Origin: a virus
Lineage: Duplodnaviria > Caudoviricetes
Direction: 5' to 3' (one strand)
IMG/VR virus record: IMGVR_UViG_3300027848_000021
Coordinates: 1 to 61,997 of that record
Length of the DNA stretch: 61,997 nucleotides
Part shown: positions 1-61,997 of the stretch, piece by piece
Layout of the letters: each line of letters opens with the position of its first letter
Numbering within the stretch: position 1 is the stretch's first letter
Notes under the pieces: generated by a model
What the model was told of the DNA's origin: nothing
What the model saw: the letters and a program-made list of their open reading frames with translations, nothing else
Database searches by the model: none
Position numbers and translations under genes: made by a program

Positions 1-114
1 TATGATAAAGCAGATTTTGATGCGTCACATGCCATGGACAGGGCTCAGCGCGATGCTTCGGTTGGTCTCTCAGATGCACTAAAAGCCATCGACGAAGAAG
101 GAGAACAGCAATGA
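1..114 (+). CDS. 3' end of small hypothetical protein (5'-partial)
   Basis: Frame 1 open from the window edge to TGA 112-114, overlapping the next start (ATGA) after an AGGAG RBS. Confidence 0.5.
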   Translation, partial: YDKADFDASHAMDRAQRDASVGLSDALKAIDEEGEQQ

Positions 115-569
115 GTGAACCAGTAGACATTGTTGCCCAGATGCGGGCTTACGCGCTTGAGGGCTGTCCTACCACTGATACTTTTAATGAGTGGGCTGAC
201 CACATGGAACGGCTACAAGAACTAGAACCTTCGGCAAAGCGAATAAATGTGGAACTCCTGAAGGCAGAAATCGGAATGTTAAACAGAGAAGTGGAACGGC
301 TAGAAGCGTTGGTGGAATGGCATCGTGTGGAACTCGCTAAACAGATAGAGATGACTAACACGCTAGGGGCAAAAGTGGAACGGCTACAAGCAGACCAAAC
401 GATTCTTTTAGCGACGGCACAAGACGCTTTAGAATGTCTGATTGATTGGGCTAGTTATGCCGACGAATATTTTTTGGTTAAACATGATTTCAAAGGTGAT
501 GTCCAACGGATTTCAAGTGTCACAGACAGATTCCGCAGAAACCTACAGACAGGAGACAGCAATGAATGA
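111..569 (+). CDS. Small phage protein with PVDIVAQMR / EVERL motifs (Ead/Ea22-like motif family)
   Basis: AGGAG RBS, coupled overlap, three ERL repeats. Confidence 0.7.
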   Translation: MSEPVDIVAQMRAYALEGCPTTDTFNEWADHMERLQELEPSAKRINVELLKAEIGMLNREVERLEALVEWHRVELAKQIEMTNTLGAKVERLQADQTILLATAQDALECLIDWASYADEYFLVKHDFKGDVQRISSVTDRFRRNLQTGDSNE

Positions 570-1197
570 GACGCAATATCAAGTGAATGGGATTACGGTT
601 ACGGAAACAGCATTCCTTAAATCTCGTATTGCCAATTACCGGAGCGAACTAGAGTGTTTGCGGGCAGAAGTGGAACAACTACAGGCAGAAGTGCACTGGT
701 TGGAAAAAGTAGAAATGAAAGTGCTACAGAAAGAAATTGACCGCCAGCGCACGGTAATTAAAACTCTTGAAACCAGCGACTGGTTTGCCGAACGCGCCCG
801 CGCCAACTCGCTTCAGTTTGAAATAGAACGGCTACAATCTGAATTAGTTGGGATAAAACTGTTGAACGACCTCCAGGAGGAAGCCATGGAACCCGAAGTA
901 GATGAACGGCTAAAAACCGATGAACTAGGGATGGCTGACGGACACATCAGATATTTGCAGGCAGACAATAAAGCGTTACGGGCGGAAGTCAACCATCTGC
1001 GCTCACTGGTCGTTTATTACGAATCCGACGACGGAGAGAGGGATGTTATGAATAACAACGAAGGCACGCTTGTCACGATTAAACGGGTGTTTGATACAGA
1101 CATGGGATTTCTCCCCGACAACATAGAAAACGCGCTGGAAACTATTTCCGATATTATCCAAACCTGGAAGGAAAAGCGAGTAGGAGACGCCCGATGA
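562..1197 (+). CDS. Coiled-coil hypothetical protein with E(V/I)ERL-type repeats
   Basis: Start moved from the track's 442 to ATG 562, which follows AGGAG. Confidence 0.65.
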   Translation: MNETQYQVNGITVTETAFLKSRIANYRSELECLRAEVEQLQAEVHWLEKVEMKVLQKEIDRQRTVIKTLETSDWFAERARANSLQFEIERLQSELVGIKLLNDLQEEAMEPEVDERLKTDELGMADGHIRYLQADNKALRAEVNHLRSLVVYYESDDGERDVMNNNEGTLVTIKRVFDTDMGFLPDNIENALETISDIIQTWKEKRVGDAR

Positions 1198-1511
1198 GCG
1201 AACCAAATAGTGAGCCAGTAGACCTTGAAGGGCTGTTTGATATTATGACTCAATCTAAATCTAAGAGCCAGATGCGCCGGTTGGCGATACAAACGGGCAT
1301 ATGCGAAACGGTAGACATCGTCGCCATGGGTCGTTTGGTCGCCGGGAATTTGCATGCGACTGGTGATATTGGGTGGGTTATTGACTCGGAGACGGTTGAC
1401 CTTTTGTGCTCCGAAGTTGAACGGCTACAAGTAGAAAACACCCATCTAGAAAGAGAAAAGGCGGCGTTAATAAGAATCGCCGCCGACCCTACAATTAGGA
1501 GACAGGAATGA
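1194..1511 (+). CDS. Small hypothetical protein (VDIVA/EVERL family)
   Basis: AGGAG RBS, ATGA overlap, shared motifs. Confidence 0.65.
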   Translation: MSEPNSEPVDLEGLFDIMTQSKSKSQMRRLAIQTGICETVDIVAMGRLVAGNLHATGDIGWVIDSETVDLLCSEVERLQVENTHLEREKAALIRIAADPTIRRQE

Positions 1512-2032
1512 GTAATTACAGTGACATGGATGAAATCGGGCGGCTACAGCAACAGTCCGACGGCTACAAAGAACATGTCCTGCTGTTGAAAGAACAGGTC
1601 GCTTCGCTACAAGCAGAGAACAGTCTGCTAAAAAAATCCATATCCATAGAGTCAGAAGTATTCAGTATCGGCGAACCGTACCGAGAAGTTGTGTCGGCGG
1701 CAGATGAGTACCTAGAAATGAACCGCGAACACGGCATTGAGCCGTACATGTCCCCGACTGCCGACTGGAGAGAAATCGCGGCGAAAGCCATACTTGGAGA
1801 ACCAAACCCACCATACCCCGTAGTACCAAAACGCCCACGACTTACCAGAAACGCAGCACACTGTTTAACTTGCGACACAATTATAGAATCTACCCATCGT
1901 CATAATTGGGTTGCGTGTAAATGTGCGGATAATTCCGACACCGAAATCTACGTCGACGGCGGGTTAAGTTACTCGCGGCGTGGTGCAGGAGTAAACGCTA
2001 TCTACACTGATTTGTGCGAGTACACGAAATGA
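1508..2032 (+). CDS. Hypothetical protein with C-terminal putative Zn-binding domain
   Basis: RNAAHCLTC...HRHNWVACKC...VDGG pattern. Confidence 0.65.
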   Translation: MSNYSDMDEIGRLQQQSDGYKEHVLLLKEQVASLQAENSLLKKSISIESEVFSIGEPYREVVSAADEYLEMNREHGIEPYMSPTADWREIAAKAILGEPNPPYPVVPKRPRLTRNAAHCLTCDTIIESTHRHNWVACKCADNSDTEIYVDGGLSYSRRGAGVNAIYTDLCEYTK

Positions 2033-2412
2033 CACTTTACCCAAAGTCACGAGAGTACGAACTGTCAGTACTTGTCGCCGAAATCACGAACGCCACTGTT
2101 ATGCGTGAACATAATCTCGGGATAATACATGAACAGTTTGCGACAGCGAAGGCTAAAGCATGCGAAAAATATACCGAAGCGATATTGGACATTGACGAGT
2201 ACGAAGCGGGCACCGAAGCGAATCGTCAGCATGCTCTCCGTAAGGAAGAATCCGATGCACTCGCCGACGAAGTGTTCGCCAAACTAGGGAGAGAATACGA
2301 CGGACTTGACAAGTTTCGGGAACACACCGCCGGCGAGAACATTCGTCTCGGCAGACGACCATACACCGAGGCAGATGCCGTCCGCGACCGGGCTATGAAT
2401 TTCCCGTCATGA
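2029..2412 (+). CDS. Hypothetical protein
   Basis: ATGA overlaps at both ends. Confidence 0.55.
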   Translation: MTLYPKSREYELSVLVAEITNATVMREHNLGIIHEQFATAKAKACEKYTEAILDIDEYEAGTEANRQHALRKEESDALADEVFAKLGREYDGLDKFREHTAGENIRLGRRPYTEADAVRDRAMNFPS

Positions 2413-2840
2413 GTGAAGTAGATATTGTTGCCGAGATGCGTGACCAGGCTGAGTGGCAAGAAACCGCACTAGACAACCCGTTCACGGCGAAAGACATGCG
2501 TAGGTGGGCAACCGAAGTGGAACGGCTACGGGGTATCCTAGACATTGTTGTTGCTGCCGATGACACAAAAGGATGGTTGGCGCATCAGATACAGCAACAG
2601 CGTGGGCTATTGAGAGAGGATGGGTACGAAATGAGTAAAGAACTGACAACACAAACGGTGTATTTCTGGATACTGATGACGGTCATCGGTTTTACGATAT
2701 TCGGGATTATCTTTGGACTACATTCCCTGGGGTGGGCCGCGGTCTTCCTTATTTTCGCTTTCATCGCCGTCGCGTTTGGTGTCCTCGTAACAATGATAGT
2801 AGAAGAAGCGGTTGATAACTATAACGAGAACCGTCGCTGA
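2409..2840 (+). CDS. VDIVAEMR/EVERL protein fused to two predicted transmembrane helices
   Basis: Motifs in the N-terminal half; hydrophobic C-terminal half after an internal Met at 2631. Confidence 0.6.
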   Translation: MSEVDIVAEMRDQAEWQETALDNPFTAKDMRRWATEVERLRGILDIVVAADDTKGWLAHQIQQQRGLLREDGYEMSKELTTQTVYFWILMTVIGFTIFGIIFGLHSLGWAAVFLIFAFIAVAFGVLVTMIVEEAVDNYNENRR

Positions 2841-3064
2841 TGAAAACTAAACTCGTCAAATCGACAAATAACCCATTCTTGCGACTGTATGGCAATGTGG
2901 CATCATCATGGACAATAAAACTACTCGAACCGGTATGGGTAGATGACAAGCACAACATATTTACATGGCCCCTTGCCGCTATCATGAATCACTCGTTAAA
3001 ATACGCTGATTTTTACGAAGTAATTGATTGGGAATTGGGAGGAGAGAGCAATGAACGTTCCTGA
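2840..3064 (+). CDS. Hypothetical protein
   Basis: TGATG overlap with the upstream gene. Confidence 0.5.
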   Translation: MKTKLVKSTNNPFLRLYGNVASSWTIKLLEPVWVDDKHNIFTWPLAAIMNHSLKYADFYEVIDWELGGESNERS

Positions 3065-3263
3065 CCCGAATAAGCCGGTAGATGTTCTTGCCGAAATGCG
3101 GTTGCGTGTCGCCCGCCAGCCGCCCTTTCCGTGGACTCATGAAAAAGCAACTATCGTCACGCTGACAATGCTCGACGGGTGGATTGCTGAAGTGGAACGG
3201 TTGCGGTCGGTTATTGCTTCATTGGCAACCAAGTTTATAACATCGTCAGCAGACACGCGATGA
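3051..3263 (+). CDS. Small hypothetical protein (PVDVLAEMR/EVERL family)
   Basis: GGAGG RBS before ATG 3051; shared motifs. Confidence 0.6.
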   Translation: MNVPDPNKPVDVLAEMRLRVARQPPFPWTHEKATIVTLTMLDGWIAEVERLRSVIASLATKFITSSADTR

Positions 3264-3646
3264 GCACAATAAATTGGTCTAAAGAAGATGCGGAACGTCA
3301 CGCCACGAGAGAAAAGGCTATCGCGGAACTAGATAGGGCATCTGACGCAAAACGGGGTGTTTACGGCGCGTCAGATATTGCCACCGAAGGGCGAGCACTA
3401 GCGGCGCAAATTAGGACGGGTCTTCTTGTCCCTGCTTCTGCCCAGGGGATTGTGACCGCATTGTGTAAGGATGTGGAGCGCCTACAGGGGCTATTAGTTC
3501 AGGAGAACGCTTTCGGCGAGCAGTACGAGGCGGTCATAGTGAGTCTCGGCAAAGAAATAGCGAGGCTACGCGTACAGTTAGAGATAGCGAACGACAGACT
3601 TATAGACCATGTGTTTCAACAGAAAATAATAGACAGTGAAAACTAA
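3260..3646 (+). CDS. Small hypothetical protein (DIATEGR/DVERL)
   Basis: ATGA overlap; shared motifs. Confidence 0.6.
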   Translation: MSTINWSKEDAERHATREKAIAELDRASDAKRGVYGASDIATEGRALAAQIRTGLLVPASAQGIVTALCKDVERLQGLLVQENAFGEQYEAVIVSLGKEIARLRVQLEIANDRLIDHVFQQKIIDSEN

Positions 3647-3812
3647 AGCCGAAATAGAGACCGAGTACCTGAGGGCGCGCTCCCACGCCTGGATTAAGTA
3701 TCTAAAAGCGTGTATGCCCGCACAGGTTGAATACAGCGCCGAAATCGCTCAGGCGAAGGTAGAATACGAGAAGTCACTAGAAGACATCGGCGAAAAGGAA
3801 AACGTGGTATGA
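3636..3812 (+). CDS. 58-aa hypothetical protein (not in ORF track)
   Basis: GTG...TGA fills the gap exactly and overlaps the next start (ATGA). Confidence 0.5.
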   Translation: MKTKAEIETEYLRARSHAWIKYLKACMPAQVEYSAEIAQAKVEYEKSLEDIGEKENVV

Positions 3813-4318
3813 CTAAATATGTTATCGCGGGCACTGGTTCACGCAACCTGGTGCTTGATGAAGATAAATATAACGGAGTGATGATTAGGCTCCGTGAATT
3901 ATTGAGAGACGCGAAGGCTGAACACGGCGACAACTTGATGGTTATATCCGGATTCGCAGAGGGATTCGACGAGGCGTTAGCAGGGGCGGCGCTGATAGAA
4001 AAAGTTAAGTTACTAGCCGCTATCCCGAATGCTGGTTACGGCGACTACTACTGGAAACATAACTCACTTCTAAAGTTAGACAGAAGCGTCCCTTTCCAAG
4101 TGTTGACCGATTACGCCAAATCTACGGGCGGGATTGAATATGTTTGTCGCAAGGTTTACCAAAACGGCAGGCACTCCAACTTCATTCGCAACGAGTGGAT
4201 GGCTGACCGCGCGAGTATTGTCTGGGTTTACAATCCTGTCACAAAGGGCACAAAGCAGTGCTACGAGTACTGTTTAAGTAAGAACATTGAAACACGAGTC
4301 ATTGACGCGGTTGCCTAA
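3809..4318 (+). CDS. SLOG-superfamily (YspA/DprA-like) protein
   Basis: IAGTGSR, ISGFAEGFD, IRNEWMAD, GTKQC motifs. Confidence 0.7.
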   Translation: MTKYVIAGTGSRNLVLDEDKYNGVMIRLRELLRDAKAEHGDNLMVISGFAEGFDEALAGAALIEKVKLLAAIPNAGYGDYYWKHNSLLKLDRSVPFQVLTDYAKSTGGIEYVCRKVYQNGRHSNFIRNEWMADRASIVWVYNPVTKGTKQCYEYCLSKNIETRVIDAVA

Positions 4319-4515
4319 TGAGAAACACAAACAGGCGACCGTTATGGCTGTGGCTGTATGACTTGAGCGCCATTATCCCGCGCCGCTGGTCGGAACGGTA
4401 CAGTTGGTACGATGTGAAGAAATGGTTTAACTACTGTTTTCGTCGCCAACTGTGGATGCAACAACAATGGATAGAATGGGGCGAAGACAGCGAGCAGTGG
4501 GATTCCAAAGAATAG
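4318..4515 (+). CDS. Trp-rich hypothetical protein
   Basis: TAATG overlap. Confidence 0.45.
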   Translation: MRNTNRRPLWLWLYDLSAIIPRRWSERYSWYDVKKWFNYCFRRQLWMQQQWIEWGEDSEQWDSKE

Positions 4516-4517
4516 AC

Positions 4518-4664
4518 ATGACCTAACCGATAGATATTGTTGCGAACGGGCGCGCCCTGGCTCTTTGGGCTGGCCCCCGAATATCATCCGTTATCAACGC
4601 ATTGTGTGACGAAGTAGAACGGCTACGGAAAGAACAACCCACCAGTAAAGGGAAAACAAAATGA
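4518..4664 (+). pseudogene. VDIVA/EVERL-family gene with a nonsense codon at codon 3
   Basis: ATG ACC TAA CCG ATA GAT ATT GTT = MT*PIDIV versus paralog MSEPVDIV; continues to DEVERLR and an ATGA overlap. Confidence 0.6.
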
Positions 4665-4840
4665 AAACTGAAAACAAACGCGTAGACGTGCCGTGGAAAA
4701 ACTGTCAAACAGCAATGGACACAGCGGAGAACATCTACAACAATGCACTCAAATCTGCGCTCGCGACTTACGAGTATGCACTGGATTACGCGGTGCGGAT
4801 GTATGTGACGGCTTTAAAAAGTGAAGGAGACACGAAATGA
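4661..4840 (+). CDS. 59-aa hypothetical protein (not in ORF track)
   Basis: ATGA overlaps at both ends. Confidence 0.5.
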   Translation: MKTENKRVDVPWKNCQTAMDTAENIYNNALKSALATYEYALDYAVRMYVTALKSEGDTK

Positions 4841-5145
4841 GTACAGACGAAGTGACTACGGATATTGTTGCCGAGATGCGGGCGCTGGTGTTATTATGCG
4901 TGAACGGTGCTCAAGTCCCACCCAGTGCGACGATACGCACCACGCTCAACAAGTGGGCCGATGAAATAGAACGGTTACAAAAAGTATTGTGGGATACCGA
5001 AGAGAACCGCGACTACATCAAAGACCATGTTGAGATGCTGCTCCGAGAATGTCGCGTCGCAGAAACCGAGGTAAAACGGCTACAGACAGAAGTAGACATG
5101 ATGCGCAAACTTATGGTTCATTACGAAACCGCCGGAGGAACATGA
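4837..5145 (+). CDS. Small hypothetical protein (DIVAEMR/EIERL family)
   Basis: AAGGAG RBS; shared motifs. Confidence 0.65.
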   Translation: MSTDEVTTDIVAEMRALVLLCVNGAQVPPSATIRTTLNKWADEIERLQKVLWDTEENRDYIKDHVEMLLRECRVAETEVKRLQTEVDMMRKLMVHYETAGGT

Positions 5146-5390
5146 TTCCTGTTAACTATCGTGCCGGTTGCGAAATCTAAACCTGTAAAATCTTCAAAAA
5201 TAACTGCGGCTATACGATTGCGTATTATGTTTATTAGTTGTGCATCGCGTTTTGACAGTTTAGAAAACCATATGACGCGGTTTGCCCAAAACGGGTGACC
5301 AGAACCGTCCCATCCGTCGTATTCGGCAATAATAGATTTCAGATGTTCGGCGGTATCGTTGTCTAGGAATTTATCTTTAGTGACAATCAT
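5121..5390 (-). pseudogene. Possible truncated 2OG-Fe(II) oxygenase (prolyl-hydroxylase-like N-terminus)
   Basis: TGATG-coupled start; KFL..., FWANR and IRNRI resemble phage P4H-like N-termini; stops before any HxD...H. Confidence 0.35.
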
Positions 5391-5617
5391 CACCATTTCC
5401 CTATAGGGCATACGGCGGCTGCCAATTTCACCTTTATCTTCATGAAACAGCCGCACTCCATGCACTGGCTGGTTGCTTTAAGTAAGCGTGGACATGCTTC
5501 ACAAATCGCCCATCTGTCGGATGCGACTTCTTCGGTAGTCTTTTCTATATTGGGGTTGATAATGTCCCACGGACGGGTTTCTCCCAATTTTGCCTTGTAG
5601 TCACTCCATGCGCTCAT
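5390..5617 (-). CDS. Small Cys-rich protein (DUF6171-like)
   Basis: RWAICEAC...QCMECGCFM...CPIGKW. Confidence 0.7.
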   Translation of the reverse strand: MSAWSDYKAKLGETRPWDIINPNIEKTTEEVASDRWAICEACPRLLKATSQCMECGCFMKIKVKLAAAVCPIGKW

Positions 5618-6609
5618 AAGATGTCCCCGTAGTCTATCCCCATTGCTTGAGCATATTCCATATATGCCTTTTCGTCCTTAGCCCCAAAATACCCTAATTC
5701 TTTACCCCTTAGTATTAGTTTATAATGATGTGAAAAATTTTGATGTAAGAAAGTTAGCGAGCCGTGTATATACTTCCCATTGTTTGAACCAATATTCTCA
5801 AAATATTGTTCTGTTTTGTTCATAGTCATAACACTTTGTTCTCCGATGGCAAACATTCTATAACCATTCCCATGAGCCCTCATTGCTATTGTGTGTTCTT
5901 CTCCAAAGAATACAATTCTGGGGTCAGCAAATACATCTTTAACAAAACTGCCCGAAGCAAATATGAATCCTCCAGATACAAAATAGTGTTCTTTGTAGAT
6001 TATAGTTTTCCACAATTCTTCAATATGTGTGTCTTCTTCAATCAGGGTTGTCTGTCCGTCGGTTCTTGGCAATGTGATGTTAATAAGTTCATTTTTAAGT
6101 CCCTGAACATGCGGGCCGGAAAAATCATTGAATTTCAGGCTTCCATCTGCTTTTTTTTCAAAATATGGGATTCTGTAACTTATGATGGGTTTTTCGTAAC
6201 CATCATCCTTAATAATATTATAGTTTTTTATAAGAATTGAATCCCAATCCTGTTCAAATCTTGAATGAGCATCTATCCTCAAGAAAAACTCTTGATAGTC
6301 GTATAATGCCATTGCAATAGTAAAGGATAGCCCTAAACCAAGAGCAAACTTTGAAGATGTATTTACTACTCTGACATTTGGAAATCCAGAAAAATCTTCA
6401 AAATTAGTTCCTATTTTTTGATTCGCAATTCCTATGAATATTTTTGCTGGATTCGCGGCTTTTTTAAAACAATCTTCAACGGTTTCATATAGGTCTTCTT
6501 CTTCAAAAGCTGGAATTGCTACAAAGATAGAATCCGAATTGTGTGTTTTGTTGACCGTTGGGTTCTCGTAATCAGGGTTCTTTTTTTTATATTCCTGCCA
6601 CGCTAACAT
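5614..6609 (-). CDS. Glycosyltransferase, GT60/GlcNAc-transferase-like (GT-A fold)
   Basis: IFVAIPAFEE, FLRIDAHSRFEQDWD, GGFIF, FFGEE; visibly AT-rich. Confidence 0.75.
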   Translation of the reverse strand: MLAWQEYKKKNPDYENPTVNKTHNSDSIFVAIPAFEEEDLYETVEDCFKKAANPAKIFIGIANQKIGTNFEDFSGFPNVRVVNTSSKFALGLGLSFTIAMALYDYQEFFLRIDAHSRFEQDWDSILIKNYNIIKDDGYEKPIISYRIPYFEKKADGSLKFNDFSGPHVQGLKNELINITLPRTDGQTTLIEEDTHIEELWKTIIYKEHYFVSGGFIFASGSFVKDVFADPRIVFFGEEHTIAMRAHGNGYRMFAIGEQSVMTMNKTEQYFENIGSNNGKYIHGSLTFLHQNFSHHYKLILRGKELGYFGAKDEKAYMEYAQAMGIDYGDIL

Positions 6610-6612
6610 TGG

Positions 6613-6933
6613 TCATGCTACTGGTCGTGAAAAAACGCCATCGGCGTACATGTATCCAATCTGCGCCGAATCTAACATATTTACTGGAATCTCAATGACC
6701 TTGGGGTCGGATGACATTGCCGCAATCGTACCCTCGGAACCCGGCATGAGTAAAAATAGTTGCTTATACGCAACTTCTCCGTTAACGGTATATATAAAAA
6801 GTTTAAATTGTTCTGGATTGGTGCGTGAATTCGGCATAGAAGGACCGAAATAACCCGGAATAGGTGGTGCACCTACAGCCGAAAGTTCAAGAAATCGTAT
6901 TCCATCCACCGTGGTTATGTCTCCTGCTGCCAT
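6613..6933 (-). CDS. Hypothetical protein, possibly tail-fibre associated
   Basis: AGGAG RBS; position; C-terminal GYMYADGVFSRP. Confidence 0.55.
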   Translation of the reverse strand: MAAGDITTVDGIRFLELSAVGAPPIPGYFGPSMPNSRTNPEQFKLFIYTVNGEVAYKQLFLLMPGSEGTIAAMSSDPKVIEIPVNMLDSAQIGYMYADGVFSRPVA

Positions 6934-6982
6934 ATGTTTTCTCCTATCGTCGTGTTTAGCATAGCATTATGTTCATTGGTTG

Positions 6983-7489
6983 TTAACAGGAATAAAGACA
7001 TGTCAAGAAGCAACCCAATGAGGTGCAACCGGGCTTTGAGCATTCATTGTATCCCGTAGCAAAAAAACATCCCACGCCAAAAAAGTCACCGCACACTATA
7101 ACCATAGTACAGGAGTAACTCCCGTCCCCACATGCACCACTACAGCTAGCGAAAGACGGCGGAAAGAATGGCGGGAAAAAGGGTGGGAAGAACGGTGGGA
7201 AGAACGGTGGGAAGAACGGTGGGAAGAAGGGCGGGAAGAAAGGACTTTTCCGAGCGTAATTAATGGGCGTACCGAGTACGGCCACCGAGGCATCGGTTAT
7301 CGCAGGTATTACTTTGTCATCATCTGCTGGCACATCCGTAGATGTCGTAGCCACTGTTCCAACAACAAATCCAGCTGAAGTTATAATGGTGTTGGCATCC
7401 GCTGTGCTGGTTCCAGACGCAATTATTGGTTTAGTGGCTCTCCTCTTGGAACCTTTATTGCCGCTGGATGCGGGATGTTTGGCAGTCAT
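6983..7489 (-). CDS. PASTA-like N-domain + (PPFF)n linker + 10-Cys C-terminal domain
   Basis: TAATG-coupled start at 7489; repeat and Cys count read directly; PASTA-likeness is a weak impression. Confidence 0.7.
   Translation of the reverse strand: MTAKHPASSGNKGSKRRATKPIIASGTSTADANTIITSAGFVVGTVATTSTDVPADDDKVIPAITDASVAVLGTPINYARKSPFFPPFFPPFFPPFFPPFFPPFFPPFFPPSFASCSGACGDGSYSCTMVIVCGDFFGVGCFFATGYNECSKPGCTSLGCFLTCLYSC
7151..7246 (-). repeat. Eight 12-bp units encoding SPFF-(PPFF)6-PPSF
   Basis: gaagaacggtgg-type units with synonymous variation. Confidence 0.95.
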
Positions 7490-8301
7490 TAGATGACCGT
7501 ATCCCCCATTATGACCCACGTATCGGTTGCTCGTTTAACCAGCGTGCCAGATGACCACTGTGCTCTTAACTTTAAACCTAATGAAGAGTTGATTGTTACT
7601 CCGGCTCCAGCCGTCACTGTTGTTTGACCGGCTCCCGTTTGTAAAATTGTGATATTTGTGCCAACAGAAAATGCTACGGAAGAATTTGGTGGCACTGTAA
7701 AAGTATTAGCCCCAGCAACGAGTATTTCTATCATCTTATCTCTGTCGGTCAACACCGCCGTATAACTGGCTACTTGAGCGTTAACAACGGCATCGGCTAT
7801 TTTATTTAGGTCAATCGCGGCTGACGCGTTGATGTCAGCATTGACAATTTTCCCTGCCGCTATCTCCACGACGCCCGCATTGGTGATTGTGACATCCCCA
7901 GAAACTGCTGTTGCTGTTGGGACACCGTCCGAGTTATGGAGCACAATTGTTGCCGCGGCGCCTGTGGCAAGTTTAGAGAGGGCAATCGCGGCTGACGCGT
8001 TGATGTCAGCATTGACAATTGCGCCGTCAACAATCTTTGCTGACGTTATAGTGCTGTCACCTACCGAAAACTGACTGGAGTCAATCCATGCGGCCCCATC
8101 GTAAAATTGGATTAAATTGGTGCTCTCCAAATAGCAAATACGGCCCTCCGAGAGGGTTGGTTCTCCGACTCCGCCGAAAGCCGCGTCACGAGCAGCAGCC
8201 GTTGCGAATACAGTAACAGCCTGGTCCATGAGATAGACATTGGTTTGTGCCGCGGTGAGGATTTCTCCCTGCACGAATAATTTTGTTCCGGCGCCAGCCA
8301 T
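7489..8301 (-). CDS. Tail fibre / minor tail protein
   Basis: FxxGEILTAA N-terminus; IVNADINASAAI repeat (38-bp exact copies at 7812-7849 and 7983-8020); LRAQWS...WVIMGD C-terminus. Confidence 0.75.
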   Translation of the reverse strand: MAGAGTKLFVQGEILTAAQTNVYLMDQAVTVFATAAARDAAFGGVGEPTLSEGRICYLESTNLIQFYDGAAWIDSSQFSVGDSTITSAKIVDGAIVNADINASAAIALSKLATGAAATIVLHNSDGVPTATAVSGDVTITNAGVVEIAAGKIVNADINASAAIDLNKIADAVVNAQVASYTAVLTDRDKMIEILVAGANTFTVPPNSSVAFSVGTNITILQTGAGQTTVTAGAGVTINSSLGLKLRAQWSSGTLVKRATDTWVIMGDTVI

Positions 8302-8343
8302 CTTTATTTCTCCTTATCGGCGGTATCCAATATTAGCATTGCT

Positions 8344-9585
8344 TTACCCGAGCGGCATTTCGTCGAGTCGACCGAATCCGGAATCGCCAAGCGTAAAATA
8401 AAATGCGTCAACAGTTAAGTGATAAATTGTGTACCCTAATGGTCTCGCGGGCTCGACCGCGTTCAAGACTAGCTGGCTCTCTTCGCCGGCAATCGCGTCC
8501 GGGGTCTCGTTCGTTAGAGTGCGTACCAGTATTGACCATGTGTCGTTATTGTAATGCGGGGTAATCCCTACCACCTGCGTGCTCACCGCTCCATCGGTTG
8601 TAATTTTCAAAACCTGACGAACGGCATTATAGATGGATTTCCTTGTTCCGGCAGCGTAGCCGTAGAACGCGCCGTTTAATTGTGCATCTATAAACTCACG
8701 CTGGGTGCCAGCGTTTTCGAAGTGATTAGCACCCGTACCGTCGGTTAGGTTTCTGGCTAATCGTGCTCCCGTAAATTGGCTCAACCAATTCACATATTTC
8801 TCCCTAAGCACCCGCACATCTGTTAGCACGCTAAATTTGTCTTCATCGGGAAAATCATTTTTACCAACTAACTCCTTGACCTCATGACCTAGTAATTTTT
8901 TGTACTCTCGATGGGCCTCGTTTGCGGAGCTGAATAGGCAGTCTATGAAGCGATGGAATGGAGCTGTTGGGTAGGATTGTTGCGAATCGCGCTCCCAATA
9001 GAAATCAGGCATGAATTGTCGCGCTCCTGCAACAAATAAATTGTCGTAAAATCGCTGGTCGTCAATAAGATTCGGCAAAGTCATAAAGATATTTTGGCCG
9101 CCATGGTCAGTTATCTCTATATGTACTGTTGCCGTGTGATAGACGCCATCATCCGGGACTATCGTCGTATTCGAATGTACGGCGGCATATACTCCGCTTG
9201 CCGTTTCCGTCGTGTCGTGGTGGCCCCCTGCCGGTTGTCCGTCAATAGACAAAAGTGCATGACCCGTAAAAGGCTCAGTAGATTTCATCTTGCAATTAAA
9301 CGACAATACACGCCCATTGTCCGCTAGGACCAACGGAATTCCCGATAGCCCAATAGTCACGATGCCCGCACCAGATGGGGCTACTCTTAGCACGAATCGC
9401 GTATTAACCAGAAATTCCGTTGTTATAACGCTTGCCGTCGCACCGGTTACCACCCAGTTGGTGGTTACGTCGGCGAGTGCGATTGATGAACCCGAAACAG
9501 AACTCCCACCGGTAGTCGAGTTCGACACGCGCAAAACCGCGTACAGCCCGTCTGTGTCGGAAAGAATATTTACACTGGTCGCCAT
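8344..9585 (-). CDS. Baseplate wedge protein (P2 gpI-like C-domain)
   Basis: MPDFY, WLSQFTG, GTRKSI, RPLGY; downstream of baseplate J. Confidence 0.7.
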   Translation of the reverse strand: MATSVNILSDTDGLYAVLRVSNSTTGGSSVSGSSIALADVTTNWVVTGATASVITTEFLVNTRFVLRVAPSGAGIVTIGLSGIPLVLADNGRVLSFNCKMKSTEPFTGHALLSIDGQPAGGHHDTTETASGVYAAVHSNTTIVPDDGVYHTATVHIEITDHGGQNIFMTLPNLIDDQRFYDNLFVAGARQFMPDFYWERDSQQSYPTAPFHRFIDCLFSSANEAHREYKKLLGHEVKELVGKNDFPDEDKFSVLTDVRVLREKYVNWLSQFTGARLARNLTDGTGANHFENAGTQREFIDAQLNGAFYGYAAGTRKSIYNAVRQVLKITTDGAVSTQVVGITPHYNNDTWSILVRTLTNETPDAIAGEESQLVLNAVEPARPLGYTIYHLTVDAFYFTLGDSGFGRLDEMPLG

Positions 9586-9586
9586 G

Positions 9587-11047
9587 TTAGTAAGTGATAT
9601 CTGTCGCGGTATACGTAAACGTAATGTCAGCAGTCGTCAAAATCGGCAAACTTCCCTTTGTGTGAAAGAGTAAATCGTTTCCCAATTTTGGCAGCCAGCC
9701 ATTGCCTGAAGAAGTCAGCACTAGGTTTTCTGTGTACACCACTCCGGGGATGCTCATTATCAATGTCGTTATTCGCGCAAGACGAATTCGGTCTTCCGAG
9801 TATGAATACTGTTTGGGGCTTAGAGTTTCAACCAGGGCTGATTCGATACTGGTCTGTAGACTTGTGGCATTGTATCTGTCGTCAATGATTATGTCGCCGG
9901 TAATCGTTAAGGTCAACAGGGTGGGATTCTTCACTGCGAATACTAAGCCAGCTACCGAAAAACCACTTATGTCATTAAATATTATAGTTTTTTGTGTAGC
10001 TGTTAAAAATGTATTCAGGCCATAGGCGAATACGGTCACGTAACCGGAAATCGGCTGACCGCCCGAGGCGGTTCCGGCGCACGCTGCGGAGGTAACGTTA
10101 GCGGCAACTTTGGTGTATGTTAATGTTGTCGTCAATGGAACTGCCACGATAGTGAATGTTCCGTTAAACGTTGCATCAACACCGGTGATAGTGACGACAT
10201 CACCAACAATAAACACATGGGCCGCAGAGGTCGTGAGGGTTGCCACGTCCGCTGTAAGGGCCTTGTTCGTAATCGTAATGGTTCTAGCGACGCTAATGTC
10301 GCCAAGGGTTTCATCTCCGTACGTTAAATCATAAGATTTAACACGGCTAACAGTATCTGCGTAATTTGAAAGAATATAGGCGTCAAGCTGGGAGGACGTA
10401 TTTATCGCGGAGCTGAGTGATTTTAGGTGTGTCGTGACGCGGGATAGATAGTCATGGTCTAAATCAGCCGCAATGCCGTTTGAGAAATTTGAATCTGCGG
10501 CGGTTAGTGCCGAATAAATAGTCAAGCCAGAACTCAAAATACTTAATTCTGTTGCGTCGGGGATTGTTGGAATGACTCCCGCAAATAAACAGGTAGCAGC
10601 AACGGTGCCGCTTGGATAGGGGTCTCCGGGCGCCGGGCCTACGATGGCGTCTATGACGAGAGCATCATTCGTTTCAAATACAAATTCTTGCAACTCGTCT
10701 TCGAATAGCACCGAATGGCCGAAAAGCGACCCTGATGGCACCGTCGTCCCTACGTAGCTATCTGCCGTAATGGTTATGTCAACTTCGGCGGGAATTGCGT
10801 CTTGTCGTGGAACTCCAAGAATCCCGGCGATACCCGCCATTAGGCGGTCCGGTAAACGATTTATTGCAGCAATATTTAATGCGCTGATATATGAGGCTGC
10901 CTGAAATATGGCATCTTCTGGCGTTCCTGTGCGCAAATTGAAATCGGGCATCGTTGTGCGCGCCGCCTCTATGGCATCGAGATAAATATCTCCAGGCTGA
11001 GAATTGAAAATTGATAAATCAATGTATTTGGAAAAATCTACTGGCAT
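9587..11047 (-). CDS. Baseplate J-like protein with inserted beta-rich domain
   Basis: GTPEDAI, LGVPR, GxxADLDxDYLSR, IPGV; insert HVFIVGDVVTITGV. Confidence 0.8.
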   Translation of the reverse strand: MPVDFSKYIDLSIFNSQPGDIYLDAIEAARTTMPDFNLRTGTPEDAIFQAASYISALNIAAINRLPDRLMAGIAGILGVPRQDAIPAEVDITITADSYVGTTVPSGSLFGHSVLFEDELQEFVFETNDALVIDAIVGPAPGDPYPSGTVAATCLFAGVIPTIPDATELSILSSGLTIYSALTAADSNFSNGIAADLDHDYLSRVTTHLKSLSSAINTSSQLDAYILSNYADTVSRVKSYDLTYGDETLGDISVARTITITNKALTADVATLTTSAAHVFIVGDVVTITGVDATFNGTFTIVAVPLTTTLTYTKVAANVTSAACAGTASGGQPISGYVTVFAYGLNTFLTATQKTIIFNDISGFSVAGLVFAVKNPTLLTLTITGDIIIDDRYNATSLQTSIESALVETLSPKQYSYSEDRIRLARITTLIMSIPGVVYTENLVLTSSGNGWLPKLGNDLLFHTKGSLPILTTADITFTYTATDITY

Positions 11048-11049
11048 GA

Positions 11050-11352
11050 CTATGAGGCCTTTCGTCTAAATTCGAAAGAAACGTTGACATTTCCATTACT
11101 CTCATCAAACTCGCTGTTAACGGAAATAATCTCAACTTCTGGAACAAATTTTGCGGCAGTAAGAACAAAAAGGCTTTTATCAATCCCAATAAAGCTCGGG
11201 TCAAAGGCGCCAAAACGTGGAGAAAATGGGTGGGTCTGCGGTTCGGTAAGTATCGCGATACTCAGTAGTTGGGTGTAATAATCGTGTGAACCATCAATGA
11301 GTTTAGCAAATCCGTTTTTGCCAAAACTAATTGGGAATTTAATCATGTCCAT
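11050..11352 (-). CDS. Baseplate wedge subunit, gp25/GpW-like
   Basis: IKFP, LTEPQTHPFSPRFG; size and position. Confidence 0.7.
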   Translation of the reverse strand: MDMIKFPISFGKNGFAKLIDGSHDYYTQLLSIAILTEPQTHPFSPRFGAFDPSFIGIDKSLFVLTAAKFVPEVEIISVNSEFDESNGNVNVSFEFRRKAS

Positions 11353-11353
11353 G

Positions 11354-11713
11354 TTATGGTCCCTCCAGTGCTGTCACGCGAAGGTCAAGTGCCGCAAGGG
11401 CCGCCGTAAGGGCGGCTACTGTTACGGCGGAGGCGAATATGTCTGCTTTTAGTGTTGTTGGCCCGAAAGCAACAATACGTAATGCTGATTCATCTGTAAA
11501 TGTGCATTGAAGAATGTCGCCTATGGACACCTTGTTTAGGGGGGTCGTCCCGAGCGGTAGAACCCGGCCGTACGACGTACCAAGAACGCCAATTTTGATT
11601 GTTGCCAGCCCGGAAGAATTGACGGCGGTAACAGTGCCATTGTAGAACTCTCCGACACGCAGGGGCGCGGAAGCAGCCTTGTCGCGGTCGATTGTGCTTG
11701 GTTGGGGTCTCAT
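11354..11713 (-). CDS. Putative short baseplate spike (gpV-like OB fold)
   Basis: YNGTVTAV...IGD pattern; located between hub and gp25. Confidence 0.5.
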   Translation of the reverse strand: MRPQPSTIDRDKAASAPLRVGEFYNGTVTAVNSSGLATIKIGVLGTSYGRVLPLGTTPLNKVSIGDILQCTFTDESALRIVAFGPTTLKADIFASAVTVAALTAALAALDLRVTALEGP

Positions 11714-11798
11714 TTGTGTCCTCGTTGATATCTTAATTTACCAGCATAGTTTATATTACATATCGAAATGCCCCGTGCGTCAAGTGATATGTAACTAA

Positions 11799-13451
11799 TC
11801 ATGTCAAACCTGCCGTGTTCGGATATACGCTAGTGTTGATGTTGAGGGCTGGAAATCGCATTGTCAAAATCAATCGTTGTTGCTGGGATATTAAACCAGC
11901 ATATAGTTTGGCTTGGTCCGGGTCGGATATTTTGCCTAGATGAAGACCGTCGGCGAGATACTTGGAAACTACTTGGGCGCTAGTTTTTTGCACTGCCACT
12001 CCGCTTTCCGTCCATATCGTTGCGAGCACCACCGCGGTGTTGGTGGCCTCCCACGCTCCGGAATTTATGGTGAGATTTACTCGTTGGTATACCGTGATGG
12101 AGTACGTGGTTTTCGGCTTCAGGGTCGTAGCGTCCCATAAAACCGGCCGTGAATACAGGGGAATATTCCCCACCGTCGTCACGAATGGCGATTTCAACCT
12201 GGGATAACTGTATTCGTCGAGTAGTGTCGGGAGCGGGATAATCCGTCCGTCTATTGGTGGAGGTATGGGTCCCCCGTTAATTCTTGCGGACCTGATTACC
12301 TTGAGGTCATTAATGGAGTCGCCCGTTTGGACAAATGTTCCACCGATTCGCAGGGTCGGAGGGAATTCTTTTTCCCCACGCGCTGGCTTTCTAAATCTTA
12401 CCGTCACGGGGTCCGGTGTCCTGTCCGTGAAACTAACGGACTCAATCAAATAGTAACCATTTAAATTCGGGACATCGCCAATATATGCCGTCATGCCCGG
12501 CCTGATTTGGGTAGCGTTCGTTCTGTCTAGAAGCATTGTCCCGTCACCATAAAATGGGTCGTTATCGGACAGGTTTATTGTCGGCCACTGAAGCGGGAAA
12601 AAATATCCCGGGGTACCTTTTGTAACCGTAGGGTATTGTAGCGGGATATATTTCCACGTTTCGATTCGTTTCTTTTTGGTTTTTTTGTCTGTAACAATTC
12701 TTTCTTCTGTATCCGCGCCCCATTTGTGAAGAATATACTTTTCAGATGCAAAGATTAAATACCCGTCTACTTCAAAAACAACAAATTTGGCATCTCCCGC
12801 TAATTTGCCAATTACTTCCCAGAGAGACTCGGCCTGTTTGTCTCCGCCAGCCTTTGTTATATTCTGTTTTTTTGATGTTTGCTGTCCCCAGAATTTAAGT
12901 CCATATTTTAGTGCCGCCCGCTTGACAAATTCAGTCCCCGTTCCAGTAATCTTTGATGGAGTTCTGTCTCGCTTCATTTGTTGAATAGCTTTGGAATAAC
13001 ATCTTACCGACCACTGTGGACTACCACCGCCCCCCTGCGATATATCAACGCTTGCGATTTCAAATAATTGTGTTTGCTTGGTCGCAGCGTAACCCTTATT
13101 GGGGCCAGTATTCGCTATTGTTCCAAGTGTCTGAGTTTCATATATTACGTCACGACCGATTACGAAATAATTATTAGTTGCATACGCCAATTCTTGTGCA
13201 AATTGGCCTTCAGGCCGCGAGTATCTAGTGTAATCGGTGGTTGCCGACTCCAGTACGTCGAAACTCAACTGCGATGATTCCGACATTTGATAATCAATTT
13301 GAACATTAATAATGGATTCATTGATGTTCGATATTTGATTAGTATCTAGATTCGCGATAAATATTTGACCGGCCCAATTTCGGGTTGACAAATTTCCTTC
13401 CGCAAGCGGAAATCGCGTAGACGGCCCTACATCGCTCAATAGTTCCATCAC
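11799..13451 (-). CDS. Baseplate hub-like protein
   Basis: ESLWEVIGKLA, IRPGMTAYI, NGYYLIESV typical of gpD/gp27-like hubs; position. Confidence 0.65.
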   Translation of the reverse strand: MMELLSDVGPSTRFPLAEGNLSTRNWAGQIFIANLDTNQISNINESIINVQIDYQMSESSQLSFDVLESATTDYTRYSRPEGQFAQELAYATNNYFVIGRDVIYETQTLGTIANTGPNKGYAATKQTQLFEIASVDISQGGGGSPQWSVRCYSKAIQQMKRDRTPSKITGTGTEFVKRAALKYGLKFWGQQTSKKQNITKAGGDKQAESLWEVIGKLAGDAKFVVFEVDGYLIFASEKYILHKWGADTEERIVTDKKTKKKRIETWKYIPLQYPTVTKGTPGYFFPLQWPTINLSDNDPFYGDGTMLLDRTNATQIRPGMTAYIGDVPNLNGYYLIESVSFTDRTPDPVTVRFRKPARGEKEFPPTLRIGGTFVQTGDSINDLKVIRSARINGGPIPPPIDGRIIPLPTLLDEYSYPRLKSPFVTTVGNIPLYSRPVLWDATTLKPKTTYSITVYQRVNLTINSGAWEATNTAVVLATIWTESGVAVQKTSAQVVSKYLADGLHLGKISDPDQAKLYAGLISQQQRLILTMRFPALNINTSVYPNTAGLT

Positions 13452-15007
13452 TATCCCACCACCTTGGACACATTCCCAAGAACCTCATTCGACATTAATC
13501 TGTACGTCTCGCCAAAGGTTAAGTCATTCCGAGGTACGTTCGTGGCATTTTTGCCAACTGGAATCAACCTGGGCATGTCCAGTAGGTTAATCAACTCAAG
13601 CGGCAATTCCTGTAACGTAATATTCACGGTTGCCCTATTGAGCTCGCCGCCCGCCGCCCTGTATATTTCTGCTATTGAAAAATCGTTGATGGCGAATTCA
13701 ATGCCGCGTACCTTCTCGCCTGGGATAATCGGAAAACGTAATTGATTTGTGACTATGTCGTCGAAGCCAAATAACATAACAGGAAATGGCCGTACTGCCA
13801 TTCTGCGCAAATTTAGTAATTGTTCTCTTATGTCTATCGTTATAGACTCACTCTGCGCGGTAGTATCAAAACCGCTCATCATGTATGCGCCGTCCTTAAT
13901 TCTAGTTACGACCGTAAATTGAAAAGCAACTTTTATTAATTTATAATTTTTCCAATCTATCAGCGGGACCTGACCAACTCTGGGTATTTCCGTCCACTCC
14001 GAACCGATATTATCGTACGTTAACTTGGGCATAATATCAAATTCATGAACAGCCCTAATAAATCCGGCGTCCGATGGTGTCGAGTACATTTGCACAATAG
14101 CGGCCTTCTCGCCGACTTCCCTTACGGCCCTGCCCCCATAGCCAAAATTGCCCCTTACGCGGACATTGGCTTTGATGCTGCCGGCACCGACGCCGCCCGG
14201 CGCCCCTTGTGGGCGTTTTGTTATTCCCGCCGCCCCCGGTCCCGGTATCGCGTTGGTGCCGAGCGCGCCCAACGCGATTGCCGCCATCGCTTGCGGCCTT
14301 GGCATTCCGGACATCATTAATGCAAGTATTCGGCCTTCCATTAATGGAGACATAGCGGGGTCGTTAATAAACTGTTCGGTCTTTGCATCTCGATGGTGCG
14401 GGTAAAATCGGCCGTAACCGCCGTTCGTACTCGGGTGCCACCAATAAAGAACAACGTCTTGAGTGATTGCATCTTTTTCTGCCGAAAGCTTTATCCAGAC
14501 GACCAAATTATTATAACAATATGGATTTTTTATACTTACACCCCACCCCAGCCCCCTGCCGATATTCGACCATAAAATTGTGTTATCGGTAGCAACGTAT
14601 GTTTCTCCGTTATAAATTTTATGTATGCCCTTTGTTGGCGAATCCGTAATGCATTTGGTATGTGGGTCCGATATAAAATCGTTAGCCGTCAGCACCAAGG
14701 ATGTATCTCTATTTGGGGTCGGTTGACTGAGGGACGCTTGAAATTCGGCATTTGTTTCATATTTCTCATACGACGTACGAGGTCGCCAATATAGTTGGGG
14801 CGGGGACACTTCGGCCCAGGCGTTTGGGTCGTACTCATTCGGGCTCAAATTGGCAACTAATCTGTTGGTACATCTGTAGTGGCGGAATAGAGGAAATCCC
14901 CTATATGCGTTTACCTTGATAATCAGGCCTACCATCAACGTCGGCGACGATGACGTACGGTGGCCGGTTGCAAAATACCGTAATTCGTTTAGGTAGTGAT
15001 GATTCAT
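13451..15007 (-). CDS. Tail protein, probable tube-initiator domain at the C-terminus
   Basis: Directly after the tape measure; WTEIPRVG...RATVNITLQE. Confidence 0.55.
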   Translation of the reverse strand: MNHHYLNELRYFATGHRTSSSPTLMVGLIIKVNAYRGFPLFRHYRCTNRLVANLSPNEYDPNAWAEVSPPQLYWRPRTSYEKYETNAEFQASLSQPTPNRDTSLVLTANDFISDPHTKCITDSPTKGIHKIYNGETYVATDNTILWSNIGRGLGWGVSIKNPYCYNNLVVWIKLSAEKDAITQDVVLYWWHPSTNGGYGRFYPHHRDAKTEQFINDPAMSPLMEGRILALMMSGMPRPQAMAAIALGALGTNAIPGPGAAGITKRPQGAPGGVGAGSIKANVRVRGNFGYGGRAVREVGEKAAIVQMYSTPSDAGFIRAVHEFDIMPKLTYDNIGSEWTEIPRVGQVPLIDWKNYKLIKVAFQFTVVTRIKDGAYMMSGFDTTAQSESITIDIREQLLNLRRMAVRPFPVMLFGFDDIVTNQLRFPIIPGEKVRGIEFAINDFSIAEIYRAAGGELNRATVNITLQELPLELINLLDMPRLIPVGKNATNVPRNDLTFGETYRLMSNEVLGNVSKVVG

Positions 15008-18000
15008 GAACGCTCCCTACTGTTCCGTTCCTTGTCGTTAATTTTTTGCATTACGAGATTTGCCAATTGATTTTCGTTCATGCCTTGCGACGGATAAACA
15101 TTTAGCGTCGTTGCATATGTGTCTCCGCCCGACGTAGCGCTAGCCGCCCGACCCGAACCACGCATTGATGGAACGGCCGTATCGCCCACTCCACCCATAC
15201 CCGGACCCGGTACGACATGCAGGTGGCGATTAGCGGCACCGCCATGGAATTCGGCGAACCCGCCATTAGCGCGCGCCATGACGGCATACTGACCAAGATT
15301 TTGACCAACAAGGTCAATCGCTCGACCTGTTACGTGGTCGGAGTTACCTGAGCCGAGATTCGTCGTACGGTAACCAGACGTCACCGTGCGCGTTCCCGTA
15401 AGTTGGCTATTCATCGCCTGATGTCTGGCTAATGTTTGGGAGATTCGTGATGATGTTGTATCGCCGATACCGGAGCCACGGGGGGTCGATGTGTCGTCGG
15501 CCCAAACTGGCTTTTCGTTCCACCAACTTGGAGCCGCGCTCTTCGGGGTATTCGAAAAGAATTCGTCTGTATGGGTCTTATAAGTGTTCACGGCATCGAC
15601 GAAGTCCTTTCCGGCGCCCTCCATTTGGTCCGCGACAGCGTCTAATGCGTCTGTCGGTATCTTCTCGCCTATCAGACTAATGAGCCCGCCTTCGCCCAGG
15701 GTCTGGTTTAGCAAACTCACACCACCGATTCCCTCTTTCCCCTTGGCGGCGCTCTTGTCGAGACTAAGTTTACCGCCCTGCAAATCGCTCAAAAACTTTT
15801 CGAGCTCTGCGGGGTTCATTTGTTTCATCGCGGTTCTTATGTCGTCTGCCTTAAAGGACAAATTGCTTTCTGCACCCAGGGCCTGATATTGGGCAACCCC
15901 AACGTCCATGAGACCTTTTAGCTGCTGTTCTTCTACTTTTATCTGTAGGTCGGTGCGGAATGCTTTCTCCATGCCCTGAAGTGACCCCTCCTCTGTGAAC
16001 GCGGTGCCGCCAACCCCCGTAGTTTTCTGCTGGGCGAAATACGCCGCGACCGCGTCTCCGCCGGTAAGGGCAAGGTTGTCTGCTGCGTTGTCTCTTTGAA
16101 AAGCCAACATATCCCTATTGGTCATGGTGTTGGCTTGAAATTTGTTCCTAATCGCCACCGCCTTCTCATCCACGGCAAAAGTCGTATCTATTTTTTTTAT
16201 CTCCGCATCGAATAGTGATGTCGGGTCGAGGAGGGCATTTTGGTTGGCCATGCGCATTTCATCGGCCGACTTGAGCACGTTCAGCTTTAACTGCGTAACC
16301 ATGTCATCGAACTTTATGGTTGCATCGTAAAGGTTCACGCCCAAATTCTTGGCGAGCTGTTCTAGCTGCGGAGCGCTCTTGCCGCTCATCTTTCCTAGCA
16401 TCTCTATTCGCTTTTCATTAACACCGTCTATCTCTGTGAAGGCATCAATGGACGCCTTGGCCTTAGTGATAATCGCATCTATTGAACTACCTTCGCCCTC
16501 TAGTAAGTCCCTGCGCTGGTCCTTGGTCAAGGCCTGTTCGTCGGCTATGCGATTAAGAAGTTTTCGTCGACCCGTCTGTCGGGCGCTTGTGGCCTCGGCG
16601 TTATTCGCATTTGTGCTCATGCTCTTGGTGGCCTCTGCCTCCGCCACGAGGCCCATCGTTTTATCTCTAAATGTTTTGCCAACGTCCAGTAGCGAACCCC
16701 TCATCCCCGAAGTATTCTTCCCTTCGGCTAGAGCCCTTTGGCCCATATCGAACGTCGTATATGCGTTCGACATTATGCCCGTCAGCACGCCGGTAAGCGC
16801 GCTACCGATTGCTGCTTTGGCTAATTTTGCGCGTTCTTTAATGCCGTTAACTCCACCCATAATTGCGCCTGCAATTAAACCAAGAGCGCCACCTATCGCC
16901 GCTGCCGCGGGGGTGCCTCCAAGTTTCATTCCCAATGCCGCTCCACCTGCTGCGCCCGCAAGCGCGCCCGACCCTGCGGATTTTGCCTTCATTGCGCCGC
17001 CGAGTCCAGCAACGGCAATACCCAACATTGGGTCCACCTGTGATACGACGCCACCAAGGGCCATCGCCCCGCGCATTTCTTCCGGACCGTATTGCGACAT
17101 CGCCGCCAACCCCATACCGGCACCCATCCTGGCGCCCACGCTATTTTTCATGGTGTTATTAGCAAAATTTCCTGTTTTTGAAAAGTTTCGGTTATAACGC
17201 ATTGTTGCGCGCCTGTAATCCCTCCTTTGACGCTTATTTAAACTTGAGCCCCCTGGGCCCGTCCCGAATTCAGTTCGCTTTGGTGCGCCGCCACCAAAGC
17301 CAGCAACTTCGGCCATAGTCATTCGCTGCCTGGTGCCGTCACTCATGGTCTTCATCAACGATGGGTGCAGCGCGTCGCCGCCGCCGCCCCTCCAGCCCGG
17401 CCTCGATGTGGCGACACCCTGCGGCGAATACGGAGACGATGGTGCCGGTGTTCTCGGCCACGGAGATGATGGTGCCGGTGTTCTCGGCCACGGAGATGAT
17501 GGTGCCGGTGTTCTCGGCCACGGAGATGATGGTGCCGGTGTTCTCGGCCACGGAGATGATGGTGCTATTGCCGCCGGGGGCAGGGTTGTAAAATGGCCTC
17601 TTGCATTTCGCCCAACCGTCGGTTGCGTGTATCCAGGTCTCAGTCCGGCGCCGAGGGGAGAGGTTGCGCCAGAGCTCAATCTGTTAGCAGCGGCAGTGCC
17701 TGGGGCGACGCCGGGTCCGCCAAGATTTACGCTATTGGCCGTGACGTTCATGACTTGCGTGTTCGTCCCTCCGCCAGGAAGAAAGCTACCCTTGGTCGCT
17801 CCCATTTTGGAACCGACGTTGCGCATCAACATCAGTGGGAATAGGCTGCCCATCATTCCGCCACCAGCGAATTTAGTCATCATCCCAGTCAGTAGCCTGA
17901 AAACACTCGTTAGGCCTTCGACCAAATTATTAACAAGTGGAAGAATATCGAAAAAAGCTGATTTCATTTTTTGAGCGAATACGCTTACGGCATTTATTAA

Positions 18001-19401
18001 TATGCCAATTTTTTCTCCAAAACGAAGGACCTCATCTTTATTTTCCACAAGTTCATCGCGCATATTTTTTAGGTTGTCGGCTCCGCCCTGCTTAATCGCT
18101 TTCCAGATTGGCATAAATGCTTCTTCGAGAATTCTCGCACCGTCTATCAACGGTCGCATGCTGTCGGCCATAAGCCTGAATGTGCGGGTCATATTGCTCC
18201 ACCAGTCCCCCATCCTGCTGAACATCCCCTGTGATTTTGGAAGATAATCCTGAACCAATCTGACGAAGAAACTGCTTATTTTATCTACCGCAGTTACCAT
18301 CCCATCAAAGAAATTGCTGCTGCCCCATGCTGATGTAGCCGCGAATAATTTACGAAAGTTAAAAAATAAGATATTCGATATTTTTTGAAATGCTTCTTTT
18401 GCTGGTGCCAGAAAAGACTGACCGAAATCAGCAAACTGACCTTTGACTAAATTCAGAAATGTTTTTACTTGGCCTATCAGGGTGTTATTGACGGCGGCAA
18501 ATTGTCCCTCTACGCCACCCGCTTTGGCTAACTCCCCAGAGTCGAGACGTTTCCTGAGCTCATCTTTGGTTTTGATTCCCTTTAGTGCCTTGTTGACTGG
18601 GTCATTTATATCTCCCGACTTTGCGCCAGTTATTTTACGGAAGTCAGTCATGACTTGTTCTAGGGATTTTTTCCTATCAGACATCCCCGCAATTACCGCG
18701 CCGACCGCCTCCATGGCCGCTCCAGGGTCTTGTCCGGCAGAACCAAAATCCATTAAACCCGCAAACATTTTAGTACTGGCGTTTATCTGTGGTGTCGACA
18801 TGGTTTTCGCCATCACTGCGTAAGCTTTGTTCAGATTGGCAACCCCAAGTCCGGCAAGGTCAGCGTCCATCTGTAGGTTCCTCATTGCGGCTCTCGCTTG
18901 ATTTAAACCACTACCAAGTTCGCTCGCGCCCCGTCCCCTGAAGGCAAACATCGCAGCTTGCTGCTCGCGAATCGCGGCTGCTGCTAAACCAGCAGCAACC
19001 GTCAACGCAGCCACGCCAGCTGCCGCTATTTGCAGTGCTCCGCCCCATGCTTTCGCTAGGAATTGGCCGGTTATGAAAAGAGCATGGACGCCGAGCATCG
19101 CAAGGCTCAACAGGCCCATTTCGGCTATAACGGCCTTTATGCTCTTGCTTAGAAAACCCTTAAGTCCCTTACCAAACATTTGGACACCCTTGTCAACGAA
19201 GTCAAAATGTTTTTTGAATTTTCTAGAAGAACTATTTAAACTCTTGCTTAGTGCATTTTCGTATTTCTGAAGTGCGTTGGTGCGGCCGGAACTGAACCTG
19301 CCATCTTCTTCCTTGAGCCTCTTTAGGGCGCGCCTGTATCGCTCTAGCGTTTTTGTCGGCGCGTAGGTTTCGACCTCTACCTTGATATTCTCAGCAGCCA
19401 T
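15004..19401 (-). CDS. Tape measure protein with C-terminal M15-like Zn peptidase domain
   Basis: 1465 aa, Ala/Gly-rich, follows the chaperones; TSGYR...SDHVTGRAID...HLH near 15210-15390. Confidence 0.85.
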   Translation of the reverse strand: MAAENIKVEVETYAPTKTLERYRRALKRLKEEDGRFSSGRTNALQKYENALSKSLNSSSRKFKKHFDFVDKGVQMFGKGLKGFLSKSIKAVIAEMGLLSLAMLGVHALFITGQFLAKAWGGALQIAAAGVAALTVAAGLAAAAIREQQAAMFAFRGRGASELGSGLNQARAAMRNLQMDADLAGLGVANLNKAYAVMAKTMSTPQINASTKMFAGLMDFGSAGQDPGAAMEAVGAVIAGMSDRKKSLEQVMTDFRKITGAKSGDINDPVNKALKGIKTKDELRKRLDSGELAKAGGVEGQFAAVNNTLIGQVKTFLNLVKGQFADFGQSFLAPAKEAFQKISNILFFNFRKLFAATSAWGSSNFFDGMVTAVDKISSFFVRLVQDYLPKSQGMFSRMGDWWSNMTRTFRLMADSMRPLIDGARILEEAFMPIWKAIKQGGADNLKNMRDELVENKDEVLRFGEKIGILINAVSVFAQKMKSAFFDILPLVNNLVEGLTSVFRLLTGMMTKFAGGGMMGSLFPLMLMRNVGSKMGATKGSFLPGGGTNTQVMNVTANSVNLGGPGVAPGTAAANRLSSGATSPLGAGLRPGYTQPTVGRNARGHFTTLPPAAIAPSSPWPRTPAPSSPWPRTPAPSSPWPRTPAPSSPWPRTPAPSSPYSPQGVATSRPGWRGGGGDALHPSLMKTMSDGTRQRMTMAEVAGFGGGAPKRTEFGTGPGGSSLNKRQRRDYRRATMRYNRNFSKTGNFANNTMKNSVGARMGAGMGLAAMSQYGPEEMRGAMALGGVVSQVDPMLGIAVAGLGGAMKAKSAGSGALAGAAGGAALGMKLGGTPAAAAIGGALGLIAGAIMGGVNGIKERAKLAKAAIGSALTGVLTGIMSNAYTTFDMGQRALAEGKNTSGMRGSLLDVGKTFRDKTMGLVAEAEATKSMSTNANNAEATSARQTGRRKLLNRIADEQALTKDQRRDLLEGEGSSIDAIITKAKASIDAFTEIDGVNEKRIEMLGKMSGKSAPQLEQLAKNLGVNLYDATIKFDDMVTQLKLNVLKSADEMRMANQNALLDPTSLFDAEIKKIDTTFAVDEKAVAIRNKFQANTMTNRDMLAFQRDNAADNLALTGGDAVAAYFAQQKTTGVGGTAFTEEGSLQGMEKAFRTDLQIKVEEQQLKGLMDVGVAQYQALGAESNLSFKADDIRTAMKQMNPAELEKFLSDLQGGKLSLDKSAAKGKEGIGGVSLLNQTLGEGGLISLIGEKIPTDALDAVADQMEGAGKDFVDAVNTYKTHTDEFFSNTPKSAAPSWWNEKPVWADDTSTPRGSGIGDTTSSRISQTLARHQAMNSQLTGTRTVTSGYRTTNLGSGNSDHVTGRAIDLVGQNLGQYAVMARANGGFAEFHGGAANRHLHVVPGPGMGGVGDTAVPSMRGSGRAASATSGGDTYATTLNVYPSQGMNENQLANLVMQKINDKERNSRERS
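17431..17565 (-). repeat. 4.5 x 30-bp tandem repeat encoding (APSSPWPRTP)n inside the tape measure
   Basis: cggagatgatggtgccggtgttctcggcca, near-identical copies. Confidence 0.95.
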
Positions 19402-19450
19402 TAAATCTCCAATGAATTGTTAGTTCACGTGAGTGTAAGACTAAAACAGC

Positions 19451-19645
19451 CTATTTCTGGGCCATCTTTCGCTCTTGCTCTTCGCGGTCGTTAGATATAA
19501 CTTTAGCACACGCCAGCCGTATGAACCAATCAGTATCGTCGACGTTTAGTAGCGCTATTGGGTCGGTGCCGAATAATTCGCCAAGACGGGCAGCAGTCTG
19601 TATTATGGGGTCTTCAGTTAACTGGCCGAAGACCCCTTCGTGGGG
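19451..19645 (-). CDS. Tail assembly chaperone T segment (reached by -1 frameshift)
   Basis: Open -1 frame with no usable start (EDPIIQTAARLGELFGTDP...QK*) overlapping the end of the chaperone gene. Confidence 0.7.
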   Translation of the reverse strand, partial: PHEGVFGQLTEDPIIQTAARLGELFGTDPIALLNVDDTDWFIRLACAKVISNDREEQERKMAQK

Positions 19646-20163
19646 TCATCTACGTCAACAGTATCTGAATATCCAGCTCTGTCAAGAATTGCCAAAGCCG
19701 CAGATTCGACGTGTGGGTCAATACCAAAGAAGGCGCGTACACAGTCGGGGATTGGTCGTGTCGTGTCGGTCATTTGCAGCACCGATGAAGACGCGAATGT
19801 TAGTTCGTTCCCGTCCTCGTCAAACACCTCTATGCCGTCCATAAGAATGCCCTGCGTGGTATGTCCAATCACCATGCAGGCAAACTTTGTGGCGTCAAGT
19901 CCATTCCTGGATTCCTCGCCGGCCTGTTTGCGCCAGTTTCGCATTTGATTCTGGGTAATGTTAGGGCTGACCTTGACGGTCACACCAGGGCGTTCTGGTA
20001 CTTCAAGGAAAACGGCCGGGCGTTCAACCTTTTTCGAGATTGTCGCTCGTAGTCGTTCTAGGGTTGTCTCTTCTTTGCCAGAACTGGCAGCTTTTGTCAC
20101 TTTTGACTTTGCTGTCTGAGTGGATGTGTCGTCTGCCGAATATAGTGCGTCGTCTGTTGTCAT
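19618..20163 (-). CDS. Tail assembly chaperone G
   Basis: Between tube and tape measure; ATG 7 nt after a TGnTAnnnT box, so probably leaderless. Confidence 0.7.
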   Translation of the reverse strand: MTTDDALYSADDTSTQTAKSKVTKAASSGKEETTLERLRATISKKVERPAVFLEVPERPGVTVKVSPNITQNQMRNWRKQAGEESRNGLDATKFACMVIGHTTQGILMDGIEVFDEDGNELTFASSSVLQMTDTTRPIPDCVRAFFGIDPHVESAALAILDRAGYSDTVDVDDPTKGSSAS

Positions 20164-20170
20164 GAGGCTC

Positions 20171-20204
20171 AAACTAGCACATCAAAACTTTCCCTGGCGC
20201 AACT
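20171..20204 (-). promoter_or_regulatory. Promoter: AGTTGCGCCAGGGAA element + TGCTAGTTT extended -10
   Basis: Same element precedes the sheath and capsid genes. Confidence 0.55.
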
Positions 20205-20236
20205 ACTAATCGGTGTTAATAGATACCACTAAAAGA

Positions 20237-20722
20237 TTAAGTTGTGGTTGCTCCGGATTGTACATCGCCGATAGCGAATGTTAGCGAGAATGTCGCCGGT
20301 GCACCAGAAGATGAATCGCCATCTGGCTCCGTGATTCCGACCAAAAGGGCCCCATAGTAAACTCTGTCGGTACCTGGTTCTTTTAGGTCGCAGTCATAAA
20401 TCGCTACTGTAATGTCATACGTAGCACGACCAACAAGTGGGCGGAGTTTTGCAATCTTCTCCATGATTCCCGTGTTCAGGTCGCTCTGGCGGTCATCGTT
20501 GTCGTAGTGACCAGTGACCGTTATGTCGCCGATTTCAGCTGGAGCACACAGAACTGTCGGACGGAGTGACCTGCCTTCGTAGATTTTTTCTACGGAAGCC
20601 GTAATTTCGCCGCCAGATACCTGTGGGAAATAATAGCCGGTCCACTTTGGGCTTGTCGAACCAGTAACCGGTGCGATAGTCGCGAGAACTTGTCTCTGAG
20701 CTGTTTTTGTATATGCTGGCAT
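20237..20722 (-). CDS. Tail tube protein
   Basis: 161 aa directly after the sheath gene; GGAGG RBS. Confidence 0.75.
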   Translation of the reverse strand: MPAYTKTAQRQVLATIAPVTGSTSPKWTGYYFPQVSGGEITASVEKIYEGRSLRPTVLCAPAEIGDITVTGHYDNDDRQSDLNTGIMEKIAKLRPLVGRATYDITVAIYDCDLKEPGTDRVYYGALLVGITEPDGDSSSGAPATFSLTFAIGDVQSGATTT

Positions 20723-20736
20723 GTTTTATTCCTCCG

Positions 20737-22212
20737 TTATACGACGGATGTCGTAAGGTTGGATTTGACGATTTCTACATCGATTTTGTCGCCAATGCTA
20801 CTGACGCGCATACCGACCTTGGCCTTGACCGTTCCGCCAGCCAGCTGTGAGTTCGGATTCAACGCAGCATCACATCTAACCGTGAAACCGTTGTCTACTT
20901 TTGAACCGTCAGCCGCAAAGAGCTGGAATAGAGCGCCAGCGTCGCGTAGCGGAGCCAGGATTGCGATTAACCGAGCCGATATGGCGCTGAAAATCGTATT
21001 ACGTCCATCGAGCGGGCTGAACACCAAGTCCTCAAGGGATACAGCGGCAGCCAGTACAACCTGGTTGACGACGTCCTGTGCGGTGTAGTAACGGAAGTTG
21101 GATGTGTCTGCCGAGCATGAACGGGCACCATAAATACGAATCGTATTTTGGATGATTCTAATTGCGTTGACGGAGCCGTCATCAAGTATGTCGCCATTTG
21201 CGCGACCGATGTCTTCGACTACGCCGGTAACAAATCTGGCAACCGAAACGAGACCGGCGGCCGGCAAATGTGCACCAGTCTGATTGATGGCCACTGCTCG
21301 TTTTGCGGCTACATATCCGTCTGGCGGAATAACCCGTGAGACGCCGTCAACGGTCGTTGGTACTTCAATCCATGGATAGAACATCGCTGCGTGCTCGGCG
21401 TTGGCGACTGCCTGTACGGCGAGAGCGGATGCCAGTATCGCGGACTGTGATGCCGCCTGCACGCCGTGCAAAATGGCTATTCTACTGAAGTCATTGGCGT
21501 GCTGAACAAGTGCCGCTATCATCGCTGCGGACTCTAGTTCCGGACACGCCACAGCGCCGGAACCGAGGCTGTCGAGGAAAACCGTTAGACCGGTTAGCAA
21601 GGCGGCAGGGATGCCGGCGGCGTCTTCATCTGCCGCGACCGTCCCTATCAGCACCGCGTACAGGGCTGTGGCGGCGAGGACGATAGGTCTTGTCCCGTCG
21701 TCGAGAACTACGCTAGCGATTACTAGCTTGGAGGCGATAGCGCTTGAATTGATTCGGCCAACGGCCTGAGTGACGGTAGTGACCGACCCTGTCGTATAAA
21801 CGAGTACGGCATTGTTAAGGATGTTGACTATGAACGTGCCTGCCGCCGGATGAGTCACGCTTACGGTGATGTCGCTCGCGAAAACGCCAGGACCATTGGC
21901 CGTGACTCTCATTACTTCAACTGCCGCATTCATGAGTGCGTGTTTCCCTGTTGTCGCACTCGCTCCGACAACACGACCGATGTAACACTGCGTGCCACCC
22001 TCTTCGAAGAATGTTTCAACAGTTGGGTGCAGATTGGCGCCTGATTTGAAGCCGCCGAATCGTGCAACGAAATCGGCCAAGCTTGTTACAAGTACGGCCG
22101 CATTTGATGGGCCCATCGAGGCTGAACCGAGGAAGAACGCCTGCGAATTTTGCCGCGTCGTCGCCGCAGACGGGCCTGTTCTTACCGCTGTTGTTATTGA
22201 TAATCCGGGCAT
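20737..22212 (-). CDS. Contractile tail sheath protein
   Basis: FFEEGGTQCYIGRV, YPWI, PPDGYVAA, VNAIR, IYGARS. Confidence 0.92.
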   Translation of the reverse strand: MPGLSITTAVRTGPSAATTRQNSQAFFLGSASMGPSNAAVLVTSLADFVARFGGFKSGANLHPTVETFFEEGGTQCYIGRVVGASATTGKHALMNAAVEVMRVTANGPGVFASDITVSVTHPAAGTFIVNILNNAVLVYTTGSVTTVTQAVGRINSSAIASKLVIASVVLDDGTRPIVLAATALYAVLIGTVAADEDAAGIPAALLTGLTVFLDSLGSGAVACPELESAAMIAALVQHANDFSRIAILHGVQAASQSAILASALAVQAVANAEHAAMFYPWIEVPTTVDGVSRVIPPDGYVAAKRAVAINQTGAHLPAAGLVSVARFVTGVVEDIGRANGDILDDGSVNAIRIIQNTIRIYGARSCSADTSNFRYYTAQDVVNQVVLAAAVSLEDLVFSPLDGRNTIFSAISARLIAILAPLRDAGALFQLFAADGSKVDNGFTVRCDAALNPNSQLAGGTVKAKVGMRVSSIGDKIDVEIVKSNLTTSVV

Positions 22213-22266
22213 TGGAAACTCCTGTTGCTTGTTTTTCGGGGGATTCTTTCCCGTCTGACTACGTCT

Positions 22267-22301
22267 ATTGTACTGATGTTAGACACTTCCCTAGTGCAAC
22301 T
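22267..22301 (-). promoter_or_regulatory. Promoter: AGTTGCACTAGGGAA element + TACAAT
   Basis: Intergenic, upstream of the sheath gene; shared motif. Confidence 0.55.
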
Positions 22302-22340
22302 GTTAGAAAAAATTGCCGTCAAGAGATTTATCACTATATA

Positions 22341-22955
22341 TTACGGAGCGGTCAGTGTTGGCAGTGCCTCGTCGGCGCCGGATGTTTGTATTGTCAAAAT
22401 TGTCTCAGCCAATGTTCCGATAATCTCACGCATGACAACCTCGTCCATGCTCAGGGTGTACGAGACGTATGCGCCGCTTAGGTACCGGTCCCCCTTTACA
22501 AGGGTCAGGTCGGAGAATTCCTCTCGCATGCCTGATTCGTCAATCACCAGCCTGAACGATTCACGGCTATTTTCGTCATATGCCCTTAGGCATGGGTAGT
22601 CGAGTAGCGCCGAACGGACCACAGTCGTCAGTCTGTCTCTCATGATTGTAGTCTCTTCCGCGCCGTCGGCTTTGGCCCATATATAGGTCCGCATGGAGTA
22701 TTCGACCCTATAAAGGGGATTGCTCATGTCGTAGCCGATTCTTTCAAGTTTATTCGTTGAAACAACGATAGTTATAATTGTCGGCCAATGGTCGAGTACC
22801 AGCGGCTCGTATACTACGAATTTTGTAGGAGTGGGCAAAATGGCGTCATCCACTTCCCAGCCGTTCCTGTAAGAAACGAGCCTCGTGGGTAGGTCGTTCT
22901 TCAGGTAATCGTTTACGTACGCTTTTGCAAATTGCGCGCCATTCATCAGTTCCAT
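22341..22955 (-). CDS. Probable tail terminator/completion protein
   Basis: Position before the sheath gene; TGATG-coupled start. Confidence 0.55.
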   Translation of the reverse strand: MELMNGAQFAKAYVNDYLKNDLPTRLVSYRNGWEVDDAILPTPTKFVVYEPLVLDHWPTIITIVVSTNKLERIGYDMSNPLYRVEYSMRTYIWAKADGAEETTIMRDRLTTVVRSALLDYPCLRAYDENSRESFRLVIDESGMREEFSDLTLVKGDRYLSGAYVSYTLSMDEVVMREIIGTLAETILTIQTSGADEALPTLTAP

Positions 22956-23425
22956 CAGATAGCTCCGTGGACTATGTACTTTTTGCATTTCTCAGCCAGG
23001 TCGCGCTCGAATCCGGCTGGCGTAAAAACTATTTGACGCTTCGGCATATTAATCGTGCCGTATTGGTGAAATTTTGCGTACTTAACGTCGGTGCCGTAAG
23101 TCGCTCGTTGTTTTTCAATGACATTTGCCCCCGACGAGTTTAGGTCCACCAGACTCCTGAACAGAGTTCCCGTATTAATCATTGCCGGTGCGCCGGGGTA
23201 GTGAACAACTTTCCATGCGTGCGTTCTTGGGGACAGTGGCCTCCAGCCGCCGGAGGGCAGACCATTGGCCGTGAAATTCTCAGCGTTTGCTAATTGTAGA
23301 CGTTCTTTCGCATATAGGAACAGCGGCCGAAAATCTTCCATCCGGTCCCTGACGTCATCTAGCTTATCAATGACGTCGTCGATATCTATTTTAACGCGGA
23401 CCCTAACCCCGCCCCCGGCGCTCAC
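22955..23425 (-). CDS. Virion morphogenesis / tail completion protein (Mu gpG-like)
   Basis: WRPLS, TGTLFRSL, GTDVKYAKFHQYGT, MPKRQ. Confidence 0.85.
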   Translation of the reverse strand: MSAGGGVRVRVKIDIDDVIDKLDDVRDRMEDFRPLFLYAKERLQLANAENFTANGLPSGGWRPLSPRTHAWKVVHYPGAPAMINTGTLFRSLVDLNSSGANVIEKQRATYGTDVKYAKFHQYGTINMPKRQIVFTPAGFERDLAEKCKKYIVHGAI

Positions 23426-24063
23426 TAGATTCTCACCCGCCTATACCTTCTTACTGCCGATAATTCTTTTTCCATAAAACCCGTTTCAAGTGGCGCCACT
23501 TCTCTCGTTGTCAAGTCCTTTAGGCCGACCACGTCGTCGTGCATATTCTGCATTTCCCTGGTCGCCGCGCGCAAAATCATTAATTTGAACATTGGAATTC
23601 CGCCACCGATTAAGCCTGCCGTGTACGTGATAGTAACTACGTCGCGAGCGTAACCATAAAAATAATCGATACCGTATGACAGCTGCTGGTAATCCACCTC
23701 ATTCACGAGGGTCCGAATCGGGCCATTGATTGGTTTCACGGTGACCCCCTCTATCGAGATGACCGGAGTGTTATTGAGATATATCGTTTGCGGAGGCGTT
23801 GACCATGAGACCGCACCCACTGGAGAGTTGTCGCTATTCTGGTAGTCCGTACTGCCAACCGACAAAAAGGAAGAAGTCGGCATGCCGGTGTACCCAGAAT
23901 CTATAGTGTGTGACTCCACGAACTCCGTAGATTCCAGCGGTCTTCTCAGGTAAGCCTCTAGTTCACTTTGAAGGCCAGCGATGACCATGTCCGCGGCGTC
24001 CTGTTGTCGTAGCGAAAACGTAACATCCATATAGCTAACTAGGTCGGCGCGTGTTACCAACAT
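23425..24063 (-). CDS. Head-tail adaptor
   Basis: LEAYLRRPL, PVISI, VTITYTAG, YRRVR. Confidence 0.75.
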   Translation of the reverse strand: MLVTRADLVSYMDVTFSLRQQDAADMVIAGLQSELEAYLRRPLESTEFVESHTIDSGYTGMPTSSFLSVGSTDYQNSDNSPVGAVSWSTPPQTIYLNNTPVISIEGVTVKPINGPIRTLVNEVDYQQLSYGIDYFYGYARDVVTITYTAGLIGGGIPMFKLMILRAATREMQNMHDDVVGLKDLTTREVAPLETGFMEKELSAVRRYRRVRI

Positions 24064-24066
24064 CGC

Positions 24067-24498
24067 TTACTTCTTTTTTCTTGTTCGTTTTGCCGGCGCG
24101 GCGGCCGCTTTCCGTGCCTTCGTCTTGGCTTTACGGGCTTTGGCGGCTTTATTCTTTTTAGTGACAGATGCCCTTTTCGCCTTCGCTGCCTTCTTATCAA
24201 AATTGAGCTTCTCTAACCCCTTCTGTTCACGCGTCTCCACCAAGCGACCCTTGGAGTCTCTGCCGAGTCTGCTTCTTGACTTTCTCGGGTCTCGGTCATT
24301 GCCGAAAAGCGCGAGCTGGCGGGCAACCTTTCTGTCTGAAAAGTTGTCTGATATTGATTTACGGATGCGCTTTAACTCGGCAGTTTTCCGTTGACTTAAA
24401 CTGCCAGCCTTCTTCATTTCTCGCTTTAGACCGCGCTCCTTGGTCAGCAATGAATCGGCCAATTCTGGCATCCCCGGCGAATATCTGACTGTGGGCAT
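24067..24498 (-). CDS. Highly basic protein, paralog 1
   Basis: K/R/A-rich tail; N-terminus similar to the next gene. Confidence 0.7.
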   Translation of the reverse strand: MPTVRYSPGMPELADSLLTKERGLKREMKKAGSLSQRKTAELKRIRKSISDNFSDRKVARQLALFGNDRDPRKSRSRLGRDSKGRLVETREQKGLEKLNFDKKAAKAKRASVTKKNKAAKARKAKTKARKAAAAPAKRTRKKK

Positions 24499-24525
24499 AA
24501 TGGTCCTTTATCTATTCAATGAAAA

Positions 24526-25035
24526 TTATTTAGCGGCTGATTTTCGTGCAGCATAGGCCTTGCGACGACGCAGGTTTTTTGCATCTACTTGACGCTTCTT
24601 TGCTGCCGCGGCAGCTTTTGAGCCAGCTTTGGGCTTGGCCTTGCTGCGTCCGGCTTTTAGTAGCTCTGCATTCGTCATACGGGCAATCTCTTCCCGTGTT
24701 CGGCCGGTTTTCAAAAGCCGCTTTGCTTCCAGTTCTGCGGCTCGCGCTCTGGAGCCCCCGATTAAATCTCTTCCCTTGAATCTAACGCCACCAATCTTTT
24801 TTGACTTTCTTGTGTCGGAATATCCTTTTCTTCGGACGGATTCCCGTGCGTATTCCCTTAGATTCGCCCTGTTTCCAAATCCGGCCTTTATTGCCGCATC
24901 TATATCCTTCAGACGTCCTGTATCGGTGCGGTTTAATTTTCCGAGTTTTTTACGCTGTTTTACCAAGCGCTGCTGTTGGCGCAGCAAGTTATCCGCATCA
25001 TCAGTTATATCTGGCCCGTATCTGAGCTGTGGCAT
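24526..25035 (-). CDS. Highly basic protein, paralog 2
   Basis: GGAG RBS; TGGTACTAT box at 25065-25073. Confidence 0.7.
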   Translation of the reverse strand: MPQLRYGPDITDDADNLLRQQQRLVKQRKKLGKLNRTDTGRLKDIDAAIKAGFGNRANLREYARESVRRKGYSDTRKSKKIGGVRFKGRDLIGGSRARAAELEAKRLLKTGRTREEIARMTNAELLKAGRSKAKPKAGSKAAAAAKKRQVDAKNLRRRKAYAARKSAAK

Positions 25036-25074
25036 GGTGTATCTCCGGCGTCGTCGCTAGATAAATAGTACCAC

Positions 25075-25638
25075 TTAACGGTCCGCGTTCGGCGGCCGTT
25101 CTATCACCAAACCTCTATCTATCGTCCCGGGCGGCGCCTCGATGGGCACCCACGCGCGAGAGTAATTGTGCTGGTCTAGCTTCTTAATCTTAAACAAACT
25201 GCCCTCAATCATCAGTTCTAATTCGTCAATCTTCATGCACAGCAGGGAGTTAAAGTCGTCTCTCCCGTAGCGTCTCGACCTGTGTAAATCCCTGATTATT
25301 CGCGACATAGGTTTAGCCACGACACTACCTCTCCCGCGATTTAACTGAAGGTGCATCATCATCGCCTCAAGGGAATCAACATCATGCCGTACTATCGGAA
25401 TGGTCGCTCCAACGACGGAGATTATCTGCTTTACCGTGGTCGCCAACTTATACCGCTCAGAGCCGTCAATTATCTCGCCCGTGCTACTGCGAACATGGAT
25501 GGGCTCGATGAACCCATACAGAGTGAGTGACGATGACAGAACCAGCAAATCCGGGCGAAGAATGTGTGTTGCTTTCCACTCCGGAACCTTAAGCTCCGTG
25601 AAGTTCACATACTCTATTTCGAGTTTACTACTTATCAT
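25075..25638 (-). CDS. ParB/Srx-like protein (IbrB-like)
   Basis: YGFIEPIHV, IIDGSER, LNRGRG, YSRAWVP. Confidence 0.75.
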   Translation of the reverse strand: MISSKLEIEYVNFTELKVPEWKATHILRPDLLVLSSSLTLYGFIEPIHVRSSTGEIIDGSERYKLATTVKQIISVVGATIPIVRHDVDSLEAMMMHLQLNRGRGSVVAKPMSRIIRDLHRSRRYGRDDFNSLLCMKIDELELMIEGSLFKIKKLDQHNYSRAWVPIEAPPGTIDRGLVIERPPNADR

Positions 25639-26761
25639 CTTTGGCCTCCGTTAATGCCCGAATCGTGTGTGCCCTCGTTTTAGGTCCGATGGGTGTCGGG
25701 GAATTCACATCTATTTCATTCAACACCAAACACCTAATCAACCAAGGTAGCGGGTAGGCGTGCGGGTCGGACGCGTACTTCTGACGAAACTTCGCAACGA
25801 AAACCCTCGCGTCACTTTGGCGTCTTTCCCCGACAAGGTAGTCGTCGATGAATGACGAGGCACCATCAAAACCAAACGCTGCATATTTCGCTATCAACTT
25901 CTCAACATCGAATTCCGGCCACCAACGACGCTGTGCATCGATTTGGGGAAAACAATGAACGAGTCTGTCGTAGAATTCCGGCTCCGTCGCTATCACATCA
26001 CCAATCCGACGAATAGCAACACTATGCAACGGAATTCCAACACGGGTATTGGAGCCGGTCTGGACTGCGAGGTCATAATATTCGCAGTAATTAGCTTTGC
26101 ATTCTTCAATGACATATTTAAAAACGTCTGGAGTGTTAAAATCGTAAATTATTTTACCAAACTTCAAAGGCACACCGCGCTTCAGTCTGTACGGGGTGGC
26201 GATGTAGGGCTCAACTAATTTCTGAGAAATCGAACGGAACCTCACCATACTTTCGGATGCCCTGACCCCAGTTAGAAAGCACACGCTCCCCCTTTTCCCC
26301 TGCATCACGTAATGGTCGACGGGTTCTGGTAGAGACTTGGTGTAATCTAAACCAAAATGCTCAGCCCTTATCGCCCACGGCGGAATCTCTCGCACCAGAC
26401 GTCCCTCTTGGCGACGAAGCTCGGACCAGAGGAGGGTAGTTTGTCGCTTGCCAAGCACCCAAATTTCCGCGGGGTATGGGAGGCAGTACCATTGCATGTC
26501 GACCCAATCATAATTTCTAACTTTTTCAAGGTGTTCAAGAACTGTCGGGGACAACATTTCCTCGTCCCTCAGAAAAACTTTTACCGGCCCGAGACCGCGT
26601 TCTTCATGAACTTCTTTAGCAAGATACAATACGGCAGTCGAGTCCTTTCCTCCACTGTAGGCCACATGGACCGAATCAAAAGTGTCGTAAATGTGGCGGA
26701 TTCTTTTTCTGGCAGCGTCTACGCAGGATAAATTGGGAAGGAAAAGCCGCTGTCTCGTCAT
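25628..26761 (-). CDS. PAPS-reductase-family PP-loop protein (IbrA-like)
   Basis: AYSGGKDS, DEE, TGVRASESxxR, IYDF. Confidence 0.85.
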   Translation of the reverse strand: MTRQRLFLPNLSCVDAARKRIRHIYDTFDSVHVAYSGGKDSTAVLYLAKEVHEERGLGPVKVFLRDEEMLSPTVLEHLEKVRNYDWVDMQWYCLPYPAEIWVLGKRQTTLLWSELRRQEGRLVREIPPWAIRAEHFGLDYTKSLPEPVDHYVMQGKRGSVCFLTGVRASESMVRFRSISQKLVEPYIATPYRLKRGVPLKFGKIIYDFNTPDVFKYVIEECKANYCEYYDLAVQTGSNTRVGIPLHSVAIRRIGDVIATEPEFYDRLVHCFPQIDAQRRWWPEFDVEKLIAKYAAFGFDGASSFIDDYLVGERRQSDARVFVAKFRQKYASDPHAYPLPWLIRCLVLNEIDVNSPTPIGPKTRAHTIRALTEAKDDK

Positions 26762-26770
26762 CTGGTCAGT

Positions 26771-27427
26771 CTACAATATTTTGTTGTTCTTGCTAAGGTT
26801 GTCAAAAGCCCAAAGCGGTTGCAGGTTTGTATAGTGACAAGCAATTGCGAGCTGCGCTGGGTCTTCTAAATCGAATGAAGCCAGCGGCAGAACGTGGTCA
26901 ATGTGCCAGAGACCATGATTTGCCCAAGTTTGCCCCTTTGTAAATAGGCCTTCAAAATAAACTAGCAGTTCGTCAATCGTGCACCCTAATAATTTTACGG
27001 CAGAACCTTTCCTGCTTTTGTTTTTGATTGCGCTGCGAAGGCGGTTCCGCAACAGCGTCTTTAGCTTGAATGAGGGGTCTCTGGCGTATCGGTGGCGGTT
27101 ATATCCAATTGCTTTAGCCTTTGCTCCTGGAAGCGCCCGATTTTTTGCTGACCTATCTCTTAATAGCGCTCGATTAGCAGCGCGATGTTTTGCTGATTTT
27201 TTCTTCAAGAGCGTAGTATTTTTGGCCCTATATTCACAATCATATTTTGTTTGTTTAGCCTTTGCTCCTGGAAGCGCCCGACTCCTTGCCGCCCTAGCTC
27301 TAAATAATACCGGATTGGCGGCGTATAGTTCGCGCTTATGCTTGGCGTCCGCAGCTTTGTACTCGGGTCGCGCGCGACGTTTACGGTCGTACTTCCGCTT
27401 CTTTTCCTTCCTCTCCTCGTCAGTCAT
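26771..27427 (-). CDS. HNH homing endonuclease
   Basis: LLGC, WHIDHVLP, HYTNLQPLWAFDNLSK; internal RALPGAKAK duplication; start moved to ATG 27427. Confidence 0.85.
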   Translation of the reverse strand: MTDEERKEKKRKYDRKRRARPEYKAADAKHKRELYAANPVLFRARAARSRALPGAKAKQTKYDCEYRAKNTTLLKKKSAKHRAANRALLRDRSAKNRALPGAKAKAIGYNRHRYARDPSFKLKTLLRNRLRSAIKNKSRKGSAVKLLGCTIDELLVYFEGLFTKGQTWANHGLWHIDHVLPLASFDLEDPAQLAIACHYTNLQPLWAFDNLSKNNKIL

Positions 27428-27581
27428 ATCTGCTTCTACCCTCGGCTTTCCATTTATGATAGAAGTCGCGCATTCGGGCATTGATGGCTTTTTTGCATTT
27501 GTCGCATGTTGGTTCGCCGCGTCGTTGGTGCCTACGAGCTGCTGAATACGTCCCACAGGGCTTTAGTGTTGATTTCTTCAT
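27420..27581 (-). CDS. 53-aa putative Zn-binding protein (not in ORF track)
   Basis: MKKSTLKPCGTYSAARRHQRRGEPTCDKC; ATG 6 nt after TGGTAAGAT (27588-27596). Confidence 0.7.
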   Translation of the reverse strand: MKKSTLKPCGTYSAARRHQRRGEPTCDKCKKAINARMRDFYHKWKAEGRSRYD

Positions 27582-27619
27582 ATCTATATCTTACCACACG
27601 CGCTAGTCGGGGATAGTAA

Positions 27620-28417
27620 CTAAACTTCAGTGTGCTCCCCGATGAAGTTAACTAATCTCTCTGCCGTGGTGTTGCCGTCAATTGATGGATTAGCGCGAAG
27701 CCATCTTACAAAAGAATACCAACGAGCCTGCTGAAGAACGTCGTCAAATACGATGGTGTATTGAACGGCGGCTCTTGGTGCTGCGCCGGGTATAGCGACT
27801 GTTGAGCCGCGTATTGCGATGTCATTTTGGTCTGCGTCGCTCGGTGCTCTTAGATAATTTTCGCCGTCTTCGTTTCGGCCGACCAGTCTCGCCAATTGTC
27901 CCTCTAGTTCGCTTACGTTAAGCGCGCCATCCACCATTACCGGCGCAGTAAATCCCTTTTCGGAAACAGAAGTAATGGAGTCATTAATCAACTCGGTATT
28001 TTGGTAGGACGCGATTTCAAATTCGTCCCACCCCAAATCATCGAACAGCTCCGGGTATATTTCATTAACATCCAGAATCATGGTCATCAGAAAGTCGGGG
28101 TCCGTGTACCCAAGTTCGCTTGTTCGGTTATCTGCCAGCGCAAAAGCCACTGAACGTTTCACGTCGCCATCCAGATACAGCACGGCGATTTTATCCCAAC
28201 CTAATTCCCTGGCGGCTTCGAGTTGGTGGTTCCCGGCTATGACGGTCGATGTCCCGTCCTCGTTGTGTCGGGCGACTATTGGTTTTAGTTGTCCGAATTC
28301 TCTGTACGACGCTACGATTGCATCGATATTCCCGACGTGTGGATTGTTCTCCAGCGGCGTGAGGGTGTTTATGTCAGTGGCCAAAGCCTTGAGCGACTTG
28401 TGAATTTTGTTTGTCAT
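27620..28417 (-). CDS. ParB/Srx N-terminal domain protein
   Basis: NPHVG, FGQLKPIV, IAGNH, ALADNR. Confidence 0.85.
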   Translation of the reverse strand: MTNKIHKSLKALATDINTLTPLENNPHVGNIDAIVASYREFGQLKPIVARHNEDGTSTVIAGNHQLEAARELGWDKIAVLYLDGDVKRSVAFALADNRTSELGYTDPDFLMTMILDVNEIYPELFDDLGWDEFEIASYQNTELINDSITSVSEKGFTAPVMVDGALNVSELEGQLARLVGRNEDGENYLRAPSDADQNDIAIRGSTVAIPGAAPRAAVQYTIVFDDVLQQARWYSFVRWLRANPSIDGNTTAERLVNFIGEHTEV

Positions 28418-28749
28418 ACCTGCACCCGAACATTCGCATTCAAAGTTCTCATCGCGTCCATGGATGCGCGTATGGAAAGTAGTGCTTCGCGCTTCGCCTT
28501 CATCATGGCCTCAGCGACCTTGAATTCAAAGTGTGGTGCGTCCATCTTGTAATCGGCCCACGCCTCTCTTTCTTTGATGGACCCCTTTGCCGAGAGATAT
28601 TCTTTAGCCCAGTGATTTTTATAAAGAGATTCTTTTTTGGCGGCGTCAACAGCCAGGTTCTCAAACATCTCTGTTTCTGCTTCAAGTCTGTCCACAAAAC
28701 GAAGCAATTCCTGCTCGATTTCAACTTGACTGATTGGCGCACTTCTCAC
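28414..28749 (-). CDS. Helical hypothetical protein
   Basis: Coupled overlaps; GGAG RBS. Confidence 0.6.
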   Translation of the reverse strand: MRSAPISQVEIEQELLRFVDRLEAETEMFENLAVDAAKKESLYKNHWAKEYLSAKGSIKEREAWADYKMDAPHFEFKVAEAMMKAKREALLSIRASMDAMRTLNANVRVQV

Positions 28750-29318
28750 TTATTGCCACCTTCCGCTTTTGGGGTCGTCTCGGGCTGTCCGCGTACACCG
28801 GTAACGGTGTCCGTCAGCAACCCCCAATCTACCTTATCTAGACCCGATAGATTCACTTCTGGCCACTTGAAATGAGGTTCACCAATAGCCGTAAGCACCA
28901 TTTCCTCAAGTATCCACGCGTCGCATTTATCGTCAGCGCCAGGGTTGTTCCATATTATTCCGGTTCTTGCGGATACCGCGGAAACGACTTCATTCTTGGA
29001 CGCGTTACCTTTACCCGTGGCGAACTTGGCTCGACAAGTGGGCGGGATTTCGATGAATAAGCGCTCGTCCCGTTGCAGGGCAACCCTGACGACACCGCCG
29101 AGCTCGCCTATCGAAAATGCCTGACCGCTACGAGAAGCGAAAGAGTACCCCTCGATTGCCACGACATCGATGCAGTTTGCGTGGACGATGTCGATAATCG
29201 CCTCGGAAATCTCTATCAGCCTGGCTACGCCGCGTTGAGCAGACCGTATCACCCCTGTATCCCCGTTGTGGCAATAGCCCGTCGACGTTAGGGACAAATC
29301 GAGCCCCAATATGTTCAT
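28746..29318 (-). CDS. ruvC: RuvC-like Holliday junction resolvase
   Basis: LGLDLSLTSTG, IEGY, GELGG, ATGKGNASK, DKCDA; start moved to ATG 29318. Confidence 0.88.
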   Translation of the reverse strand: MNILGLDLSLTSTGYCHNGDTGVIRSAQRGVARLIEISEAIIDIVHANCIDVVAIEGYSFASRSGQAFSIGELGGVVRVALQRDERLFIEIPPTCRAKFATGKGNASKNEVVSAVSARTGIIWNNPGADDKCDAWILEEMVLTAIGEPHFKWPEVNLSGLDKVDWGLLTDTVTGVRGQPETTPKAEGGNK

Positions 29319-29345
29319 AGACCCAGATACTAGCCCAGAAAGCAA

Positions 29346-29379
29346 GAACCCGCCGGACCCCTGATGGTCGGGCGGGTTC
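29346..29379 (-). terminator. GC-rich hairpin, possible intrinsic terminator/attenuator
   Basis: 14-bp arms with 1 mismatch, 6-nt loop, followed by TTGCTTTCT on the minus strand. Confidence 0.55.
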
Positions 29380-29440
29380 ATCTGCCGTGGTTCATGACCA
29401 CTCGACTTTGACCACCCGCCTTTCTATTTCAACGTGATTT

Positions 29441-29929
29441 TTACGCAGCCCGCCTAATGCTATTTCTGTGGCGATATTCAATTAGATACATCGAATTCTT
29501 GCCATGATTACACCCAGCGCATGCCCCAGCGAGATTCCCAACCGACCAGCGACCACCTTTGCAGACGGGGATAATGTGCTCGATGTGAACTGATGGCGCG
29601 GAATTACAGATGTAGCAGGGCTTCGATTTCATGGCCCTGAGCTCTTTGTCGGTTACGACGAACATGCCGCCTCCCAACTTACGGGCGCGACGACGCTGTG
29701 TTATCGCCAGCGCTTTTTCGGGGGGAGCCGGCCGGCGCTCATGCCCCATCGCCGCTATTTCTTCATGATTTACGGCGTAATTTCTGCGCTCCGTTGCCCT
29801 CTTCCTCTCGGGACCCGAGGCGCGCCATACGCGCTTCTGGGCTAGCAGTCTTTTCTTGTTTTCCTGGTTGTATCGACGGTGATAGGCCGCTACCCCATGG
29901 GGGCTCACGGTCCTCCGTTTTTGCGGCAT
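29441..29929 (-). CDS. HNH endonuclease
   Basis: CYIC, HIEHIIP, GG, NL, CAGCNHGK. Confidence 0.88.
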   Translation of the reverse strand: MPQKRRTVSPHGVAAYHRRYNQENKKRLLAQKRVWRASGPERKRATERRNYAVNHEEIAAMGHERRPAPPEKALAITQRRRARKLGGGMFVVTDKELRAMKSKPCYICNSAPSVHIEHIIPVCKGGRWSVGNLAGACAGCNHGKNSMYLIEYRHRNSIRRAA

Positions 29930-30083
29930 TATCTAGGATATACCCTATAAATTATGAACCGATAAATAAAGTTGTTTAGTTAAAGAAATATGAGAGGTAC
30001 ACTTATTTATCTGCGTCTATAACCCCGACATTATTCACTGATATATCAGACAAAAATGCCACGGAAGCCGTTAGGCTTGTTCT

Positions 30084-30383
30084 ATGAAACAGCAAGCACG
30101 GGTCGTAACGTTGCCGGATGGGGACCGCATTTTGGTCATCGACTCCGTGATTCCCGACGATGCCCCAGATGCAATCCGCGAAGGTTTGGCGCGCCGCGCC
30201 ATCGTCAATGGTGGCGGTCGCTGCCCGTGTGGGGCGTCCCCTTCTATGCCAAACAGGGCACAGCGACGAAAACTCAAGGGAAAAGTATTTGACAGGACCG
30301 TCGAACACGAAGACGACTGTCCCGCGATGACCTCAACTCTGGCTCCGGCCATCAAAGCGTGGGAGGCCGATAGGGCCGAGTAA
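30084..30383 (+). CDS. Hypothetical protein, lone plus-strand gene
   Basis: CPCG...HEDDCP; converges on the next gene. Confidence 0.55.
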   Translation: MKQQARVVTLPDGDRILVIDSVIPDDAPDAIREGLARRAIVNGGGRCPCGASPSMPNRAQRRKLKGKVFDRTVEHEDDCPAMTSTLAPAIKAWEADRAE

Positions 30384-30385
30384 GA

Positions 30386-30727
30386 CTATTTTTCCCAGCC
30401 GTGTTTAGCAAGACCTAAATCAAATGCCAACTGAGGCCAGTTCCCAATCCTGACATGACAGGGCCGACAGACCGCAAGCACATTCTCCGGGTCCAGAATC
30501 GAACCCCCCTGAGAGCGGCGGACTATTTCGTGAACGTCCCTGCTCAGGTGGTTGCTGTATGTGGTTTTTCCGTCGTGGATAGCGAAAACCTTACAGGCCT
30601 GGCACAGCGGGCGTTCTAAGAGAATTTTGGCTACGAAAGGACGGCGTTCCTCATATAGCGTCTCCATTTTTTCGCTTCTTCGACGAATAGGGGAGCGCTT
30701 GAGATATTTCTTTGGTTTCGGAGCCAC
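30386..30727 (-). CDS. HNH-like endonuclease
   Basis: CQAC, DVHE, RSQGG, NVLAVCRPCH; GTG start inferred. Confidence 0.78.
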   Translation of the reverse strand: MAPKPKKYLKRSPIRRRSEKMETLYEERRPFVAKILLERPLCQACKVFAIHDGKTTYSNHLSRDVHEIVRRSQGGSILDPENVLAVCRPCHVRIGNWPQLAFDLGLAKHGWEK

Positions 30728-30746
30728 GACGTACCGCCCATGATAT

Positions 30747-31253
30747 TTAGATTGAGTCAGAGGTGATGTCGTCAAAACACCACTTATCGTCAAGTGTAGC
30801 CCATAGCGCGCGGTCTATCCCTGTGTCTTCTAGGTCGTATTCGCGCATTAGGGAGCGATGTCTATTTATGCCCTTTTTCAAAAAGTCAACCTCGGCCCAT
30901 CCGTCCGACGTACCCACTATTCCCGTCTCGACCATTTGCATTACTTCATCTAGTCGTTTATCGACATGGAACTTAAACCGCTTAATTTTTAGCGACCTAT
31001 TGTCGTAGGCCTTTTTCGCTTCACGAACGACACCCACTCCCGACGGACCGAGTGCGCCGTATCTCACGTCGTCGGCTGCGGCATCATCTTCGATGTCGGC
31101 CATCTGTGCGTCGAGATTATCGGACAGCATAACGAGAGCGGTTTTCCATCGCTCCCAATTCTCCTCTTTTAGCAAATCTTGTTTTTGCGAAGGAGCAATT
31201 TTGTTCTTTACGTCTTCGGCTACCATTCTTGCAAAAGCATCATCGTTAATCAT
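30747..31253 (-). CDS. Hypothetical protein
   Basis: Coupled to the upstream gene. Confidence 0.65.
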   Translation of the reverse strand: MINDDAFARMVAEDVKNKIAPSQKQDLLKEENWERWKTALVMLSDNLDAQMADIEDDAAADDVRYGALGPSGVGVVREAKKAYDNRSLKIKRFKFHVDKRLDEVMQMVETGIVGTSDGWAEVDFLKKGINRHRSLMREYDLEDTGIDRALWATLDDKWCFDDITSDSI

Positions 31254-32026
31254 TTTACACCCTTATTCCATATTGGACAAATTTTTTTATAGCTACAAAA
31301 CATGCAAAGACCAGATTTGATAGGCGGAAATACCCCGGTTCTGCATGCGTCATCAATATCTGATTTTGCTTGCTGAATCATTTCCACTGTCTGTTTGAGA
31401 TTATCAACGCTCACCTTTTTTTCTAATTTCACTCCGTCTTTGAGATAGAGCAATTCAATTTTATCGACAGACCCCACCTCCAATGACTGAAGAAGTTCTG
31501 CGTAAATTAATAACTGCTTGAACTTTTCCTCAACGTCATATTTCGGAGTTTTGCCAGTCTTATAATCGCTCACAACCAGCATCGTCGTGCCTTCGGAATA
31601 GCTGTATCTGTCGATAAAACCCTTCATTCGCACGCCACCGACGAAACCGTTTAGTTCGTATTCGAGACCCTCTGGGTGGGTGTCTACGGGATTTTCGATT
31701 TTCCAAAGGTTCTCGATACATGACCACGCGCGCTCCATAAATTTGACCAGACTGTCACCATGCGTAATCGTGGACTCTGCCTTTTCTTTCCATTCCTCAT
31801 TCCAGATTTGGCGCGCGATAACCTTGCACGCATCGATAGTCCGTAACTCTGGTGCCAGTTTGTACATTTCCTCAAGCACGTCATGTACGAAATTACCTAA
31901 TACCGCCCAATGGTTTGATGGGTCTGGCAGTTTGTCTATCTTGTTGTATTTGAACTTAAGTGGACATTGCCTGAATGTAGATATCGAGCTTGGTGATAAA
32001 TATTCAGGTGCCTTAATTTCACTCAC
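31250..32026 (-). CDS. PD-(D/E)XK RecB/Cas4-like exonuclease
   Basis: LSPSS...CP, GNFVH, GFIDR, DYKTGK, QLxxY, CxxC...C. Confidence 0.88.
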   Translation of the reverse strand: MSEIKAPEYLSPSSISTFRQCPLKFKYNKIDKLPDPSNHWAVLGNFVHDVLEEMYKLAPELRTIDACKVIARQIWNEEWKEKAESTITHGDSLVKFMERAWSCIENLWKIENPVDTHPEGLEYELNGFVGGVRMKGFIDRYSYSEGTTMLVVSDYKTGKTPKYDVEEKFKQLLIYAELLQSLEVGSVDKIELLYLKDGVKLEKKVSVDNLKQTVEMIQQAKSDIDDACRTGVFPPIKSGLCMFCSYKKICPIWNKGVK

Positions 32027-32753
32027 TCGCCTGGACCCATTTGCCACCAAGGGACAAGCGCGTTGCTTCCCCTATGAGTTTGTCTAGCGCATCAATGGTG
32101 ACCGTTTCTTTTTTGGGCTTCGGCTTGCCGTCACTGTACGTCTTCCAGTATTCGCCGAGTTCAGTCTTGCCCTCTGGCGTTAGGGTCGCCGTTAAGCCGG
32201 AAAACTGTTCCCACTTTTCCGAAATATCATGAGGCACGGCAACGGCTGGGGCTGGCGGTATGTAATTATTCATTGCGTCCTCGATGTCCAGGGCGTCTGC
32301 GGTTCTTGCTAAATACAGACCGACACCAAGTTGCTGAGCGGCCTTCTTCAGACCATCTGATACAGCTCCCTTGAAGTCATTACCCAAATCTAGGGTTTTA
32401 CCCGAATTCTTAATGCGCTTTACGGACGAACCGCCAACACCGTGCTTCTCGACGATTACATCACCGAAGCGCGCACTAAGCGCGACATGAGAGATAATTT
32501 CGTCTACGTCCGTCTCGTCGCGCCCGACTGAAACAACTTTCATCGACCAACCGTCAACCCCGAGAACCATATTGAGTCGAGCGATGACTTCACTGATTGG
32601 TATGTAGATAATTTCTACACCGCCCTTGTTGATGGCTCTTTCCATCTCGACAGGGAATGGCGCGGCAAGCTGTATGGCTAGGTCGCGTGCTACCGTGGCC
32701 GGTGAGGGTGGGGCCTGTGGGGCCCCTGTGGTGACTTTCGTATCGGTTTTCAT
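32019..32753 (-). CDS. Rad52/Sak-family ssDNA annealing protein
   Basis: RLNMVLGVDGWS, KGAVSDGLKKAAQQLGVGLYL. Confidence 0.88.
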   Translation of the reverse strand: MKTDTKVTTGAPQAPPSPATVARDLAIQLAAPFPVEMERAINKGGVEIIYIPISEVIARLNMVLGVDGWSMKVVSVGRDETDVDEIISHVALSARFGDVIVEKHGVGGSSVKRIKNSGKTLDLGNDFKGAVSDGLKKAAQQLGVGLYLARTADALDIEDAMNNYIPPAPAVAVPHDISEKWEQFSGLTATLTPEGKTELGEYWKTYSDGKPKPKKETVTIDALDKLIGEATRLSLGGKWVQASE

Positions 32754-33247
32754 TCGTTGTTGCCCTTTCTGACAATAATGCTGATTTTTAGTTGACCTGT
32801 TTCGCAGTAGCTATCTGCGTTGATTCCGATTTTGTCAAGTTCCTTAGTCCGCCAGTAATCGCAGTGAGCATAATCCAGTAACTGCAATGCGATTTCCTCG
32901 GGGGTATTGAGTATTTCCCCCGTCTCTTTGTCGATAGACATGCGCATCAACTTACTAACCACCGACGTGGCTAGCGCTTTGTGCTGCCAGGCCTTTCGGT
33001 CGTAAGAACCTTTCTTCTCAATGACCGCTCCGTTGTCCAGCGAAACCAATTCCTCTGAGCCCATGACACCGGCGACAGCAAATGACATTTCGTCGTAGAT
33101 TACGGACAGGTCGCGCTTTGCCAAATTAAATTGGAGTAAGGCATTGCTGAGTTCGGCTATTTCCGGACCGGAGTCGATGTAGGTTGTCATCTCGCGACCT
33201 AAATCCAGGATGTATTTGCGTAGTTCAGATATTCGTTCAATAGACAT
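32750..33247 (-). CDS. Hypothetical protein
   Basis: Operon position; ATGA overlap. Confidence 0.65.
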   Translation of the reverse strand: MSIERISELRKYILDLGREMTTYIDSGPEIAELSNALLQFNLAKRDLSVIYDEMSFAVAGVMGSEELVSLDNGAVIEKKGSYDRKAWQHKALATSVVSKLMRMSIDKETGEILNTPEEIALQLLDYAHCDYWRTKELDKIGINADSYCETGQLKISIIVRKGNNE

Positions 33248-33285
33248 GAGCTAATAGGTCCTAACAGTAAATAGCGGGTTTGCTA

Positions 33286-35619
33286 TTAGACGACTATAGT
33301 CGCTCGTTTTCTCTGTGGCAACCCCAGCCCAGTTAAATATGCAAAAGCACTTGCGACAGAGTCCACTTGGTCATCATGGTCGCAGGCCTCAGGAAATGAC
33401 GAAAGTTCGTCCAACCAATCCGTAAGCCATATTCCTCTAACCACGCGAACATTGCCATTAGCGACCGCGGCGGCAAATGGCCTGGCGCGAGTGACCTTGT
33501 CCCCCGTGGAGCGCATCGCCATAAAATCAAACCCTGGCAAAACGTAACGCGCGTATTGGTCCATCAGGGCCTTCCCGCTTGAGCCCGGCTCCTGCTCCAT
33601 TCTAATAGGAACTCCGCGCCCGTCTTCATGGGCGGTCTGGGCGATGATTTGCTCGACACGCTCACCACGGTGACGAAAACGCTTCACATCTAGTACATAG
33701 GCTACACCTTGGTCAAAGAGCATTAAGGTTCCAACGGTGTAGTCAGGGTTGGGGGTGGAGTGGTTCGGCTCCGTCGCCGCCAAGTCCCAAAAACGCACAG
33801 CCCTAGCGGAACTGGTTATTTGCGGTATTTCGCTGGTTTCGAGCAAAATAATAGATGTCCTATCTATCAACGTTCCAAGAGTCGTGCTCCACCAGTCGCC
33901 ATCTTCAAGCCGTCGTCGCTCTATCGGGTCAAGTTCCTGAAGGGCCTGTCTGTAGGAGACTGCGTCGATGCCGGGGTTGTCGGTCAGCTTTGCCGGCACG
34001 AATATCCGCCCCGCTGCCTTTCCTTCGACAATGAATCTCTGCCTAACCCAATTAGGAGCGGGGTTGGACGCCGCGCGCATCCGTAGTGGGACGTTGGACA
34101 GTGGGCCTGTTGGCGGCCGGCGCAAACGAGAGAACAAATACCTATAGTCGGATTCTCGGATTTCTGTAACTTCATCCATCCCAATGTATTGAAATTCTGA
34201 GTTTCCAGTCCAGACAACACGCCCATTGTGCCTGGTCAGAAAGGTGTGATGAGGGGGGACGGTAAGGCAGTGAACGGTGCCTTTGTAATGTTTGGGGACT
34301 ATTGGCCGTCCATCGCCAAAGGTAATCATTCTGTCCTGGTCCGCCGTTTCAAGCAAAAACACATGGAACGCTAGGACGTCGTGTTCTTTTCCGTCAGGCG
34401 TAGTGGTGTGGTCCTGGCGCTCGTTGAGAGTGGCTCTAAAGCCACAGTGTTGCGCAAGTCTCATCACCCCGTCCGCCAACTCACGCGAAACAGTCACGTA
34501 ATGACCGCTTGTTTCAGTGCGCCACGTCCCATCGCCTTCAACTAGCGATTGCAAAAGAAGTCGGGCATATTTCGTTTTCCAAGTAAAAACTTCATCGGGA
34601 ATGCGTTTGTGATAAGCGCCCTTACCGGTGTGTTCATTTAGCCAGTTGGCGAGTTTCGTATTTGTGAATACAAGATTTCTGGGTTCGTCTCTGACATAAG
34701 CGCCAGAACGTTCAAGCAAAAGCCTCAGGGCATCTTTATGTACCCTGCTGTGCCCGTCGTGTAGTGAAATATTCATGGTTCCCTTATTTGTGCACCCCTC
34801 TGCAATATACCACCCGAGAAATGTGGCCCAGTCTTCTGCCGCAAAAACGACATCAGAACTGTTCTGTCTCCCCCGCATTAACCTCGGAAACAAAGCACCC
34901 CCGGGGTCGCCGCCGCCGACGAAATGACCCGCTTGCGGAAATTTTGCCACTATCGGTAATTCATCCGTTCTATATTTGCGAAGTTTCTTTACCCTCTGCG
35001 TTGAAACCCACCATGTGTGGTCTGCGGTCACGGCAAACGAAACATCCGAGCCTTCTCTCGGACTATAGATTGGCCCGTCGTGGTCATAGACCCAGGTGTG
35101 GGTTGCCGGTTGATAATCCCATTCTCGTGTTTCTGGATTCATGGAAGCGACCAATTCACCAACTTCGATATCTTCTATTTTCTTCCATCCAGAAGTAGCT
35201 AAAACCTCTGTTCCCTTTATGCAGGGGCCTTTGTATCGCAGATAGTCATCTTTATTATTAAGGTAACCGAACGTTACGCGAGCACCAGATGGGAATGTGG
35301 CGATGAAACTATTGTTGTTCCAGTGGACCTCCTCATGCGCCGAAACCCACATCCGGAAGCGGTCCATAAGTGCGCCGGGAAGCGAAAGGTCGGCGAATGT
35401 TCTACGGAAAAGAATGGCCGAATAATTTGGCACATCAACATACTGCAACGCCGCCATTAAAAGTGCCGAACTTTTCCCACCTCCGGCACTTCCTCCATAT
35501 AGAGCCTCAATCGAGTTGGTTCGCAGGAAGACCCGTTGATTTATCGAGGCAGTTTCGGGGCAGTACAGCGCCGGTTTGGGGGTGAGGTATTCGAGTACCT
35601 CCTGCCAGTTCTGCTCCAT
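33286..35619 (-). CDS. terL: Terminase large subunit, intein-containing
   Basis: YGGSAGGGKS Walker A, IGMDE Walker B, ASNP, WDLA, HDDQVD. Confidence 0.95.
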   Translation of the reverse strand: MEQNWQEVLEYLTPKPALYCPETASINQRVFLRTNSIEALYGGSAGGGKSSALLMAALQYVDVPNYSAILFRRTFADLSLPGALMDRFRMWVSAHEEVHWNNNSFIATFPSGARVTFGYLNNKDDYLRYKGPCIKGTEVLATSGWKKIEDIEVGELVASMNPETREWDYQPATHTWVYDHDGPIYSPREGSDVSFAVTADHTWWVSTQRVKKLRKYRTDELPIVAKFPQAGHFVGGGDPGGALFPRLMRGRQNSSDVVFAAEDWATFLGWYIAEGCTNKGTMNISLHDGHSRVHKDALRLLLERSGAYVRDEPRNLVFTNTKLANWLNEHTGKGAYHKRIPDEVFTWKTKYARLLLQSLVEGDGTWRTETSGHYVTVSRELADGVMRLAQHCGFRATLNERQDHTTTPDGKEHDVLAFHVFLLETADQDRMITFGDGRPIVPKHYKGTVHCLTVPPHHTFLTRHNGRVVWTGNSEFQYIGMDEVTEIRESDYRYLFSRLRRPPTGPLSNVPLRMRAASNPAPNWVRQRFIVEGKAAGRIFVPAKLTDNPGIDAVSYRQALQELDPIERRRLEDGDWWSTTLGTLIDRTSIILLETSEIPQITSSARAVRFWDLAATEPNHSTPNPDYTVGTLMLFDQGVAYVLDVKRFRHRGERVEQIIAQTAHEDGRGVPIRMEQEPGSSGKALMDQYARYVLPGFDFMAMRSTGDKVTRARPFAAAVANGNVRVVRGIWLTDWLDELSSFPEACDHDDQVDSVASAFAYLTGLGLPQRKRATIVV
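34201..35226 (-). mobile_element. 342-aa class-3-type intein with LAGLIDADG endonuclease
   Basis: YKG|PCIKGTEVL...TADHTW...LGWYIAEG...LVEGDG...VHCLTV...WTGN|SEF. Confidence 0.9.
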
Positions 35620-35681
35620 TAACTCATCCTAGTTCACAATAGGTAATGTATAATGATACCAAAGTGCGCTAATGTAAATCC

Positions 35682-35882
35682 GTGCCTACTTTTACAGCCA
35701 GACTCAAAACCCGAATGGCCAGAATCAGGGCGGCATTTAAGCGCCAAACTGTCGCCTACGGGCTGCTAACTTCATTTATACTGTTTACCAGTGTTGGTAC
35801 GGGTTTGATATTCGTCCCAGCCGGTTTTATCGTGGCAGGAATCTCGTGTGGTGTTTTTGGCTTCCTATTGGGTCTTGAGTAA
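35682..35882 (+). CDS. Small membrane protein preceding portal
   Basis: Two hydrophobic segments; TATAAT at 35649-35654. Confidence 0.6.
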   Translation: MPTFTARLKTRMARIRAAFKRQTVAYGLLTSFILFTSVGTGLIFVPAGFIVAGISCGVFGFLLGLE

Positions 35883-35884
35883 AT

Positions 35885-37942
35885 ATGGCATGGAATCAAT
35901 CGAGCAACAAATCGCTCAATAACGCGAGTGGCAAATCACTTGGCCCTGGCATGCCCGTCGCCAACAACCCGTCCTTTGTGGGCAAGCCCTACAGGGATAA
36001 TTGGGACATCGAACGAGCCTATAAAGAGGGCATGCAGAAGGTCACGTGGGTTAATAGGTGTGTTGACGCGATTGCCGGAAACCAGGCGCGACTTCCTGTC
36101 ATGCTACGAAAGGACAACTCCCCAGACGGTGAGATTGTTACCGGCAGGGAAGCTAAACGCTCAAATATTCTGGAGATTCTAAATACCAAGGCGAACATGG
36201 GGGAAAATTCTTTCATTTTTCGCTACAGACTGTCCGCACAACTGCTTCTTGGCACCCGTGGCGTTTTCATTGAGAAAATCCGCGGCAGGGACGGTGGGGT
36301 TATCGCGTTGAGCCTATTGCCGCCACAGCACACCGCTCCGATACCGCACCCAAAAACGTTTGTTTCGGGATATGAAGTCGCAATGCCCAATGGAGATAAA
36401 ATCATCCTGCCACCACGGGATGTCGTTTGGGTAAGGCGCCCACACCCACTCGACCCGTATCTATCCCTAACACCCCTTGAATCATGCGGAATTGCCATAG
36501 AAATCGAGAATTTGGCGAAAATCTACAACCGCAACTATCTTCTGAACGACGGAAGACCAGGCGGTTTGTTGGTTGTCCGTGGGGAAATGGAAGAGCCGGA
36601 TAAAGAGGAGTTGCGCAATAGATTCCGCGGCAATATCTCCAGAACCGGCCACACGACGGTCATTGCGTCTGATGATGGTGTTGATTACATAGACACGTCA
36701 GCATCCCCCCGTGACGCCGCGTATGTCCAAATGCGTCAATTAACAAAAGAGGAGATACTCGCATCTTTCGGCGTGCCGGAGTCGGTAATTGGAAACGCAA
36801 GCGGCCGTACGTTCTCGAACGCCGCGGAGGAAATACGGGTGTTCTGGATGGAGACAATGTTGCCCCACCTCGAACCGCTTGCTCGGGCACTTGACGAGCT
36901 AGACGATGAGAATTATATAGATTTCGATTTAACTGAAGTTCCAATTTTGATGCTCTACAAGCAAGAGAGAGAACGATATTTGCTCCAGGAGTTTCAAACC
37001 GGCCTGATTAGCAATAACGAATACAGGCTTGGTTCTGGCAGAAAAGAGACCGATGCCGATTTGGCGGATTCGCTGCTCATGAATCCAAACCTGATACCAA
37101 TTGCAAATACCAAAAAGAAAATGGACGTAGTTCCAACGGCGGAGATGGGCGGTGTACCACCAGGGGCGCCACCAGGAGCGCCACCAGGAGCGCCACCAGA
37201 AGCACCACCTGGATTGCCGCCAGAGGCACCAGTCGACCCGAATACCATGCAGGGCGCCCTTGCGGCCGAAGGAGCACCTCCTGCTGGCGATTTGGCTCAG
37301 GCGCTTCCAGGGGATGCAGCACCAGCGAATACCGCAGCGCCGATTCCAGCCGGTGCCACCAGCGCGCAGACGGGTGGAATAATGCACAAATCGGACACAT
37401 TTGCCAAAGAAACAACGGCAATTGGACGATGGGAAGAAATCTTGGCGCGGAGTCTGGAGCGCGTCGTCGAGCGTCAGCAGAGGGTCGTGTTAGAAAAAAT
37501 ATCGGGTGCAAAGTCTAAGAAATCCCTATTTGCAGGAACCCTCGACGCTGAATACATTTTGAACTCCGATTTATGGAATAGACAAATGGACGAGGACATT
37601 CGTCCGGTCATATCGGCAATCATTCAGGAGTCGATGAATCTGTCCGCGGAATCAACCGAAACCAAGACGGCAGAGGATGGCATCTCCACCAAGGCCCAAG
37701 AAGACATACGGGTACAAGTCGATTCACAAATGGACCGCATAAAGCAGTTAAACACAAGCAATCAATCGGCGATTTCCAATATGATGCTCAATTCATTTAA
37801 TATATTTGACTTGGAGGAGCGGGCGTCGGCTTTCAAGTCCTCGGTTAACGGACTATATGTAGGCATTTTGTCTCAGCAGCAGCAAGATGTAAGCGAAGAA
37901 GAGACGCGCAGGGCGTGGGCGTTCGGAAAAGGCAATTTGTAA
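35885..37942 (+). CDS. HK97-family portal protein with Pro-rich linker and C-terminal extension
   Basis: CVDAIA, LSLTPL, NDGRPGG, ILASFGVP, TFSNA, NEYR; (PPGA)n at about 37155-37230. Confidence 0.93.
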   Translation: MAWNQSSNKSLNNASGKSLGPGMPVANNPSFVGKPYRDNWDIERAYKEGMQKVTWVNRCVDAIAGNQARLPVMLRKDNSPDGEIVTGREAKRSNILEILNTKANMGENSFIFRYRLSAQLLLGTRGVFIEKIRGRDGGVIALSLLPPQHTAPIPHPKTFVSGYEVAMPNGDKIILPPRDVVWVRRPHPLDPYLSLTPLESCGIAIEIENLAKIYNRNYLLNDGRPGGLLVVRGEMEEPDKEELRNRFRGNISRTGHTTVIASDDGVDYIDTSASPRDAAYVQMRQLTKEEILASFGVPESVIGNASGRTFSNAAEEIRVFWMETMLPHLEPLARALDELDDENYIDFDLTEVPILMLYKQERERYLLQEFQTGLISNNEYRLGSGRKETDADLADSLLMNPNLIPIANTKKKMDVVPTAEMGGVPPGAPPGAPPGAPPEAPPGLPPEAPVDPNTMQGALAAEGAPPAGDLAQALPGDAAPANTAAPIPAGATSAQTGGIMHKSDTFAKETTAIGRWEEILARSLERVVERQQRVVLEKISGAKSKKSLFAGTLDAEYILNSDLWNRQMDEDIRPVISAIIQESMNLSAESTETKTAEDGISTKAQEDIRVQVDSQMDRIKQLNTSNQSAISNMMLNSFNIFDLEERASAFKSSVNGLYVGILSQQQQDVSEEETRRAWAFGKGNL

Positions 37943-38052
37943 TTTCAGTAAACCACGATAAATAGTTTCGCTAAACTATCGTAATAAACAGCAATACCTG
38001 CGCTGCGAACCGGTTCTCTCGTTTATTCTAGAAGATGGCGACGAGGAGAAAA

Positions 38053-41000
38053 ATGCCCGCTACAGACTTCCCAGACATACACTATAAATCCAACTCGGGT
38101 CCGATTAATTTCGATACCGCGAAGGGAATTGTTGAATGTTTCGTTGCCGGCATTGGCAACAAGGACTCTGTCGGGGACGTTTGCGTGTCGGGAGCGTTCA
38201 CAAAGAGCCTGCAACGTCGGAAACCTCGCGTGGTTTGGGGTCACGTCTGGAATGAACCAATTGGCAAAGTTTTAGAAATATATGAAGTCCCAGCGAATGA
38301 TGCGCGTTTGCCAGCAAAAATGCGAGTTGCTGGGGTCGGAGGGCTGTACGCAAAGGTTCAGTTTAATCTCGGTTCCGAGAGGGGTCGTGAAGCATTTGCA
38401 AACGTTGCCTTTTTCGGCGAGGAACAAGAATGGTCTATTGGTTACAAAACGCTACGCTCGCAACAGGACCCAGTGCTCCAGGCGAATATGTTGTACGAGG
38501 TCGAACTCTATGAAGTAAGCCCTGTTCTCCACGGCGCAAACCAGATGACCGCAACAATATCGGTCAAGGACGACCAGACTGCAATAGAAATTGGTCACGC
38601 AGATTGCCCCGATGGAGCCTGTGACCTTGCTAAAGACGAATCCAGCGCCCCAGTCGAGGAAAAACATATTCCGGTTCAGGACAACACGTTTGACGCTGTA
38701 GCAATTAAAATTGGGAACGAATTATCGGCTCGTAGTGGTTCGATTATTAACGTAATCTCGTTGGAAAAAGCAGCGGTCGTGTTTACCCGTATGGCCGCGA
38801 ACGGTGATGTCGTGACCTACAGGTGCGGCTATCACTTTGACGGTCTCACTTTTATGTTCGCTCGGCCAGAGCGTACTACGCCCGGGATAAATGTTCCAGC
38901 CGTTACGCCGGTAATACCAAGTGTCAGCCCTCAGCTACCGCCCGTGCCGGTAAGACCACAAATGCCCCTCGCCCCAGTAGTGGCGCCGGTCGTTGTTGTG
39001 GCGCCGGTGCAGGTAAACCGTGTCGCCCTGTCGGTGCCTACTGTTGTCAAGCCAGGGCCTATGGGCATGGAAACTGTTGTACTGCCGCAAATACGGTACG
39101 AGAACACCCCTAAGCCTATCGATATCGCGGCGGCTATCGAGCGGGTACGCAAACGTAATGGATATAAGTCGCTTTTTGATTTTGGCGAAGTAACGGAAAC
39201 GGACTTTTTGGATAGTGTTGTTACGGGCAATAATCCGACCAGCATCCCCTACATCATTCCCGTTGCCATAAAAGATGCATACGCCGTTAAATCCCTGGTA
39301 GACCCTATTTTGGATTATTACAGAATTGAAGCCAGAGTGGAACCAGAGGGCATTGTCCTTTCGTCTGGAGTGACCAAAGACTTTGCGGATGCGGTATCTC
39401 TCGCCACCAAGGGACTCGGCAGAACAATTGGACGCGCGCTCTCTGCTGTCCGTCCGAACATCGGGGCAGGGAGGGTGGGTAGTCCAAACTTGCGTGGAGA
39501 ACGCAAGCGTGGGCGTGGTTTCAACTTCGGAATGCCCGAGGGCGACACGAACCCAATGACGCGCGAAGACGGCAACAGAGACGGCACGGTATTCGACGGC
39601 ATTCCCGGTTGGGAACAGCCAGACCCGACTCCCGGCGGTGCGGGCTCAATCGATAATCGTGAAGCGTCCGCCGCGCAGGAAGCTATTGCCGCGACATCTG
39701 GGAAACCGGATTCTGGGGCAATCAAAAAAGATGAAAAAAAGAAGCCGAAACTTTCATCAACTACTGACCCCGAACGTAAGCCAAGGGGTAATAACCTGTC
39801 GCGTGAATTTGGTGACATGACAGAGGAGGAGCACTCCCTCTACGGTCGTTACGATGAAGGGGGACGCGAGAGAAGAGATGCCGCCACCGGAAGAACCGCG
39901 CGCGACGATAATGCTGCGGACAAAAAGCGTGGCCAGCGTGATTCTGCCGCCCGCAGTGCTCGATTGCGTCAAGCGGAAGCCGCGGGGGACAGGGGAGACA
40001 GGGACGACGATGAGGCCAGCAGAATCAAACTCTCGTCGGGAAAAACCGATAGACGACATGCTGACCGTAGTGCGGAGATGGAACGGACCTTCCCAAATTC
40101 CGAGGAAAATAAAAAACGTCTCGCCCATGATGCCACTGCGGACACGTGGAGAAAAGATGGTTTCGGCTGGACCGAAATCCCTAGATACTCGGGAGATAAA
40201 AACAGGAGTCCAGATTATTTGCGTGGCAGAGAAATCGGATTCAATCAAGGGCGTTTGATGTGGGATGGCACTGGCGGACACAGAACGCGTCCCGAGAAAT
40301 TTAACGAGAAACAAAAATCATCCATCCAGTACGCGGACTGGTACGAAAACCTACTCAATTCCGTCAGCAGGTTTGTTGACGCGCATAAGGGCGGAGATGA
40401 TGTTGATGAGTGGAACGGCGTAGAGGCTGGCTTCAAAGAGGTAGTAATAACCAACGCTCCAGATACGTCTACGTGGCCATCGGACAGAGTCAAACGATTG
40501 GGCGATTTGATGGACAGGTATGACCCTAGTCTTAGGGGCAAAAACCCTAAGTCAACAGGAAAACTGTCCAGCGCGCATAACGCCGCAGGATTTAATGCTG
40601 GTATGGAATTTATTGCCCGAATTGGTGCTGGTCGAGAATTTAATAGAGAAAATAAGAAAAAGAAAAAGAATACGGCCAGACGGGCTAATTATCCATCCAC
40701 GCAACCCAGATTATCTTCGGGCGCGGGCAAAGAGATTGACGCTCCAGAAGAAGAGGCAGACAGACCACCTTCGGGCAACATAGGGTCCGACTATCGCAGG
40801 TTCGACCTAGAAACAACCGATGGCGGACCGAACCTGCTTGACGGCATGCATGATGAAATTTCACGTAGTCCAAAACTCCGCAGTAAAATCATGGGCGAAA
40901 TCGCGAGCATGCTTGGCGCTGCTGGCTTAACTGAAAAAAATGGTTACGACACATCACGTGCGTTTGATGTCTTGACAGGTTCCGAGAAAGACTTCGAAGA

Positions 41001-43005
41001 CCACATCGACGCACTCTCTGACGCGCGAGCCGCACTGGGAAGTGGTTCCTACGGCATGTTGAAGGCCAGGCTGAAGGAGTACGAGAGTTCGGCTGAGCAC
41101 ATCAAGGCGCAAGACGCTGCTGACGGCAGACTGCTACGCCTGGAACAGAATGCTAAGGCAATCCGAGAACGCTTAACGGCCATAGACAGAGCCAAAACGC
41201 TTTCAGCCCAACGCGACGACGACGCGATGAACAGCGCCGACATCGGTCAGCTCGTACTTGGCAAAGAAGAAAACGCCCTATGGGACGCACGAAATGATTT
41301 GGCTAATAAATACAACGTCGATAAACCAGAGAAACTCTCGTCAGGGAAAGCCGACAAGGTTGCTGACACTCTTGAGAACCACGGCGATTGGGAAAAAACC
41401 GATGACGGGATAGAGATATACCCACAGGGCAAAGATGTCGCTTACCAAATAGGCAATGTGGGCAAGGGCAAATGGGCCGTTACGAGGCATTGGGATTTTG
41501 AGAGAAACGCTGGGCAGGACGCAAAGGAATACGAACACGACAAAATATTCGCAAGCGTTTCTGCTGCGAAAAAATGGGCTGATGCAGACTTCAGAAGAGG
41601 CGAGAATAGCGAAAAACCTTTGCCGGCCGCTAAACGGAAGAAAACAAGCAAGTCATCTTCCGGTAAGAAGAACTCCAAAATGATTAACGGAGTCAAGATT
41701 GATGTTTCGCCGGGGGCAGAGTTAGATGGCGCGGATTTAGATGGGGCAAACTTAAAGGGCGCGAACTTAAAGGGTGCGTACTTGCGCCGCACAGACATGG
41801 GCGGCGCAGACCTATCGGGTGCAAACTTGGTTGGCGCAGATATGACTGAGGCGAAGCTAGTTAATGCGAATTTGAGTGATGCAGACCTAAGCGATGCCGA
41901 CCTGGGCGGCGCGGACTTATATTTTGCAAACTTAGAGGGAGCAAACTTAAACGGCGCGAACCTGATAGGCGCAAAATTTACTCGTGCGAAATTAATTAAC
42001 GCCAATCTGACGGATACGCAAATGAATGGCGCTGACCTAGTTGATGCGGATTTGACCGGTGCGGACTTAGAGGGCGCAAACTTACGCAAAGCGAAACTGG
42101 GTGGTACGAACCTAACTGGCGCAAACTTAATTGGCGCAACAATGCCCGATAATACAAAGTGGACGCCAGACACCGACATGACAAAGTGGACGAAACCGGA
42201 CAGATTCTCTTCTGGCGGGACAAATATCAAGATGATTAACGGAGTTGAAGTCGATATTTCGCCGGGCGCGAACCTGGAGGCCGCGGACCTGACTGACGCG
42301 GACCTGACTGACGTGAACTTGGCTGACGCGAACTTGCGTTTTGCAAAACTGAATGGTGCAAAACTGAATGGGGCGAAATTGAATGATGCAGACTTGAGAC
42401 GCGCGAAATTGACTAAAGCGGACCTGACTAAAGCGGACCTGACTAAAGCGACCTTGGAAAACGCGAACTTGACTAGTGCGAACCTGACTAACGCGAACCT
42501 GACTGGCGCGACCTTGGAAAACGCGAACTTGGCTCGCGCGAACCTACGTAACGCGAACCTGACCGAAGCGTACCTGCCTAACGCGAACTTGGCTCGCGCG
42601 AACCTGACTGGTGCGAACTTAAGTGACGCGATTATGTATGACACGGACCTGAGGAGCGCGAACTTGACTGGCGCGGACTTAACTAACGCGAACTTGACTG
42701 GCGCGAACTTGGAAAACGCGGACTTGTCTAAGGCGGACTTGACTGGCGCGGACCTGTTTCGCACGAACCTTACTAAAGCGAACCTGACTGACGCGAACTT
42801 GGCTGGGGCGAACTTGGCTAAAGCGGACTTACAGGACGCGACTATGCCCGATGGGACAACATGGACGCCAGACACCGATTTAACACAGTGGACGGGAGCA
42901 AAAAAACTCTCGTCAGGGAAAACCCCAAAATTCAAAGACGACCCACTATCCCCATTCAAAGATTTACCCGAAGATTCAATAGTCACGCTTGAAGGCGACA
43001 AATAA
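38053..43005 (+). CDS. Prohead protease (HK97/S78-like) fused to cargo domains; 5' part of polyprotein
   Basis: DSVGD, GAF, WGH, PIG, WSIGY, LYEVSPV..GAN in the first ~175 aa; GAGGAG RBS before ATG 38053. Confidence 0.9.
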   Translation: MPATDFPDIHYKSNSGPINFDTAKGIVECFVAGIGNKDSVGDVCVSGAFTKSLQRRKPRVVWGHVWNEPIGKVLEIYEVPANDARLPAKMRVAGVGGLYAKVQFNLGSERGREAFANVAFFGEEQEWSIGYKTLRSQQDPVLQANMLYEVELYEVSPVLHGANQMTATISVKDDQTAIEIGHADCPDGACDLAKDESSAPVEEKHIPVQDNTFDAVAIKIGNELSARSGSIINVISLEKAAVVFTRMAANGDVVTYRCGYHFDGLTFMFARPERTTPGINVPAVTPVIPSVSPQLPPVPVRPQMPLAPVVAPVVVVAPVQVNRVALSVPTVVKPGPMGMETVVLPQIRYENTPKPIDIAAAIERVRKRNGYKSLFDFGEVTETDFLDSVVTGNNPTSIPYIIPVAIKDAYAVKSLVDPILDYYRIEARVEPEGIVLSSGVTKDFADAVSLATKGLGRTIGRALSAVRPNIGAGRVGSPNLRGERKRGRGFNFGMPEGDTNPMTREDGNRDGTVFDGIPGWEQPDPTPGGAGSIDNREASAAQEAIAATSGKPDSGAIKKDEKKKPKLSSTTDPERKPRGNNLSREFGDMTEEEHSLYGRYDEGGRERRDAATGRTARDDNAADKKRGQRDSAARSARLRQAEAAGDRGDRDDDEASRIKLSSGKTDRRHADRSAEMERTFPNSEENKKRLAHDATADTWRKDGFGWTEIPRYSGDKNRSPDYLRGREIGFNQGRLMWDGTGGHRTRPEKFNEKQKSSIQYADWYENLLNSVSRFVDAHKGGDDVDEWNGVEAGFKEVVITNAPDTSTWPSDRVKRLGDLMDRYDPSLRGKNPKSTGKLSSAHNAAGFNAGMEFIARIGAGREFNRENKKKKKNTARRANYPSTQPRLSSGAGKEIDAPEEEADRPPSGNIGSDYRRFDLETTDGGPNLLDGMHDEISRSPKLRSKIMGEIASMLGAAGLTEKNGYDTSRAFDVLTGSEKDFEDHIDALSDARAALGSGSYGMLKARLKEYESSAEHIKAQDAADGRLLRLEQNAKAIRERLTAIDRAKTLSAQRDDDAMNSADIGQLVLGKEENALWDARNDLANKYNVDKPEKLSSGKADKVADTLENHGDWEKTDDGIEIYPQGKDVAYQIGNVGKGKWAVTRHWDFERNAGQDAKEYEHDKIFASVSAAKKWADADFRRGENSEKPLPAAKRKKTSKSSSGKKNSKMINGVKIDVSPGAELDGADLDGANLKGANLKGAYLRRTDMGGADLSGANLVGADMTEAKLVNANLSDADLSDADLGGADLYFANLEGANLNGANLIGAKFTRAKLINANLTDTQMNGADLVDADLTGADLEGANLRKAKLGGTNLTGANLIGATMPDNTKWTPDTDMTKWTKPDRFSSGGTNIKMINGVEVDISPGANLEAADLTDADLTDVNLADANLRFAKLNGAKLNGAKLNDADLRRAKLTKADLTKADLTKATLENANLTSANLTNANLTGATLENANLARANLRNANLTEAYLPNANLARANLTGANLSDAIMYDTDLRSANLTGADLTNANLTGANLENADLSKADLTGADLFRTNLTKANLTDANLAGANLAKADLQDATMPDGTTWTPDTDLTQWTGAKKLSSGKTPKFKDDPLSPFKDLPEDSIVTLEGDK
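41677..42894 (+). repeat. Two duplicated pentapeptide-repeat modules (41677-42192, 42229-42894)
   Basis: A(D/N)Lxx arrays; both capped by KMINGVxxDxSPGA and ATMPDxTxWTPDTDxTxWT. Confidence 0.95.
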
Positions 43006-43026
43006 AGAATCTACCCTGGTGACCGT

Positions 43027-46000
43027 TTGTCGTCAGGGTTCACGTACGGTGCTGAAACTGGCATCAAAACCAAAGACGAAATGTTTGAGTTCCTGAATGC
43101 GCAACTGATTGATGCCATCGAGAAGGCTGACCCAACATCATGGAAGATGCCATGGCGCGTTACCTCGATGCCCAACAACCCAACCACGAAAAAAACATAC
43201 ACCGGCACCAACTACATGGCGCTATCCATCATTGGGTCGGAGCGCGGTTACGCAAGTACACAGTGGGCTGGCTATGGACAATGGGAAAAAGTGGGCGGCC
43301 AGGTTCGCAAGGGCGCTAAGGGCGTACCAATTTTGGTACCGATTATGTTTAAGCCAAAGGATAAGGATGGTGCTGCCGACCCTGCATTGGGCGACAAAGT
43401 AAAGCGCGGCGGAATGGCGTGGAAGGTAATTCGGGTTTTCAACCGCGACGAGGTTGATGGTTTGCCTGATGACTATGGGGTGGTTGTAAAACTCGACGAA
43501 GGAACACGGGTCGAGAACCTAGAAAAGACACTCTCGGAAATAGCGCCAACGATTAATCACGGCGGCGCGAGGGCGTTCTATCGACCAAGCGACGACGCCA
43601 TAACTGTTCCCGCGTTTGCCGATTTCAAAACCGCCAGAGGGTACTACGGCACGGTTGCGCATGAATTGATGCACTGGACGGGTGGAGAAAAAAGATTAAA
43701 GCGCGCAAACATGAACCAATTCGGCAGTCCTGAGTACGCGTATGAGGAATTGATTGCGGAAATAGCGTCGTCAATGTTCCTTGCGGCACATGGGGTTGAA
43801 CCGGACATCCAGGATAACCACGCTCCATATTTGGCGAGTTGGCTGAAGGCGCTACGCAGTGACCCAACCGCGCTGCGACGCGCTATGAAGCAAGCTCAGG
43901 ACGCATTCAATTACGCAATGGGCTTGTCTCCGAGCATGACAAGGTTGTTTAAGTCAGAAGATGAGGGCGGATTAGAAGCAGATACCCCGGATGTTGCGGA
44001 AATAGTAACACCTGATTTGGGGTCCGGGGACAAACTTTCTTCAGGCGGCCGCCCGCGTAGAAGAATCGTCAGCCTAGAAGACCTGCCCGAATACAAATTT
44101 CCAACCGATAAATATGAAGCGAGTCCTCAACAGAAAACAATATCGAATGCTGTAGCGACTGGTGCGGACGTAGTTGTTAGGGCCCTGGCCGGAACGGGCA
44201 AGACTAGCACTCTCGGCGACATCGCGCGTCGCTTTCTGGGAGAAGAGCCTTCAACGAAGACAAACGACCCACCAACGAAAACGGGTGACCTGCCAGTAAA
44301 AATGGGCGCGACTGGCATGTTGACGCAGAAGCAGAAATATACGATAAAACCGGGCAGAATCGAAATCGAAAACGGCTTCCTTGTTAAGGACCGCATAAAA
44401 GAGGCCGGCGGGAAATGGGATGGCGCAAATAAGAAATGGTTCGTGCCGCTAAGTGATGATAGCGACGAACGGGAAGTCTTAAAGAAATTACAAAATCTGA
44501 CCAATCGTTTGGCGACGGGCGGACCATCCGCGGAAACGCGAATCATTTATCTTGCGTTCAATAAATCCGCAGAATTAAGCGCCAAGGGCGCTATGCCGAG
44601 CAATACCGAGGTTCGCACCGGCGACGCACTCGCTTGGGCGTTTGTAAGAAATGTAAACGAGAAGTTATTAGCGAAAAAAGAGAAGGGGATGAGAAACCTG
44701 AAGGGTATAGCGGGATACCTCGGCGTTAAGGGCATATTGATTGAAAGAAAAGGCGGCGGCGAGAAGAAAGAACTAACCCAAGAGGATATCGTGAGGGCGC
44801 TCAGTCACGCCGTCAAGCATTATTCCATCAGCGAGGACGATGAAATTTCGGCAAAGCATTTCGCCCCAATCCAACGGAAGGCATCAGGCAAGGTCGACGG
44901 CGTAAACTGGGATGAGTTTGAACTTCCTGAGGTGTTAGTCAAATTTGCCCAAAAGTACTGGAATGATTTGAATGACCCTGACGGAAAGATATATGCGGAC
45001 TTCACCCATTGGACGAAGATGTGGGCGCTTTCGCGGCCGGATTTCTCGGAAGAAATTCCGAACTCAAAAAATGGATTCGGTAGCGGCGTCGATATTGTAT
45101 TTTTCGATGAGGCCCAAGACATAAACCCCGTTATGGCCAGGGTCATACGCGAGCAGACAATTCAAAAAGTCTACGTTGGAGACTCGAATCAGGCCATCTA
45201 CGGGTTCCGAGGCGCAACCGATACGTTGTCGGAGGTGAAGGCAACCTACGATTTGCCACTTACGGAATCGTGGCGATTCAATCAGGCGATTGCTGATTTT
45301 GCTAATAAGTTTCTCGTAATTGCCAACGAAACGGAATTACGTGTTATTGGCAGAGGGAAGGGGGGCAAGATTGTTTATGATATGCAAGACGCCGACGTAA
45401 TTGAAGTCCGCACTAGGGGTGGAGCGCTTGATGCTATTCGGTCGGAATTGGCAAAAGGTCGCACGGTAGGCGTTTCTAAGAATTTCAAAACAAAACTCAC
45501 TACGTTTATCCTGCACGCCGAACACCTCGTACTGAAGAGGAGTGGCAAGCCAGAAAAGCAAAGCGACGACCTAGTCGGGTACGAGTCGTGGAAAGAGGTC
45601 TTGGATGCGGTCGAAAAGGGGGATGAGCCACAACTGGCAACGCTGGTAGCGATAGTGCTGGAACAGGGCGAGGGCGTAGATGGTATCAATAAACTAAAAG
45701 ACCTCCTCGGTAGAGTCAGGGAAATAGGGAGTGCCGGCCCTAGTGACGACCCGATAGACGTAGAAATCACTACGGCCCATACGTCGAAAGGCGGGGAGTG
45801 GCCCAAGGTCAAAATATGGAAAGATTTCTGGGGTCCGCGAAAAAATAAAGTGACCGGCGCAATAACCATGCCAACGCAAGAGGAATACCGCATTGCGTAT
45901 GTTGCGTTAACTCGACCCACATCAGAATTGGACCCTGGCAGTTTGAAGTGGATTCTAGAATACGTCCCAGATGGAGATGACAGGCTCTCATCGGGCAGGC

Positions 46001-47820
46001 GTGCCGCGCGGCGTGCTGGAGCAGCGGATAAATTATCTTCCGGCAAGAAGAAAAAACCTTCCGCGAACGCACGACGCCGCCCAGCATCGGCGGAAGAGCG
46101 TCAGTTGTTCGCTGATGGCCGTCGCAATCGGGCGCAAACAATTCAGGGGAAAAAGAAGCCAGGACCGTCTACTGATGAATTTACCGACGGTGATACATTC
46201 TCATCAGGTCGGGCCGCTCGTCTGAATAGACGCCTTAGTAGTGGTGGGTTTAATTCGACCGAGAATGATACCGCGCCAGCCCAGAGGCCATGGTTTATCC
46301 CCGAGGGCCTAACGGGGGACTCCATCGGGAGTATCGGGAAAAGCGACATTAATCCCGACAGGCAAACGGACTTCATCGGAAAACTCTCTGACAACGACGG
46401 GTACGACGGCAACGCTGATACGCCATGGTATCTGGATGCAAAAAAGTTTAGAGACCTGCTCAGAGACAGCACCGTAGACGGGGATGGCAAGCGCATCCCG
46501 GGCGAGCCGTGGAGCGACGCGAAGGTCATGGAGCTTTTGAATATTAGCGAGAAAAATGTAAGGCGTCTCAGCGAGCCCGGCGTAGGCATTAAGTCCAGCA
46601 TGGTCGAACACGTAATGGAAACAGTTGGGGACAAAAACTTACATGGTTACGAAATGCAGGAAAGACTTGAGGCCACGTGGGGTTTTAATGCGTACCCGTA
46701 TTGGTACGATATCGACGATGAGGCACTCAGCAAAAAGGAATACGACAGATTGGTAGACCGCAACAGGCGGGGGGAGGTGCGGACCGGTAGTGGCTATAAG
46801 CCTGGTGATTTAGAGGCGCCCGTCGCACTACCTGACAGGGCCGAGCGACCAACGCCCAAAGTGGTAACTGCCGAAGCGGCAATAACTTCAAAAAAACTGC
46901 CAATGGAAAGGCTCTACGAATTCTTGGAGCTCTCGCCCGATGACACGATGGAAGAAAAAGAAAAAAAGACCGGATTACGCAAAGCCGACATTAACAACTA
47001 CGTAAAGAACGGTCTTAACCCCGCGGTCCTCCGAGGCCTCATTGCCAGGGGCACTATCCCGAATGCCCAAACCCTTTTTGGTGAGGTCGGCAAAACATTC
47101 GACATGCAAGCGCCCCAGCCCTATCTGTTCCTTCGGATTGAGGATTTCCTCAGGGAAAAGGGGCACAAAGTCGCCGGTACTCCTAATCTTGACTTTATCG
47201 TAGGCGAAAAGAACATAGCTGCACTCATCAAAAAACTGAGAGCAAAGCCAGACCCACTCGCGGTTGATGCCCGCACTAAGCATTACTCCCCCGATGAGCT
47301 AGGCGCAGTCGTAGGCAGGATTAATGAAAAGTTTGCAACAGACTACGTCCCTGACGAAATATTCCCCCGTGATGAAAACGGCATACCCAAGAAGCTAAGC
47401 AGCGGCAGGGCGTCGACGAGCGGCTCCCGTAGGGTGTTCGGTTCTTCGTCCCGCGGAAACAGACTTGGCTCTGGCGCCACCGTGGAGGCTAGGAATCTTA
47501 CCGGCGCCCGCGGGTTCGAGCTGAACAGGCGTATCAATGCAATTGATGACAGAATCAAGAAAGCCGGCCTCAGTAGGGGCCTGGCTACACAGGCTAGAGC
47601 GCGAGCCGCTAAACAGAATAAGCTTGCGTCCGGGGCAAAGCCGGCAACGAATATAACCCCAAAAATGCAGAATGAACTAATCTCTTGGGCAAAGAACGGT
47701 GGTAAGTGGAGCAATTTCGCTAAAACGATGCTGGCCGCCTTCGAGGAAAACGGCAAACTGTCGCCCGGCCAGTGGACACGCTTAATGCAAATCCACGATT
47801 CCACTGTTAAGCGTCGCTAG
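43027..47820 (+). CDS. ArdC-N + zincin metallopeptidase + UvrD/SF1 helicase polyvalent protein; probable 3' part of the polyprotein
   Basis: WKMPW, YTGTN, QVRKG, AFYRP, HELMH, EELIAE; AGTGKT, DEAQD, VGDSNQAIYGFRGA, TAHTSKG, YVALTR; in frame with the upstream ORF. Confidence 0.9.
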   Translation: MSSGFTYGAETGIKTKDEMFEFLNAQLIDAIEKADPTSWKMPWRVTSMPNNPTTKKTYTGTNYMALSIIGSERGYASTQWAGYGQWEKVGGQVRKGAKGVPILVPIMFKPKDKDGAADPALGDKVKRGGMAWKVIRVFNRDEVDGLPDDYGVVVKLDEGTRVENLEKTLSEIAPTINHGGARAFYRPSDDAITVPAFADFKTARGYYGTVAHELMHWTGGEKRLKRANMNQFGSPEYAYEELIAEIASSMFLAAHGVEPDIQDNHAPYLASWLKALRSDPTALRRAMKQAQDAFNYAMGLSPSMTRLFKSEDEGGLEADTPDVAEIVTPDLGSGDKLSSGGRPRRRIVSLEDLPEYKFPTDKYEASPQQKTISNAVATGADVVVRALAGTGKTSTLGDIARRFLGEEPSTKTNDPPTKTGDLPVKMGATGMLTQKQKYTIKPGRIEIENGFLVKDRIKEAGGKWDGANKKWFVPLSDDSDEREVLKKLQNLTNRLATGGPSAETRIIYLAFNKSAELSAKGAMPSNTEVRTGDALAWAFVRNVNEKLLAKKEKGMRNLKGIAGYLGVKGILIERKGGGEKKELTQEDIVRALSHAVKHYSISEDDEISAKHFAPIQRKASGKVDGVNWDEFELPEVLVKFAQKYWNDLNDPDGKIYADFTHWTKMWALSRPDFSEEIPNSKNGFGSGVDIVFFDEAQDINPVMARVIREQTIQKVYVGDSNQAIYGFRGATDTLSEVKATYDLPLTESWRFNQAIADFANKFLVIANETELRVIGRGKGGKIVYDMQDADVIEVRTRGGALDAIRSELAKGRTVGVSKNFKTKLTTFILHAEHLVLKRSGKPEKQSDDLVGYESWKEVLDAVEKGDEPQLATLVAIVLEQGEGVDGINKLKDLLGRVREIGSAGPSDDPIDVEITTAHTSKGGEWPKVKIWKDFWGPRKNKVTGAITMPTQEEYRIAYVALTRPTSELDPGSLKWILEYVPDGDDRLSSGRRAARRAGAADKLSSGKKKKPSANARRRPASAEERQLFADGRRNRAQTIQGKKKPGPSTDEFTDGDTFSSGRAARLNRRLSSGGFNSTENDTAPAQRPWFIPEGLTGDSIGSIGKSDINPDRQTDFIGKLSDNDGYDGNADTPWYLDAKKFRDLLRDSTVDGDGKRIPGEPWSDAKVMELLNISEKNVRRLSEPGVGIKSSMVEHVMETVGDKNLHGYEMQERLEATWGFNAYPYWYDIDDEALSKKEYDRLVDRNRRGEVRTGSGYKPGDLEAPVALPDRAERPTPKVVTAEAAITSKKLPMERLYEFLELSPDDTMEEKEKKTGLRKADINNYVKNGLNPAVLRGLIARGTIPNAQTLFGEVGKTFDMQAPQPYLFLRIEDFLREKGHKVAGTPNLDFIVGEKNIAALIKKLRAKPDPLAVDARTKHYSPDELGAVVGRINEKFATDYVPDEIFPRDENGIPKKLSSGRASTSGSRRVFGSSSRGNRLGSGATVEARNLTGARGFELNRRINAIDDRIKKAGLSRGLATQARARAAKQNKLASGAKPATNITPKMQNELISWAKNGGKWSNFAKTMLAAFEENGKLSPGQWTRLMQIHDSTVKRR

Positions 47821-47967
47821 AAGAATTCAAGGATTGAACACCATGGGCAAAACTGATACTTCTTACGATAACTGTGTAGTAGGTTATACTTTAGGAAACA
47901 AGGTTTACGGTAATAGCGCTGGCTCTGGCGGCCAGTGTGTCAATTGTCTTTTAAGGAGCTCGGTCTT

Positions 47968-49542
47968 ATGAAGTTTGACGATAAAAGCATGGTCGGTATT
48001 GGTGCGGATGGCAACGTCATAACATGCGCTAAATTACTGAGTCCTGCCGACTGCGGCTTCGTCAATGGTGCTGCCGTTTGTGGAAAATGCGGCGCAGCGC
48101 CGGTACGTGTCAAAATAGCCCCAATGGAGAGCACCGAGGAAGACGATATGAAAGATAAAGCATACGAAACAGGGCACACAGAAACACCAGTTCCAGCAGC
48201 CAAAAAGAAACTCAAGCCACGAGAGCTTGTCATCCCCGATGCAGCGGAGCCAGAGGGCGAAGTATTAGACGAGGACATCGACGGCTCGGAAGAAGAATTG
48301 GACGAAGAGGGTAATCCTATTCTCAAAAAGACCGACGAAGAGGAATTGGACGAAGAGGGCAATCCCGTCGTCAAGGAAGCGGAAGAGGAATTGGACGAAG
48401 AGGGCAATCCCGTCGCCAAGGACGAGGAACTAGACATCGACGATGACGATGACGATGACGACGACGATGAGGAGGAGCTGGCCGAAAAGGGCTCAAACTG
48501 GAGAATCCCGCCAAAGAAGTCGTCTAAGAAAAAGAAAATTGCCGTAGATGAATACGGCGACCCAGTTGGGGAAGACATCGATGATGATGTCGAAGAGAAG
48601 TCCGATGAATCAGGCATGGACGTTTTCCGTCAACTCCGACTGGAATCATTAGGTCTGTCAAGTGACGAATTTGGTTCAGACGGTTTTATATGCGCCATTG
48701 AGCGCAAGTCACTTCTCGGTGGGGCGTCGGTTTGTGACGACTGCCCTGGTGGGTGCATGGCCGAAAAAGGAATGCCCAGCCTGCTCCATGTCGAGGGCCT
48801 GGCTGAGGATATGTTCGGTGGCACCGTTCTTGACTCCGGTTATTCCGCAGACGCCGACATGTTCGTGGTTGACGTACAAGTCAAAGACGGCAAGGCTGTC
48901 GAGATTTTCGTTGACGGTACATCCGGCGAAGTTATGGGTTGGCACAAGCTTGATAGCAATATCTTCGAGCAGAAATCCGCAATTGATGAGGTCCAGTTGA
49001 TTAGCTTCAATGAGGCCGCAGAAATCGCCGTCAAGTCAATTGATGGACATGTAGTTGCGGTCGAGCCAGACACGTTTGAGGGTCTCGATGCGTACGCGGT
49101 GGAAATCGATGCGTTTGACGGCAAGTCATACGACGTATTCGTTTCTCTCGACGGCGAAGTCCTCGGCTACGACAAGTACGAGCAAGATGAGGCCGAAGAG
49201 ATTGAAGCGGAAGCCGCAGAAATTGCTCTCAAGAGAGCTTTTAGTGATGAAATTCGCACCCAAATGGCGGCAGAGGGTTCCGCTATGGCGGATGGTTCAT
49301 TCCCAATTAAGTCACAAGAGGATTTGCGTAACGCGATTCAGTCTGTTAGTAGAGCGGAAGACAAGACCGCTGCCCGCAATCACATCATGAAGCGCGCAAC
49401 GGACCTCGATATGGTGAACCTAATTCCGGCTACATGGGTGGCTGGCGTGGAGGAGAAATCAGCACCAGACATCGATACTGATGGCGATTTCTTGAAACAA
49501 CTCGTTGAGTTCCAATTGCTAGAAATAGATAATAACTCGTAA
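47968..49542 (+). CDS. Acidic head-region protein: Cys clusters, (EEELDEEGNP)3, PepSY-like repeats, C-terminal DGSFPI domain (DUF6582-like); possible scaffold
   Basis: AAGGAG RBS; ISFNEAAEIA...YAVEI...DGEVL; AMADGSFPI...LRNAI...LIPATW. Confidence 0.75.
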   Translation: MKFDDKSMVGIGADGNVITCAKLLSPADCGFVNGAAVCGKCGAAPVRVKIAPMESTEEDDMKDKAYETGHTETPVPAAKKKLKPRELVIPDAAEPEGEVLDEDIDGSEEELDEEGNPILKKTDEEELDEEGNPVVKEAEEELDEEGNPVAKDEELDIDDDDDDDDDDEEELAEKGSNWRIPPKKSSKKKKIAVDEYGDPVGEDIDDDVEEKSDESGMDVFRQLRLESLGLSSDEFGSDGFICAIERKSLLGGASVCDDCPGGCMAEKGMPSLLHVEGLAEDMFGGTVLDSGYSADADMFVVDVQVKDGKAVEIFVDGTSGEVMGWHKLDSNIFEQKSAIDEVQLISFNEAAEIAVKSIDGHVVAVEPDTFEGLDAYAVEIDAFDGKSYDVFVSLDGEVLGYDKYEQDEAEEIEAEAAEIALKRAFSDEIRTQMAAEGSAMADGSFPIKSQEDLRNAIQSVSRAEDKTAARNHIMKRATDLDMVNLIPATWVAGVEEKSAPDIDTDGDFLKQLVEFQLLEIDNNS

Positions 49543-49563
49543 TCAACAGAAAGCGGAACCGCC

Positions 49564-52500
49564 ATGAAGACGGGTGGGCCGGTCTATAAAACGCGGATAA
49601 TCGTATCGAACAGATTCGTCTCCCCGCTGGTCGGAAGAAAGTCGTTTAACGACTCTGCGATTAATTTCAAAAAAGCAGTGCTGCTATCGATGGATACGCC
49701 GCGCCTTGACGCTAACGTGTCGGCGAAAGCCGCTAATCTGGGCAGTTCGATTGGCGGCACGGGTAAATCTACGTCACCGGATACCGATAATAAGAAACGC
49801 TCGACAGACGGCGCACCTCCCGGGCTAATCGAACTACCGGGAGGCTATCGCTACCTCCCCAACGCCACGGCCGATGATGGAATGGTGCTGAATCTATTCC
49901 CATCCGCTTTCAGTAGGGAATCATATTCCAAAGAACCAAACTTTGGTTGGGTGAAAAAAGCCAAGTCGGTAACCATCGATGAGTACGAGGAATATCAAAA
50001 AACCGCTCCACGGATTCGGATGCGAAAATATAAAGTCAATTCGCGAACCAATGACATTATCCTTGAAACAGAGCAAGAACTTGACCCGCTGTACGTAAAT
50101 GCGCACCCAAGTCCAACCCGCGTTGATGCTGGGGATTTACCCCTGGAACAAAAATCGTTAGGGGACAATCTTCAAAAGCTAGTCCCCGGTGGGTCTCTCT
50201 TGCAGCGCGCTGTTGGGAGGCTGGGGATTATCAGAGATGAACTGAATAAATTACGCTGCCCGCCAGGAACGCCGGCAGCGAATCAGTTTACGGATGCCCT
50301 CGGCTCGAACTGCTTCGGTGTTTCAGCAGGCAAGATTGCCAACTACGCCATGGATATGGCGCAAAAATTCGAAAAAGAATTAACCCCGTTTAGGAACACG
50401 GCCAAGAACGTTAGTAATTTCCTGTTTGACGTAGACCAAGGACGCTATGGCGCGTTGTTTGCTCGAACGGTTTGGTATGACGCAAACGGGAACAAAATCA
50501 AGAATATTCGCAAGTGGCGAGATATCCCCCAAGAGGGCGATGGCGCGTGGTTCGTCGGCGGCATGGCTCGCGCACAGGAGCGCCTGGCGCAGCAGGACGG
50601 CAATCTTAAGAAGATTTACGACAGTCTTGGAGTCATTCGGACTCCTACTATGACTAAAAACGAAGACGTCGTTCAGGCTTTTGAGGAACTGAAGCGCCGC
50701 GGACTTTGGGTCGGTGCGTTGAATGACCGTTTCAGTGATGTCGAAGTCGACCGAATTATAAACATGAGATTAAGAAGCATTTCCGGATTCCACGGTCTGT
50801 CCAAAGAACGTCAAGACGCACTACGCGCGGCGGACACTAAGCGTTGGTACGACAATGAGCGGGCGATATTAGAAGCACTGCTGGAAGAGCATTCTCTGAA
50901 CCCGAGGCATTTTGCTCTAATCGAATCCATTAACTACGAAATGAAGGTTCCGGGGACAGACGGCTACGACGAAGCAAGTGCCGCACCAACAGTTTTTGGA
51001 CCTAATGGCTTGCAGAGTAAAATCAATATAGACCTAACAGCGATAATGCGAAATCAAGAGCAAGAAATACCCGGGCTAAAACCAGACGAACGCACGCGCA
51101 TTGACGTAGTTGGGGCGAGAACAAGCGCTGAAGCCGGCGCTCATCTCGCAGACTTTTTGACTAGCGTAAACGTGAACGCCAAACAGATGGCGGCAATGGT
51201 CGAGGCGCGCGCCTATGCGCGTCATATAGCAAAACACGAATTCGCTCACACCATACAGATTGCGGCATTCGGGGAGGCCATAAAAGCCCGTATTAACGCT
51301 AATGGATTTATTGAAGTAACAAATGCCAAGGGGAAAGTGTCGCAAGTTTCAGACATTACAAAACTCACATCTAGCAACATATTCTCGATTATCCAAGACG
51401 TCGGCGATGGTATCGACATGGAAAGCCTTCAAAACGCTCTGTCACGCCTTGACGTGGTGGCATTTTTGGCTGGCAAATATCCACGAGAGTACTACGACGA
51501 GAAGGGCAAGACGGAAGTTTGGGCGATGGAGGTTACCGCTGAATTGTGGAGCCTTAGGGACCTCGGTTTAATCTATGGCGACGATATCGATGCGGCTCTG
51601 GAATACATGGACTCAATCATGGACAGAAGACACGCAAGTGCTCGAATTCTGTCCGATTATGATGCCATCGAAGCAGATTCCGCGCGATATTTCAACATTC
51701 CAGAAGAAGGCACGGGGGGAATTGAAGACCTGGCCGCAAGAGAGGCCGCCGAAGCCAGACGCGAGCTCAAGGAACTAAAAAACACATATTCCACGATGAG
51801 TGAATCGCAGCTCATTGAGGAAATTTCGTTAGAGAAGGCCCGGGTCGACGCCCTTCGGATTAGTGGCGCGGATGAAACGTCCCCCGAACTAGAGAGACAC
51901 CAAAATCGCTTGAGGGCAGCAGAATCCGCGTGGCGCAAAAAATACGGAGTCGGCGGTGCTGGTGACAAAAAAAATCTAAATCGAAAAGTTGACCAACACA
52001 GAACGGACAGGGGTCTGCACTCACCTGAGCGCCTAGCGGAGGATAGCCGTAAGGCCAGAATGAGGGAAGTACGGCTGGCGTCAGAAGCAATGGACGTGGG
52101 AGAAATCACCCAAAAGCTCGCTGATTACGAAGTCAAATTAAGAGACGCGTCCCTTCCGGCGGACGAGCGTTCCGCATTATTGGAAGAAGTGAAATTATTT
52201 AAAACCGCATACAAAGCTAGATTAGAAGAGGGTGGGGATTCCCGTACGTGGGCTCAGCAACGACGTGAGTTGGAAAAGAATATTGATTTGATTCTTCGTC
52301 CCGAGAGACCGCTCAGGAAAGTGCACCGTATAGCGACAGACGTTGGCGCCCAAAGGTACAGCAATGAGCAAAGAGCCAAGCTTCTGCAAAAGGCAACCCC
52401 ACAACAACGTCATGCGATAGTTGAGCTTGGAGATGCAAGCCAATCCGCAATAGGTCTTTTGCTTGACCCAGAATTCCAACAAGACGCCATTGATGCAATC

Positions 52501-55500
52501 AATCGACGACACCGTCGACTACAGAAAATGGGTCTTGTCTCCGGCGCGGAGAGCGAGAACGTAAGTCGTCACGAAGGCTCGCTCGAAAAACAAATCGAAC
52601 ATATCCTAATTCCGGCCATGGAGCTCATTGACGAATCACGAATACCAGATAATCTGGAGGTCGAAGCGGTACTCCATCTAGATATTGACCCCGCAACTGG
52701 CGAAACAATAACGACAGGTAACATCGAGCATTCCGGATTACTGACCGCCAGACTCATCACTAAAAAATCCCCCGCAGACGGTGGGTCAAAGTTGGACGAA
52801 TCCGGTTCTGACATAACGAGGTTAGGGAAGAGACGACAGCGGGTAGTGATACAGGTTGCCGAAGGCGATAGGGGGATTTTTCAACACTGGACATTTGACG
52901 CAAAGTTCAAAGACGAAAACCAAAACCTCACACTTCCCCCCGGTAAATTAAAAATTATCGAGGTTAAACCAGATGGAACCATTATCGCCCAGATAGAAGA
53001 ACAGAAAAATGCGGCGGAAGTCATGGATGACCTCGTCAAAGATACTAGTCGGATTATGGACCCTGAGTCCGTTGGGGCCGGCGGCTCAAAACGCCTACAA
53101 CGACTAGCTGACGACTACGCCGTAATGCGGCGCAAGAATGGGTTGAGCACTCCGTCCAAAGATGACAACACGACGGCAGCAATAGCCGACAGAAACGTCA
53201 CCGCAACACGCGCGATTATCGAATCCGGCGGGAAATTTGGCGAACCGGTGTCGCAGGACTACATCGACGAACCCAGAATCATAGACGGTGTTATCTATAT
53301 AGATATGTCACCGTCGGGAGCTAAAAAACTTAGTAGTGGACGAAGCGCGCTCGGAGAACCCGATACCCGCGAAGGACGCACCACTTCGAGAAAGAAACGA
53401 CAGTCAGCAATAGTCGATACGCTCCGAGGGGAAATCAACGGAACTGGAACCGATGATTCTACGGATGAAGATTTGTGGTTGCGCACCGCAGACGATACGC
53501 GTGGGCCTATCCAAATAGACCCACGCGTCGAGATAATTTTACGGAGCAAGACGGTGGAAGAGATTACAAAGGCCACGGAAGACGCTGCCGTTGATATACA
53601 TGAGGGCTTCGACAGGCGCCCGCGGGTTCGCATGACCGAAGACGAATTAAATACTTTTGCTGACGTCGGTTTTGTAAAACACCACGAAGTCGAGGCTGAT
53701 TTCGGGTCAGATAGTTCGCGTCGGCTGGCTAGACGGAATGCGCAAAATGAATCCGGCGAGAGGGCCGAGAGCCTCGGCGCGCAGCCGACCCCTCCGAGAG
53801 ATTTCGATGCCACGGCCGCCAAAGCTTTCCAGGTCATTGAGGAAATGACAAAAGCCGGACACGGGCTTCACGACATGAACAGAAGGGAACTTAAAAGATT
53901 GGGGCTGAGGGTAAGCCGCACCAAATCGATACTTGTGTCAAAAACCAAAGGCCGGGTTTACGAAGCCGACACCGTAGAACAAGCTCTCGCGTTGCTGTCT
54001 CTCGGTTATGAGGTCAACGTCAAAAATGACGAGCAGATAGTAATGGTGGCCAACGCTCAAAACGAATTAAAAAAATTGATACAAGAGTCCGCATCTTTAG
54101 TCGCCGAACAAAAATCGAAATTAGCAGAGATAGACGTAGGCAGACTATATAAAGCCGGGACAAACATTTTTGCTCACGAGTCGCTCGGCATTGACCGCTC
54201 TCAAATGCCGCAGCTTGGCGGCGTGCTGACCGGCCGCGATTCCATTGCCATGAGGGCAATAACCAGCGGCATTATGCCTGGCGGATGGGCCTCCCGTTTT
54301 GAGAAAGGCACACCGGAGCTTGTGGCGTTTAATGCACTCGCAAAAAAATACAGAGAAGGCCAAGCCCTTACCGACGAAGAACTCAAACACCTAATCGATA
54401 ATACTAGGTGGGATAAAATAAACGTTTTTGGGGAAGCCGTATTTATAGATTTTCTGAATAGGGTCGTAGTGACGAACTCGCCAGCCGGTGATAGCAACGC
54501 CGTAGTGCCCAGACGACTAGACCCAGCGACCCTGCGGGCATCGCAACAGCAAATATTGGGCCCGAAAATCGACAAGATGGCCGAAGACATGCTAAAAAAT
54601 TATAGGACGGCGAGAGAAATATTCAAAAAAGACAACCCAAATCATACATTGCAGGAATTTGAAGACTGGCGGGAAAAATATTTCAACATCGACGAGCCAA
54701 CGAGTCAGCACGCTCCGATTTTGACCACAAATGACGGATACGCCCTCGATGGGCATCATAGATTATTTGCACTTGTGCTTGTTCAGGGCCTAGCTCAATC
54801 GGATGACGAAAAATTCCCGATTTTTGTTAATGAGGTCCAAACGAATATCATCGAAGGTCTGAATCTGGGCCGAGTGTATCAAAAGCACATCGGGGTAATC
54901 GACGGTTCCGTTAGTGGCGAGCGAGAAGCGGACCAGGCGTATGTTGGCGACGGAATGCCCGAACGCATAACCAAGGATGAGTTTGAGATAGAGCAGCAGA
55001 AGCTTGTCGATTCCGCAGCGGCGGAAGTGGAAAAACTGTATGCCGATGAGCACTTCATAAAGATAGACAGCGTAGGGTTAAAAAACCGTCCAGAATTGAT
55101 GTTGGATGCCACCGCCAGAAGGGACGCGGGGAGAACGCGACGAGAGACGGGCGAGGGAGCCCTTATGAGCGACAGAATACGAAGAACATCACTAAGAACA
55201 CCCGGCGGGGCGAACGCGATAGGCCAAATCCGTGGCGGCGGAGGCAGTGGAGCCGGCCGTGCGACATCCCCAAGAACACAGGGGCGCTCCTCTATAGCAT
55301 TGTCCGAAACAGGCCGAATGCCGGATACGGCAAGCAAAAAGAATACAAAATCCCTAGAAGGACAAACAGCCCCTACGCGCTCCGAAGGCATGGTCGGTAC
55401 TGGCGCTAGCGATAAGAGGCGCTTGTCATCTGGCGCTTACAAGAGCGAATACGAACACCGTATCGGGATACACGAAAGCACCCCTTCTGATTCACGGCCA

Positions 55501-56427
55501 GTTAATGGGTATTTGGTCCACAAATCACACATTGAAGAAAAAAAGCGTCGCGTCCTTGCGTCGGGTTCCGGAAACACGGGGCCAGATGCGATATTCGAAT
55601 TACAAGACAAGGACATAGTCGGTGATGGTTTGACGAGCCTCGGAGAAATTGAAGTTGTATTGAAGTCGGGGGTTTCCAATCGAACCGCATACGGTAGTGG
55701 CGAGTCCGTTCAAACGGCGCATCGACCCGTAATGATGAATTCACGGAACCGCGAAGATATCACTGACGCCCTAACCAATTTCGACGGCACGAATGGTAGA
55801 GAAAAAAGCATGGATGCCATGATTAATCTTTTGGGTGGGTCGATTGATAATAACTACTCGTCGGCCGGAGCGAGATTAGACGGGGACAGACGGATGCGGC
55901 CAGTTGGGAAACCCGACCCATCCGCCGACACACGTGACTACGACATGTTTGAAGCCAGTATTCTTGGCGGTTTCAATAAGGATGAGGTAGAGGGGATACA
56001 TTACCCATACTCTAAAATCCAAGGCTTGGCAGAGAATGAAAATATAGATGACGTTATGTCGGAGGCAACAATTACGGCCAAACTTTCAAAACTCGGTTTC
56101 ACGCCCGAGGAGATTTTACAGTACGGCGCTATGAGTGTCGGCAAACCGCTCGACAACGCCGGCAGCCAGAAGTTGCGCGAGTATCGAGCCGCGAAGAGAA
56201 TAAAGAGCCGTTACGAAAAAATGGGGATTGGGTATGTCAAGTTCGCCCACCCACAAGGTCTTAACATCGAGAACCCGCGAACGTACAGCAAGAAAGCCAC
56301 AGGCAGGGAGAACGTCGAAGACATACTTAAAGAGCAGATATTCGCCGATTTCGACGAATCAGCAAAAAAGTTCTTAAAGGAAATGCGAAAATCACCTAGC
56401 AATAATCTGATTGGACGCCCTCTATGA
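49564..56427 (+). CDS. 2287-aa polyvalent protein: zincin, degenerate ART-like, ParB-like, DUF3626-like domains
   Basis: HEFAH 51235-51249 with EVTAE; DGHHR 54748-54762; RPVNGYL/VLK/RT/EAxILGG. Confidence 0.8.
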   Translation: MKTGGPVYKTRIIVSNRFVSPLVGRKSFNDSAINFKKAVLLSMDTPRLDANVSAKAANLGSSIGGTGKSTSPDTDNKKRSTDGAPPGLIELPGGYRYLPNATADDGMVLNLFPSAFSRESYSKEPNFGWVKKAKSVTIDEYEEYQKTAPRIRMRKYKVNSRTNDIILETEQELDPLYVNAHPSPTRVDAGDLPLEQKSLGDNLQKLVPGGSLLQRAVGRLGIIRDELNKLRCPPGTPAANQFTDALGSNCFGVSAGKIANYAMDMAQKFEKELTPFRNTAKNVSNFLFDVDQGRYGALFARTVWYDANGNKIKNIRKWRDIPQEGDGAWFVGGMARAQERLAQQDGNLKKIYDSLGVIRTPTMTKNEDVVQAFEELKRRGLWVGALNDRFSDVEVDRIINMRLRSISGFHGLSKERQDALRAADTKRWYDNERAILEALLEEHSLNPRHFALIESINYEMKVPGTDGYDEASAAPTVFGPNGLQSKINIDLTAIMRNQEQEIPGLKPDERTRIDVVGARTSAEAGAHLADFLTSVNVNAKQMAAMVEARAYARHIAKHEFAHTIQIAAFGEAIKARINANGFIEVTNAKGKVSQVSDITKLTSSNIFSIIQDVGDGIDMESLQNALSRLDVVAFLAGKYPREYYDEKGKTEVWAMEVTAELWSLRDLGLIYGDDIDAALEYMDSIMDRRHASARILSDYDAIEADSARYFNIPEEGTGGIEDLAAREAAEARRELKELKNTYSTMSESQLIEEISLEKARVDALRISGADETSPELERHQNRLRAAESAWRKKYGVGGAGDKKNLNRKVDQHRTDRGLHSPERLAEDSRKARMREVRLASEAMDVGEITQKLADYEVKLRDASLPADERSALLEEVKLFKTAYKARLEEGGDSRTWAQQRRELEKNIDLILRPERPLRKVHRIATDVGAQRYSNEQRAKLLQKATPQQRHAIVELGDASQSAIGLLLDPEFQQDAIDAINRRHRRLQKMGLVSGAESENVSRHEGSLEKQIEHILIPAMELIDESRIPDNLEVEAVLHLDIDPATGETITTGNIEHSGLLTARLITKKSPADGGSKLDESGSDITRLGKRRQRVVIQVAEGDRGIFQHWTFDAKFKDENQNLTLPPGKLKIIEVKPDGTIIAQIEEQKNAAEVMDDLVKDTSRIMDPESVGAGGSKRLQRLADDYAVMRRKNGLSTPSKDDNTTAAIADRNVTATRAIIESGGKFGEPVSQDYIDEPRIIDGVIYIDMSPSGAKKLSSGRSALGEPDTREGRTTSRKKRQSAIVDTLRGEINGTGTDDSTDEDLWLRTADDTRGPIQIDPRVEIILRSKTVEEITKATEDAAVDIHEGFDRRPRVRMTEDELNTFADVGFVKHHEVEADFGSDSSRRLARRNAQNESGERAESLGAQPTPPRDFDATAAKAFQVIEEMTKAGHGLHDMNRRELKRLGLRVSRTKSILVSKTKGRVYEADTVEQALALLSLGYEVNVKNDEQIVMVANAQNELKKLIQESASLVAEQKSKLAEIDVGRLYKAGTNIFAHESLGIDRSQMPQLGGVLTGRDSIAMRAITSGIMPGGWASRFEKGTPELVAFNALAKKYREGQALTDEELKHLIDNTRWDKINVFGEAVFIDFLNRVVVTNSPAGDSNAVVPRRLDPATLRASQQQILGPKIDKMAEDMLKNYRTAREIFKKDNPNHTLQEFEDWREKYFNIDEPTSQHAPILTTNDGYALDGHHRLFALVLVQGLAQSDDEKFPIFVNEVQTNIIEGLNLGRVYQKHIGVIDGSVSGEREADQAYVGDGMPERITKDEFEIEQQKLVDSAAAEVEKLYADEHFIKIDSVGLKNRPELMLDATARRDAGRTRRETGEGALMSDRIRRTSLRTPGGANAIGQIRGGGGSGAGRATSPRTQGRSSIALSETGRMPDTASKKNTKSLEGQTAPTRSEGMVGTGASDKRRLSSGAYKSEYEHRIGIHESTPSDSRPVNGYLVHKSHIEEKKRRVLASGSGNTGPDAIFELQDKDIVGDGLTSLGEIEVVLKSGVSNRTAYGSGESVQTAHRPVMMNSRNREDITDALTNFDGTNGREKSMDAMINLLGGSIDNNYSSAGARLDGDRRMRPVGKPDPSADTRDYDMFEASILGGFNKDEVEGIHYPYSKIQGLAENENIDDVMSEATITAKLSKLGFTPEEILQYGAMSVGKPLDNAGSQKLREYRAAKRIKSRYEKMGIGYVKFAHPQGLNIENPRTYSKKATGRENVEDILKEQIFADFDESAKKFLKEMRKSPSNNLIGRPL

Positions 56428-56915
56428 AATCCGCTCTGGTCGCCGCTCGGGGAACCGACAAGGTCTATTACGTTATAGACGCTCCGGCCGGCTCTCGGGA
56501 CGGCCTCGTGGTTAGGGCTGATGGGTCATCTATCCCTGTGTACTTCTTCGCGTGGACGTCAAAGGCTCGCGGGCTAAAGCCAATCTTGACGTCAAAATTC
56601 AGTCGCTCGCTATGGACCGCCCCCAAAGACCCCACGCGTGGAAAATGGTACGACACGTTCATAGCCAAAACCAGCATTGTCGAAGATGATATGCTTGAGG
56701 GCGTAGTGCTGAAGACAGACGGCCCTCAGAAAAAGAAGAAAATTGAGAGCAAGGTTGCACTAGTATTCAATAGGCAGCCCCAAAACAAGGACATACTAGC
56801 AGCACTTGATAGCCATAGAGTGGTACAGTCGAGTGCGGGGATGCGCTCGTTGCGGGAGCGCGACGCGTCATGGGCCCTGACTAAGGCTCTATTCCGTGCG
56901 AAAGAAGGCAACTAG
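56424..56915 (+). CDS. Hypothetical protein
   Basis: ATGA overlap. Confidence 0.65.
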   Translation: MKSALVAARGTDKVYYVIDAPAGSRDGLVVRADGSSIPVYFFAWTSKARGLKPILTSKFSRSLWTAPKDPTRGKWYDTFIAKTSIVEDDMLEGVVLKTDGPQKKKKIESKVALVFNRQPQNKDILAALDSHRVVQSSAGMRSLRERDASWALTKALFRAKEGN

Positions 56916-56917
56916 TA

Positions 56918-57613
56918 ATGAATGAAAACAACCTGTTGCCGGAATCTACGCCCTCGGTCAAAGCATTAGGCCCGTTGGGCGGAATAGTCCCCCAAGAAAT
57001 AGTAACTGGGGGCATCATGAGGGGCTACGGACCGAGACGCGGCAATCTGGAGCGTTTACTAAGGTACTGGCGTCCAATAATGAGAAAGCCAGGCGGTTTT
57101 ACTAGATGCAGGGTCATACTCGCGAATCATCCGGAACTGTATCCACTTGAGCGAATATGCGCATGGCTCCACCACGAAACCACTGGTGTTTGGCCGAACG
57201 AGGGGTGCCATCACCCAACGATGAAGAACTGCCGAAATAAATTAAAAAAGTTAACCAAAAAAAATTGGACAAATCTAGAGTTTGCCAGACATCTACGGTC
57301 GGGCAATATTTCCGCACCGAGGCAGCTTTCCGGAATCAAGTCGGACGATACGGATGCCCCACAGGATGTTTTTTTTCATGACTTTGAGGCCCCATCAAAA
57401 GATGAGATGCATATAGTGACCGAATCTGATATTAAGCATGCCATGGACGTTCTGCGAGACTTCAATGAAATGGAATCAACATTTTGTAGCTGGCTAAGAG
57501 ATTCCGGCAACTGGGAGCACGAAGGCCAGGATTCGTCGGGAGAAATGAAAACAATGGATATTTCTCAGGAAAAATCACTCGAACAAGAATGCTGTGGTGA
57601 AAATGTATATTAA
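56918..57613 (+). CDS. Head-region protein with Cys/His domain
   Basis: GNLERLLRYW...PGGFTRC...CAWLHHETTGVWP, recalled from actinophage head-module proteins. Confidence 0.65.
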   Translation: MNENNLLPESTPSVKALGPLGGIVPQEIVTGGIMRGYGPRRGNLERLLRYWRPIMRKPGGFTRCRVILANHPELYPLERICAWLHHETTGVWPNEGCHHPTMKNCRNKLKKLTKKNWTNLEFARHLRSGNISAPRQLSGIKSDDTDAPQDVFFHDFEAPSKDEMHIVTESDIKHAMDVLRDFNEMESTFCSWLRDSGNWEHEGQDSSGEMKTMDISQEKSLEQECCGENVY

Positions 57614-59591
57614 TGATACCTCAGACATGCCGTGCTGTCCCGGCGTAGAGATTGGTGCCAGCGTCACCGTGACGCGCGTTGTATACAAAGACGGAAATAC
57701 CGTAGACCAGAAATCGTTTGTTCGCTCATATCGAAAACTCACGCCCCAAACCGTGGCGTACAAGGCTCTATCAAAACGAAACGGCAATGCTCGTAGGGAT
57801 ACGCAACGCGTATCTATCGAATCGGGGATTCAGGTTAAGGCTCGGGTGGCGTCGACCTTGCGCTCTCTTCTCATCCCTGGAGATACCGACCCACTTAAAT
57901 CCCCTATCCGCTCCGCGGTATCTCGTATTCTTACCCCCGGCAAGCCGAGCATCTCGGGGTCTTTTCCAACAAAGCCGAACCGCGGTTACCGTTGTCCCGA
58001 GGGTTATCAATACGGTGGACGTTTTACCGACTCGCGTTTATCGACATGTGGTCTGAAATTATTTGACATACCATCCCCGCTCGGCTTACTAATCAGCGCG
58101 ATTCGTAGGGCTGGAAGAAACGCGGTTGGAGCGAATACGTACGGTAAGCCGCTCACCCCCGGAACGCCAATAGTAGACCCGGTTACACGCAAGCCACAGA
58201 TACCGCGCGTGTCTCTGGACAACGGACGCGCCGTCGATATTTCCATCAAGGAAATGGCCAGGCAGATGCGGTCGCATAACGGTACGGCCGTCAGGCTAGT
58301 TCGGCGAGATGGATTTGTTCTGGAGCCGGTCGTCTCGGCTAAGGTGTTGCGGGCGATACCGGACAGTCGCGACATGGAAAATGGAACATACCTGCTCAAC
58401 GTAATGAACCCCGAGGAGATTGGCGGTGAAGAGCTAGGGCTCTTGTCGAATACCGGAATAAAATCATTAAGGTACATCACCCCCAACGGTTCAATTTTCA
58501 CCCTAGAGAAAGTACGCCTTCTAGAAATCGGTGAGCGCCGTAAATTGGGCCGAACAGTCAATTCATCTATGACTATTGATAATTCAAAAGACCCATTGGC
58601 CAGGCTCAAGGCCGTTGCATCAGAAACGGGTAACGGGCTTCGATTTAGCGAAGACCTTATCGGAACCGTCAGTGAAATATTTAAACGCCGTAAGGGTGGC
58701 AAAATTGCCGCGCCGGAAGACGTCGATGCGGATAAGGACGTCGCCAAAACCGACAGAACCAAACTAATCGACAGCATCGGGGCCGCCATCGCGCACATCG
58801 CTGATGGCGGGAGTCTTGCTGATATATCACCGGAGATACTTGCCGAGTTATTGTCTAAAAATCAAAGTATTCGAACGCAAAAACTCTCCCGACATGAAGC
58901 CCTGTCGGTGGCCGGTACCTCGCGTTATTTGCTGCACACATCGCCGGGCGAGATGGACTACATCGACGAGATGTACTCAGCGGCAGTCCAAAGGCACCTT
59001 GGCCTCAACGCGCCGCGTATTATCCCGGTTGGGAAAGCTGACGGCCGCAGAGAATACTTCCGAGAGGATGTGGAAACCGCGCTTGCTGGGTCGAAATTTA
59101 ACCCCGATGCCACATTCCAAAGCCTCCTCCCGAATGACGTAGCCAGCATGATGATTGCGGACATGCTGACCGACCAAATTGACCGTCCGCTTACATCCGT
59201 GTATGCGATGGAAATGGATGGGGCCACCCGACCGATGCTCGCCAACAACACGGTCTCTCAACTAACCGATTTAAGTAAAATCGAAATTACAAAACGCTCC
59301 GAAATGTCTATAGACAGACTGTATCGGTTGACCGGAATGACAAAATATTCCGAATACTACGGCAATTTATCGCGAGACCAGCAACGGGCCTACATGCTTA
59401 TAATAGCTTCGCTGCTTGAAGCGGCGCGCAAATGGAATTCCGCAAAGTACGCACGCAGTCTTGACAAATATGCTTTAAACGATAACGAAAGACACGCGCT
59501 GGCCATCCGCAAAACAATTTTTGACGGTCGATTAAGTACCCTGATGGGCGGCAAGCGAAGGCTTGCGGAATTATTTCGAGGAGAATCATGA
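57594..59591 (+). CDS. Multidomain protein: RCPxG motif, degenerate JAB-like and HipA/PI3-4-kinase-like domains
   Basis: EMYSAAVQRHLGLNAP...DMLTDQIDRP; domain calls tentative. Confidence 0.65.
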   Translation: MVKMYINDTSDMPCCPGVEIGASVTVTRVVYKDGNTVDQKSFVRSYRKLTPQTVAYKALSKRNGNARRDTQRVSIESGIQVKARVASTLRSLLIPGDTDPLKSPIRSAVSRILTPGKPSISGSFPTKPNRGYRCPEGYQYGGRFTDSRLSTCGLKLFDIPSPLGLLISAIRRAGRNAVGANTYGKPLTPGTPIVDPVTRKPQIPRVSLDNGRAVDISIKEMARQMRSHNGTAVRLVRRDGFVLEPVVSAKVLRAIPDSRDMENGTYLLNVMNPEEIGGEELGLLSNTGIKSLRYITPNGSIFTLEKVRLLEIGERRKLGRTVNSSMTIDNSKDPLARLKAVASETGNGLRFSEDLIGTVSEIFKRRKGGKIAAPEDVDADKDVAKTDRTKLIDSIGAAIAHIADGGSLADISPEILAELLSKNQSIRTQKLSRHEALSVAGTSRYLLHTSPGEMDYIDEMYSAAVQRHLGLNAPRIIPVGKADGRREYFREDVETALAGSKFNPDATFQSLLPNDVASMMIADMLTDQIDRPLTSVYAMEMDGATRPMLANNTVSQLTDLSKIEITKRSEMSIDRLYRLTGMTKYSEYYGNLSRDQQRAYMLIIASLLEAARKWNSAKYARSLDKYALNDNERHALAIRKTIFDGRLSTLMGGKRRLAELFRGES

Positions 59592-60346
59592 GAACATTTT
59601 CAGTAGTTAGTGACGCTATACGTGACACCCCATACGCCGTAGTCATTTCGGACAACGACAACGTCACGTTCCATGGCCTACATCAACACGGCAGAGAGTG
59701 GGCCGCTATCGCATCGAAGGCCCTGGCGAATGGCGACACCGTAGTTTACCCCGACGGAGTTACGCGAAGTCGGTCTACCGAAATGAGCGAGACTCTGTTT
59801 AAGACCTTTTTCCAATCGAATCAGCCGATGGGGGAGTATGCTCCGGAATCGAGCGGCATAGCAGACGGTTTGCGTAGGCTTTCATTAAACCATAAATCGT
59901 TCCGCGGTAGAACACGCACGCAACAGGCCGAGAAATCGGGTGCTCATAGGATTATGGAGGTTCCGATTCGTGACGTTGGGTCCGGTCAAAAGAAATCCGC
60001 CGTGGCATACAAGGCACGAACATTTAAACTTGACGCCAGAATAAGCTCCTGTATTGGGGAGATTAAGCAAAACGGGTACGGGTTTAGCTCGGAGAACAAC
60101 GTATTTAAACAGCGCTTCCCGAGTACCGCAAGCGAATACGCGTCAGCGGTGATGATGGACACTGGTGGTCAGGGCCCAATGAGGCGATTTGGTCGTTCGG
60201 CTAATGAGCAGATGAAAACGCAGGCGTCTGGCCGGCGGGCTGCCAGGCATGCCAAAATGCTTAGTCGCAATGGGCATCAAGGTGAAGAATCCGGATTGAG
60301 AAAACGAAAAGTTCAGGCCATGCAAAAAAGACTTAGGAAGTTATAA
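59588..60346 (+). CDS. Hypothetical protein with basic C-terminus
   Basis: GAGGAG RBS; ATGA overlap. Confidence 0.65.
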   Translation: MRTFSVVSDAIRDTPYAVVISDNDNVTFHGLHQHGREWAAIASKALANGDTVVYPDGVTRSRSTEMSETLFKTFFQSNQPMGEYAPESSGIADGLRRLSLNHKSFRGRTRTQQAEKSGAHRIMEVPIRDVGSGQKKSAVAYKARTFKLDARISSCIGEIKQNGYGFSSENNVFKQRFPSTASEYASAVMMDTGGQGPMRRFGRSANEQMKTQASGRRAARHAKMLSRNGHQGEESGLRKRKVQAMQKRLRKL

Positions 60347-60348
60347 CC

Positions 60349-60930
60349 ATGTCAAAAAACACAACAGTGACCGGCAAAATTGAGGCACTTCGTTTAGCGG
60401 AACAAATCGGATGCTCCGGTGCGCATCAGCATGACGATGGGGGCTGGATGCCCTGCGTTTCGCATGAAATAATGACCCAACTGTCTAAAAAGGGAAGAAA
60501 AAAGATAGGGAAAAGAAAACGACAAGAATGGGAGATGCTGAGAGAGATGCCGATTGGGTCAATTAGCACCATTGAGGGCGGGGGGCTAGTGTCGGGACCG
60601 GCAATGTCAAAATCCGCCGACTTCAAAGGCCCAGAATCGGTACGGGACAATGACCCCGATGTTTTTCTTGACCCCGAGTCGGCGCGATTTAGGTCACGTC
60701 AACTGGGGTGCATTGGGATAAGCAGGAGGTCTTCGACGTCAGGGAGAATCGTGTGGATGCCTTGCACGAATATGTCAGACTATGCGTCTCGGACTGGTTC
60801 CACCGCACTTGGTCGCCGAAATCAGCGCAGAGCTATGGAGAATGTTGTTCGTACGGTTCTGTCAAGAGAAAAGGCAAAGCTTAAGCGAAAAGTGGTACTA
60901 CACGTAGAGCTAAATCAAAACGAGATTTAG
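60349..60930 (+). CDS. Protein with two GCxG...WMPC repeats (DUF3721-like)
   Basis: IGCSGAH...WMPC and LGCIG...WMPC. Confidence 0.72.
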   Translation: MSKNTTVTGKIEALRLAEQIGCSGAHQHDDGGWMPCVSHEIMTQLSKKGRKKIGKRKRQEWEMLREMPIGSISTIEGGGLVSGPAMSKSADFKGPESVRDNDPDVFLDPESARFRSRQLGCIGISRRSSTSGRIVWMPCTNMSDYASRTGSTALGRRNQRRAMENVVRTVLSREKAKLKRKVVLHVELNQNEI

Positions 60931-60967
60931 GATAATTATTTACACACTTTAGTGTTGATAATAAAGT

Positions 60968-61001
60968 AGTTGCACTACGGGAAATTATTCTCTGTTACCG
61001 T
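60968..61001 (+). promoter_or_regulatory. Promoter: AGTTGCACTACGGGAA element + TGTTACCGT extended -10
   Basis: Upstream of the major capsid gene; shared motif. Confidence 0.55.
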
Positions 61002-61075
61002 ATACAGGTAGGGCTGGGTGCTTACCTAAGCCGGATAGCAAGTCAACCCACCCATTAAAAAAATAGGAGCACAAA

Positions 61076-61997
61076 ATGTCGCAAGACAATGCAAGAGTTA
61101 CCGAGCTGCAATCAGCTCTCCGTGGCAAGATGGCCGACAATAAAGCCATTGCCGATTCATTCGTCGTAGAGAACGGCACCGTCGTTGTATCTACCGAGCA
61201 GAAGTCAGCGTTTGACAAGAACATGACTGACATCAAGGAAATCAAAAGCCTCATCGATGGCATGCAAACAATGGACAGTGTCGACGCGTGGGCATCAGCT
61301 CCAGCAGCGACAGTTGCCGGCGAGTTTGCGGCAGCATCAGCACAAGTCGCTCAGCTTTCGTCACGCGAAATTAAGACTGTTGGCGAACAGTTCCTGGATT
61401 CCCCGGAGTTCAAGTCACTCGCAAACGGCCGTAATGGCGCAAACATGGTTGCCGCATGGCAAGCAAATGCCTCGTTCCATGGCCTGAGCCAGAAGGACGT
61501 TTACACCGCATTGCCAACCGGCACCCCGGGCAGCTTTGGCACAATTCAGCGCGATGCGATGGTGACACCGCCGACACGCACGAAGCGTGTCCGTGACTTG
61601 TTCCCATCCCGCACCACGACAGCCGCGGTCATTGAGTACTTCCGTCAAGTCGGCTTTACTTCTCTCGGAGAAGCAACGACCGTCGGTGGTTCACGTAGTG
61701 CGGTACCGTCGAATGCCGCAGCGGCAGTCGCTCAGCGGACAGCCGATGACTCGGCCTTCGCCGCGAAACCAACATCTGGATTCCAGTTTGTTGGTGAGCA
61801 AGCAGCAGTTCGCACCCTCGCGCACTGGGAAGCTGCACACAGAAACGTTCTCGCCGATGAGCCGCAGTTGCGCTCAATCATCGACAACGAGCTCATGTAC
61901 GGTCTTCGTTTGCTCGAAGACAACCAAATTCTGAACGGCAACGGCTCGGGCGAAAACCTGCGCGGTGTCCTTCAGACACCAGGTATCCAGACCTACA
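61076..61997 (+). CDS. HK97-fold major capsid protein (3'-partial; not in ORF track)
   Basis: AGGAG RBS; RVRDLF, VRTLAHW, LRSIIDNELMYGL, EDNQILNGNGSGENLRG closely parallel HK97 gp5. Confidence 0.95.
   Translation, partial: MSQDNARVTELQSALRGKMADNKAIADSFVVENGTVVVSTEQKSAFDKNMTDIKEIKSLIDGMQTMDSVDAWASAPAATVAGEFAAASAQVAQLSSREIKTVGEQFLDSPEFKSLANGRNGANMVAAWQANASFHGLSQKDVYTALPTGTPGSFGTIQRDAMVTPPTRTKRVRDLFPSRTTTAAVIEYFRQVGFTSLGEATTVGGSRSAVPSNAAAAVAQRTADDSAFAAKPTSGFQFVGEQAAVRTLAHWEAAHRNVLADEPQLRSIIDNELMYGLRLLEDNQILNGNGSGENLRGVLQTPGIQTY

Follow-up and report, generated by a model that had tools for sequence, protein, structure and literature searches.

The window, the whole stretch of 61,997 nucleotides analysed here, comes from an uncultured freshwater phage of the myovirus type with a genome of ~150 kb. 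Between its portal and capsid genes lies a late gene that is predicted to encode a large cargo polyprotein headed by a Peptidase_S78 domain (Table 1), which places this gene in the head module; an acidic head-module protein next door (535 aa) is 25.6% Asp plus Glu. Among cultured relatives, none was closer than Gordonia phages, with ~40% capsid-protein identity. Under translation table 11, the window record holds two ORFs here (38035-43005 and 43027-47820), split by the in-frame TAA. In the contigs of 4/4 public runs from three studies (one contig per run, one of the runs possibly being the source sample of the window), position 43005 is C, giving TAC, and the population therefore has one ORF. 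The first-pass annotation had proposed one gene at 38053-47820, which holds for the population, although the window record itself has the in-frame stop. Its single protease-headed polyprotein is likewise borne out by the Pfam S78 match at the N-terminal end together with TAC in these runs, and its start at 38053 is preferred over the ATG at 38035 because GAGGAG stands 7 nt upstream of the former. It is very improbable that the TAA is real, so that two genes would exist and the ArdC-helicase protein would be made separately: the stop in the window record and an ATG 18 codons into the second ORF, near the start of the ArdcN match (residue 23 of that ORF), would suit two genes, but the four runs carry TAC, the frame stays open across a junction peptide and no Shine-Dalgarno sequence is present there, and the same modules occur in a single ORF of 2,954-3,153 aa in relatives.

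Table 1 Features of the window; residue numbers of the polyprotein are counted from the upstream ATG at 38035
Feature	Coordinates	Strand	Evidence or remark
Presumed tail tape measure, 1,465 aa	15004..19401	-	Size, weak Peptidase_M15_3 match, Baseplate_J gene downstream
RLSSG, aa 574-578 of presumed tape measure	17682-17668	-	Junction peptide
RFSSG, aa 35-39 of presumed tape measure	19299-19285	-	Junction peptide
Large terminase gene	33286-35619	-	Packaging gene near portal
Portal protein gene, directly upstream of polyprotein	35885..37942	+	Pfam Phage_portal, E = 1.3e-47
Predicted cargo polyprotein gene	38053..47820	+	~3,255 codons with codon 43003-43005 as Tyr
Peptidase_S78 (HK97-type prohead protease) domain, aa 32-176	38128..38562	+	PF04586, 38.1 bits vs cut-off 21; phrog_3244 head maturation protease
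Rest of module 1: domain A (aa 217-284), Pro-rich stretch, domain B (aa 404-465)	38683..39429	+	Alignment of 30 relatives; AlphaFold confidence profile
KLSST	39748..39762	+	Junction peptide
KLSSG	40027..40041	+	Junction peptide
KLSSA	40561..40575	+	Junction peptide
RLSSG	40708..40722	+	Junction peptide
KLSSG	41332..41346	+	Junction peptide
KSSSG, just before pentapeptide module 1	41650..41664	+	Junction peptide; pLDDT < 50
Pentapeptide-repeat module 1 (beta-helix)	41716..42189	+	Pfam PF00805, PF13599, PF13576; confident AlphaFold beta-helix
RFSSG, between both pentapeptide modules	42202..42216	+	Junction peptide; pLDDT < 50
Pentapeptide-repeat module 2	42238..42834	+	Pfam; AlphaFold
KLSSG	42904..42918	+	Junction peptide; pLDDT < 50
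In-frame TAA of window record; TAC (Tyr) in public runs	43003..43005	+	Position 43005 A>C
RLSSG	43024..43038	+	Junction peptide; pLDDT < 50
ArdC-like module: ArdcN 43093-43440 and MPTase-PolyVal zincin 43516-43890 (HELMH)	43093..43890	+	Pfam; phrog_7245 anti-restriction protein
KLSSG	44032..44046	+	Junction peptide; pLDDT < 50
UvrD-type helicase module with DUF5710 insert	44122..45930	+	Pfam UvrD-helicase, UvrD_C, AAA_19, AAA_30, DUF5710; phrog_1967 DNA helicase
RLSSG	45982..45996	+	Junction peptide
KLSSG	46030..46044	+	Junction peptide
TFSSG	46195..46209	+	Junction peptide
RLSSG	46231..46245	+	Junction peptide
KLSSG	47392..47406	+	Junction peptide
RLGSG	47461..47475	+	Degenerate junction peptide
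KLASG	47620..47634	+	Degenerate junction peptide
Second giant gene, 2,287 aa	49564..56427	+	Two junction peptides and an unannotated HExxH...ExxxE domain
HExxH...ExxxE domain of 2,287-aa ORF	HEFAH 51235-51249; ExxxE 51529-51543	+	Motif
Junction peptides of 2,287-aa ORF	KLSSG 53326-53340; RLSSG 55420-55434	+	Peptide match
Major capsid protein, 3' end cut by window	61076..61996	+	phrog_10 major head protein

The first module of the polyprotein comprises the S78 protease and two small folded domains, and has BLAST matches in 61 loci. Within the S78 domain, His70, Ser134 and His166 are invariant in an alignment of 30-31 sequences. The AlphaFold model of aa 1-602 has a pLDDT of 59-85 over the S78 part; as a whole it gave no Foldseek match in the PDB at E <= 0.001, and a PDB sequence search returned no meaningful match. 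Module 1 is followed by ~14 cargo modules, several of unknown family. The pentapeptide repeats (PF00805, E = 1.4e-96, 12 stretches), of a family in which A(D/N)LXX units in tandem build a right-handed beta-helix, form two regular beta-helices in the AlphaFold model (pLDDT ~90). In a natural variant found in contigs of two public runs (X5, X8), 42184 is joined to 42887, a skip of 702 nt that takes out exactly one module, pentapeptide module 2. The ArdC-like module has, as judged from its domain matches, the order of an ArdC-type anti-restriction protein, the ssDNA-binding ArdC-N (E = 1.3e-21) and then a zincin with HExxH in the form HELMH (MPTase-PolyVal, E = 2.5e-38).

These modules are punctuated by a short peptide, and all 17 positions listed for it in the first-pass annotation carry the stated residues in a single frame. 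Of the strict form [KR][LF]SSG there are 11 copies, whereas 20,000 residue shuffles gave 0.015 on average, the enrichment over shuffled sequence that had been named as a check. The looser [LF]SSG has 13 copies, compared with 0.11 on average and at most 3 in any shuffle. Codon usage agrees with the earlier proposal that selection acts on the peptide and not on a DNA repeat: Leu is encoded by CTC, TTA, TTG, CTT or CTA, and Ser-Ser by TCG-TCG, TCT-TCG, TCG-TCA, TCT-TCT, TCA-TCG, TCT-TCC, TCA-TCA, AGT-AGT or AGC-AGC. The peptides also lie at module borders, as claimed. None of the 17 sites falls within a Pfam-matched stretch, and in the 837 residues modelled with AlphaFold all five sites stand at pLDDT < 50 between confident domains, in linkers that are disordered and rich in K, R, G and S. 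A 14th [LF]SSG (VLSSG at 39355) lies in the conserved and confidently folded domain B and is not a linker copy. The motif is not limited to 38053-47820, as had been thought; four more copies are present elsewhere in the window, two in the 2,287-aa ORF and two in the presumed tape measure, and nowhere else. The 15 or more released proteins envisaged earlier match the 15 stretches between motifs that are 30 aa or longer, a number that holds only if every site is cut.

Of 69 portal-related loci, 17 have at least three [LF]SSG in the ORF after the portal gene, many of the others being truncated. Other lineages have GMRS, GLAS/GFAS, GGMSS, S[ST]RS or I[ST]G[RA]M in place of LSSG, giving junction codes such as GGLSSG, GMRS, GLAS, STRS and ISGRMG. 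The cargo differs and changes order, with module 1 in 61 loci, the pentapeptide modules in 5, and the ArdC module in 15, at other positions or in other giants. Homologues had been expected to keep the motif under varying cargo, and some junction peptide is indeed kept while the modules differ and change places. In the window and in each of the 61 loci with a module-1 match, the S78 domain stands at the N terminus, and by Pfam it heads the ORF in 6/6 giants of relatives. In the relatives with Met codes, the cargo giants are genes separate from the protease. An A7-A8 run with a -1 frame change links the module 1 unit to the cargo in 12/12 split-gene loci, across four relative lineages and four junction types, and from these sequences a frame change at the run appears to join the protease unit to its cargo. 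We found no published description of the junction code in the literature.

We favour, with moderate confidence, the reading that a protease encoded by the phage uses the junction peptide as a processing signal specific to the lineage, on an S78-headed cargo polyprotein. Module 1 would bring the chain into the procapsid, where it would then be cut at the junction peptides into ~15 pieces; these would be retained in the head until they pass into the next host together with the DNA. Once there, the ArdC and helicase modules and the DNA-mimic-like pentapeptide modules could act against host defences. Cleavage, packaging, ejection and the choice of protease that reads the code are steps we infer. 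The S78 domain would tow cargo into the capsid, as the first-pass annotation proposed. The Met-code giants are unfused to the protease, and towing is therefore not general. A further four lineages achieve the fusion only by way of the A7-A8 run and -1 frame change.

Two structural proteins outside the polyprotein bear on where the code is read. Near aa 575-615, in aligned columns, tape measures carry the code of their own lineage: RLSSG in the window, GGLSSG in G011, NGMRS in G004, AGMAS in G002, and RLASG with RFASG in G012. A protease that acts only inside the procapsid could not reach the tape-measure site. At the N terminus of the capsid protein is a scaffold-like domain of ~95 aa, and after it come QLSSRE (61352-61369) and IKTVG (from 61370). 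In all lineages the capsid protein keeps [FYIA]-K-[ST]-[IVL]-G, unlike the junction code, and QL[ST]SRE is also found in G015, whose giants have a Met-type code, so the code is not mirrored at the capsid site.

Three phage proteins may read the junction code: S78, MPTase-PolyVal (PF18818) and the HExxH domain of the second giant; the first-pass annotation had named S78 or a zincin as possible cutters. The S78 domain is the most economical of the three, since all protease-linked giants of the family begin with it. It is present in every lineage with invariant His and Ser, and in one complete portal-to-capsid module without MPTase no other Pfam protease family was matched in the 9 largest ORFs. 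It is also 68-79% identical to that of the window whatever the code; ~100 alignment columns are invariant and none has as many as three code-specific states, and such near-invariance is hard to reconcile with specificities as unlike as LSSG and ISGRMG. MPTase-PolyVal is absent from 3/10 genomes that are at least 90% complete, and it was found in 0/5 G[LM]RS contigs and not in one further such contig, all of these contigs being fragments; it therefore cannot be the general reader. The HExxH domain sits in the first third of the second giant, outside the coordinates of the first-pass annotation, and matched no Pfam family and no PDB chain, nor did it have profile similarity to MPTase. In this zincin-like candidate peptidase, H, E, H, E, E and G do not vary, and the copies of other lineages are 15-36% identical to the window's. 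The presence of two zincin candidates besides S78 counts against the processing reading with S78 as the cutter.

It is possible, if doubtful, that the sites are cut by a zinc protease, the HExxH domain in the first place and MPTase-PolyVal in the second, and that S78 matures only the capsid. Cutting could then be delayed until ejection has exposed both the head cargo and the tape measure in the new host, and a reader outside the capsid would explain the tape-measure sites. The HExxH domain is found in the window and in 9/9 other lineages examined, with LSSG, SSRS, G[LM]RS, GFSS and Met codes, and diverges fast, as a co-evolving reader might, while S78 is nearly invariant. Many zincins prefer a hydrophobic P1' residue, and all codes except S[ST]RS hold one L, M or F, which fits this preference. 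All 10 further MPTase-positive genomes retrieved use an [LFM]SSG code, but this link is possibly plain shared ancestry. Autoprocessing of polyvalent proteins by MPTase has been proposed in the part of Iyer et al. 2017 (PMC5512222) used here. Against a zinc protease, the peptidase activity of the HExxH domain is read from its motif, and PF18818 is missing from the near-complete genomes and G[LM]RS fragments named above. An extended version, which we think improbable, would have the unannotated, fast-evolving zinc protease of the second giant read the lineage-switching code and cut head cargo and tape measure only after they leave the virion, activating enzymes in the new host, with a -1 slip at the A-run setting the cargo per capsid as in Gag/Gag-Pol.

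The junction peptides are unlikely to stay uncut as flexible basic linkers for docking (to the capsid interior, scaffold or portal), for module spacing, or for unfolded passage through the tail, in a polyprotein that acts intact like N4 virion RNA polymerase, plasmid ArdC and TraC1. The sites do lie in disordered K/R/G/S-rich linkers, which the neighbouring acidic 535-aa protein could bind; cleavage of the chain is itself a reading of sequence, and N4 vRNAP, ArdC and TraC1 travel full-length according to the passages of Iyer et al. (PMC5512222) used here. But a spacer would not hold 4-6 residues unchanged in 11-17 copies whose codons drift freely, would not be swapped genome-wide for another exact peptide in sister lineages, and would not recur in the tape measure in lineage-matched form. 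The junction peptides may nevertheless have a binding role. That the repeat is a functionless by-product of module duplication or recombination at linkers, each module bringing its linker copy, is highly improbable: the near-identical tails of the pentapeptide modules (TKWTKPDRFSSG vs TQWTGAKKLSSG), the threefold occurrence of DSNRSGEKLSSG in one relative locus (L010) and the natural recombinational deletion between two such tails indicate that some copies came from duplicated modules, but flanks are mostly unrelated, codons are diverse, the same peptide stands in unrelated modules of three different giants and the tape measure, and different peptides are fixed in different lineages.

The processing reading can be set beside several known systems. 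Polyvalent proteins combine unrelated conflict-related domains in one polypeptide, with MPTase-PolyVal and ArdC-N among their hallmarks, are encoded in phages beside portal and terminase genes, and are predicted to be packaged, injected and processed; an assemblin-like peptidase, when present, is at their C terminus (Iyer et al. 2017, PMC5512222, in the passages drawn on here). Those passages hold no recurrent junction peptide, lineage-specific codes or tape-measure site, and 'linker' and 'pentapeptide' occur 0 times. The chain described here shares with them S78, two pentapeptide modules, ArdcN, MPTase-PolyVal, DUF5710 and UvrD in one polypeptide, within their range of 2 to 15 domains, and its encoding with packaging genes, the terminase and portal lying upstream. 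Unlike in polyvalent proteins, S78 is N-terminal in the window and in every module-1 locus.

In T4, each cargo protein has its own small gene and an N-terminal targeting peptide (capsid targeting sequence), unlike the single chain headed by its protease here. Otherwise the proposed scheme resembles that of the T4 internal proteins and Alt, with cargo in the procapsid, a head protease that cuts a short motif, and ejection with the DNA; the protease is S78 and not T4-type, and the peptide is [KR][LF]SSG and not I/LxE. T4 gp21 follows an I/LxE cleavage rule and cleaves a cytoplasmic CD-NTase, a precedent for a prohead protease acting outside capsids (bioRxiv 10.64898/2026.03.04.709575, in part). 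The prohead protease of SPN3US/phiKZ (gp245/gp175) has a defined motif at which it processes numerous head and ejection proteins, but is of the T4 type and its substrates are separate gene products; the abstracts describe no lineage-switching code and no tape-measure site (PMC10052503, PMC7411985, PMC5694885). HK97 gp4, of the S78 family, cuts the gp5 capsid protein at K103/S104, and the passages of PMC10275583 used here describe nothing LSSG-like. As in HK97, the capsid scaffold domain is ~100 aa and is followed by K-[ST]-[IV]-G, resembling the HK97 site; unlike here, gp4 stands alone as a small protein and carries no cargo. Each P1 Dar protein has a gene of its own, and the set lacks both a protease head and a repeated junction peptide, unlike our protease-headed chain. 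The likeness to Dar lies in large anti-restriction proteins with helicase and zincin domains that are packed in the head and injected, as is proposed here; DdrB is processed before head incorporation (cited in PMC5512222, in the part used here). The -1 frame change at a slippery A-run in four relative lineages, seen here from sequence, would extend the protease unit into cargo as in Gag/Gag-Pol. In viral polyproteins and retroviral Gag-Pol, a protease embedded in the chain cuts it at short recurring sites; these systems belong to eukaryotic RNA viruses and retroviruses, with proteases unrelated to those considered here.

If the peptides are cut, a single gene with a single packaging handle would deliver a dozen or more independent proteins into the next host, a set of anti-restriction, helicase, DNA-mimic-like and unknown proteins into which new modules could be swapped simply by linker recombination. 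The apparent frameshift link would add stoichiometry control, for which we found no case in the literature on phage head cargo. Processing of polyvalent proteins has so far only been proposed; explicit candidate substrate sites with three named candidate proteases would make it directly testable. The lineage-specific codes would represent a natural set of orthogonal protease-site pairs, and the modules between the sites are a catalogue of candidate injected counter-defence proteins, mostly of unknown family.

Under translation table 11, the polyprotein region is read as two ORFs in the same frame, 38035-43005 (1,656 aa) and 43027-47820 (1,597 aa), separated by one TAA, and the Leu codon of an RLSSG is the nominal 'start' of the second. 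We analysed this stop codon in Logan contigs covering 42000-44000 from four public sequencing runs of three studies; one of the runs may be the source sample. At base 43005 each of the four carried C rather than A, turning the in-frame TAA at 43003-43005 into TAC (Tyr), on contigs with depths of 102.6, 23.9, 11.8 and 9.5. The phage population therefore has a single ORF here, and the TAA of the window is either misassembled or rare in the population. ATG 38053, with GAGGAG seven bases before it, is the best choice of start; residues of the polyprotein are nevertheless counted from ATG 38035. The 61,997-base IMG/VR viral contig is 41% complete according to CheckV (features in the table), and no match to 35885-47820 was found by megablast among 50,697 phage records.

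Features of the window and of related viral loci (L) and long or complete relative records (G)
Feature	Record	Coordinates	Strand	Detail
Portal gene	window	35885-37942	+	upstream of polyprotein region
535-aa acidic protein gene	window	47935-49542	+	between polyprotein region and 2,287-aa ORF
2,287-aa ORF (second giant)	window	49564-56427	+	followed by five smaller ORFs before the major capsid protein gene
HExxH...ExxxE domain	window	50845-51834		first third of 2,287-aa ORF; HEFAH aa 558, 51235-51249; ExxxE 51529-51543
Major capsid protein	window	61076 (start)	+	
Large terminase, presumed tape measure, Baseplate_J gene	window		minus	
RFSSG in presumed tape measure	window	19299-19285	minus	aa 35-39
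RLSSG in presumed tape measure	window	17682-17668	minus	aa 574-578
Tape-measure peptide	G011			GGLSSG
Tape-measure peptide	G004			NGMRS
Tape-measure peptide	G002			AGMAS
Tape-measure peptide	G012			RLASG, and RFASG at N-terminal site; both at aligned columns
Tape-measure peptide	G001			AGMAS; mismatch with that phage's SSRS code
GMRS code	L023, L069, L046, L038, L040			
GLAS/GFAS code	L037, L059			14 copies in L037
G[LF]SS code	L024, L030			
GGMSS code	L035, L068			
S[ST]RS code	L053, L063 group			
Split-gene junction	L068	13583-13613		four types, also in near-identical loci
Split-gene junction	L053	10614-10647		
Split-gene junction	L040	13713-13776		
Split-gene junction	L022	19638-19650		

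The 17 motif positions listed in the first-pass annotation were all correct, and the motif is strongly enriched, with 11 copies of the strict form [KR][LF]SSG against 0.015 per shuffle. For [LF]SSG there are 13 copies against 0.11 expected, with a maximum of 3 in any of 20,000 shuffles; a 14th, VLSSG at 39355, is no linker copy, since it lies within module 1, the N-terminal unit of the polyprotein, in a domain that is conserved and folded. When the window was translated in all six frames, long ORFs elsewhere had four strict copies, two each in the 2,287-aa ORF and the tape measure, and the polyprotein gene had an off-frame strict match at 39131. Since Leu and Ser codons vary from copy to copy, the peptide is conserved and the DNA is not, in agreement with the proposal that selection acts on the peptide.

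The Pfam domains of the polyprotein are Peptidase_S78 (aa 32-176), two pentapeptide-repeat blocks, ArdcN, MPTase-PolyVal, DUF5710 and parts of a UvrD helicase. The copies had been said to flank the recognisable modules, and none of the 17 sites falls within a Pfam-matched stretch. In an AlphaFold model covering aa 1186-2022 (alignment of 10 rows; mean pLDDT 71.9), two beta-helices and an ArdC/zincin unit are predicted with confidence as separate units, and pLDDT drops below 50 at model residues 1-27, 202-211, 438-493 and 789-837; all five motif sites in this region fall in these low-confidence segments. This profile is better evidence than a disorder proxy, whose values the K, S and G of the motif itself push upwards.

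A portal search yielded 69 related viral loci, of which 17 have at least three [LF]SSG in the ORF 3' of the portal, with up to 16 copies (L005); the remainder are mostly ended by a contig edge or belong to other code classes. The residue preceding Leu depends on the lineage, being K/R in the window's group and G-G in L022. More distant relatives lack LSSG, yet have another recurrent peptide at equivalent places (code classes in the table). In three complete genomes a Met-type code, I-[ST]-G-[RA]-M, is distributed over several giants, as we term the very large ORFs: in the sister lineages L182-L187 (G015, G016 and G022), I-[ST]-G-[RA]-M-(G/S/A) occurs ~10-17 times over five or six giants, none of them fused to the protease, and G015 has two LSSG-like sites besides. 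In the complete genome G012, three giants have 8, 3 and 7 copies of [LFM]SSG, which elsewhere appears in single copies only.

Homologues thus keep a junction peptide while the cargo varies, as the first-pass annotation would have it: modules are reordered, and Pfam content differs among the giants of six relatives. Module 1 was matched in 61 loci, the ArdC/zincin module in 15 (at positions ~990 to 1,900 or in another giant) and the pentapeptide modules in five. In L010 and L011, modules 13 and 15 precede the ArdC module; in the window they follow the helicase. A natural variant of the window phage was also present in contigs of two public runs (X5, X8), in which 42184 is joined to 42887; this in-frame skip of 702 nt, with 8 shared bases, removes exactly the second pentapeptide module.

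DUF6321 lies directly C-terminal of S78 in several lineages (L061:12019-13776, L037:4794-12164) and is lacking in the window. In the head module of G004, a 536-aa ORF (L180:13405-15012) with one junction peptide matches Zeta_toxin/AAA_33 and DUF3721, and may be a further cargo enzyme. The 535-aa protein downstream of the polyprotein has 25.6% Asp+Glu and no junction peptide, and shows 57-66% identity across all lineages over its C-terminal ~300 aa; it may be a scaffold or internal core protein. The nearest cultured phages, found by protein only, are Gordonia phages, with ~40% capsid identity. Among these nearest relatives by capsid protein is Gordonia phage ChisanaKitsune (L158; NC_071006.1, record 10536-23944), whose portal-capsid interval holds separate genes annotated as RNA ligase, VIP2-like ADP-ribosyltransferase toxin, a 970-aa HNH endonuclease and two 'head maturation proteases'. 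The cargo region may have its unfused equivalent in these genes.

Junction peptides are also found outside the giants. Three features mark a 1,465-aa minus-strand ORF as the presumed tape measure: its size, a weak match to an M15 peptidase, and a Baseplate_J gene located downstream. Its homologues from five long contigs carry a junction-type peptide in the same Gly/Ala/Pro-rich region, which is the lineage's own peptide except in G001. The reader of the code, that is, its putative cutter, therefore also encounters the tape measure.

The cutter had been proposed to be the S78 domain or one of two zincins; the analysis yielded three phage-encoded candidates, S78, MPTase-PolyVal and the HExxH domain of the second giant. 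S78 heads a giant, or a split form of one, in every lineage; His70 and Ser134 are invariant. The domain is 68-79% identical to that of the window whatever the code, with ~100 invariant columns in the alignment and none with at least three class-specific states. Lys57, Arg141 and Tyr/His154, picked out by eye in the LSSG class, are inseparable from shared ancestry. Foldseek found no PDB match to the module-1 model at E <= 0.001, and a phmmer search of the PDB with the S78 domain yielded chance-level matches only. A complex prediction of S78 residues 1-190 with a 40-residue linker at KLSSG 42904, run without controls, scored 0.00 and weighs neither way. The tape-measure sites raise an objection to S78 as a capsid-confined protease. 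According to a preprint, T4 gp21 cleaves a cytoplasmic protein (bioRxiv 10.64898/2026.03.04.709575); a head protease therefore need not stay confined to the capsid, which softens this objection.

The capsid protein of all lineages has [FYIA]-K-[ST]-[IVL]-G after a scaffold-like domain; in the window, QLSSREIKTVG (61352-61384) follows a scaffold-like N-terminal domain of ~92 aa. The K-[ST]-[IV]-G present in every lineage resembles the HK97 K103/S104 maturation site (PMC10275583). The scaffold/shell border reads L[ST]S in the lineages that could be paired with an LSSG-type code and GLRE in three of four G[LM]RS lineages. As a test of S78, this covariation was given no weight, since G015 keeps QLTSRE, in line with the QL[ST]SRE of LSSG lineages, though its giants use the Met-type code.

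The HExxH...ExxxE domain of the second giant is present in the window and nine other lineages, covering every code class examined and including lineages without MPTase-PolyVal. Its H, E, H, E, E and G are invariant despite 15-36% identity. No Pfam family was matched by the 10 members scanned and no PDB profile or chain by the domain, and hhalign against the ArdC/MPTase alignment gave a probability of 0.13%. In the ESM Atlas, sub-0.9 matches lead from the domain to the LPD1 and LPD23 'large polyvalent protein-associated' clusters, which we treat as a lead only. From its conserved residues, the domain is a candidate new zincin. Both S78, universal and nearly frozen, and the HExxH domain, universal and fast-evolving, are compatible with the data.

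MPTase-PolyVal was found in four of five and in 11 of 16 long contigs, and all ten further MPTase-positive genomes examined use the LSSG code. It is absent from three of the ten genomes at least 90% complete. The six G[LM]RS contigs, all of them fragments, lack it too; in one of these, with a full portal-to-capsid module, S78 is the sole Pfam protease among nine large ORFs. These absences exclude MPTase-PolyVal as a general reader and leave it as a possible one in LSSG lineages.

The protease had also been proposed to tow its cargo. At all 12 loci with an early stop in the S78 ORF, the giant that follows overlaps this ORF in the -1 frame, with a run of 7-8 A directly 5' of the stop. No start codon was found near the beginning of the downstream ORFs at these 12 loci, which represent four junction types. 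The downstream ORF of L040 continues a sequence that is in frame in the unsplit L046 and L038, 'FDPNA[IV]DGDEDGLVQEGTPFER'. The A-run junctions suggest that cargo is added to the protease unit through programmed -1 frameshifting or through transcriptional slippage, and argue that the fusion of cargo to module 1 is deliberately maintained, possibly at a set ratio. In the window gene, an A6+A7 run at 39724-39740 lies directly 5' of the first junction peptide; frameshifting is not claimed there, since the gene has 17 runs of at least six A. The giants are separate genes in the Met-code genomes, and covalent towing is therefore not a universal feature.

The closest described class is that of the polyvalent proteins (Iyer et al. 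2017, PMC5512222), where the available text makes no mention of a repeated junction peptide. Motif-directed processing of head cargo is described for phiKZ and SPN3US (PMC10052503, PMC7411985, PMC5694885) and for T4 (bioRxiv 10.64898/2026.03.04.709575); unlike the S78 protease of the window, the proteases of these phages belong to another family, and their substrates are separate proteins. No published description of an LSSG-type code was found in the literature searched, excluding supplements and subscription journals. The recurrent motif seen in the first-pass annotation is confirmed, and its interpretation as a cleavage code for cargo towed into the capsid is partly supported. The polyprotein is a variant of the polyvalent cargo protein: a prohead protease forms its N-terminal part, its junction code is explicit and differs by lineage, and its cleavage and packaging are putative.
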